51,313 bases of DNA. Origin: Octopus bimaculoides (lineage: Eukaryota). This document shows, piece by piece, positions 1-51,313 of this stretch. Under the pieces are notes generated by a model, which worked only from the letters and a program-made list of their open reading frames with translations, did no database searches and was not told the DNA's origin. Position 1 is the stretch's first letter, and each line of letters starts with the position of its first letter. The stretch covers positions 133,729,908 through 133,781,220 of the forward strand of contig NC_068981.1 in NCBI RefSeq assembly GCF_001194135.2, written 5' to 3'. The position numbers and the translations under genes were made by a program.

Positions 1-607
1 TATGAAGCAGCGTAAGGAATGGCTTAGCCCCAGTAAACAAGCGACACCGTGCGTGAAACAAGATCTCCATCCACGTAAAACGATGTTGTGTGTATGATGG
101 GACTGAGAAGGCATTATCCATTACGAATTGCTAGAACGGAACCAAATGGTCAACGCGGAACTCTATGTTCAACAGATGAAACGACTCAACACGGCCATTC
201 AAGAGAAAAGACCTAATCGGCAGCATGGAGTTCTTCTGCTGCACGACAATGCCCGCCCTCATATCGCCAATATGAGCGAGGAAGCCATTCAAACGTTTGG
301 CTGGGAAGTGCTGCCACACCCGCCGTACTCTACTGATTTGGTACCAACAGATTTCCACCTCTTTCGATCTCTTTCAAATGCTATGCGCGATGTTTCGTTC
401 AATACTGATGCAGAATTGAGATCTTGGTTGGATCAATTTTTCGAGTCGAAATCGGGTGATTTCTACCAACGAGGTATTGAAAATCTTGATGAAAGTTGTA
501 AACAACAAGGATGAATATATTATTGATTAATTAGTTGTTATTTTTTATTAAACCTTTTAAAAAATTTAAATTTAAAAAAACGGCGGAACTTAGTTCCCAA
601 CCCAATA
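1..607 (+). mobile_element. Mariner (Tc1/mariner DD34D) transposon, 3' part, pseudogenised
   Basis: Frame from nt 2 reads ...KTMLCV*WD*EGIIHYELL...LLHDNARPH...HPPYSTDLVPTDFHLF, i.e. the mariner WWD, HDNARPH and YSPDLAPSD motifs with two TGA stops. A deletion near 498 shifts the C-terminus VNNKG*YIID*. The right TIR is followed by TA. Confidence 0.95.
577..607 (-). repeat. Mariner terminal inverted repeat plus TA target site
   Basis: Reverse complement reads TA-TTGGGTTGGGAACTAAGTTCCGCCGTTTT, a typical mariner TIR start (TTRGGTTGG). TA is at 606-607. Confidence 0.85.
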
Positions 608-1569
608 TATATGTATGTATGAGTGTGTGTATATATGTGTATGTATATATATATTATTATTGTTGTTTTTCTACCAGTAATTACAAATAGAACAGGTTGA
701 ATTGCTTCTTTTCAAGGCGGCGCTCTCAGTGACCACNNNNNNNNNNNNNNNNNNNNNNNNNNNNNNNNNNNNNNNNNNNNNNNNNNNNNNNNNNNNNNNN
801 NNNNNNNNNNNNNNNNNNNNNNNNNNNNNNNNNNNNNNNNNNNNNNNNNNNNNNNNNNNNNNNNNNNNNNNNNNNNNNNNNNNNNNNNNNNNNNNNNNNN
901 NNNNNNNNNNNNNNNNNNNNNNNNNNNNNNNNNNNNNNNNNNNNNNNNNNNNNNNNNNNNNNNNNNNNNNNNNNNNNNNNNNNNNNNNNNNNNNNNNNNN
1001 NNNNNNNNNNNNNNNNNNNNNNNNNNNNNNNNNNNNNNNNNNNNNNNNNNNNNNNNNNNNNNNNNNNNNNNNNNNNNNNNNNNNNNNNNNNNNNNNNNNN
1101 NNNNNNNNNNNNNNNNNNNNNNNNNNNNNNNNNNNNNNNNNNNNNNNNNNNNNNNNNNNNNNNNNNNNNNNNNNNNNNNNNNNNNNNNNNNNNNNNNNNN
1201 NNNNNNNNNNNNNNNNNNNNNNNNNNNNNNNNNNNNNNNNNNNNNNNNNNNNNNNNNNNNNNNNNNNNNNNNNNNNNNNNNNNNNNNNNNNNNNNNNNNN
1301 NNNNNNNNNNNNNNNNNNNNNNNNNNNNNNNNNNNNNNNNNNNNNNNNNNNNNNNNNNNNNNNNNCTGCTACTGTTGCTGTTGCTGCAACCACTGCTGCT
1401 ACTACACATAAAAAACAATAATATCAGTGATATCAGTGATGATAATAATAACAATAATGAAAGGAAACAGGTGGAGCCTCCTCATGGGCTGATTAATGAT
1501 ACATCTAGTGATGGTGTCACAATAAAAACACTGGTAATTGTGCAACCTGATAATCGCTACCTCATATGA

Positions 1570-1960
1570 GTGACAATGAAAAAACAAAATATTGTGAATA
1601 ATGGTGGTAATGAAACTGAAGTCAATGATGGTGACAGAGTTACATCCGGTAGGCTCGGAGATTCTGGTCTGGCTCCAATCTGTCGATATCCAGAAAGGGA
1701 CCACCACACGCGGTGTAGATGGGGGAGCCAAATTAATGCTATGGTCATGGAGTGTTACTACCTGGGCAGCCCAGTAGATGAAAATGGTACTCAAATTAGG
1801 GGTTACAGACAACGCATGTATGATCATTAGAGAGAAAAGGGATTGTTTCAACTCACGGAACAGAGATTATGTGATCAAGCTAGAGCTTGAAAAAATTGTC
1901 GGTTTACAGAAGTAAAGCTCGAAGCTATCAAAAGACGGGTCATAGAAAATAGCAGCTGAG
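1570..1960 (+). mobile_element. R4/Dong-clade non-LTR retrotransposon N-terminal domain relic
   Basis: In-frame RCRWGSQINAMVMECYY...RGYRQRMYDH*REKGLFQLTEQRLCDQARA*KN...KLEAIKRR matches the W..E.N..VM.CYY...GYR.RM...W..KG.F..TEQRL.DQ N-terminal block of R4/Dong ORFs. Two stops. Confidence 0.75.
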
Positions 1961-2279
1961 ATAACAATGAAAATACAGTTTTTACTAATAAGAGTAACCT
2001 CATAACACATGAAAGGAGCAGTGGTAGTTTACGTGATGAGAGACATATAGTTTATTTTATGTTATCTGTTATTGGTTATACTTTATTGTGTGGTGCGGTG
2101 TTTATTTTTCTCTTGTTTGTTAATGAATAGGCATGTTTTTATTTGCTTATTTGTTTGTTAATAGAGGTAAAAGTTTATTTTATGTTATTTGTTCAAGTTT
2201 TTATGGTATTGTGTTTGAAACGTTATTTTGGTCAACATAGGAGGGGTGTTTTAAAGATATGATTGTGGGTTTGAATGTG

Positions 2280-2480
2280 AAACCAAATAAAAACATAATC
2301 ACTATAAATGGTTTTTCCATATTTGAGTGATCAAGATGTGGTTATTGAAAGCTTAAAGATTCTTATATTTCAATGTGGAAACGATTCTCTAATTATATTT
2401 CCAATAATATATACTTCCACTGAAATAATCTAAAATCTTCAGTTAATTTTACAAATTCTTAATTTAACGATCAGTAGACT
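2280..2480 (-). pseudogene. Possible decayed GIY-YIG endonuclease C-terminus (Penelope-like)
   Basis: Minus frame DFRLFQWKYILLEI*LENRFHIEI*ESLSFQ*PHLDHSNMEKPF loosely resembles F.IL...N.F.L.IKESL.I....P.LN. Several stops. Confidence 0.3.
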
Positions 2481-3493
2481 ATCAACTTTGGATATAAAAA
2501 CCANNNNNNNNNNNNNNNNNNNNNNNNNNNNNNNNNNNNNNNNNNNNNNNNNNNNNNNNNNNNNNNNNNNNNNNNNNNNNNNNNNNNNNNNNNNNNNNNN
2601 NNNNNNNNNNNNNNNNNNNNNNNNNNNNNNNNNNNNNNNNNNNNNNNNNNNNNNNNNNNNNNNNNNNNNNNNNNNNNNNNNNNNNNNNNNNNNNNNNNNN
2701 NNNNNNNNNNNNNNNNNNNNNNNNNNNNNNNNNNNNNNNNNNNNNNNNNNNNNNNNNNNNNNNNNNNNNNNNNNNNNNNNNNNNNNNNNNNNNNNNNNNN
2801 NNNNNNNNNNNNNNNNNNNNNNNNNNNNNNNNNNNNNNNNNNNNNNNNNNNNNNNNNNNNNNNNNNNNNNNNNNNNNNNNNNNNNNNNNNNNNNNNNNNN
2901 NNNNNNNNNNNNNNNNNNNNNNNNNNNNNNNNNNNNNNNNNNNNNNNNNNNNNNNNNNNNNNNNNNNNNNNNNNNNNNNNNNNNNNNNNNNNNNNNNNNN
3001 NNNNNNNNNNNNNNNNNNNNNNNNNNNNNNNNNNNNNNNNNNNNNNNNNNNNNNNNNNNNNNNNNNNNNNNNNNNNNNNNNNNNNNNNNNNNNNNNNNNN
3101 NNNNNNNNNNNNNNNNNNNNNNNNNNNNNNNNNNNNNNNNNNNNNNNNNNNNNNNNNNNNNNNNNNNNNNNNNNNNNNNNNNNNNNNNNNNNNNNNNNNN
3201 NNNNNNNNNNNNNNNNNNNNNNNNNNNNNNNNNNNNNNNNNNNNNNNNNNNNNNNNNNNNNNNNNNNNNNNNNNNNNNNNNNNNNNNNNNNNNNNNNNNN
3301 NNNNNNNNNNNNNNNNNNNNNNNNNNNNNNNNNNNNNNNNNNNNNNNNNNNNNNNNNNNNNNNNNNNNNNNNNNNNNNNNNNNNNNNNNNNNNNNNNNNN
3401 NNNNNNNNNNNNNNNNNNNNNNNNNNNNNNNNNNNNNNNNNNNNNNNNNNNNNNNNNNNNNNNNNNNNNNNNNNNNNNNNNNNNNNNNNNNNN

Positions 3494-3528
<35 letters not shown>

Positions 3529-3730
3529 ATGTCTTATATAAGTGTTCATATTTATAAATATGTATTATATATATAAACGTATAATAAATATATATATATT
3601 ACATATATGAATTAGCCATATAAACATATACATGTCTGTGTGTATTGTATATGTAAATATGTATTTTAGGTACATATTATACATACATAAAACAAAACAT
3701 ACAAGTCTGCACACATACATACAAAAATAC

Positions 3731-3850
3731 CTTATTGTTGATGTTGAAATCTCAATGAAGGAGCCTTGGATCTAGGTTAGAAACCGGCTTTTTCTCTTTT
3801 GGCAAGAAATCTTGAAATAAAACGGAATAATGACATGCATACATATAAGA
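3731..3850 (+). mobile_element. Short interspersed repeat end with a hammerhead-like relic (PLE-type tail)
   Basis: CTCAATGAAGGAGCCT-TGGATCT-AGGTT-AGAAACCGG has a stem-II-like hairpin followed by GAAAC, but no intact CTGANGA. Embedded in TA/CA microsatellite. Confidence 0.35.
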
Positions 3851-5253
3851 GAAACTTTGAAGGGAGTTGAAGAATATATATGTTCAAAACTTTATGGCAA
3901 TAAATATTTAAGTGCTAAAATTTTTCTATAGATATATAAATACGATTGTTATTTCGTGTGCGTTTTACAATACCTTTCTCAGTGCATTAATTTGTTCAGA
4001 TATCGATAAATGTTACCAAATTCTAAGTATACGTACAATTACACAAGCACATACACTCGAACACATTCGTATTCATACAATTATATACACCATCGTCTCT
4101 ATATAGTTTTTTATTTGTTATAATGACTTCAATTTTCTGTGAGACATTCAAACATAATCCACGTGCATACAAGCATAAGTACATACATATATATGCATAC
4201 ATACATATATGCATACGTAAGATCATACATACTTGTGACTTTTGAGATTTATGGTATGTTTGCTTGTGTTACTGTACCTGTCTTTGTAGGTAATTATACT
4301 ACCACTCAAAAACACAGTGTTACGAACACAAAATACGCACACACTAATACATGTGCGATTTTATACATGCTTGTGCGCATTTGTGTGTATATATCTCTGT
4401 ATATTAGTGTAGTGTCTGTGAATATATTTATAGACTTGTACTTGTTTCCATATACACGTATATGCATGATTGATGCATGTAATTTTATTTTAGGTATTCT
4501 GCATTGATAAATGCAATTTTTATGCACTGCATTTCGCATTTCTACTGTATAATCTGTGTGTGCCTAGTTTATGAGTTTACTGAAGTAATGACAGAGAATA
4601 AATATCGGTTTTCTCAGGATTCTTAGCCTTTATTTTGATACCACTCTAACCAAATTACAGGTTAGGAAAACACTGCGGAAAAGCAATCTTATTTGGCTAT
4701 TTAATAAACTGTTGGAATGTATTTGATTTATCTGGGATTCTTGAATATGAACGAGTAACACCATATTTACAGATTTGTTCTTGATTTATTCTAGAAGTCA
4801 AAGAAATCAATGCTGAAGACAATCATCTTACGGTGAAATATCGATAGATATCAAAGCATATAATGCTACTCTGAAAGAAGGTAGGAAGCTGTTACCACAA
4901 CTAGAATGGCTGTTTTTATTAAGCGTTGTGTTCAATGCGTTCCTTGGAAGGAAACTCCCACTGGATACTCTAGCATTATTTTCTCCTTTATCTGGAAAAT
5001 CTTCTGTAGTTTGGTAGCGAAATAAATGGCCAATGTAAAATAGTTTCACGTGCGTGTTGAAAAGAAGAAAGACAGAGAGGAGGTAAGTGAGAATAAAGTA
5101 AACGAGAGAAAGAGAAATACGAAAAGGAAGATATAAATGAAAATAGGAAATGTTCATATAATTTTCCTCTTCGAAAATCATCGCTCCGCCTTTTGCCTCA
5201 AAAGCGTTTAGTCGACAAATTTATGTTCTCATATTCTTTCTACTTCTCCCTCT

Positions 5254-5313
5254 TACTCTCCTCATACTCTCACTTTCTCCTTCTTCGCCTCATACTCTCA
5301 CTTTCTCCTTCTT
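5254..5313. repeat. Local ~28-bp tandem duplication in a CT-rich tract
   Basis: CCTCATACTCTCACTTTCTCCTTCTT occurs twice in tandem. Confidence 0.8.
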
Positions 5314-6399
5314 TTATATCTCCTTTCTCTTTGCATTGTACCCCGTCGCCTTTGTTCTCCTCTCTTTAATCCCGATGTCCACAACCGTTTTCAGGTAACT
5401 ATTTCATGTTCGTAACCAATCAAAGAAATAACTTTCAAATGAATAGTTGACAAGGTCATTTGAGCATCAGAGAAATTTGAAAGAGGAATGACGCTCGTAA
5501 TTGGATAGAAGGTACATGCCGTTTACGTGACCTCGGAAAAATATAGGCTTGCCAATTGTTTAATGAAAGAGAACGACACGGTGAAATCTTAAACTTGGCT
5601 TTTATATTTCGCGAAAAGAAACTGGATAACTCGCAAAAGAAAATATATAAACAATAGCATTTGGTTATAAAATCCACAAAGTTTAGATTTCGACTCTTTA
5701 TCTATGGAATTCATCAAGTAAATTAGAAACAAACAAGCAGAAATCTTTATTGTTATGATTCATGTAAAATAGTCAGTGAAGAATTTTAATACATTCTTTT
5801 GATAGAGTTAATAAGTGCCATGTAGAGAAATCATTGAAATGTCTCCTTCGGAAACACTTTTTAGTTTTAAATATTTAACGAGTTAGAATTTGAGACTAAG
5901 CTTAGCTGGCTTTTCGCACACTAAAGACTCTGATTTTGATTTTAATAGTATTCGTATTAACGGATATGTGTTGCATAAACGGTAGAGAGGTGGATTAAAG
6001 GCTTTGCGATATATAATTACGTCTCTTTGAGTTCTTCAAATCTCGCCACGGTATTCTTTCCTCTCATCCTTCAGGGGCAGACAAACAGACATCTGTAATA
6101 CACTGGAGTTGAATTAATCCACAATGCCCTGTTCCTAAACCACTTGACCTTGTATCAATATTATTCATGTCATAAAATAAATTTAATTTGAATTATTTTT
6201 TATTCAAACAATACAAAAATAATTTTTATTAAATGTAACTCAAACTATAAAGGAAACATTACATAAATTTACATAATGTTGATTGTTTTAAAAGGTTTAA
6301 AAACTGTGATTAAGGGAAGGGCTTAATTGTATATTTTGTTTACGTTTTTGAATTTTTGGGCTTCATTTTCTTTATCATTTTTTCTTTCAAATATTGATT

Positions 6400-6609
6400 T
6401 CAAATTTTGGTACAGGGCCTGCCAGTTCGGGGGATAACACAAGTCAATTACATCGGGCCCAATGTTCAACTTGTATTTATTTGATCGACCCCGAAAGGAT
6501 GAAAGGCAAAGTCAACCTCGGCGGAATTTGAACACAGAACATGAAGAAGGACGAAATGCCGCTATGCATTTTGCCCGGCATGCTACCGATTCTGCCAGCT
6601 CACCACTTT
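6400..6609 (-). mobile_element. SINE family A (tRNA-derived head AAGGCGGCGAGCTGGCAGAA..., core GAGGTCGACTTTGCCTTTCATCCTTTCGGGGTCGATAAA)
   Basis: Reverse complement aligns with the other family A copies in the window. Confidence 0.9.
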
Positions 6610-7041
6610 AAATGACATGCCACTAGGCATTTTTGTCCGATGCCATAATGGTTCAGCCAGCTAACCGACTCCCTTTTGCAGATATTAAAGTAATAGTGTT
6701 AATATAACATATGCGGCAACTGAAATTTAAATTACAAAACCTCGACCTAACTATATCATGAAATTAATACCTCAAAGTTAGAAATTTGTGTGGAAAGGCG
6801 TTAATCGATTAAATCAACCCAGAGCAACCTATAAGGATTTGAATACAAGTGTCGAATTAAAAAAGTTACGGCGATTATGAAACATGTTTGTAATTCCATT
6901 GTTAATTGATACAAAACATTTACAAATTATCTATAGACGGAGACAAATGCTGGTTAAAAAAATAATAACACTTGTACCAGTAATTATGCTTAGCGCATTC
7001 TTACACGGCATTTATTAACCTTCAATATTTCTGCTTACGTT

Positions 7042-7260
7042 AAGGCAGCGAGCTGGCAGACACGTTAGCACGTCGGGCGAAATGCTTGGTGATATTTCGG
7101 CTGTTTTCACGTTTTGAGTTCAAATTCTGCCGAGGTCGACTTTGCCGTTTATCCTTTCGGGGTCGATAAATAAAGTACCAGCTGCGTTCTGGGGTCAATC
7201 TAATCGACTGGGCCCCCTCCCCCCAAAATTTCGGGCCTTGTGCCTAGAATAGAAAAGAAT
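7042..7260 (+). mobile_element. SINE family A, full length
   Basis: A-box-like GAGCTGGCAGA, B-box-like GAGTTCAAATT, the shared core and a GTAGAAAAGAAT-type tail. Decayed TSD AATATTTCT(G/A)CTT on both sides. Confidence 0.92.
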
Positions 7261-7350
7261 ATTTCTACTTGCTTTCTAGGATGTACCTAATCGTTTTGTT
7301 TTTTTTTTCTTTTAGTAAAACGGAAATAAAATGATGGAATCTTAGCCATG

Positions 7351-7585
7351 AATAATAAAGATGATAATCCTTTCTATTATAGGAAAAAGGCTTGAAATTT
7401 TGTGGGGAGGGTATAGTCGATTACATCGACCCCAGTGCTCAACTGGTGCATATCTCTCATCGATTCCGAAAGGATGAAAGGCAAAGTCAGCCTCAGCGAA
7501 ATTTGAACACAGAACGAAGAGACGGGCGAAACGCCGCTAAGCATTTTGTCCGGCACGCTAACGATTTTGCCAGCTCACCACCTTA
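7351..7585 (-). mobile_element. SINE family A, full length; inverted relative to 7042-7260
   Basis: Reverse-complement match to the family consensus seen in this window. Confidence 0.9.
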
Positions 7586-7596
7586 ACTACGATGAC

Positions 7597-7880
7597 AATA
7601 ATAAAGATTTTAGATTTTGCACAGGGTCAACAGTTTTTGAGGGGAGGGTAAGCCCCAGTATTTGACTGCTAATTTACCGCCTTAAACATTATAATAATAA
7701 TTAGCATTTTTAACATAGGCGCCAGTCCACAAATAGCTTAGTAAATAGGCATAGTCGATAAAATTGACCCAGCACTTAACTAACCAAGGTAGAATTTGAA
7801 CTCAGATCACAAAGAACCAGAACAAATACTGTATAGCATTCGATTCGATGTTCTTAGAATTCAGCCAATCCACCACTCTG
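7597..7880 (-). mobile_element. Degenerate or internally deleted SINE family A fragments
   Basis: Tail (GCACAGGGTCAACAGTTTT...GAGGGGAGG), GAATTTGAACTCAG and head remnants. Confidence 0.55.
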
Positions 7881-8139
7881 GTTTTGCAGTCATTATGATA
7901 GGTTATTTGTCCTAGGAATGAGAGCAAATAACCTATCCTCATAAGGAACGAACATTTTCTGGTATATTTTACCCATTATTCTCTTATGTAGATCTGAAAC
8001 AGCTGACAAAAACTATTTGGAATCAAATCAGCAATGTTTACATATACTAACTGGAGAACCAACTAAACCCTGCATGCAGATCCAAGCGTGACATAAAAAT
8101 ACGCTTGAGATTAGACAAGTATATTGAAGCTATTCTGGA

Positions 8140-8410
8140 GCGGTGAGTTGGCAGAATCGTTAGAGGTCGAGCGTGGAGGCGCGTGAATTTGCGGTTAGTA
8201 TGTGGAACTCATCGATCTTAAGACTGTGGTTTCAATTCTTGCGTAGCTTTCTTGGGAAAACACTTCATTTCACATCGCTTCAGCTCACTCAGCTGGCAAA
8301 AGGGGAGTAATCTTGCGACAGACCGGCGTTCCATCAAGGTGGAGAATATTATACGCCATGGAAACCGGGAAACCAGCCCTATGGGTCTATATGACTCGGA
8401 AAGGATTTTT
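8140..8410 (+). mobile_element. Old composite SINE (family A head fragment plus tail with TACGCCATGGAAACCGGGAAAC)
   Basis: Tail motif shared with 31222-31520 and, on the minus strand, 33355-33380. Confidence 0.55.
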
Positions 8411-9016
8411 AGAAGTCAAATAGAATGACCCACAGTATTTGTTCTGACTCTCAATCCTATGATTTCATATCCCATCTAAGCCAACTTTGCCTCTAGTCCT
8501 ACTGGGGTCGATAAACGCGCACCAATCCAAAGTGATGGGTTTTCATAACTGCAAAAATATCGGACCGGAGGCGTTGAGGTGTTTGCTCCGGATCTTTGCA
8601 TTCTGAGTTCAAAACCTACCATGTACTACTGGTAGACTTAATCTGTCATCCGGCTTAACGCCACTCCCCTGTCACCATGGGGATTTTGAGCGACGGAGTT
8701 CAATCTGCTGCAAGCATACTTGTCATGTCTCCGCTTTAAGAATACTTTCCTCTCTCTATCTCTCCCACAAGTCTTGGGGCTCCTGTAACTGCAGTGGCAT
8801 AGCTAGAGTGTGAGCTGTCCGGGACAGCCCTTGAGTTTACCGCCTCCTATACAGGTATACACAGTAGGCCCAAAAGTGCCGTTGTATAAAAGCGCCTCCA
8901 TCCCCCTTCCTTGTACATCCCTGTGTGACTGGTTCATGGTATTGCCTTCTTCTCTTGGCTGAAACATAAAACAAAAGAAGAAACAAAAACTGAAACTCAA
9001 ATAAAGTGAGATGAAG

Positions 9017-9346
9017 GGTAAAGACCCCCTTCGGTCAAGAATAACCATGGGTAGAAAGTTCCACTCCGAGGTACAAGTCCGGGCGAGGTTGTTTGTGGAA
9101 GACCAGCAGTCGCCCATGCATACCAGCCTCCCCTCTCCACGCCACCGATGTTGTCCAAGGGAAAGGTAAAGGTTGACACAGCTTGGCATTAGTGATGTCG
9201 CAACTCATTTCTACGGCTGAATGAACTGGAGCAACGTGATATAAGCGTCTTGCTCAAGGACACACCACAAGCCCGGTCCGGGAATCAGACTCACAACCTC
9301 ACGATTGTAAGCCCGACGATCTAACCACTGAGCCAGGCGCCTTCAC
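9017..9346 (-). mobile_element. SINE family C: tRNA head, TGTGTCCTTGAGCAAGAC central domain and LINE-like tail
   Basis: Minus strand GGCGCCTGGCTCAGTGGTTAGA (A box) ... GAGTCTGATTCCC (decayed B box). A partial copy lies at ~50850-50940. Confidence 0.85.
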
Positions 9347-10076
9347 TAGTGAGATACAGACACTAAAATTTGTCAATGATAATAGAACCACGAAGACAAA
9401 TAATAAGGAGTACATTAAACAAAGATATAACAAAGATAGAAAAAAATAAAATTATATAAAGAAAAGCGAGACAGAAAATTTGAATTATTATTACAGACTA
9501 AACTAAATGCTAGAATAGCGTAAGTAAAAATGCATTAACTAACTGTCACAAAGTATAGATAGCTTCAATGTAATAAACTGGAAATTAAGTGAATTGAGAA
9601 GGCTAGAAAATTCAGAACTCACTCAACCTAAAAGTGTCAATAGATACGATATGTTTGTTATGCGATCGAAATGGAAGGGTCCTGATACAGATAGAAAATT
9701 ATTATAAAGTAACTGTAGCGCGTTTTGGAGAACTAATTGGAAGCGATAAAACATTTGGTACCGAAGTCACGTTGAAGATATAGCATGACGAGAAGTGTAT
9801 GAAGTTGAAACGGTGTAGGTCACTTGAAGGTCAAACACGAAGCAAATCCTCCCAAGAGTCAAACTACAAATGATCGATTACTGCTCCGGCTGAAAATTCT
9901 TTCTAAGCAAAAAATCATTAGGTCAAGATGCCTATTTGTTAGAAGAGATTACGAAGAAAACAAAGGTTTAGTGGCTAGCTGCAAATGAGGCGGTTACAGA
10001 ACTTTCGAAGAAAAGTGTGCAAGATCTGTAAAAGGAAGGAATTAATAAAACAACGTGTAGGTGTGAAGTGAATACC

Positions 10077-10156
10077 TGTTTGCCTACATGGCATGTTTGC
10101 CTACATGGCATGTTTGCCTACATGGCATGCTTGCCTGCATGTTTACCTACATGGTA
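10077..10156. repeat. 17-bp minisatellite (TGTTTGCCTACATGGCA), 3 perfect and 2 degenerate units
   Basis: Period 17 read directly at 10077, 10094 and 10111. Confidence 0.95.
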
Positions 10157-10443
10157 TGTCAGATCTGCATGACTGCCCAGTTTGAATGGTGCAGGTGTTC
10201 CAGAGACGAAGGACTTAAGATCGAATGTCGATGGTTAAATACAAGTCGGTCGATTCAGTAAGCGGGGACCCACCCCGGTGAGTAGGGTCCGGTGTGCAGA
10301 GCTTTCGACTGGAAGGGCTTGCATAAGTAAGGTATTTGCAAGTTTTTAATTGTTCGTGGGGGACACAAATCACTTCTTTGTATAAACAGAGGACAATATC
10401 AATATGAGTGTTTGTCTGTGTGTGAGCGTAAATAATTTTTTAC

Positions 10444-10656
10444 AAGGCGGCGAGCTGGCAGAAACGTTAGCACGCCGAGTGAAATGCTTAGCGGTATTTC
10501 GTCTGCCGTTGCGTTCTGAGTTCAAATTCCGCCGAGGTCGACTTTGCCTTTCATCCTTTCGGGGTCGATAAATTAAGTACCAGTTGCGTACTGGGTAGAT
10601 CAAATCGACTAGCACCCTCCCTAAAAATTTCAGGCCTTGTGCCTATAGTAGAAAAA
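10444..10656 (+). mobile_element. SINE family A, full length, young-looking
   Basis: Near-consensus head, core and tail. Confidence 0.95.
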
Positions 10657-11936
10657 TAAATAATGCTTTACTCTGTGTGCGTGTGTGCACGCGTGTGTGC
10701 ACGCACGCGTGTATGTGTGTGTGAATATGTATGTTCTTATATGCATGTTTCAGTGCACAAGTGTAAAGAACAATTCGGGTACAAATGAGATGCTAGATAC
10801 ATCGAGGATGAGGTTTGGGATCTAGACTTTAGATTATAACAATGTAAAAATCAGTGAGATGATAAAAGAAAACCAGAAGAGTTAAATTAAAACAGAACTC
10901 ATAAATTATGCTCAAGAAAAACTAGAGAGGTTATATTTACAATGACTTTTTTTCCTATTCAACTGGACATTTAAGAGTTGAACCAAGATGCAAACCAAAC
11001 AATTCCTCAAAAGTTTTAAACTAAAGACAGAAATTTTAGCCGCTTAAGATTAGTGTCGAATCAAGAAACTCTATCAAAGCGAATGTTTATGTGCGTAAAC
11101 AAGCAAGACCAATAATAACTCTCCTCATTTCTGGCTTAAAGATTTGTTGAAAAATAAAACTTATCCCTGATTGAGTAGATAGCTTTTATTGTTGTTTAGA
11201 CTCAAGGCAACCCTGATCGATCAGACCTATGAGAAATGGCAATCCATCTGTGAACATCGTATGTGTGTTTGTTTTTTTCTTTGTCTAGTGTAATCCAAAC
11301 TGATATTCCGTGTGCCCTTCCTTTTGAAGACAGTTGGGTATGGTTTGAGAAAGATTTTGCTGGTATTTCTAGCAAACTGAGTGACTACGTAGAGACTGCC
11401 TCGTTGGTTTATGTAAATAGTTATGCATATTTCAATTGGACAGTCTACAGGCACTTTCACATCAAAACAAAAAGAATAAATAATGTTAATGCTAAACAAA
11501 TCCGATATGTACAGCAACAATACAGCTACGATTCTTTGAAACATGCCTGTCCAGACTGACAAGGAAATCGAAGCGAACGTCAGAGACATTATTATGAAAG
11601 AAAGGAAAGCTTTTAGATTTTGATAGACATCTCAATCCTTTCTAATCAAAAATTCCTCAAAAAGGAAGTTGCGAAGCTATCAAACACAAGGGCTCCAAGA
11701 TGGGAGTGGGGAGCAGGATGAGAAGATGAAAGTAAAAATCGCACAAATAATAATTGGTCTACTGGGTAAGCCAAAAAGGTGTAAACGAAAACATAATACT
11801 AGAGATCATAACTTTATATACAATCATAAATATAAGCTTATACGTAAGACACTTTCAGTTCAGGTCCTTCAAAATATGCATTCTGCATGTTACCTTTCAG
11901 TAGAATAAAGCGCTTCGGACATCACATACTCTATAT

Positions 11937-11990
11937 CAATGCTTCCCAAAGTGGGCGGTGCCGCCCCCTGATGGGTGAAGGCAGTGGAAA
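11937..11990 (+). mobile_element. hAT/Charlie-type MITE left terminus
   Basis: CAATGCTTCCCAAAGTGGGCGGTGCCGCCCCC resembles CAGTGGTTCCCAAA-type hAT termini. No intact right end was found. Confidence 0.45.
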
Positions 11991-12084
11991 AATCTATATG
12001 AGTACTAAGGGAAAGGTAGGCAGTAAAGAGTAATAGTTGCATCTGTACAGTTTTGGGAGGCTTTTTAGCCTTAGTCTCCTCGTT

Positions 12085-12225
12085 TCAAATTTTGGCACAA
12101 GGCCAGTAAGCTCGGGGGAGAGCTCTAAGTCGATTACATCGACCCCAGTGCTTAACTGGTATTTATTTTATCGACTCCGAAATGATGAAAGGCAAAAGTC
12201 AACGATTCTGCCAGCTTGCCACAGC
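12085..12225 (-). mobile_element. SINE family A, internally deleted
   Basis: Tail and core join directly to the head (AAAAGTCAAC|GATTCTGCCAGC). Confidence 0.75.
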
Positions 12226-12404
12226 GGTATCTGAGTTCTGAACATAAGGAGCTGGAAGGGGGTCTTCACAAATTGTAAAGATTCCGCCAGCTTGCACATA
12301 TTTAAACTTGAAAAAGTTTAAATGTAATTCTGTGATAAACTATTTAACCACCATCTCAAATACGATGACAATCACAGAATCAACAACATGAAGTATAAAA
12401 ATGG

Positions 12405-12616
12405 TCTCAAGTTTTAGCACAGGGTGAGCAGTTTTTGAAGGGAGGGGTAATCAGCTATATCGACCCCAGTACTTGACTGCTACTTATTTTATCGACCCCG
12501 AAAGGATGAAAAACAAAGTCAGTGATAGCGGAATTTGAACTCAGAACGTTAAGACGGATAAATGCCGCTAAGCATTTTCTCCGGTGGGATAGAAGTTCTA
12601 TCAGCTCACCACCTTA
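12405..12616 (-). mobile_element. SINE family A
   Basis: Reverse-complement match to the family. Confidence 0.88.
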
Positions 12617-12740
12617 ACATGAAATATAGTAAACATCGAAATGCAAATAAGTAAATAAAAAATATGTATACCACCTCGTGTAAAGTATAAACAACAAACT
12701 CGTATAATTTTAAAACATTACCAAAATAATTTCCAATTAT

Positions 12741-13148
12741 GACATAACCACCACAAGGTCCAGTCCTTGCTGCGGTATGGTGGCTTTATGTTTTAGTGAC
12801 ACAGAGATATTCCGGCAAAACGCTCGCTCCTGGTGCCGCCTCTCATGCTGAACCGGTCAAATGATAAAGGCCAGATTAATATGTACCAACTCTCTCCAGA
12901 GATTAAAATGGGTTTATGTAGAGCCAACGACCTTACAGAAGTATTGATGACAATTAAAAGCAACAGGGCCTGGGAAAGAAAGGCCTTCCGTCGAGGAAAC
13001 AAAACCCAAAAGGGAGGTGAGAGAGAAGCAGAGTTGAAAACGCAAGATACCAACTGTAGAGAAACAAAAAGCACCGTCAAGAGTCGAGATCAGAGGGGAA
13101 AAGTTATCGGTGATCTATGTCCCACAGCGAAGGGTTTAACTAAATAAA
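12741..13148 (+). mobile_element. Short internally deleted RTE-clade element (5' UTR joined to the last ~50 codons)
   Basis: The 3' part translates ...EREAELK...KSRDQRGKVIGDLCPTAKGLTK*, resembling RTE C-termini (A.DR..WR..V..LC.T). The 5' part has an RTE-like GGGTT...GCCAACGACC motif and HDV-like elements. Confidence 0.6.
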
Positions 13149-13240
13149 CATACATTTTATGAGTATGGTCATAACACCTGTAGATGTAGGCAACGTCCTA
13201 ACTTGTAGGTATGTATTTATGCATACATATATATATATAT

Positions 13241-13285
<45 letters not shown>

Positions 13286-13321
13286 ATGCATGTATGTATG
13301 TATGTATGTATGTATATACGT

Positions 13322-13600
13322 GTATAAGGGATGACCACTAGGTGGACATCCAATATGCTAGAAAGAGGTCATCAACGACCCAACCACAAAGAAAAATAAT
13401 GTTCGCCAGAAAAAAACTTCGCAAAACACCATAACAAGACAAAATGAGAAATATACAGAATAAAGAATTAGTTGTGTACCGCGGTTTCGAACATTAACGT
13501 TTTACTTACGTAACAACATCCGAGTTCTCATCAGCACAACCGTTCGAGAATCAATATAATTTGCAGAACTATACACGAATTGTCTTCATGAAATAAGATT
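13322..13600 (-). mobile_element. PLE-type terminal repeat (pseudo-LTR) carrying a hammerhead; homologous to 25595-25950
   Basis: Shared GATGACCA...GTGGAC.TCC.ATATGCTAGAAA block, with the hammerhead at the same relative position. Abuts a CA/TA microsatellite. Confidence 0.75.
13471..13540 (-). ncRNA. Minimal type-I hammerhead ribozyme, intact core (GUA cleavage site)
   Basis: Minus strand GTTGTG-CTGATGA-GAAC...GTTC-GAAAC-CGCG-GTA-CACAAC: 6-bp stem I, G-C closed stem II and palindromic ACCGCGGT stem III. Confidence 0.9.
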
Positions 13601-13690
13601 TGCTCAGCCACTTGCCCGTTAATTTCACGAGCAAGCTGTTCCGTTGATCGGATCAAATGGGACCCTCATCGGCGTAACCGACGGAGTGCC
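13601..13690 (+). mobile_element. 5'-truncated SINE family D 3' end, flanked by the 11-bp TSD ACTATACACGA
   Basis: Direct repeat at 13568-13578 and 13691-13701. Confidence 0.8.
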
Positions 13691-13696
13691 ACTATA

Positions 13697-13945
13697 CACG
13701 ACGACGAGGGTTCCAGTTGATCCGATCAACGGAACAGTCTGCTCGTGAAATTAACGGGCAAGTGACTGAGCACTCCACGGACACGTGTACAGTTAATCGT
13801 AGTTCTCGGGGAGATTCAGTGTGACACAGAGTGTGACAAGGCTGGCCCTTTGAAATACAGGTACAACAGAAACAGGAAGAGTGAGAGAAAGTTGTGGTGA
13901 AAGGGTACAGCAGGGTTCGCCATCACCTCCTGCTGAAGCCTCATG
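13697..13945 (-). mobile_element. SINE family D (central domain shared with 31222-31520)
   Basis: Reverse complement CATGAGGCTTCAGCAGGAGGTGATGGCGAACCCTGCTGTACCCTTTCACCACAACTTTCTCTC aligns to 31318-31400. Confidence 0.8.
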
Positions 13946-14009
13946 GTTCTCATTCCTAAAGTATTTTTCGATGTTATTATTATTATTATTATCATTATTA
14001 TTATTATTA

Positions 14010-14047
<38 letters not shown>

Positions 14048-14149
14048 GTAATAATAATGTAAATAATGTATAAGTGTCATCTGCTAATCTCATAATCTAC
14101 TCAGATGTATAGAGATGTTTAAACTCGCACATGGACAGAGAAATCAATA

Positions 14150-14850
14150 TTTGTGCGAACGTATAGAAGATATAACTGATGATCTTTGTTCTGACAGTTT
14201 ATCGACTATGTGACGCACAACACATGAGAACAATTCTAGAGAATGCTGCAAAATCAGTTTGTTTTTCATGGCTATCAATGAAGGTGAAACCTGTCAATTT
14301 CTTTCAATAATGGCACACAACTCAAAGAAACCTTCAGAACCTTGGATTCTACGTTGCTGGTAATAAGTAAAACTACACGCAAGGAACTAGCTTGAAGTGG
14401 CTATAACAAGCTTCAAAACATCCAGTAATCAAGTATCTCAAAGGCAACAATTCTGGAATTCTTCAAGGCATTTATAGAGGATATCCGTCTCTAAGGAGTT
14501 GAAATCATTTCTCATCAAAAAGGAGCTTTAAGATCGCTTTGTTGCTATGTACACCAGGGTTCAAAATATCTCATTATGTGAGCGCAAGGCTGAAGAGGAG
14601 ATTTATAGACACATCGTTTAACGTAGGTTAGGCTATGCTAGCCATTACTATCATGGAAAACATCATATTTTGGAAACTTTTGCACCCTAAAAGAGGACGA
14701 AAACCACTCAAGTACATTGACATCAATGGCAGCGACACGCAACATGAAACTGAAGACAAACCAAAGTTAATGTGGTACATAAACACGTGGCGCAGCATTA
14801 TGAGATATGTCGCGGTTGCGGCTGTCCAAATAAGAAACAGAGACACTGAA
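14150..14850 (+). mobile_element. Decayed RTE-group LINE RT C-terminal region
   Basis: LENAAKSV..NGTQLK...ELA*SGYNKLQNI..SISKATILEFFKAFIEDIRL*GVE...RLGYASH..IIFWKLLHPKRGRKPLKYID...WRSIM. Confidence 0.75.
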
Positions 14851-14939
14851 AATATCATATAAAACTACTGAAGAAAAAAAAGCTCTTCGACTTTTCATCT
14901 TCCCTAAAATTTTAGACCTTCGGCCCACAGTGGAGGGAT

Positions 14940-15590
14940 ATATTATTATTATTTCATATACGCACAACAGCTTAAACTATTGAAAAAGATTTCCTAACAT
15001 CGGGCTACAACAATTAACCCGAGATGCCAAGAAACTTTATAAGTACCCTAGATGTCGCTAATGATGCTGTTTTCTAGAGCTGCATTAAACTAGGCTTTAT
15101 ACCTATTTCGTCTATCCTGGCAGTGAGACTGCTCGTAAATGCTTTCTGAGAGCATTCCTGTTAACAGCTTCCATACTAATGGTAAGCAAATGATTGATCT
15201 ATAATTACTAGCTATACTGTCCTCACTTTTGTCTTTCATAAGAAGTACTGTTCTCCTTCTTGTCATCAAACTATTTAAGCAATGCTGAAGTTGTTCTCAC
15301 AGTTTCCCATGTATGCTACTCTTGAACTAAATTTGGTCCCGGGCCCTTCCAATTCGGCATTCTTCCTACCACTTTACTCATTAATACACGAGTTAGTTTT
15401 AGATCTGGCTGCTTCTCACTGACTACTTCTTCCTTCACTTCCTTTAACCATGCTGCATCTCCATTATGATTGACTGGCTTATCTCAGATATTACTCCAGA
15501 ACTTTCTAGCTTCTTCTGCATTAGGCTTCTCATCTTCAGCACTTCTTTCTACACTATTTTCTATAAAATCTCTGTTGGTCTGCCTCAAAC
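14940..15590 (-). mobile_element. Internally deleted R4/Dong-clade LINE with (AAT)n tail
   Basis: Minus strand PNAEEARKFWSNI*DKPVNHNGDAAWLKEVKEE...MPNWKGPD...RTVLLMKDK...NYRSIICLPLVWKLLTG, joined to the C-terminal EIGIKPSLMQL*KTASLATSRYL, then a 3' UTR and ATAATAAT. Confidence 0.85.
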
Positions 15591-15593
15591 GAT

Positions 15594-15852
15594 AAGGCGG
15601 CGAGCTGACAGAATCGTTAGCATGCCGGGTGAAATGTTTAACTGCAGTTCGTCCGTCATAACGTTCTGAGTTCAAATTCTGTCGAGGTCGACTTTGCGTT
15701 CCATCTTTTCGGGGTCGATAAATTAAGTATAAGTGAAACGCTGGATTCGATGTAATCGACTAGTCTTCTCCCACCAAAATTTCAGGCCTTGTGCCTTTAG
15801 TAGAAAGAATTATTATTATTATTATCATTATTATTATTATTATCATTATTAT
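15594..15852 (+). mobile_element. SINE family A, copy 1 of tandem trimer, (ATT)n tail
   Basis: Full head, core and tail. Confidence 0.93.
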
Positions 15853-15853
15853 T

Positions 15854-16081
15854 GAGACGGTGAGCTGGTAGAATCGTTAGCGCACCAGGAAAAATGCTTA
15901 GCAGCTTTTCATTCGTCTTCGTGTTCTGAGTTCAAATGCTGCCGAGGTCGACTTTGCCTTTTATCCTTTCGGGGTCGATGAAATAAGTACCGGTTGAGTA
16001 CTGGGTTCAATATAATCGACTAGTCCCCTCCCCATAAATTTCAGGCCTTGTGCCTCTATTAGTAGTAGTAGTAGTAGTAGT
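15854..16081 (+). mobile_element. SINE family A, copy 2 of tandem trimer, (AGT)n tail
   Basis: Full head, core and tail. Confidence 0.93.
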
Positions 16082-16311
16082 AAGGCGGTGAGGTGACAGA
16101 ATCGTTAGCACGCTGGGGCGAAATGCTTAGCGGTATTCCGCCCGTCACTACGTTCTGTGTTCAAATTCCGACGAGGTTGACTTTGCCTTTCATCCTTTCG
16201 GGGTCGATAAATTAAGCACCGGTGAAACACTGGGGGCGATATAATCGACTAGACCCCTCCCCAAAAATTTCAGGCCTGGAGCCTTTAGTAGAAGGGATTA
16301 TTATCATTATT
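16082..16311 (+). mobile_element. SINE family A, copy 3 of tandem trimer
   Basis: Full head, core and tail. Confidence 0.93.
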
Positions 16312-17007
16312 AAAAAAGACAATCAAATAATGATATAGTTCTCACTATATAATATGAGATTAAAAATATAGAAACTTGTCAAGATAAATTTCGGAAAGTA
16401 TGCCAATAACTAAAATGATTTTGTTTCGTATGTTAATCACGAATTATTTTCTATCATTAAGTGTGTATATATTTCGATAAGTTGAACCCAATATTATCAC
16501 CAAGAAAGAAGGAAAAATAGACGCAAAAAACACATTAATATACCGAGAACGAAGCTAAAATTGTTTTTCTTTTTTTTTTTCACAATACTTATTAGTTTGA
16601 AATATATTTACTCCAAACTGACAGTATTTTCTATAATTGTGATTGGTTTTGCTTTTATTGGACTTTTTTATACTATTATTTAGAGCTTTCAGAGTGGCCG
16701 AAAAGATGCTGCGAAGTGGATTGAATATCTTACAGTGTCTAGTTTTCTCTTTCTCTACTTGCTGAATTCGAAATTTTATGAGTTGGCCTTTCATACATCC
16801 GGGTTTTGGTGGCACAAAGCCCACAGCAAGTATTGAAATCAGTTCATCGTCAACACCCCTCCCCACCTATAATTTTGTGTCAATTGTTCCAGTCCAAAAT
16901 AGCGACATATAAAGCTACAATAACTATAAAAATACTCTGATAGCTTTGACTTCATAGATTTGAGATTTGCATAATCTATGGTGTCTGATTGGTGGAGATA
17001 ACTTACA

Positions 17008-17160
17008 GATGTAAGCATGGCTGTGTGATTAAGCAGTTCGCTTCGCAACCAAATGGTTTCAGGTTTGGTTCCACTCTGTGGTACCTTGAACAAGTGTCCC
17101 TTACGATAGTCTAGTGGGAACCAGTGCCTTGTAAGTGAATTTGGTAAACTGTATGTATAA
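17008..17160 (+). mobile_element. SINE family B (GGCGTGGCTGTGTGGTAAGAAG head), 5' half
   Basis: Aligns with the heads at 29361 and 40249. Confidence 0.7.
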
Positions 17161-17534
17161 CTTGCTATATATAGTAACAAGGAGAATGGAGTGAACAGTT
17201 CGATATATTGTATAATTTTACAATTGTTTCATCAACATTTCACCAGAAGATTGTTGCTACAATATTGTCATATAATATACGAAATAATACATCATATCAG
17301 AATTAGCTTATCAATACCAGAAAATATCGACTCATCGATTTGCTGAATGAACCCGTATTTCATGGAATATATAAAGGACAAATAAATAAATAAGACAATA
17401 CATCTTTGTGTCTCCAAAATCATACGTCTATTAATATCTAGTTTAAAGTCAATAAGGTGACTCATCACATCTTTCAGTACCTACTTTGTAATTCTTATAA
17501 AGAATTTATCCTATTTTAAATCTTAAATATATAT

Positions 17535-17572
17535 ATCATCATCATCATCATCATCGTTTAACGTCCGCTTTC
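17535..17572 (-). mobile_element. 3' end of a LINE/SINE with (GAT)n tail, truncated by a gap
   Basis: Reverse complement GAAAGCGGACGTTAAACGATGATGATGATG. Confidence 0.5.
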
Positions 17573-20500
17573 NNNNNNNNNNNNNNNNNNNNNNNNNNNN
17601 NNNNNNNNNNNNNNNNNNNNNNNNNNNNNNNNNNNNNNNNNNNNNNNNNNNNNNNNNNNNNNNNNNNNNNNNTGGTGGTGTGCGGTGTGGTGTGGTGGTG
17701 TTGGGGTGTGGAGGAGGCGAGAGTGAGGGAAGCAAGGGTCGGGTGAAGTGGGATGGGATGCATGTGTATGATTAAACAACAACTTGAAGACCATTTTTGC
17801 GCATTTGGGGAGGAAAGGTACCCATGATAATAATGTCCATCTTCTGCCACTTCTCGTCCCTCATATGTATTGGAGTGCCATAGCTGTTAATTCCTCCCGG
17901 AGTTGACAGAATATAGCGTCAGTGAAGTACTATGGTCGACATTTGTAAATAAAATATTTTATATAGTACCAGGTACAAGAAATGAAGAATATATAAAGAT
18001 ATATCAAGAAAATATAGAATGACTTTAATAGAAATAGAGTGAAAGATAAAAGATAAGTGTAAGAGAAGCGGAGACAGAGATTGAATAACGTACATGGAGT
18101 GAAAATCTGACTAAATTATTTATTCATACCATTGGTTTCACACTGTTCTTTTTCATATTTCGTGTTTTTAAAAAAAGACATAATTCAAATCTCTAGATTT
18201 ATCTCTAATGCATGGAAAATATTAATTGTTAATTCAGATTTTCTGCCAGAGGCAAAGAAAGGAAGTTAACAGATAATTCAAGATCATTATTGGTGATATT
18301 ATTTAATTACAAATCTTACTTTCCTCGCCACAAACCTACCATTTTCTTGTTAGCTTTGGCAGAGTGTCGAATAAACATGCCTTCCAGAACTTACATCGTT
18401 CTAAGTTCAAATCCCACTAAGATTACTTTTATTTTGCGTAAGAAAAAAAGATGGAGTTAAAATGGATCGTCGTCGTTCACGATGATGAATAGTCAGTTTT
18501 TCGATCAATTGAATCCTCTGCTCATTAAATTAGCATGCAAATGACCTAACATTCCATATAAACGTGAAATGTACGCGAACTCTTAATGGAATTCTCACGT
18601 AGAATTTGCGTTACATGGTGTATGACAAGGCTGTGCTTTCGAATCACAGGTACACTCCATTCGATAGACTTCCGCACAATTTCTGTCCATCTAATTCCCC
18701 TTATGACGTTTGTATTGACCCAAGACAATGGTAAAAAGGCACCACGCAGCGGAATTGAATTCAAGATTTCGTGATTGCAAATCAGTATTCTTAACCATTC
18801 CACATTCACAATACTTTATTGCTATCACTTGAATAAATATCACAGTTATACATTAAAGTCGATTCGCTCGAGTATACCCTGCACCTAAAATTTGTTGATT
18901 TGTGCCAAAGCCAGAAACAATGACTTATTCTTTAATTAATCAATTTTGGTATTTTCTCACTTTTTGCAAAATAATAGATGTAATTACTAAATTATGTGTA
19001 ATTTCTAAAAAAAAATCTAATTTTAAATTTTACTACATTTTCAAATTGAAATCGGTGTGAAATATAATGATGGTTATTACTAATCTTAAACCCAAGAGAA
19101 ATTTTATTTCGTCTACTTTCAATAATTCTTAATTTGTTATCCGGGAGGGAAAATAGTTGCAATGTGTTTACAATGTAGACAGTGTAGTAAACAGATTAAC
19201 TTAACTCTATAATCGTTCCTCAAATCAACGATTTCTTTCGTAAATTTTAAACTACACAAATAGCCGGTGGGCAACGTATTTTATCAAATTTTATATCATT
19301 CTTTTAAAAATATTATTTTTACTGTTCGGGTGAAAATTTTAAATCATCGGTAAATTAATATCGAATTCTATATTATATAGCAAATTAATATCGATGTTTG
19401 ACAAGATAAGAAACCAACTTATTGGCCAAAGGCTCAAACGTCTCTAACAAAAATATTCAATTCTCAATATTTCAATCTAGTTAACTATGAATCAGTGCTG
19501 TGTGTTAAAGAAGTGAGAATTTACGCTGTATGATTAATGAATTTTTTATCAGCTTTGTCTACACTGTATATCAATACTCTTCTCTGTGACGTAAATATAC
19601 AATACAAGTGACTACAACAAATGTTCTAACACATAGAACATGATCTCAAAGTCTGTCAAATCACAGTGTTTTAGAGTCGACTCTAACCTTTGACAAGTTC
19701 TTATTTTACCGTTACTTGAAGGTTGAAAGACTTTATTGGGGTCCGAACTCAGAGCGTTAAGGGACGTATGCCAATACTGTAAGACGTTATCCGACGTCCT
19801 GACGATTTTATGTTTTGTTAATAAGTACAAGGTCAAATCTCGTAACTATGGTATATTGACAGTTTTTTGTTAATATGTTTTTCGGTAATTTGTTTTTTGC
19901 TAATCTAGTAATATTTAAACGTTTTTCAATAGGAAAGTTCAGGTGAGACAGGAAGAAAAGAATATCTAGCTAGGTCTATCTCCAATCAATAGCTTAAGGT
20001 TGGTTATAATGAAAAATGGTGGTGAATGTTTTTGAACATCTAGTTTCTGATTCAGAATTAAAACCGACTTTTCCTTGCATTATTTTCCTAAATTAGACGG
20101 TATGAATAGGTAAAATGAGATTAAGATTACAGAATATGCATTTAATGCACAACACAGCATGAAATAGAATTAAAATAATTAAAATATTACGAAACTTGGT
20201 TGGCTGTGGATGAATTAAGAATGCAAACATATTCATTCTACATATTTGTTATGTAGAGAGAAAAAATCGGTAGTCTCTTACGGACCATTTCCCGACTTGT
20301 TGGTCACTCCTCAGAGAAAAAGTACCAGCTTCCTTCTCCAGTCCATAACATACATCAATTAAAATTAATCAAATTTTATATCATTGCTTTTAATTAAAAT
20401 ACCACCTCTTCCGCTGATAAGTTTTCACATCGAATAGGGAAAATAAATAAGCAACAACTTGCTGTTGGCTTTTATGTTTCGCTGTTATTGTTATCTTGAA

Positions 20501-21256
20501 CCAGCAGAGCTACGATCAATTACGTTTACTGCACCTGGAACCACATTATTTCATATCATTTCTTTTCTAAGACGGCTTGGTATTATTTTGCAGGAATATT
20601 TGATTCCGTCAGTTTGAGCGCTTAGCTTGGTAAGTTAAGGATATTTATCAACTATAGAAGAACTTGAGCTTGCATCGATCTCGGAGGCATTTTTGGTAGC
20701 TTCTATAACAGATTATTTTACTTAAGGACATAACTCACACATTTTCAAAAGAAGTCAATTTGTAAGTAAGACTTTTCACTTGAAAATTCATGTTAAAAGT
20801 GAAGTGTAATTGGTTTCAACTAAAAACCATATTGGAATAGCAGGATATTTTTCTCCTGTCCTACGGCACCAATAGGAAGAATATTTCAAAATTAGAAATC
20901 CCAAACATATCTTGGTAAAAGAAATTGATTCCGCTATTAAGAAAAGCATCGATGAAAATTGTTTTGTTCACATTCTGTTGAATATCATCATCCTTTCATA
21001 AAATTGTATGCGGGTGCAATGAAGTTCTGTTGCTCAATGTACATGTTTTTGTCTTTTTTTTTCGAAAGTCTGTCACATAGCGAGTGCTAGAATGCTTTAG
21101 GTCTTTTTTTCCTCGTCTGTTAGAATGTTTAAAACATTAAACATCCAACAAGGTGATCGCTTCCAACAGTGTCGTCTTTTTTTTTTTGTCCTTCAAGTAG
21201 TAAGTTTGATAGGGCTTATCATACCTAAATTCTTAATTAGCTTCCTCCTCTTTCTT

Positions 21257-21287
<31 letters not shown>

Positions 21288-21309
21288 TTCTTTAAGATAA
21301 TATCCCAGT

Positions 21310-21900
21310 CTTTTGTAAATGCCTTGTCTTCAAGACGGAAAACCTCAATGATACCACATAATACCGACATATTGATCCCACATTAAACATCAAAGACGTG
21401 ACGGAAGCAGTTGCAAACAAACCCTTCCCTCATCATCTCTCTCTCTCTCTCTCATCATCTCTCTCTCTATCTATCTATCTCTCTTACTTTCTCTCTCTCT
21501 TACTTTCTCTCTCTCTCTTACTTTCTCAATTCTGATGTACCCAGAGTACAGTAATATCTACCAAACACTGTTTTTATTTCCGTATTAATGACATACTTGC
21601 AATATTCCCTAACATACAACCTTATGTTGGTAATACCTTTCCATCCCTTTTTAGCTTCTCCACACAGATGTCATCTCTAAACACTTCAAACAACTCACAC
21701 CATACACACATTTCCTCCATTATCAATGAATGTGAGAACATGGCTTTCTAGTCTCTTCCAACAGCGCAAAGACTAAATCTATTCTCAATATATCAATTAA
21801 ACAGATTTGATCTCACTACCACACACCATCAAAACTCTCGAAGTCGCTACAAATGCCAAGCCTCACGATGTGTGGTGTTTTCACATAGTAACCAAACACC
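21310..21900 (+). pseudogene. Heavily decayed CR1/jockey-group RT fragment interrupted by (CT)n
   Basis: DVP..STVI...INDILAIFPNIQPYVGNT corresponds to GVPQGSVL...INDL...IHSYADD. Confidence 0.45.
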
Positions 21901-21963
21901 ACAAAGCTTTGATTCCTCTATGGGTGCAAAAAATACTTTGTCTCGAATCAATTTGATCCCTTT

Positions 21964-22180
21964 AAGGCGGCGAGCTGGCAGAAATGTTAGCACGCCGGGT
22001 GAAAAGCTTAACGATATTTCGTCTGTCTCTACGTTCTGAGTTCAAATTCCGCCGAGGTCGACTTTGCTTTTCATCCTTTCGGGGCCGATAAATTAAGTAC
22101 TTGTTGCGTAATGAGGTCGATCTAATTGACTGGCCCCCTCGCCAAAAATTTCGGACCTCGTGCCTAGAGTAGAAAAGAAT
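21964..22180 (+). mobile_element. SINE family A with a perfect 13-bp TSD
   Basis: ATTTGATCCCTTT at 21951-21963 and 22181-22193. Confidence 0.97.
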
Positions 22181-22539
22181 ATTTGATCCCTTTCAAAACT
22201 CAAGTAATACTTATATTAAATACTGCTCACATGTATTAAATGTTGCTGTTTCTGTACACTGCTCTATCTATGTGCCATATCTATTTTTCTGATTTATTAA
22301 GATTCTCACCATGCTACAATCAGCAACCCACTGATGCGTGGTTTCCTCCTTTTGCTCTTCCTTCTCTTCTGTCGTTACCAACACAGCCTCTACTCCTCTG
22401 AACTGGTTAACCGCATATCTTCCCGACCCAGATCCAACCCAATCCATCAATCACTTTTCTTGTTATCCTCACTGTAGTCATCTCTCAGGTACATTTTAAA
22501 CGTGTCACGCAATCCTCCCGCCAGTATTTTATCTGCAAA

Positions 22540-23310
22540 ACCCATCCAGCCATCCATCTTCTCCCCCTCACTGTTCCTGTGGGATTCGTGTGGGGTAGAG
22601 AGCCCTCAGGCACTTCTCCGTAAGGTCCCGTCAGAAGCAATCGCCATTAGACTTCCCAGTTGGATTCCCAAGCGTGACCAACTAAAACTACTGATATTAT
22701 CCAACCATCTCGTTCTTGGTTTACCTTAGGTCTCTGCCGGTTGCCCTGACTTGAATAATTTGTCTTGCGGTTCTTTCTAATTGCATGTAGTACCTGATCT
22801 GAAACCTCTAAATGCAGAAAAGTAGCAGATAAACATGGAGAGACTCCCTGATCGCCGAGTTACACACCCTGTCGAGTAACGTTACTCCAGCGATCCTCCA
22901 GAAGAACGCCATTTCAGCAGCTTGTATTCGCGATAATACTCTTAACCGAACATTCATGACCGTGGTTGAAGATGGACATGAAACCAACTTAAAGATAGCG
23001 TGTTTGACTTTGTCACCAACCTCTCCTCGTCTGAAGATCGAAGGCTGGAGCTGACACATGACTGTGCCAGTACCTGCCATTCTCGCATCCAATCAACCTC
23101 CTGATTTCCGTCACTCGTAATACCTAAACTTATCCGCTTCTCTCAGTAGTGTTCCACTAACATGCAAGATTCACTGGAAAGGATTTCTTGAGCGGACTAA
23201 CGTCTCAGTCTTCACAGCGTTAATTCCCTGCAAACAACCTCCCAAATGCTTCAGCTGAATCCCCGGTCATGAGTACTTCTACACATCTGCTGACTTACAT
23301 GTAGATATAA
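22540..23310 (-). mobile_element. RTE LINE (Expander/Rex3-like) 3' fragment
   Basis: KTETLVRSRNP...LSRIQAAEMAFFWRIAGVTLLDRVCNSAIRESL...GKPRTRWLDNISSFSWSRLGIQ, ending in a GATGG-type tail. Confidence 0.88.
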
Positions 23311-23954
23311 ACAACTGAAATATTATCATGTTATATTGATGACAATTTTACTATCTCTGTGATGTGTTGCTAATGACACAATTGCAAGCACTACCTTTCC
23401 TGTTTGTTTCCTAATTAATGAAATCAAGTTTCCTATTGCGTAGTCTTATGTCTATATTTTTCGGAGTTTGATCCAAAAACGAAATAGTTAACGAATAACA
23501 AACATTATAAGATTGTACAACTCTAAAATTGCTTTTCTTCTCGTTCTATAGATCTTCAGCATTATTTAAACTTACCTTCTTTTTTATATTTTTTATCGCT
23601 CTACTTTGACGCTTTTCTTCGTTCTATGTGAGGTATGAGTTAATTCGCTTTACTCTAAAAAGACAAAAAATATATATATATTCATGGTTTCATAACTATT
23701 TTCTTCACTCCTCTTCGATTTATTAAAAGGAATAGAGAGATCGCAAAACAAAAAAGTTTCCTAAAGCCATATAAACGTTTTCTTTCAGATGAATTATTTT
23801 CCCTTTTACCTACAATGCACACATTCCAACGATTTCAGCTCAAGCGGAAGTCATCTTCGCATTCAAATGTTTCTTCTGGCAAATTTCAGCGTAAAATTTC
23901 TCAAAGAAAAATACAAAACAAATATGAAAATCATTGAAAATATTACGACTGCTA

Positions 23955-24093
23955 AACACACACACACGCGCGCGCACTCACGCGCACACACACACACACG
24001 CACACACACACACACAACACACAATACACAAATACAAACACACACACTCACAAATACACACACACACATATATATGTATGTACGTATATATAC

Positions 24094-24126
<33 letters not shown>

Positions 24127-24136
24127 NNNNNNNNNN

Positions 24137-24167
<31 letters not shown>

Positions 24168-24269
24168 AGCATATATGTGTGTGAGTTTATATGTATATAT
24201 ACATGTAAATAAATATGTATGTGTGTATATATATGTATCTATATATGTTTGCATATGTATGTCTGTATG

Positions 24270-24303
<34 letters not shown>

Positions 24304-24332
24304 TGTATGTATGTATGTATGTATGCATGCAT
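23955..24332. repeat. Compound (CA)n/(TA)n/(TATG)n microsatellite
   Basis: Direct reading. Confidence 0.95.
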
Positions 24333-24535
24333 GTATTGAAATTAGCAGTCTATTAGGAAATAGCAAGAACTAACGAGAGAAAACTATTAAAACGTAACAT
24401 GTAAAGAACTTCCGCGGAGGGAACAGAGAAAATTGCAAATACGAATGCAATTATAGATAGTCAGAAGCATAAAAAGAAACCGGAGAGATTTCTCGTAATA
24501 CATTAGAAAGTGAATAAATGGAGTGATGCAGAAAT

Positions 24536-24536
24536 A

Positions 24537-24577
<41 letters not shown>

Positions 24578-24583
24578 AAACAT

Positions 24584-24656
<73 letters not shown>

Positions 24657-24709
24657 GACAGACAGACAGATAGACTGACAGACAGAAAGATAGAGAGACA
24701 GACATACAG

Positions 24710-24785
<76 letters not shown>

Positions 24786-24786
24786 G

Positions 24787-24843
<57 letters not shown>

Positions 24844-24844
24844 C
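24536..24844. repeat. (GATA)n/(GACA)n satellite, ~310 bp
   Basis: Direct reading. Confidence 0.97.
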
Positions 24845-25564
24845 AAATCAATGGCGATTATATATGATATATTATTTCTTAAATTAAAATATATATATAT
24901 AATTTATAGTGTATTTCTTTTCTTTTTCTTTGTACAGTTAAGTCTAGGTAAAAGCACAGACGTTTCGAATCCTCGCCGGAGCAACTCCGATTTTGCTCTT
25001 TTCAGAGTTGCGATCGTAGAAACAACGAAAACCTTAACGATTCTTCGATTGTATATTTATTACAAGACTGCATCCTTATTACTTATCGACTTAGATCTTT
25101 AATGTAGGTAGGTTTCTAATGTCTATCTTATAGAAAAGTTTGTCTTTATTTTGTTTATCACAAAATATTACAACTGTTACGGAAACGTAACTCGGTTACC
25201 AAATGAAGTTTATGTTAACTATTTTCTATTTATCTTCGCAAAAGAATTTCCTCCATTAATCTTCCTATCTATTTCTATCGAATAAAAAAATACACTTTTA
25301 TAACAAGGTTTGGGCTTCGATTATATATATAATACTATCACAGGCCAATAACAGATCCTCTTGCGGGCACTCGAACTGCTAGAAATAGCAGGCAAAAATC
25401 CTTCGATCAAATGTTCCACCGTTTTAAAAGAAGACAAATTAGATAATGCAGTCTTCAGTGCCATTTAAGGAAAGAAATCGTGAAGATTGGATGGACGGTA
25501 TTGAACACTCAATCAGGATTTATATCCGTCTAAGCATAGACATCACTAAATCATATCCAAATAC

Positions 25565-25594
<30 letters not shown>

Positions 25595-25612
<18 letters not shown>

Positions 25613-25950
25613 TATTAATGAGGGTAGAAATTGATATTAATCAATTAAAACCAGTGGTCTAGCATATTAAAAAAATCCGAAGATTAAAATTATATTACAT
25701 ACAAAAATAAGAGGAATGACCAGCAAATGTGGACTCCTATATGCTAGAAATAGATGCCGAATCATCTAACCACGAAAAGATATGTTCTCAGTAAAAAATC
25801 TAGCGGCACAACAGACTGTAAAAGGGAAAGACAAATGAAAAAATACAAAATTAAAAACGATTAACCTACGTACCATGGTTTCACCTGTTAAAATTTACAT
25901 AAGTAAATATCTGCAGGATCGTCAGCGTAGTCTGTCGATTTGAAATATAA
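25595..25950 (-). mobile_element. PLE-type terminal repeat with hammerhead, same family as 13322-13600
   Basis: Alignable over ~200 bp. The 3' end runs into (TA)n. Confidence 0.75.
25866..25930 (-). ncRNA. Minimal type-I hammerhead ribozyme (GUA site; first stem-II pair mismatched)
   Basis: CTACG-CTGACGA-TCCTG...CAGGT-GAAAC-CATG-GTA-CGTAG. Confidence 0.85.
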
Positions 25951-26327
25951 TTCCCAGAACTAGACACAAGACGTCCACCCGAAAGGGAGCACGTGTAGAG
26001 TTCTACAAATTACATTCAGTGTATCCTTTCAAATAGGTCGTTTCTACCAATCAATATAGTTGAGCATTTGGTTCTTCTTTCACTCTACTTCCAATAGAGA
26101 TATCTATTTCCAAGCCTTTGAACATTTACTTAACTCACATATTACTCTATACTTCTCCTTTATTAGTTCTCTCCTTATTAATTTCTTTACCCCTTCTCTC
26201 CACATGCGCTACCTTTGACGTCATATCTACTAACGACTTTTTAAAATACTTAATAGCGTTCTGTTCATCATTTACACAGTCATCACATTTGTTAAAATGT
26301 CTTATTATTGAGTTTGATTCTCTTTCA

Positions 26328-26416
26328 TTCTCTGATGAGAAGATTACATTATTTTACAACTCACCATTTATTCCTTTGGAATAAAACCAATGTTGTCTTC
26401 GAAACATATGTCGGAA
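26328..26416 (+). ncRNA. Minimal type-I hammerhead ribozyme (GUC site)
   Basis: TTCT-CTGATGA-GAAGATTACATT...AATGTTGTCTTC-GAAAC-ATAT-GTC-GGAA. Stem II pairs 11 of 12 positions, with an inner hairpin TTTATTCC/GGAATAAA and palindromic ACATATGT. Confidence 0.87.
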
Positions 26417-26451
26417 ATAAAAGAATTTGAATAACACCTGCGTTTAACTCC

Positions 26452-26509
<58 letters not shown>

Positions 26510-26892
26510 GTATGTATATATGTGTGTTTGTGTATATATAAATATATATCCATGTACATACATGGAACCACACACACATATATATGTGTGTGTGTATGCA
26601 TGTGTATGTGTGTTTGTGTGTTTGTATGCACATATATATCTGTGTGTGTGTGTGTGCACATTCATGTTTATGTATGAAACTATATATGTATGNNNNNNNN
26701 NNNNNNNNNNNNNNNNNNNNNNNNNNNNNNNNNNNNNNNNNNNNNNNNNNNNNNNNNNNNNNNNNNNNNNNNNNNNNNNNNNNNNNNNNNNNGGTTGGAT
26801 GTATGTATGTTTATGTATGTGTGTGTTTATGTATGTATATGTTTATATGTGTGTGTGTGTGTGCATATGTATATATATATGTATGTATATAC

Positions 26893-26936
<44 letters not shown>

Positions 26937-27847
26937 ATATATGTATTTATACGAGTGTATGTATGTATGTGTGTATATATGTGCGTATACATGAGTATAT
27001 ATGATTATACACATTTATCTCAGCACTATTTGTAGAAATACAAGATTAACTCCCCTTTACGATCCCATTATTTACATAACATTCCTCTCCAATTTTTATC
27101 GGATTTAAATCATCTTATTATCTTCCAACTTTACAATCTAAATTTTCTTTCTTTTTTTCATTCCTTCTTTTCTTCCCTTNNNNNNNNNNNNNNNNNNNNN
27201 NNNNNNNNNNNNNNNNNNNNNNNNNNNNNNNNNNNNNNNNNNNNNNNNNNNNNNNNNNNNNNNNNNNNNNNNNNNNNNNNNNNNNNNNNNNNNNNNNNNN
27301 NNNNNNNNNNNNNNNNNNNNNNNNNNNNNNNNNNNNNNNNNNNNNNNNNNNNNNNNNNNNNNNNNNNNNNNNNNNNNNNNNNNNNNNNNNNNNNNNNNNN
27401 NNNNNNNNNNNNNNNNNNNNNNNNNNNNNNNNNNNNNNNNNNNNNNNNNNNNNNNNNNNNNNNNNNNNNNNNNNNNNNNNNNNNNNNNNNNNNNNNNNNN
27501 NNNNNNNNNNNNNNNNNNNNNNNNNNNNNNNNNNNNNNNNNNNNNNNNNNNNNNNNNNNNNNNNNNNNNNNNNNNNNNNNNNNNNNNNNNNNNNNNNNNN
27601 NNNNNNNNNNNNNNNNNNNNNNNNNNNNNNNNNNNNNNNNNNNNNNNNNNNNNNNNNNNNNNNNNNNNNNNNNNNNNNNNNNNNNNNNNNNNNNNNNNNN
27701 NNNNNNNNNNNNNNNNNNNNNNNNNNNNNNNNNNNNNNNNNNNNNNNNNNNNNNNNNNNNNNNNNNNNNNNNNNNNNNNNNNNNNNNNNNNNACACACGT
27801 ATATATATACAGACATACAAACATACATATATATATATATATATACA

Positions 27848-27879
<32 letters not shown>

Positions 27880-29360
27880 TATGTTTGTATTTCTGTGCAT
27901 ATATATACGTGTGTGCGTGTGGAGGGTATGTAGGGTTGTTCTCTTTCTCTTTTGAATTTAGAGTAAATTTTGTCCAGCCACCTACGTGGTAACAAGGTGG
28001 TGGCGGAAAGCATTGTGTTTGTTCATCATCCTTTATATCTTAAGCAGATTTTGCGGATGAATGTATGTTTGTGTGTACCTGATCGTTTACACAAACCAGA
28101 GCCTAACTTGAACATGAAGAATATAAGAATAATTGTTACTTCATATAAGAATAATTGTTACTTCAAACATATTCTTTCTTCCGTCTTAAAGCTCACAATA
28201 AAATATTAAACAAACATTGTACTTACAAGTTAAAAACGGGTGTAAACTATTATACTAATACACATTTCGCAAATGACACAAGAATGTGTTTACCAATGTA
28301 CGCGAGAAATTTATTTATATTATAGATGAATGTGTGTGTATTGGTTTGTCTGAATATGTGTGTATAGGTTTGTCCAAATGTATATTTGTATGTATATTCA
28401 TATATTAGCATAGGCCAGTATGTATATAGGTTCGATCTTATATACTGAAATATGTATTACCAGATAATGCTAACATTAGTAATTTATGAAATGATTCTAA
28501 AAACACGCAACATTATCTCTTCAAAATTCCATCACCAGTAATCCGTATATTGAAAATATTCTTTGTTTCTCTTGTGTATATTTTCTGGGGTTTTTGTTTG
28601 TTTGTTTGTTTTTTTACCTGTCTAATGATAAAATACATTAGTTACTTTATTTGTATATTAAATAAAATCGCAGACATAACAAAGTTTTTAAAAATTTGCT
28701 GCCTAACACACTTTAATAATAGATAAGGCAGGTTGCCTTTGTAGCAGACTTTTCTAGAAACTAATTATTGTGTAATATTGGTACCAACACGGTATCTTAA
28801 AGATAGCGTTTTCGCAGTGATATAGGCTATTACATACAGATTATTTAGTATATAATTTGACGTAAGAATAAGGATATAAACAGCAAAACAGCAACATACA
28901 TGAAGTCGAATTATTAAATGAGAGATGAAGGATTGAGAATCACTAAAGTAGAGGAGTTCCCTTTGACAAAAAACACTTGTTGTTTTTTAGCGCCTAGTTA
29001 ATCGTGACTGAGCAAACCTATTATGAAAGCCTTCTGACCATGACTATCCGAGGGTAGGACTGTATGTGAAGAATTCTCTAATGCATCTTTCATTTTCTGA
29101 ATTTATATATGTATATATATTAATGTTTGTTTTTATGTTCAGTTATAATAAAAACAATTTTACATTAATCTGTTGAGTCACGCTATACTTTTGTAGAGTA
29201 TAAATATATTATTCTTAAACAGGAATGTTGTTGACAGTGACTTCGAAGTTTTGGCTTAGCTGGATGAAACGTCGACATCACTGTCAACAACATTCTTGTT
29301 TTGGGAAAATAAGTATATATTGTATATTTATGTGTATGCGCGCGCGTATGTGGGGGGGGG

Positions 29361-29651
29361 GGCTCAGGCGTAGCTGTGTGGAAAGAAGCTGGCTTCTTAC
29401 CACACAGTTTAGTCCCACTACGTGGTACCTTAGGCAAGTGTCTTCTACTATAGCCTGGAGCCTATCAAAGCCGTAGGAGTGGATTTGGAAGACGGAAACT
29501 GAAAGAAGACCGTCGTGTATATGTAAATATATATATATAGAATAAGTATTAGGCTTATAAGGAGTAAGTCCTGGAGTCGATTTCTTCAACTAAAACCCTT
29601 TAAGGTGGTGCTCCATCATGGCCGCAGTCAAATGACTGAAACAAGTAAAAG
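29361..29651 (+). mobile_element. SINE family B, near full length with a central deletion
   Basis: tRNA-like head, GAGTGGATTTGG..GACGGAAACTGAAAGAAG domain and tail GGTGCTCCA.CATGGCCGCAGTCAAATGACTGAAACAAGTAAAAG. Confidence 0.9.
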
Positions 29652-29700
29652 NNNNNNNNNNGTTAGGGCTCCATATGGTAAAAATGTGGATGGGAAAAAT

Positions 29701-29735
29701 GTGGGTAGAGGTTGATGTGCTAGCAACCCTCTACC
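29701..29735 (+). repeat. Hairpin resembling an RTE 5' UTR stem-loop
   Basis: GGGTAGAG-GTTG-ATGTGCTAG-CAAC-C-CTCTACCC. Confidence 0.45.
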
Positions 29736-30074
29736 CTTACTCTATTATAAAGTAAACCACAACACAAATAACTACGCAGAGGCAGCCATGGTTGAAACAA
29801 GAACAAGATCAAGAAGCAGTATTAAAAGAAAAAAGGATGGTCATTCCTTACCAAAGTGACCTTATGTTATGCGCTCATGAATTAGTTGAGCTCTAGTTGG
29901 CTGTATGCAAATGAGTTCGTAACTGGAGTCCGGAACTCTCGTGGGGAAAAAAAATTAGCCTCTGAGACTTCTTGTGCAGGGTTTATATAAAACCAGGAAT
30001 TGCCCATGAAACAAATATCTCTCTCCGACTCTGAAGCTGTCCGGCATGGTTGATGCAGTTTGAGACCAGTGTCA

Positions 30075-30359
30075 TTGACACATTACGTTCCGAGTTCAAA
30101 TTCCACAGAAGTCGACTTTGCCTTTCAGTCATTCTGAATCAATCAAATAAATATTCTTTTCTACTCTAAGCACAAGGCCTGAAATTTTGGGGAAGGAGCC
30201 AGTCGATTAGATTGACGCCAGTGCGCAACTGGTACTTAATTTATCGACCCTGAAAGAATGAAAGGCAAAGTCGATCTCGACGGAATTTGAACTCAGTACG
30301 TAAAGACAGACGAAATACCGCTAAGCATTTCGCCCGGCATGCTTCCAGCTCGCCGCCTT
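30075..30359. mobile_element. SINE family A: 5' fragment (+, ~30075-30135) converging on a full copy (-, 30153-30359)
   Basis: GAGTTCAAATTCCAC.GAAGTCGACTTTGCCTTTCA on plus and its complement within the minus copy. Confidence 0.85.
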
Positions 30360-31221
30360 CAATCAAATGAATATTTNNNNNNNNNNNNNNNNNNNNNNNN
30401 NNNNNNNNNNNNNNNNNNNNNNNNNNNNNNNNNNNNNNNNNNNNNNNNNNNNNNNNNNNNNNNNNNNNNNNNNNNNNNNNNNNNNNNNNNNNNNNNNNNN
30501 NNNNNNNNNNNNNNNNNNNNNNNNNNNNNNNNNNNNNNNNNNNNNNNNNNNNNNNNNNNNNNNNNNNNNNNNNNNNNNNNNNNNNNNNNNNNNNNNNNNN
30601 NNNNNNNNNNNNNNNNNNNNNNNNNNNNNNNNNNNNNNNNNNNNNNNNNNNNNNNNNNNNNNNNNNNNNNNNNNNNNNNNNNNNNNNNNNNNNNNNNNNN
30701 NNNNNNNNNNNNNNNNNNNNNNNNNNNNNNNNNNNNNNNNNNNNNNNNNNNNNNNNNNNNNNNNNNNNNNNNNNNNNNNNNNNNNNNNNNNNNNNNNNNN
30801 NNNNNNNNNNNNNNNNNNNNNNNNNNNNNNNNNNNNNNNNNNNNNNNNNNNNNNNNNNNNNNNNNNNNNNNNNNNNNNNNNNNNNNNNNNNNNNNNNNNN
30901 NNNNNNNNNNNNNNNNNNNNNNNNNNNNNNNNNNNNNNNNNNNNNNNNNNNNNNNNNNNNNNNNNNNNNNNNNNNNNNNNNNNNNNNNNNNNNNNNNNNN
31001 NNNNNNNNNNNNNNNNNNNNNNNNNNNNNNNNNNNNNNNNNNNNNNNNNNNNNNNNNNNNNNNNNNNNGTTGCTCCACTTCTTGAAAAGTCCTTTGGTTC
31101 TTGTGAGGCATTTACATTTACATTTACATCTGAAATTTGCCAACCGCGGAGTAATAAACTGCAAATTTTCACTCAGTTGTAATTGAACTCCAAAAAGGAG
31201 TTTATTAGTTTACTAAACTAC

Positions 31222-31520
31222 CTTTGTGGAGGCGCAGCGAAATCGCGGTCGGAGGATCGCGGTTTCGATTCCCAGACCGGGTGTTGTGTGTGTTTGTTGA
31301 GCGAAAACACCTAAAGCTCCACGAGGCTCCGGCAGGGGGTGGTGGCAACCTCTGTTGTACTCTTTCGCCCCAACTTTCTCTCAATCTTTCTTCCTGTTTC
31401 TTGAGTAACACTGCGATGGACTGGCGTCCCGTCCAGCTGGGGGGTACACATACGCCATAGAAACCGGGAAAATGGACCCATGAGCCTAGCTAGGCTTTAA
31501 AAGGGCGCATAATAATAAAT
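31222..31520 (+). mobile_element. SINE with a decayed tRNA head, family D central domain and TACGCCATAGAAACCGGG tail
   Basis: GGTTTCGATTCCCAGACCGG B-box region. Domain sharing as noted for 13697-13945 and 8140-8410. Confidence 0.8.
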
Positions 31521-31590
31521 AAAATACTACCTTCATATAAAGATTACATAACATCACACAAATAAAAATGTATACGTGTGTGTGTTTATA

Positions 31591-31621
<31 letters not shown>

Positions 31622-31879
31622 ACATAAATGTGTTTGTATAAGCATGTATATGTGTGCATATGTATGTGTATGGTTGTGTGGGCACATATATGTGTTAGTA
31701 TAAGCGTGTATATGTGTTGTTAGATAAAAAAAAAAAAAGAGCCTGTGTATTGATGTATGCATTACAGACAAAAAAGAATCCATTGCAATGTATGTACGAA
31801 TAATCTCTCAATTGTATATAATGATTAGAACAATAAAGCAGACATATTGCAGTCATCATATTTCTGAAGAGAATTAGGA

Positions 31880-31933
31880 CGATGGTAGTGGTGGTGTTGC
31901 TGGTGGTGGTGTTGCTGGTGGTGGTGGTGATAA

Positions 31934-31969
<36 letters not shown>

Positions 31970-32533
31970 AGGCAGTGGTGGTTGAGGTGGTGATTTTGGT
32001 GGTGGTGTTGATAATGACGATGATAATGGTGGTGGTGGTGATGATGATGATGATGATAATAGTGGTGGTGGTGGTGNNNNNNNNNNNNNNNNNNNNNNNN
32101 NNNNNNNNNNNNNNNNNNNNNNNNNNNNNNNNNNNNNNNNNNNNNNNNNNNNNNNNNNNNNNNNNNNNNNNNNNNNNNNNNNNNNNNNNNNNNNNNNNNN
32201 NNNNNNNNNNNNNNNNNNNNNNNNNNNNNNNNNNNNNNNNNNNNNNNNNNNNNNNNNNNNNNNNNNNNNNNNNNNNNNNNNNNNNNNNNNNNNNNNNNNN
32301 NNNNNNNNNNNNNNNNNNNNNNNNNNNNNNNNNNNNNNNNNNNNNNNNNNNNNNNNNNNNNNNNNNNNNNNNNNNNNNNNNNNNNNNNNNNNNNNNNNNN
32401 NNNNNNNNNNNNNNNNNNNNNNNNNNNNNNNNNNNNNNNNNNNNNNNNNNNNNNNNNNNNNNNNNNNNNNNNNNNNNNNNNNNNNNNNNNNNNNNNNNNN
32501 NNNNNNNGTGCTGCTGCTGCTGCTGCTGCTGAC

Positions 32534-32566
<33 letters not shown>

Positions 32567-32616
32567 GGCCGTAGTTGTAGTAGTAGTAATAGTAGTAGTA
32601 GTAGTAGTAGTAGTAA

Positions 32617-32672
<56 letters not shown>

Positions 32673-32690
32673 ATGGATGTGGATAAGGGG
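31880..32690. repeat. Compound trinucleotide array (GGT, CGT, GAT, GCT, AGT) spanning a gap
   Basis: Direct reading. Confidence 0.95.
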
Positions 32691-33616
32691 GAAACAAAAT
32701 GTTAAAAATTGGATTCATTAAAGAGAAAAAAAAATGGGAAAATAGCAATCAACAACAGCAACATCATCGTCATTTTAGCATCTTACTGATTATCTTCAGC
32801 AGGACCGTCGTTATGCCCCCTATCGTTATCATCATCATCATCAAGAAGAAGAAGAAGAAGAAGAAGAAGAAGAAGAAAGACTTGGAATAGATCCATGAGT
32901 TGGTCTGTTTGGAAATAACCCAAGCAGACAAAATATTTTAAAAAATGGAATATCAGACAAAAAAATGATTGTATAATGTATATGGTAACAAACATTTATA
33001 AGAATAAATTTACTGTCTGTTATGATAGGAAAGATATAATAATTTCTTATGTATATACAACAGATAAATATAACGGACAGTGATTATCTTCCATTGTCGT
33101 TTGTATAAGGCTAATGAGATGTAAGATTTTCATTAATTATGAATACTGCTGCTACCTCTAATAAGGGAAGCCAATAAGATAAGCTCCACAAGACACCAAT
33201 AATGCTCCTGGTTACCAGCATCAGACGCCTCACCTATGTGCGTGTGTGTGTGTATGTGTGTGTGTGTGTATGTGCGTGTGTGTGTATGTGCGTGTGTGTG
33301 TATGTGCGTGTGTGTGTGTTTCTGTTTCTCAAGCCCAAAACCTCACAAGTTTGGAGTACCCGGTTTCCATGGCGCATACGTACCCGAGATCATAAAACCC
33401 TATTGAACAGTATGCCAGCCCGTTGCAGGGTCCGAGGCCAGCAGTTTTAAGGAGAGGGACAAGTCGATTACATCGATCCCAGCACTTGACTGCTACCTTG
33501 CTTGTATGTATATATATNNNNNNNNNNNNNNNNNNNNNNNNNNNNNNNNNNNNNNNNNNNNNNNNNNNNNNNNNNNNNNNNNNNNNNNNNNNNNNNNNNN
33601 NNNNNNNNNNNNNNNN

Positions 33617-34416
33617 ATATATGCATATATCCATACATATATGTACATACCTACATCTGTATGTATACATACATACATACATATATGGGTACAAGACATC
33701 AAAAAACGTTAAACACAATGAGAAACGAAAACATGAAAACGAAAGCAGAAAAAGAACTTTTTTCGAACAACGAAAAAACAAACAGAGAAACGAGACATGC
33801 AACATAAAGAGTATAACCGTTCGTCAGTTGTCCCTGTTTCATCTACTCACACCGTTCCCTCTCTCTCACTCTTCCTCCTCGACTCTCTCGTCGCTGACAC
33901 GTGACGAAAGGGGATCTCCCTTTCTGTCCACCTCCTTGCTAAAGAAAAGACGTGCCTTTTCCTGTCTCCTCATGGCTCGTCTACCTAGCGTTCATAATAA
34001 TTTTTCTATCGTCTTGGTGCAACAGCCCTCACCGTTTGTTTTTACTGTCTTGTTCTCACTGTCCTGTTCTTGTTAACACTTTCACCCTCCGCAAAACATC
34101 CCAAATTTTATTTAATTTGCTTTGTGGGAAGGACTGTTTCAACGAAGTCGCATATTGTCTTTGCCTTCGAACCGCGGAGTAGATGAAATAGGGACAACTG
34201 ACGAAGGCGTATACTCTTTATGTTGCATGTCTCGTTTCTCTGTTTGTTTGTTTTTTTCGTTGTTCGAAAAAAGTTCGTTTTCTATGTTTTCGTTTTTATG
34301 TTTTCATTTCTCATTGTGTTTAACGTTTTCTTTTTTTATGTCCTGTAACCATATATGCATGTATCTATACATATAGATGTAGGTATGTACATATATGTAT
34401 GGATATATACATATAT
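33617..34416. mobile_element. Long inverted-repeat element: arms 33617-33848 and 34177-34416, 328-bp spacer
   Basis: Left ...GAGAAACGAGACATGCAACATAAAGAGTATA...TTCGTCAGTTGTCCCTGTTTCATCTACTC is the reverse complement of right GAGTAGATGAAATAGGGACAACTGACGAA...TATACTCTTTATGTTGCATGTCTCGTTTCTC. Confidence 0.9.
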
Positions 34417-34488
34417 TTGTATATCATTTATATTATTATATGATCGAACGGCACGCATCCTTTTCCAAGTAAGTTTTATCTATCTATC

Positions 34489-34522
<34 letters not shown>

Positions 34523-34611
34523 TGTATATAATTTAAAGAAAAACCACTATTAAATAATTCAACAAAGAAGAATTCAACTCACACCCTTCAGAAGACAAAT
34601 ATATCACAAAA

Positions 34612-34800
34612 ACCCTCCCCACCATCGCTTGACAACCGATGTTGGTGTTTTCACGTGCCGTAATCTTGCGGTTCGGTAAAAGAGACCGATAGAATGAGTA
34701 CTAGGCTTACGAAGAATAAGTCCTAGGGTCGATTTCCTCGACTAAAGACGGTGCTCCTGCATGGCCGCTGTCAAAATAACTGAAACAAATAAAAGAAGAT
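34612..34800 (+). mobile_element. SINE family B, 3' half
   Basis: CCACCATCGCTTGACAACCGATG...AATAAGTCCTAGGGTCGATTT...tail. Confidence 0.9.
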
Positions 34801-34863
34801 ATATATATGCATATATACATACGTATATGTACATACATCTATACTTATATATATGTGTGTGTA

Positions 34864-34903
<40 letters not shown>

Positions 34904-34904
34904 A

Positions 34905-35490
34905 TATGACGTCACGAAGCGTGTACAACAAAAAAATACGAAGTACGAGTACATGGAATATGAACTATTTTTTCGAACAACGAAAGACACAAATGGAAAA
35001 CAAGACAAACCACATAAAGGACGACCCTTCATCAGTTGTTGACTGATTTTCTACTCTCGTATTTCGAGCATTTAACAACAATATACGCTTTCGATAAAAC
35101 AGTTGCTCCTGCAAAGCAAATTAAATAAAATTTGAGATTTTGCAGAGGATCAAAATTGGTAACACAAACAGGACGGTGAAAAAACAAACTCCTTCGTTTT
35201 ATTCTCTTTCTCTCTCTTATTCTTTTACCTCCTCTTCTCCCACTTTTCTATCCTATTACTCTGTCACTCTCTCTCCCTTACTTCTCCTCCCTTGCTTGCG
35301 TCGCTCCCACGTGACCATGGGCCATTTTTCTTTCTTCTAACTTATGTTTCTTTCTTTGTCTCCGTTGTAGCTGGAACAAGGAAGAAGTGTTCTTGTCTGT
35401 CTCCTATCCAAGCTTGATTTACACAATCACCACCACAATCTCATATAGGCTTAGCAGCCCTTCCTGTTTGTAAGTATCGACATATACGTA
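34905..35490 (+). mobile_element. Diverged third copy of the 33617-34416 family
   Basis: Shares TTTTTCGAACAACGAAA, TTC(A/G)TCAGTTGT and CAAAGCAAATTAAATAAAATTTG. Confidence 0.75.
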
Positions 35491-36685
35491 TGTATATATG
35501 CATATATATATATATATTATATTATTATGATTGAACGTTTTATATATATATAAGTTTTATATATAGTAAGTTTTATATATATANNNNNNNNNNNNNNNNN
35601 NNNNNNNNNNNNNNNNNNNNNNNNNNNNNNNNNNNNNNNNNNNNNNNNNNNNNNNNNNNNNNNNNNNNNNNNNNNNNNNNNNNNNNNNNNNNNNNNNNNN
35701 NNNNNNNNNNNNNNNNNNNNNNNNNNNNNNNNNNNNNNNNNNNNNNNNNNNNNNNNNNNNNNNNNNNNNNNNNNNNNNNNNNNNNNNNNNNNNNNNNNNN
35801 NNNNNNNNNNNNNNNNNNNNNNNNNNNNNNNNNNNNNNNNNNNNNNNNNNNNNNNNNNNNNNNNNNNNNNNNNNNNNNNNNNNNNNNNNNNNNNNNNNNN
35901 NNNNNNNNNNNNNNNNNNNNNNNNNNNNNNNNNNNNNNNNNNNNNNNNNNNNNNNNNNNNNNNNNNNNNNNNNNNNNNNNNNNNNNNNNNNNNNNNNNNN
36001 NNNNNNNNNNNNNNNNNNNNNNNNNNNNNNNNNNNNNNNNNNNNNNNNNNNNNNNNNNNNNNNNNNNNNNNNNNNNNNNNNNNNNNNNNTATATATATAT
36101 ATATTACAATACTGAGATGTAACTTGGAAAGTTTGGTGTTAGTTAACGTTGGTTTATTCTATAGAGAGATATTCCAACAACCCGGTGTTGTTGGGAAAAT
36201 TCATTGGAATTATTTAAATTGAAGGAGTCTTTTGTGCTGTAAAGTTTTGGAACTCACTATTCTACATGGTCACTCGACTGGTTAGAAATAGCAGCTAAAT
36301 ATTTCCTTGAAATCACTCTCTAGAGTTTTAGAAAAGAAAAGCTTGTGTAATACGATCCTGGGTTTCCTACACCTATTAAAAAACCAACGGGATGGTTACA
36401 ACTGGAATGCCTTTATTTAGGGTTAACCAGGAATTAAACAATAACAGCAACAACAATGCGAGCCAATAAGGAATTTTTTCTACGCAGACTTTTAGACCAG
36501 AGTTTCGCAGACGGATGCTAACCGACCCCTCTTGAGGTCGGCTGAGACTTGAAAAGAAGACGAACGAATTACCATATCTAATAAAATTGATAATTTTCAA
36601 CTTTTTAAATTTACCCAACACCATGAAGAAGAATAAAGAAATATATATATGCAAGCATCATCTTTTGTTCTCATTGATGAAGAGG

Positions 36686-37116
36686 AAGGTTGTATGCTGG
36701 CAGAACTGTTAGCACACTGGGCAAAATGCTTAGCGGCATATAATCCATCTTTACATTCTGAGTTCAAATTCCGCCGAGGTCGACTTTGCCGTTGCCTTTC
36801 ATCTCTTTCGGGATTGATAAAATAATCACCAGTCATGCATTGGGGGTCGATGTAATCGACTTAACCCCATCCTCTAAAATTGCTGACCTTGTGCTAAAAT
36901 TTGAAACCATTAATAAAGAAGAAGGCGATGAGCTGGTAGAATGTTTAACACGCCGGGAAAGAAACAGTCATTTCGCCAGTCTTCACGTTCTGGGTTCAAA
37001 TTCTACCTAGGTCGACTTTGCCCTTTATCCTTTCGTACTCGACGAAATAAGTAACAGATGAAGTGATCGATTAGCTCCCTCCCAACAAAATTTCATGCCT
37101 AATAGAAAGGATTAAT
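36686..37116 (+). mobile_element. SINE family A head-to-tail dimer (36686-36915, 36922-37116)
   Basis: Two consecutive head-core-tail units. Confidence 0.88.
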
Positions 37117-39589
37117 AAAGAAGAGGTAGGTGGTGGGGGTTCAAAACAAAATCCCTAATTTTTTTTTTTTGTGGGAAGTTGATACTCATCAGTTTGTGAA
37201 CTACTGGCTTAATTTACTTGAAATTTGGACTAGATCTCCTTGAAATCAATCTCCGCCATCTTGAAAAGGGGAGGACATACAGTAAATAATGTAGTTCTAG
37301 CTATCCCCAAAAATACGGGATGGTCAAGATGGGACTGTCTTTGATCATAGGTCCCTCCTGATCAGGGATGACCAGGAGTTGAATAACAAAATATATGAAA
37401 TAATTAAAATGTTTCTAAACAGTTGGTTCTACTTGCTAGAAATAGCAACCAAATCACTCTCAAGTCACACTAACTTTCAATGGAAAGATAGTTTGTAATT
37501 TAATCCAAGGCATTGCTAAATGATGGATGGTTCATAGAAAGCTTTTGATTCATCAAGTTTGACTCAGGGCTAAAGAACAACATCCGTAACTCATAGAATA
37601 CAAGATAGTTATTGAAGCTACTGCGTAGTTTGTAGTCCTGCTAGAAATAGATGTTACATATTAAATTTCGCCCTATCGGTTTGAAATTGGAGTTGGTTTA
37701 TGGCTAAAGCAAAGAAGTTATTGACAAGCTTGGAAAGCTTTAATAACAAGTCTGATTGATTACCGCCGCAACGGGGCTTAACGACTTACTGAGCAACAAA
37801 TAATGAATACCTTTCACTGGGGTGTACGAAAATATTGAAAATACGTTCAATACTTTATACTGTACCTCTATACTGTACTAAATATAAATACCAAGTCTGG
37901 TTTACTAAATTATTTCATGTCATCCATTTTTTACCTTTTGCTATAAATATTCTTTATTTCAGGAATAACATATAAAGCTACAAAACAAAAACAATAATAC
38001 TCAGTTTGCACAGAAATGTTTGCCAACATTTTCCAATCTCATTAAATGTAATAAATCTAAGTATTCAAACGTTGAGTTTTATTAATTTTCCTTCTGGTTT
38101 GTTTGACTAGAACTGATAAATATTTCTTTATAACTCTCACGCAAGATGTCGATAACCTGTTTCTTGCTTACAGCGTTCTTCAAGTATATTATTGCCAGAC
38201 AGAATGCTTTTGCGAGTGTTTGTTTGACATTGTAGTTTTATTGTCAGATTCCAACACTCTAACGCGCCCAAATTAACTTACATTTTTCATTTGCCTGCAA
38301 ATTTTCCTGTATCGACTGCTTGAGGTTCGAATTTCGTATTGAAATTTATAACAGTAATGGAACAGCAAGTTGTTATTTACCAGAAAAATGCAATAAAATT
38401 ATTTAGCTAAATAGTAGCTGATCTGGCGCTAGAATTTTTAAGTTTTTGTAATATTTTTACACGGACTTTCCATTTTTCTTTAATAACATTTACATTGTTG
38501 GTATTTCAGGAACACCATCAACATTATTGAATAAAAAGAAAGCAACAAATCTTTCTGAAAAGTAGTAACAAGTGTTGTCTAATTTAGCAGTGTAGCCATT
38601 TAGTCTGTCGACATGTTTCAGTAGAACATTCTGAACCTTTCTCTGCAACCATTTTTATCCTTAGTATGCTTTGCTTTTTTTCATCAAATAATGGTCATTT
38701 GATTTATCAATGTTCATACTTAGACATTTGAATCTAGAATTTCATAACAGAATACATTAAACGAACACATTTCTCCAAAATAGGTTTCATGTTGTTTTTT
38801 TTTTGTTTTTTTTCATAAAAATTTCCACAAAACTACTATTTCAATAGTGAGTATATATTCTTCTTTTCGTCAATCTACAAGTCAGAGGGAATCTCTATGT
38901 GGCGGAGGCTGCATCTGTCAGAAACGAATTCAAACAATACTATTGTCTTAAAAGAGAACGGAAGACCGGAGAATGTCAGTCATGAATATATGACTAGAGG
39001 AAAAATAGACAGGATAGCCACGATTGGGTCTCTTGTAAGCATAAGTCTGCTGGGTCAGAGCTAGCATCGGATTAAACAACCAAAGACAGAAACTATATTG
39101 AGAGTTGTGAAAATAAACTCTTTACTGTCTAATGTAGTCATTTCCTGAAGGCTCTAATACTTATTTTGTCCTTTATCAGATGAAATTAATAATTGTTTCG
39201 TCACAGATAAAAATTTACGATGATCTTCATAGATGATCTTAATTACTTCTACAAGATGCAAAGTAAGACTAATAAAATTTGTAAGAATAATCGCGCTGCT
39301 GCACAAATTAGTAAGACTTCAATTCGATTTTATCAAATGTTTATTCCATAAAGTTAAATTTCTTTCAAATTACCTCATTCTATTATTTTCCTCCAACACA
39401 TAACACTAATGAAACGGTCTCTCGCTTCAGTTCATATTGATGATGACAGTAAGAACGTTAGAGAAAGCTTCGGCTCAACTATTCTTACAAACTCAACAAA
39501 TCCTGTTAGCAAACAACAATTAATTGGTGTGAAGTTAAAATAAATCAATGAGATAATCATATCATTTATAAATAACAGTGAACCATCTA

Positions 39590-39880
39590 TATAAGATCAA
39601 AGAGGAGAATCATGGACACATTCCACCCATCTCTACGACTGTCGCTCCACGCACGATTGGCTTTGCTGGTCACTGCTGTCGTAGTGAGGAACAGGTCGTA
39701 TGAGATATAATTTGGAGATTTCCGCTGCCTAATAAAGGGTGACGACCAGTTAATACTTTGATGTTATTATCGGAGACGTATGGTATGAAACGGAGGATCT
39801 ATCAGAGAGGAACAGAGATCTCTGATGTTGCGTGGGAAAGTGCATTTCAGTTTGAGCCACTTGAAGAAAAAAAGATTCGT
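39590..39880 (+). pseudogene. RTE-group LINE 3' coding fragment (same type as 14150-14850)
   Basis: KEENHGHIPPISTTVAPRTIGFAGHCCRSEEQVV*DIIWRFPLPNKG*RP. Confidence 0.75.
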
Positions 39881-40248
39881 CTACAAACCAACGAAGGAGC
39901 TTCTGAGCTTATCTCCCTTCAATCATACCTTAGAAAGTTACATAGGGAATGGTACATTGAATAAAATAATCTTACACAGCACTAAAAATACTGGATGATC
40001 ATGGCTGGAATGCTTTTGACCATAGATCTGCTAATTCAAGATCCAACTAGATCTCAACAACTACTGATTCATCTTCCTGTTTTCTATACTGTAGTTTGTA
40101 TTAGAAATTAATATTTCTTTTGCCTATAACTTTCACCTATAACTTTCACTCAGAAATATTCCTTGTAAAAATTAGCGTGTATAACGGTCGGTAATAACCT
40201 ATTTATACATTTTATACAAGATCTCGTTAAAGAGTGGATGAAATGACT

Positions 40249-40602
40249 GGGCGCAGGCTTGGCTATGTGGTAAGAAGCTTGCTTCCCAATCACATGGCTC
40301 CGGGTTCAGTTCCACTGCGTGGCACCTTGGGCAAGTGTCTTCGGCTATAACCTCGGGCCGTCATGTGTGTTTGTGTTTGTTTATGTGTGTGTTTGTAAGC
40401 TTGTCCTCTCACCATCGCTTGACAACCGATGCTGGTGTGTTTACGTCCCCGTAACTTAGCGGTTCGGCAAAAGAGACCTCTAGAATAAGTACTAGGCTTA
40501 CAAAGAATAAGTCCTGGGGTCGATTTGTTCGACTAAGAATAAGTCCTGGGGTCGATTTATTCCAGTATAGCCGCAGTCAGAAGACTGAAACAAATAAAAG
40601 AA
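40249..40602 (+). mobile_element. SINE family B, full length, with an internal duplication of AAGAATAAGTCCTGGGGTCGATTT
   Basis: Head GGCGCAGGCTTGGCTATGTGGTAAGAAG, B-box-like GGGTTCAGTTCC and tail. Confidence 0.92.
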
Positions 40603-40810
40603 TACTTGATTCAGAGGTCAACCAAATACTTCTACACGCAACATTATTCATCACTCAGACATCCGTAAGTAATGTGGTATGAGTTTAGTTCCCAGCTAGA
40701 GAAATACTTATGCTATTACCTGTCAAAATACAAAAGATGCACCAATTCTTTCGTCCATCTATAACCAATTTTGCTCGTTAACTACAATAGAGTAAGTAAT
40801 TAATCGTAAA

Positions 40811-40928
40811 GGTACTAGGCTTCCAAAGAATAAGTCCTGGGGTCGATTTGCTCGACTAAAGGCGGTGCTCCAGCATTGCCGCAGTCAAATGACTGAGACA
40901 AGTAAAAGAGTAAGAATAAAATAAAGAG
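40811..40928 (+). mobile_element. SINE family B 3' fragment
   Basis: GTACTAGGCTT...GGCGGTGCTCCAGCATTGCCGCAGTCAAATGACTGAGACAAGTAAAAGAG. Confidence 0.9.
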
Positions 40929-41365
40929 TATACTTTGCAATTCATTCTTCCGAGATCGGTAAGATGAAGTTCAAATATCAAGTACTGGCGACGATTTGAT
41001 CAGTTACACCTATTCCCAAAATTTGAAGCTCTGTGTCTGTATTAGAAATCTATTATAAAATATTTGATGCATTTTGATTGTTTTTGTAATCTATCCGTGT
41101 CACAATCTTTACCAAAGTCAACTTAATCTACTTTCTTTCTTATTTAGTTACATAAAAACTTTGTTTCATTATTTGGGTCTATTCCAATAAACGACCTAAT
41201 TACAAAAGTACTGCTGGAGAACTGAGACAAGTCACCATAATTCCACTACCCATTCTGTATCATCCAGAGTGATTGTTATTGCTGTTATTTAACCCCAGGT
41301 CAACTTGATCAAAGATGCTCCCATTTTGCTACAACCTGCCTCTTTTTGGGTGTTTATAGATGCAC

Positions 41366-41436
41366 GGGCCTATAGCGTAGTGGTTAAGAGCGCGGGCTAC
41401 TAACCCCAAGATTCCGAGTTTGATTCCAGACAGTAA

Positions 41437-41468
<32 letters not shown>

Positions 41469-41608
41469 GCATCGAAAAATACCTTAGGAATTCGAACCCA
41501 GGTTTGAAATTTCTCCAAGACACCTGATGACGGCTGGAGAGTATATCAGCCGAAACGTGTGTTAACAACAAACAAGATGAGGACAAATATCCGTCAAATG
41601 TAAATAAT
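41366..41608 (+). mobile_element. tRNA-headed SINE-like element with an (AAT)n spacer and a hammerhead-like 3' module
   Basis: A box TAGCGTAGTGG, decayed B box GTTTGATTCC and anticodon-like loop CTACTAA, then GACAC-CTGATGA-C-GGCTG-loop-CAGCC-GAAAC-GT-GTGTT at 41519-41563. Confidence 0.8.
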
Positions 41609-42084
41609 GCACTTTATCTTTTGCTTTCTTTTTTAACACGATGAGTGAGATTTGAGAGAGATTGAACTGCTATTTTATCAAGCGAGCACATAAGCATTCC
41701 TTCCCCTCTAGTGTCACTCTACTGTGGACTATGGTGCAGTATCGAGACACATTAATAATAGGGTAGTATTCAGTAATGTTAGATAACCAGTCAAATGTCT
41801 AGTATTTATTTTACGTCCTGGTCTCCAATTCTATTTAGACTGAATTTACTTTTTATCCACTTCGAAATCTCGTTAAATTAATACAAGAATATTTATATAA
41901 TATATTCATTTTATATTATATATTTACATTTAGAATGATAAACAGCAGAAATGCGTCAATTTTACAAATGATTCATATTTAATTGTTTTTGACAGCTGTT
42001 TCAGTGAAATAAAAACATCTCCATCTATGTAATTACGTAATTAACATGCATTATTAATTTAAATGTGACAGGCTACCAATATTT

Positions 42085-42165
42085 CTCTCCTGATGAGAAA
42101 GGTAACAAGTTGCATTATGTAATATTATAAATGACGTTTTTATTCCATTGAAACAGCTATCGAAA
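42085..42165 (+). ncRNA. Degenerate minimal hammerhead
   Basis: CTCTC-CTGATGA-G-AAAGG...CCATT-GAAAC-AGCT-ATC-GAAA. Palindromic AGCT loop, but G16.2 is changed to A and the stems are weak. Confidence 0.55.
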
Positions 42166-42614
42166 ACAAATTACGAATATGTAGTATATATGCATTTCTG
42201 TTGTTTACTATTCTAAATACGTTGCTCTCAGTTAACGGTTTAACCGGTTCTGTATATACATGCAAGTTTATTGCATCGATATTTATTGCATTGTAATAAT
42301 GTATTAGAGTTTAATAAGCGAACTCTTAAATATCGTGGATATATTTTTATGATGTTTACACATCAACTCCGTATATAGATATATAGCATTTATATAAATG
42401 TATAAACTATACAGCTTTATATATATCTTGTCTCCCTTGTCAGTCGTTAGAAAAGTGCTTTCATGTGGCTAAGAGTTGTTTTGACTCTTATTTCTAGCAA
42501 TGCTGGTGGTGACTAACACCCTCCGTCGCTTTAATGACGATTATACTTGTTACCTTTCGGTTGTAAATTGCAAATAGCCACCTTAATAATTTATATATAT
42601 AAATTTTAAATCTT

Positions 42615-43349
42615 TAAATTGATTCAGAGTTAAAGCTGCGATCATGCTGGAGCACCACCGCTGACTGTGTAACACCATTATTTGAAACTTCCTCTGATAT
42701 GTGGCATTTGGTGAATGAAGGAGTTTCATGTTGCTACCCTGATCTGTGTTTCCTGCCGTGAGGTAGGCTCATTTGGAACCCTTGCCAGCAGAAGCTCCAG
42801 TTTTGTTTTGAAGACACTTACATCCACACCATGCAGGTTTCTCAGGCATTTTGGAACGATATTGAAAGCAGTCGGCCCTTGAAACCCAGGCTGTTGCAGT
42901 ATCTGGCCCTCTGTTTTGATGGAGACGCTGGAATTTTGGCACTGTGCAGTGGTACCCCGTTATGCTGTTTATGTAACTTTCAATGCCAAAGTTTGGCACA
43001 AGGACTTCCAGGATTTTTTCCAGATGTAATCACTGCATATCTTTCCCACCTTCGTTCTAGGAAGAAGAGTTTTAATTCTTTCTGTTTTTCCCAGTAGTTG
43101 ATATGTTACATTGAGACGATTTTCTTTGTGTAGCTTCGTCGGATTGCTTCTAGTTCCGATGTTAATTTTATATTGTGTGGTGACCATAGTTGGGAGCAGC
43201 AGTCCAAGCGACTGAAGACGTATGCCCTCCAAAGGACTATTATTGTCTCCTTTTGTTTTGAAAGTTTGGAGGATCCACTCAGCTAGCCGTCTGCATTTTA
43301 TTACCAATATGCATTTGGAAAGATGCATCATTGCTCATGTCAATGCCCA
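42615..43349 (-). mobile_element. CR1/L2-group LINE, 5'-truncated 3' end
   Basis: GIDMSNDASF..KCRRLAEWILQTFKT..SRLDCCSQLWSPH..ELEAIRRSYTKKI..LERRWERYAVI..RYCNSLGFKG..FNIVPKCLRNLHGVDVSVFKTKLELLLARVPNEP, with frameshifts. Confidence 0.9.
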
Positions 43350-43676
43350 TAAGAACTAATTTTGCCTGTACATCGGAGAACTTGATTTACTTAATTACAT
43401 GCTCGGAATGCAAACGGCAATATATTGGACACACCAAAAACAGTATACGTCAGAGGATGGCGGTGCACAAATCTCAAATTAGGATTCCGGAATACAGGAA
43501 AAATACCTCTCAGCCTGCACATCGATGAATGTGCATCCAACAAATTTCTCAAATTCACAACGTTTCCATTGTACAAATTCAAAGACAATGCTAACCAGAA
43601 TGAACGCATTAGCAAGGAAATGCATTTCATAAGGAAGTACCGACCGAGTCTAAGTTCTTTAAACTCGCAACACTGA
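43350..43676 (+). pseudogene. Penelope-like GIY-YIG endonuclease (Neptune-like), 5'-truncated, one frameshift
   Basis: FACTSENLIYLITCSECKRQYIGHTKNSIRQRMAVH / PLSLHIDEC...ERISKEMHFIRKYRPSL. Confidence 0.92.
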
Positions 43677-43829
43677 GACTTTTTTTATATATATGTATGT
43701 GAATGCATATGTATGTGAATGCATATGTATGTGAATGCATATGTATGTGTGTATGCGTATGTATGAATGTGTTAGCGTCTTATGAAGCTAAATTCATAAG
43801 TTCTAAAATTGCAGAAGAATGCGTTGCTG

Positions 43830-43901
43830 GGCAGTTTGGTTTAATGGTAAAACGCTTGACATGTAATCACAGAGATGTGAGTTCGAGTCTCATGGCTGGC
43901 C
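43830..43901 (+). pseudogene. tRNA-Thr(TGT)-like cloverleaf (tRNA pseudogene or SINE head)
   Basis: Canonical spacing: acceptor GGCAGTT/GGCTGGC, D arm GTTT-AATGGTA-AAAC, anticodon loop CATGTAA (U33 mutated; 3 of 5 stem pairs), T arm GTGAG-TTCGAGT-CTCAT. Confidence 0.75.
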
Positions 43902-43992
43902 GGCAACGTATTTTTCTGCATTATATGGATAATTTATCCTGATCACGCTATTTATAGCATTATCACGCGTTTAAGAAATAAATTTATTTCTA

Positions 43993-44027
<35 letters not shown>

Positions 44028-45004
44028 GAGTGTGTGTATGTATCTGTGTATATATACATATATGTATATGGGTGAATGTGTATATATACATATGTGTGTG
44101 CTGTATATATATGGATGCATGGATATGCAAGTTATTCATAAGAAATAAAGACAAGGGGTCGAAAAACTCGATTCCTATTAAAACCCCGGGGGAAACAAGT
44201 TCACAACGACGACTGCTATTATTATTACTGCTGCTAGTTATTCGACTGTTACAGGCACTCCTGTAGAAAACAAGTCTTGACCACACTAATTTACCAAAAC
44301 AAAGAGATAGTCGTAATTTGCGGTCACAGACAGTTCAACTTGTCATGCCACGAAAATTAACGAAAATTACCACGTGCACTTGCAGAAAAAAGGAAAGTAA
44401 ACTATGAATGTTAATTTAAATTTTAATTATATTTTATCAATAGCTCTTTTTTCTCCCTACATATTCCATCTTAGTACATATTTTCGATATGGTTTTTCAA
44501 AAACCGAAACATGTAAAACAAAACCAAAACATTCTTCTTTTAATGTATTCACTTAAAGGAAAATTAAAATGTACCCAATTTTAAGAAAGTAGCATTCTCG
44601 TTCTTCTTTTCCATATACATNNNNNNNNNNNNNNNNNNNNNNNNNNNNNNNNNNNNNNNNNNNNNNNNNNNNNNNNNNNNNNNNNNNNNNNNNNNNNNNN
44701 NNNNNNNNNNNNNNNNNNNNNNNNNNNNNNNNNNNNNNNNNNNNNNNNNNNNNNNNNNNNNNNNNNNNNNNNNNNNNNNNNNNNNNNNNNNNNNNNNNNN
44801 NNNNNNNNNNNNNNNNNNNNNNNNNNNNNNNNNNNNNNNNNNNNNNNNNNNNNNNNNNNNNNNNNNNNNNNNNNNNNNNNNNNNNNNNNNNNNNNNNNNN
44901 NNNNNNNNNNNNNNNNNNNNNNNNNNNNNNNNNNNNNNNNNNNNNNNNNNNNNGTGTGTGTGTGTGTGATATTTATATATGTATATATATGAATGTATAT
45001 ATTC

Positions 45005-45065
<61 letters not shown>

Positions 45066-45066
45066 A

Positions 45067-45121
<55 letters not shown>

Positions 45122-45297
45122 ATATATATGGCATATATATATAATATATTAATATAATGATATATACAGACATATATATACTTATATATGTAGACATATA
45201 TATATTAATATATATATATATACCCATTTGTATGTGTGTGTATATATATATGTATATATATGTGTGTGTATATATAAATGTATGTGTGTTTATGTGA

Positions 45298-45350
<53 letters not shown>

Positions 45351-46033
45351 TATGCGTTAGACATAACCTGAAATTACGTATATTTATATACATTCCAACA
45401 TTATTCTTATTTACAGATATTCCTAATTTGTATCTTACATTTATACATATCCCAAATGTTTACATATTTACTTGCACATATACTGAATTTATGTACATCT
45501 ATTAATATTCCAAAGAAATACATATTTATCCATATTGCGAATATATCGTTATACATAATTTGACGGCGGTAATGGAAGGTGGTTTTTCTCTGTCTGTAAT
45601 AATGGTAAGAAATGTTCTGTTCCTCAACGTCAAATATCTAATTTTCTCAAATGCATGTTGATGAAATTAAACTTGTTTATTTTATAACAGGATTTTTCTT
45701 TATAACTTCTGATAACTTTATCTATCCAACTTTTAACCTCACTCGCTCTCTCTCTCTTTTTTCTCTTTCTCTTCAAATCTTTTTTTTTTCTTCTCTCTAT
45801 CCCTCTATACTTTCCTTTCGCTCCCACACTTTCTCTCTATTACTTATTATTATTAAGTCTGCTGAATTCCAAATTTAGTTTCTATTCTACACTAACGCCT
45901 GCGAACTTCAGTCCAATTTAATTTGAGAACCAGTTTCTACAAGCACGCAAGCCTTTAGGAGAAATTAGGCTTAACCCGAAACCTCCCGGTTGCAAAGCAA
46001 ACTACCTAACAACACAACTATGTAGGTCTGGGC

Positions 46034-46087
<54 letters not shown>

Positions 46088-47648
46088 GTGNNNNNNNNNN
46101 NNNNNNNNNNNNNNNNNNNNNNNNNNNNNNNNNNNNNNNNNNNNNNNNNNNNNNNNNNNNNNNNNNNNNNNNNNNNNNNNNNNNNNNNNNNNNNNNNNNN
46201 NNNNNNNNNNNNNNNNNNNNNNNNNNNNNNNNNNNNNNNNNNNNNNNNNNNNNNNNNNNNNNNNNNNNNNNNNNNNNNNNNNNNNNNNNNNNNNNNNNNN
46301 NNNNNNNNNNNNNNNNNNNNNNNNNNNNNNNNNNNNNNNNNNNNNNNNNNNNNNNNNNNNNNNNNNNNNNNNNNNNNNNNNNNNNNNNNNNNNNNNNNNN
46401 NNNNNNNNNNNNNNNNNNNNNNNNNNNNNNNNNGTGTGTGTGTGTACAGAAGTAATGAAGAATTAGGTACTTAAGTTGAAAAACCAAGTCAGTCCGGTAT
46501 TATCCGCACAGCTCGAAGTAAGGTGAATAAAATCAAAATAAACAACAGGATTTCAAGAAGTGATGCAGTACAACTGTTTCAAGCGACTCATTACAACAAT
46601 GCAATCATTACATCAATTTAAATACAGCGCTATCTTCAGCCGCACAAAAAAAAATTATCTGGTTGGTGCGCCTCTCTTAAAGTGCCTTAATAGTGGAATC
46701 CCCGAATTGCATGGTGGTCTATATAGGGATGATGCTTTATTCATTATCCCTAACAACAATAAATCGGTCATAGAGAGAATGAGGAAAAAATTAGAAGATC
46801 CTTCAAAAGCTTCAACTTAGGACTCACTTTTGAACATGGCACAAAGGTGGCTAATTTCTTAGACACTACTTTAGGTATTAACTCAGGCTTATATTAACCC
46901 TATAGGAAACTGGGTGAAGTTACGAGGTATGTGAATAAAACCTCAAATCACACCACTAATATATCAAAATCAGTAATTAAGGATATTTCTAGAAGAATTA
47001 CGAAATTATCTGCTAATATAGACATTTTTAATACTCACTCCTACCACTATAACTTCGCCCTATCTAAGGTAGGATATAACTAAGAGATTACTTTCCTTAA
47101 TCCAAAAAGTATAACACCTACTGATTATATAAATAATGAGAATTTAAGTGAGAGAGAGAATAAAAGCCCACTTAGTCAGGAAAACACCTACTGTGAAAGC
47201 TTCCAACACACCTATTAGTTTTTAAAATAAGATAAGTAACAATAGGAAACTAGATTCTAAGATCAGTAAGATTAATAGTTTATATAATAATTGTAATGAG
47301 ACGATTAAGTGGATTATGCCATCCTCTAATGATAAGACAAATACCAATAGTATAGCCATACCTAATAATCAAGTCGTGAGTTTAGAAGGTGGAAGAAGAG
47401 TAGATAGATTCCGCCCTCATATACATAAAAAGAGTAGTATAGTCTGGTATAACATTCCATTCGACTGTGCTATATTCACCAGCATACATAAAAAAAAATT
47501 TAGATAAAAGCTTCCCTGCATCCTGTAGATATAATAGAATATTTTCCCGTAACACAATCAGAATCTCGTATTCTACCCTCCCCAATATAGGTACCATCAT
47601 AGCCAGGTTTAATAGAAAGAATATAAAATTAGCAAGAGGAATTTATAA

Positions 47649-48109
47649 TAACAAGAGCACTCAGTAATTGCAAACCTCCGCCAAGGCAACACCAACGTCC
47701 TCACAACGATTAGCCAGAGATGATTTTTAAAATGAGAATATCTGAAATAAACTCGACTGCTCTCACAAGCGAGAATACTAAAAATGAACCTCAATGAATC
47801 TCAAAAATTAGATGAAAAAATGAATCCAAAAATGAATCTCAAAAATTAGATGAAAAAAAAAACAAGAAAAATATCCAGAATCTTTGTCCGGTATCGGATC
47901 AATCCCAAAATCTAATCAGTTCGTGCCAGCCATCGATCCCAAAATCTAATCAGTTCGTGCCAGCCATCGATCCCAAAATCTAATCAGTTCGTGCCAAACA
48001 TCTCTGAAAGTTTCATCCGAATCCATCCAGCGGTTCTTGAGATATCTTGTCCACGGACAAGCAAAAACGACTGAAAACAATATCTCCGCCTTCGCTAAGG
48101 CGGAGGTAA
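47649..48109 (-). mobile_element. Non-autonomous Helentron/DINE-1-like element inserted in the PLE
   Basis: On minus: TT-ACCTCCGCC-TTAGCGAA-GGCGGAGAT hairpin at the 5' end, internal tandem repeats, a subterminal inverted GGCGGAGGT, a short terminal stem-loop remnant, then CTCTTGTT. No clear TSD beyond the AAT context. Confidence 0.7.
47902..47996. repeat. 34-bp tandem repeat x2.8
   Basis: ATCCCAAAATCTAATCAGTTCGTGCCAGCCATCG at 47902, 47936 and 47970 (partial). Confidence 0.95.
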
Positions 48110-48970
48110 TAATATTAGTATTGTCAATACTGGTTTAAACCCCTGTAATGACGATAATAATAATGGGGATGTAGGAATCAGGAACAGCAGAACTAATACA
48201 TCTAATATGCGTAATATAAACTGTATAAACTCCGATATTTATACTAACCCAGGTATTACTGACGCAGTACCTGATGATGCTGAGACGAATTCAAATGATA
48301 CTATAGTTGAAGGAAGTATAAATAATAACAGTAATAATAATGCCGATAATAATTGTAGTAGTAGTAATAATAATATTGATAATAATAATAACAATGATAA
48401 GAATATCAATGGTATTAATAGTAATAATGCTCCCTGTTGCAATTGTAAAGTTAAATCTCATTGCCCGTTAATAGGTCGATGTTTAATCAAAACGTAGTTT
48501 ATAGATGTACAATTGTAACTGAAGCTGGTAATTATATATATATTGGATGTTCGATAAATATGAAAAAACATATTAATAACCATTTTTCATCGTTTAAACT
48601 TAGACATAAAGCTAATAGTACGAGTTTATCTAGTAAGATCTGGGAACTTAAAGAAAACGGGATCGGATTTAGCCTTAAATGGGATATAATACGGAGGGCG
48701 CAGCCTAATAGAGATAGCCGATATGGGTGTGAGCTTTGCTCTATGGAAATTTATGAGATGTTTAAATACAGAGACAAGAACAACCTGATTAATAATAGAT
48801 TAGACCTAAGGGTGTCATGCATGCATAGCATCATCCGCGCATTTAAGTATTTTCGAAACTAATAATATTACATTTATCATACTTGGAATTTGAGAGTAGA
48901 AATTAACTTTGGTGTCGTATCCATTATAACTTACCCTCTAGTATAAAATATAGGATATTATGTTATATGC

Positions 48971-49063
48971 TTTTCTACTCTAGGCACAAGGCCCGAAATT
49001 TTGGGGAAGGGAGCCAGTCGATTAGATCGACTCCAGTACACAACTGGTACTTAATTTATCGAC
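48971..49063 (-). mobile_element. SINE family A, 5'-truncated
   Basis: Tail half only. Confidence 0.88.
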
Positions 49064-49231
49064 TCACTCTGTCTCTCTCTCACCTTTCTATAGCTATAAT
49101 GATGTCTATTACTTCCTACGTTCTTTCTGTGTTTTAAACCAGCTGATGCAACCACTTCATGTGTTTCACACACCACAATTCTGTAGTAAACGTTCTCACA
49201 ATAATTCTTCATTAGCAAAAACGAGCCGAGT

Positions 49232-49232
49232 T

Positions 49233-49285
<53 letters not shown>

Positions 49286-49287
49286 AA
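49232..49287. repeat. (GAAA)n microsatellite
   Basis: Direct reading. Confidence 0.95.
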
Positions 49288-49749
49288 TTGAACACAATTG
49301 ACATAAACAGTTTCCCCTCTCCTCGTGAACCTATAGAGAAATGTGCTCACATCAGCAACGCCAACTGAGCGACGCCAAAACGTCAGCGCACGAACATCTC
49401 AAACTCGACAATGCATTCTCTGTACTGAAAACGACATTCCAATTAAGTAGTAATGGGTTAAAAGAATTTTTACCACTGCATGTGAGTTGATTGTTATAAA
49501 CTTGTGTTAATCTAAATTATGACACCTATGCAATTAACTTCTTTTTCTAACTCTGAACTCTTTTAAAACCCTAACAAACCACATTTCAATGTTATACCAT
49601 GCCAATGCATATGATTATTAAGAAATGTTTATTTTCTCATATTCTGAATTTAAACATTTTCTTCAGAAAGCAAAATATATACACATTTTGCACACATAAT
49701 TTATACATATCTGTACACATTTTCAATTCATTTCAATTATGCATATGTT

Positions 49750-49813
<64 letters not shown>

Positions 49814-51239
49814 NNNNNNNNNNTATTGAATGTATACATGTCTATACATGTTACGAATTCTTATGCAGCATGGTGCTCTCTCTAATTTACAAACGAAATA
49901 TTGTAGGAAAGTGGTTACAAATCTAATTTCCTTATTCAAAATATCTGAATTTAGAATCAATGATTTTGATGTTCAGTTTCTGACATAATGATGATGTTCA
50001 GTGCAGAATTTGCGTGCGGTTAGATCTACGGTCTACCATTTGGAAGAGAGATCGTTTCAAATTACTCAATTCTGAGAAGAGACGCAGTAATCTTCTTGAC
50101 ATAAGTTTAGTTCCCAGCAAGAAAAATATTTATCCTGTTATTAGTCGAAATACAAAATATATTGCACCAATTCTTTCATCTTGTTATGGCAGATATCGCA
50201 GATTTTGCTCGTTACAGAACCTTACATTTTTTTTTCTTTTTATCCATTCGTGATTATTGTGTATTTATTGGGGAAGCTCTACAAGAATCAACGAATTCAA
50301 TATGACTTGCGTTCCTACATAATGCATTTGAATTATATTGATTTGTTGCTCTCTTAATTCTGAGATTAATGGTTGGGTATAGGCTTACACGTGGTGTTAG
50401 TAACCACTTACCCTTCACTGATTCATTAAAGGATTTGGGAGAAACCACTTCAAGCTAATAAAACATTGATCTGCGTTACAGTGACTGTGCCTCTTAAAGA
50501 TTTACAACTAGATAGATGATAAATTGAATCAGCAAGTTCTATGACTCTTTACTAGAAGTACGTGCAGTGACACAACATTAAGGCTACAGCCTTCATGATT
50601 TAGATATTTGCGATTATCTAATAGAGTTGAAATACGAATAAACTGTACAATTTTAATCTATTTTAACTTGAAAGCGTAATTACAGTAGCGGTATTAGTGT
50701 TTATACCGTAGCTCATTGGAGGAAGTAACTGTTACATGAGTAATTGTTTTAGTTAGTCCACATTACTCTATATGGAGCATAAAGCCAGTTTCCTGGTTTC
50801 TCTGGCGTATATATTTCTCCCTGGACAATCAGTCGAAAGATTGCTTGTTTTTACCAGCTGAACGGTCTGGAGCAATGTGAACTGAACACAACTCATAGCC
50901 CGGTTCAGGAATCGAAACCACAGTCTTACGATATGAGTCTTTAGATGGTCATGGTCTCACGTGGTGAAACCATCTAATAACGACTCTGTTCAAAAGGCTG
51001 GAATAGAAGATGCCATTCGAAGAAAGAACATTGTACAATGAATATCCACAGAACCGAGCTGTAGCTTTTAAATGCCTTTTATTCCGGGTCACAAATATAC
51101 ACAAGTTGAATAAATCAAGAAAGTTATTTACTAGTGAAAGGCCATCTTCAGCTTGCATTTATCCTACGTCATAGCTTCTCAATGTCTATGTGTACTATGT
51201 GTATATATACATAATATGTATATATACACATAGTATTCA

Positions 51240-51275
51240 TGTTGTTTACGTTTTGTGACGTTCTGTACCCATATA

Positions 51276-51313
<38 letters not shown>
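51240..51313 (-). mobile_element. Terminus of the 33617-34416 repeat family
   Basis: TGTTTACGTTTTGTGACGTTCTGTACCCATATATGCATATA resembles 34317-34360 (TGTTTAACGTTTT...TGTCCTGTAACCATATATGCATG). Confidence 0.6.

Follow-up and report, generated by a model that had tools for sequence, protein, structure and literature searches.

Four predicted type-I hammerhead motifs, probably derived from Penelope-like elements, in a 51-kb window of the Octopus bimaculoides genome

Hammerhead motifs in the window

The 51,313-nt stretch of Octopus bimaculoides DNA analysed here (the window) contains four hammerhead motifs, A to D, together with neighbouring microsatellites and the remnant of a Hydra-clade Penelope-like element (PLE) (Table 1). 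A sequence-only reading had placed two minus-strand copies of a single hammerhead-bearing repeat family in this region. Both copies, A and B, are present and each has a complete type-I core, whereas the four motifs in the 51 kb come from at least three unrelated sequence families, with A and B forming one family, of which the window contains no further copy. In copy A, a leader of about 59 nt precedes the hammerhead and a tail of about 143 nt follows it. Hammerheads B and C lie head to head on opposite strands, 397 bp apart, while D adjoins the PLE remnant head to head. Two assembly gaps lie between copies A and B (17573-17672 and 24127-24136, the latter within a (TA)n run), and none of our claims rests on continuity across them; a further gap (46091-46433) interrupts the (CA)n repeat at the 3' end of D, which resumes at 46037-46090.

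Table 1. Features in the window, with positions counted from its first letter
Feature	Position	Strand	Description and basis
Compound microsatellite	13204-13326		(TGTA)n/(TG)n/(TA)n in plus-strand reading; abuts 3' end of copy A
Copy A of A/B family	13327-13600	minus	about 274 bp; GC 36.5%; non-coding
Hammerhead A, type I	13470-13541	minus	stem I GGUUGUG/CACAACU; core CUGAUGA, GAA; stem II GAAC/GUUC, closing loop 31 nt; A17; predicted cleavage after A13477, between 13477 and 13476; motif read directly, descriptor scan, position-by-position table
Microsatellite	25561-25607		(TA)n/(TGTA)n; 3' side of copy B
Additional 3' segment of copy B	25612-25705		absent from copy A
Copy B, A-homologous part	25706-25990	minus	alignment with copy A
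Hammerhead B, type I	25866-25930	minus	stem I CUACG/CGUAG; core CUGACGA, GAA; stem II U-CCUG...CAGG-U; A17; predicted cleavage after A25871, between 25871 and 25870; motif read directly, descriptor scan, position-by-position table
Inverted duplication of copy B's own 5' end	25945-26016		hairpin at B/C head-to-head junction
Hammerhead C	26328-26416	plus	sequence unrelated to A/B; stem II GAAGAU/GUCUUC with long extension; stem III ACAUAUGU; GUC, predicted cleavage after C26412; read directly, descriptor scan
Tail of C	26417-26549	plus	38 nt, then (TA)n(TGTA)n from 26455
Tail of D	46434-46562	minus	about 115 nt into (CA)n at 46447-46434
Hammerhead D	46563-46645	minus	sequence unrelated to the others; CUGAAGA; stem III ACAGUUGU with G.U; predicted cleavage after A46569; descriptor scan, direct reading
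Hydra-clade PLE, 5'-truncated, frameshifted	46659-48862	plus	reverse transcriptase (RT) and GIY-YIG endonuclease

The core C3-U4-G5-A6-N7-G8-A9 and G12-A13-A14 is perfect in all four motifs, which bears out for A and B the earlier statement that the core is preserved. The A15.1-U16.1 pair is likewise constant, as is C-G at 15.2-16.2, a feature outside our descriptor, and H17 is A, A, C and A in A to D, respectively, and never G. Stem I is open and 4-7 bp long, stem II is loop-closed and 4-6 bp long, and helix II plus loop 2 occupies 36-62 nt. Stem III consists in every copy of just 8 self-complementary nucleotides and is unable to close a hairpin; those of A and B are the palindromes ACCGCGGU and ACCAUGGU, in agreement with the palindromic loop III described previously. 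Positions 10.1/11.1 are an unbulged G-C in A and C and U.U in B and D, where, judging from the sequence, this mismatch may weaken catalysis.

A descriptor that required pairing and a palindromic (or wobble-palindromic) 8-nt stem III found the four complete motifs against 0.003 expected per dinucleotide shuffle (300 shuffles), and with one core mismatch allowed it still found four, all with perfect cores, against 0.08 expected. A weak non-palindromic match on the minus strand (20274-20319; 0.1 expected by chance) is probably a chance match. The Rfam hammerhead models matched none of A to D at the gathering score, nor at E<=10 when searched against 13 kb, 581 nt and 101 nt and in slices of 100-600 nt, a miss that possibly stems from the long helix II insert and the absent helix III hairpin.

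Homology, pairing and predicted folding of A and B

Copies A and B can be aligned at 70% column identity, with a Smith-Waterman score of 64 compared with 20.6 +/- 2.7 for shuffles, and their homology is established from the flanks and loop 2. It spans about 275-285 nt and not the approximately 200 bp first estimated, the 5' part of B running beyond 25950. Six stem pairs are altered on both sides between A and B with pairing kept, and identity is about 22% at stem positions compared with 70% over the whole alignment. The proposal of full covariation in every helix holds insofar as the helices differ in sequence and yet pair; the covariation is not full because the innermost stem II pair, G-C in A, is U.U in B, and A versus B is the one independent homologous comparison (n=2). 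Across A to D, 90% of stem cells are paired, against 30-47% with the partners slid, counts that are partly circular because the descriptor demanded pairing.

In RNAcofold predictions, the minimum free energy (MFE) homodimers of both A and B are double hammerheads (ddG -11.7 kcal/mol and -10.4, respectively), in which the stem II hairpin is combined with an 8-bp intermolecular stem III and a swapped stem I. Stems I and II also form in the monomer MFEs, with stem III absent, and heterodimers gain about 0 kcal/mol. For C and D, the hammerhead fold is not the MFE. The predicted A and B homodimers support the earlier assignment of these motifs to the minimal hammerheads of PLEs.

Minimal type-I hammerheads that depend on dimers have been described in PLEs (Cervera & de la Pena 2014, PMC4209133; also Lunse, Weinberg & Breaker 2017, as cited in PMC6765202), and the background invoked by the sequence-only reading, a short palindromic stem III and cleavage as dimers, agrees with these sources. 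A to D resemble them in their type-I topology, open stem I and intact core, in a helix III that is a short palindrome and therefore forms only between two copies, and in a helix II that is longer than usual. Further likenesses are the extreme variability of helix sequences within one genome with compensatory changes, the predominance of solitary copies alongside opposite-strand pairs, and a probable association with PLE termini. Opposite-strand PLE hammerheads have been found about 100-700 bp apart (PMC4209133), a range that includes the B/C spacing. In PLE hammerheads G10.1-C11.1 is conserved and A9 is often followed by an additional nucleotide (PMC4209133), whereas B and D carry U.U at these positions instead of G10.1-C11.1 with a single 5' bulge; a U/U form of stem II recurs in the ctenophore, coral and bivalve PLE loci that we fetched (L003, L004 and L005). 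In vitro, the PLE hammerheads described in the literature show poor cleavage, and mutating the hammerhead left PLE insertion unaffected (PMC4209133, PMC11167929). In the double hammerhead known from newt satellite 2 and from avocado sunblotch viroid (Forster et al. 1988, as cited in PMC4209133 and PMC6765202), an unstable helix III is likewise rescued when two ribozyme copies pair, so that cleavage depends on multimeric RNA; those satellite or viroid RNAs replicate or are transcribed as multimers, whereas here the motif lies in dispersed retroelement fragments.

The Penelope-like element remnant and related loci

The PLE remnant has 2411 homologues by phmmer and was aligned with homologues of 600-720 aa; a profile HMM built from 70 full-length homologues gave colinear plus-strand matches at HMM positions 326-696 of 705. 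It carries the RT motif YRDD, the thumb, a CxCX5C linker (CNCKVKSHC) and a GIY-YIG endonuclease with the core VVYRCTIVTEAGNYIYIG, which has no CxxC, and with the outer motifs CELC...E...N...CMH. Checked against the description in section 11 of PMC8557442 (Craig et al. 2021), the linker, the GIY-YIG core free of CxxC and of an internal CCHH, and the CxxC...E...N...CxH arrangement are those of Hydra-clade PLEs. The truncated copy does not extend to the N-terminal RWK motif and DKT (in place of DKG), both of which are present in the homologue P0267. The homologues encode about 700 aa in a single ORF within about 2.4 kb, carry their hammerhead close to the 3' end and are inserted in (TA)n. By contrast, the window remnant is 5'-truncated and frameshifted, and its 3' UTR holds a SINE fragment and (GAAA)n before a (TA)n repeat (49753-49812) about 890 nt beyond the stop; this UTR has no recognisable hammerhead on the plus strand.

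In six of nine fetched Hydra-clade loci, including ctenophore, coral and bivalve loci, the ORF stop is followed after 100-145 nt by a hammerhead and then by a tail of 5-115 nt that leads into a TA-rich repeat. The layout around A, B and C matches that of these homologues of the remnant, and five of the six loci have inverted partner copies. Helix II plus loop 2 measures 12-25 nt in the fetched loci, against 36-62 nt in the window. The suggestion that the repeats are PLE-derived therefore gains from both the remnant in the window and the hammerhead-tail-(TA)n layout in other animals. The link between remnant and hammerheads is one of position for D and otherwise of analogy, with no link in sequence, and the autonomous PLE with the same terminal repeat that the sequence-only reading had proposed to search for was not found: no autonomous PLE in the window shares the terminal sequence of A/B, C or D, and no full-length PLE bearing the A/B sequence was found.

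Origin of the hammerheads and proposed mechanism

Altogether, the sequence evidence supports with good confidence a reading in which A to D are 3'-terminal PLE fragments or non-autonomous derivatives, with PLE-type minimal hammerheads, from at least three sequence families. A tentative alternative, plausible although we do not favour it, is that PLE proteins mobilise A/B in trans as a non-autonomous family in its own right (a SINE-like unit, or the monomeric offspring of a non-LTR retrozyme), rather than A/B being copies of an autonomous PLE with random 5' truncations. The homology of A and B stops at about the same 5' position, about 59 nt upstream of the hammerhead, and the two share the 3' end TGGTCATYCC..TTAT; profile HMM searches found no Hydra-PLE coding remnant near copy A or adjoining copy B; and the units, at 274-285 bp and GC 36-37%, are within the retrozyme range (PMC7229834). 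Metazoan non-LTR retrozymes (Cervera & de la Pena 2020, PMC7229834; Li et al. 2026, preprint 10.64898/2026.07.22.740005) have been suggested to be non-autonomous and related to the terminal repeats of PLEs, with monomeric derivatives dispersed in genomes, the preprint describing monomer derivatives of PLE-related retrozymes, and A/B resembles their units of about 170-400 nt in being AT-rich and non-coding with a type-I hammerhead. However, with n=2 the common 5' limit is inseparable from coincidence or from lost alignable signal, and a short truncated Hydra-clade copy would also be non-coding because the hammerhead sits 100-145 nt past the stop codon. Moreover, retrozymes are defined by head-to-tail tandem arrays yielding circular RNAs, and their hammerheads are mostly "canonical" with loop-loop contacts, whereas A to D are of the minimal PLE type and solitary, without a tandem or nearby second direct copy of any of them in the window; the label retrozyme-like, also offered at first, lacks its defining arrangement here.

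A (TA)n or (CA)n microsatellite lies 38-255 nt 3' of each hammerhead. A repeat of at least 20 bp lies within 260 nt downstream of A, B and C, a criterion that only 7.2% of window positions satisfy, and D has only (CA)7 against the assembly gap. The idea of a microsatellite-targeting family stands in that the copies are non-coding and microsatellite-associated, but in the window targeting is inseparable from microsatellite tails borne by the element. Many non-LTR elements carry or make such tails, through RT slippage or from templated repeats at the 3' end, and the same here would fit the microsatellites seen 3' of A and D but not 5' of them, and the repeat type that varies between copies. We nevertheless consider such tails an unlikely explanation: (TA)n flanks both outer sides of the inverted B/C pair, of the inverted pair at coral locus L004 and of the hammerheads on both strands at L009/L010, which is the arrangement that insertion into a repeat already in place would produce, and a PLE insertion bias to (TA)n and (CA)n is documented (PMC8557442).

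Exaptation of the hammerheads by the host, for instance for RNA processing or in a regulatory role, and their retention by selection in place would account for four intact cores, but appears very improbable for sequences that are repeat-derived, lie amid SINEs, a mariner fragment and PLE debris, and as solitary copies offer the predicted dimer no partner in cis. Chance matches in AT-rich repetitive DNA, for which the short descriptor, the low complexity of parts of the window, the 20274-20319 match and the silence of Rfam on all four motifs might speak, are effectively refuted by the shuffles, and run counter to the co-occurring non-descriptor features (the downstream microsatellites and the 15.2-16.2 C-G pair), the compensatory changes in A/B and the same anatomy in PLE loci of other animals.

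For the favoured PLE origin, we propose a mechanism in which two RNAs from one family, or a tandem pair of units within a single transcript, would pair via the palindrome to form an 8-bp intermolecular helix III and would swap stem I strands. Each of the two active sites in the resulting double hammerhead would cut after H17 to leave a 5'-OH and a 2',3'-cyclic phosphate. If the PLE is active, this cleavage would cut read-through or tandem transcripts back to unit length, and reverse transcription would then be primed at a nicked target, usually (TA)n or (CA)n, by the GIY-YIG endonuclease and reverse transcriptase. As solitary copies without an ORF, A to D most likely represent 5'-truncated insertions that were dead on arrival, or else solo terminal units. 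The hammerhead class is PLE-borne and has been well described since 2014, and the finding is real and fairly ordinary. Finally, the perfect core of all four motifs, set against the 30% of sites at which A and B differ, suggests that selection acted on active master lineages and not at the loci of A to D.

Four hammerhead motifs and the A/B repeat family

Hammerheads A, B, C and D have intact cores, paired helices, a stem III unable to close on itself and adjacent microsatellites (see table). They satisfy a descriptor that demanded CUGANGA, a stem II of at least 3 bp, GAAA, the stretch from A15.1 to U16.1, an H17 other than G and a stem I of at least 4 bp, all together. Matches that also carried a (wobble-)palindromic 8-nt stem III numbered four in the window versus 0.003 per dinucleotide shuffle (300 shuffles); with one core mismatch allowed, the same four motifs were recovered versus 0.08 per shuffle, all four cores being perfect and no additional degenerate copies appearing in the window. 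The four share further properties that the descriptor did not demand: the 15.2-16.2 pair is C-G in every copy, helix II together with loop 2 is long (36-62 nt), and each hammerhead has a microsatellite on its 3' side. In the window as a whole, just 7.2% of positions are followed within 260 nt by a microsatellite of 20 bp or more; counted this strictly, A, B and C have one, and D has only (CA)7 before an assembly gap. Rfam returned no hammerhead match, either at the gathering score or at E<=10 on three nested slices. Its sub-threshold matches to mir-297, mir-1277, mir-3149 and similar families all fall on (TG)n/(TGTA)n/(TA)n microsatellites and were rejected as repeat-hairpin artefacts. A further weak hammerhead-like match is probably due to chance, 0.1 such matches being expected per shuffle.

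The sequence-only reading had placed two minus-strand copies of one repeat family at 13322-13600 and 25595-25950, and both are real: A and B align with 70% column identity over ~275-285 nt, with a Smith-Waterman score of 64 versus 20.6 +/- 2.7 for shuffled queries. Within the window, blastn at word size 7 revealed no copies besides these two, and the A/B-specific hammerhead pattern had no match in JGI metagenome contigs. Outside the core, C and D resemble neither A/B nor each other, as judged by blastn and a shuffle-controlled comparison. Two of the 14 assembly gaps in the window, several of which lie inside or beside microsatellites, fall between A and B, the second of them within a (TA)n run; the hammerhead finding is independent of continuity across these two gaps. 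The 5' boundary of copy A lies ~8 nt from the end of a near-perfect palindrome that is unique in the window, and the 5' end of copy B is also within a hairpin-forming inverted duplication.

Coordinates of hammerheads and other repeats (window positions unless a locus is named)
Feature	Position	Strand	Description
Hammerhead A	13470-13541	-	Type I, complete; stem I GGUUGUG/CACAACU; CUGAUGA; stem II GAAC/GUUC closing a 31-nt loop; GAA; ACCGCGGU; A17; 3' repeat (CATA)n(CA)n(TA)n ~145 nt away
Hammerhead B	25866-25930	-	Stem I CUACG/CGUAG; CUGACGA; U-CCUG...CAGG-U; GAA; ACCAUGGU; A17; U.U variant; 3' repeat (TA)n(TGTA)n ~255 nt away
Hammerhead C	26328-26416	+	Stem III ACAUAUGU; GUC; 3' repeat (TA)n 38 nt away
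Hammerhead D	46563-46645	-	CUGAAGA; stem III ACAGUUGU; GUA; U.U variant; 3' repeat (CA)n ~115 nt away, then gap
A/B alignment	A 13327-13600; B 25706-25990	-	
U.U variant, locus L003	519-568	-	
U.U variant, locus L003	2819-2868, 5217-5266	+	
U.U variant, locus L004	6326-6371	-	
U.U variant, locus L005	35378-35420	-	
Weak hammerhead-like match	20274-20319	-	CUGAGGA...GAAA; 9-nt non-palindromic stem III; G.G at 10.1/11.1; no nearby microsatellite
PLE remnant	46659-48862	+	5'-truncated, frameshifted; RT YRDD, thumb, CxCX5C linker, GIY-YIG endonuclease
N-rich low-complexity insert in PLE remnant	between 47664 and 48340		~430 nt
(TA)n beyond PLE remnant	49753-49812		
Second GIY-YIG remnant	43340-43680	+	NLIYLITCSECKRQYIGHT; in-frame stops
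tRNA-like	43830-43901	+	34.6 bits
SINE-like repeat	7040-7250, 10442-10652, 15592-15802, 15852-16062, 16081-16291, 21962-22172, 36696-36821, 36970-37060	+	~210 bp
SINE-like repeat, inverted copies	6387-6612, 7457-7604, 12417-12520, 30182-30343, 48965-49061		
Mariner/Tc1-type transposase fragment	107-511	+	HDNARPH; Pfam Transposase_1 E 1e-4
Palindrome beside A	13601-13772		172 bp; 83% self-complementary; RNA MFE -136 kcal/mol
Inverted duplication at B	25945-26016		Hairpin-forming
Tetranucleotide array	24537-24843		Long (GATA)n/(GACA)n, ~77 units
Assembly gaps between A and B	17573-17672, 24127-24136		
mir-like Rfam matches	13203-13326, 24038-24336, 25519-25606		Rejected

Compensatory changes and predicted folds

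Because the homology of A and B is set by their flanks and loop 2, the comparison between them provides an independent test of covariation. From A to B, three of the five stem I pairs have changed on both sides and are still paired (U-A to C-G, G-C to A-U and U-A to C-G), as have three stem II pairs (A-U to C-G twice and C-G to U-A), while the 10.1/11.1 pair is G-C in A and U.U in B. Identity between the two copies is ~22% at stem positions versus 70% over the whole element, and the probability of at least six of seven doubly changed pairs staying complementary is ~0.013 (at 0.375 per pair). With the U.U in B and two copies to rest on, the earlier wording of full structural covariation is an overstatement; the direction of the evidence is nonetheless clear. 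When A-D are aligned with one ctenophore hammerhead, 90% of cells pair versus 59.8% after shuffling and 30-47% once the partners are slid, and 11 of the 14 pairs change on both sides, counts from a loop-cut alignment that are partly circular because pairing was a selection criterion of the descriptor.

As monomers, A and B are predicted to form stems I and II without stem III, with modest z-scores (-1.3 to -2.0). For both, the predicted minimum-free-energy homodimer is a double hammerhead in which stem II stays intramolecular, stem III joins the two molecules over 8 bp and the stem I strands are swapped, with a gain of 11.7 (A) and 10.4 (B) kcal/mol over two monomers. C and D favour alternative folds. 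Predicted homodimers gain 7-12 kcal/mol and heterodimers among A-D ~0-0.8 kcal/mol; because any hairpin-rich RNA gains by homodimerisation, only the dimer structures of A and B are informative.

Penelope-like surroundings and related loci

Immediately 5' of D, on the opposite strand, lies a degenerate Penelope-like element (PLE). A profile HMM trained on 70 full-length homologues matches it colinearly from 46659 to 48859 across several frames (HMM positions 326-696 of 705), and its motifs (RT GGLYRDD; thumb PYRK...SNH; WYNxPF; FSRNTIRISYS; linker CNCKVKSHC; a GIY-YIG domain with CELC...CMH and without CxxC inside the core) are features given for the Hydra clade by Craig et al. (PMC8557442, section 11); RWK and DKT motifs are present as well in the homologous protein P0267. 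Pfam detects only a sub-threshold GIY-YIG match in the remnant endonuclease (E 0.002), so that the identification rests on alignment, our own HMM and published motifs; Pfam RVT_1 likewise has no match in the 360-720-aa homologues. The remnant is interrupted by an N-rich low-complexity insert, and its 3' UTR contains a SINE fragment (48965-49061) and (GAAA)n ahead of (TA)n. A scan of this 3' UTR allowing one core mismatch found no hammerhead, and none of A-D is similar to it above shuffles. The profile HMM search found no Hydra-PLE coding remnant adjoining A, B or C. The closest endonuclease homologue, P0001, is represented by two Logan contigs (L006 and L007) at 77% DNA identity over 146 bp, and no hammerhead was seen on reading the sequence of L006.

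PLE debris seems abundant in the genome of the window. Another GIY-YIG endonuclease remnant, different from the first, has CxxC within its core, the arrangement of canonical CCHH-type PLE endonucleases, and runs directly into a (TA)/(TATG)-type microsatellite at ~43687, with no hammerhead seen after it. A tRNA-like sequence, the sole match in the window at the Rfam gathering score and not called by ARAGORN, probably represents a tRNA pseudogene or else the head of a SINE derived from a tRNA. An abundant SINE-like repeat has a B-box-like GAGTTCAAATTCC and a conserved core GTCGACTTTGCC...TTCGGGGTCGATAAATTAAGTA without a match in JGI metagenome contigs. The mariner fragment has 75-79% amino-acid identity to copies on two long ENA contigs (L001 and L002), which we assign to other species because they have only mariner itself in common with the window (78-80%), without hammerhead or SINE.

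A profile search recovered ~700-aa homologues from animals including the bivalve Solemya velum, the ctenophore Bolinopsis microptera and the coral Oculina patagonica, and nine related loci were fetched (L003-L005 and L008-L012). Six of these (L003, L004, L005, L008, L009 and L010) contain a type-I hammerhead, and none was detected in L011 and L012. Where the ORF is defined, which excludes L005, the hammerhead lies 100-145 nt past the stop; it is followed by a 5-115-nt tail and then a TA-rich repeat, interrupted in the ctenophore, and inverted partner copies lie nearby in five of the six loci, L005 being ambiguous. Stem III is likewise an AC...GU (near-)palindrome of 6-10 nt. A-D thus share with these six loci the layout of a PLE 3' terminus. 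The ctenophore, coral and bivalve loci show the same U-stem II-U arrangement as B and D, with unrelated stem sequences; on comparative grounds, U.U at 10.1/11.1 in place of G10.1-C11.1 may be a conserved PLE hammerhead variant rather than decay. B and C face each other head to head at a distance of 397 bp, each bordered on its outer side by (TA)n; this layout and that of D and the PLE remnant resemble the inverted insertions typical of PLEs, and in neither case are the partners of the same sequence family.

Ribozyme class, mechanism and origin

The closest known class is the minimal hammerhead of PLEs, with which A-D share topology, a palindromic helix III, variable helices and an occurrence as solitary copies and as pairs on opposite strands, and from which they differ in a much longer helix II and in the U.U at 10.1/11.1 in two copies. 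Metazoan non-LTR retrozymes fit in size and composition but are defined by a tandem arrangement; in the window A, B, C and D are all solitary, which argues against the retrozyme-like alternative in the earlier reading.

By analogy with the behaviour of dimer-type hammerheads (PMC4209133; PMC6765202, citing Forster 1988 and Lunse 2017), two RNAs of the same family, or tandem units, would pair through the stem III palindrome and swap stem I, and the paired RNAs would form two active sites cutting after H17, which on this dimer model predicts cleavage at 13477/13476 in A and 25871/25870 in B. In an active PLE, multimeric or read-through transcripts would be processed in this way, and target-primed reverse transcription would then start where the GIY-YIG endonuclease has nicked the DNA, often in (TA)n or (CA)n (PMC8557442). 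The need for hammerhead cleavage in PLEs is doubtful: PLE hammerheads are slow in vitro, and insertion by an Anolis PLE in vitro is unaffected in hammerhead mutants (PMC4209133; PMC11167929). The four solitary copies have no partner in cis; most likely they are inactive insertions truncated at the 5' end, or solo terminal units. The cores of all four are perfect although A and B have diverged at 30% of their sites, which suggests that the A/B differences go back to active master lineages in which pairing was under selection, and did not arise at the present loci.

Hammerheads in PLE termini, their dependence on dimers, the microsatellite bias and non-autonomous derivatives are already published, and no new question is opened here. 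As judged from sequence, the window offers a clean example of PLE-type dimeric hammerheads, A and B among them being a homologous pair with six compensatory helix changes. Standard Rfam scans pick up none of these ribozymes, so they would stay unannotated in such genomes. Two points may be of modest interest to specialists: U.U recurs at 10.1/11.1, where a conserved G-C is known, and pairing within a family could be enforced by helices I and III, which are both formed between molecules in the double hammerhead. It is conceivable, though we think it rather unlikely, that A and B represent an uncatalogued, discrete non-autonomous PLE-derived family in which these two helices serve as a family-specific dimerisation code; if true, such a code could explain why divergence is faster in the stems than elsewhere in the element.
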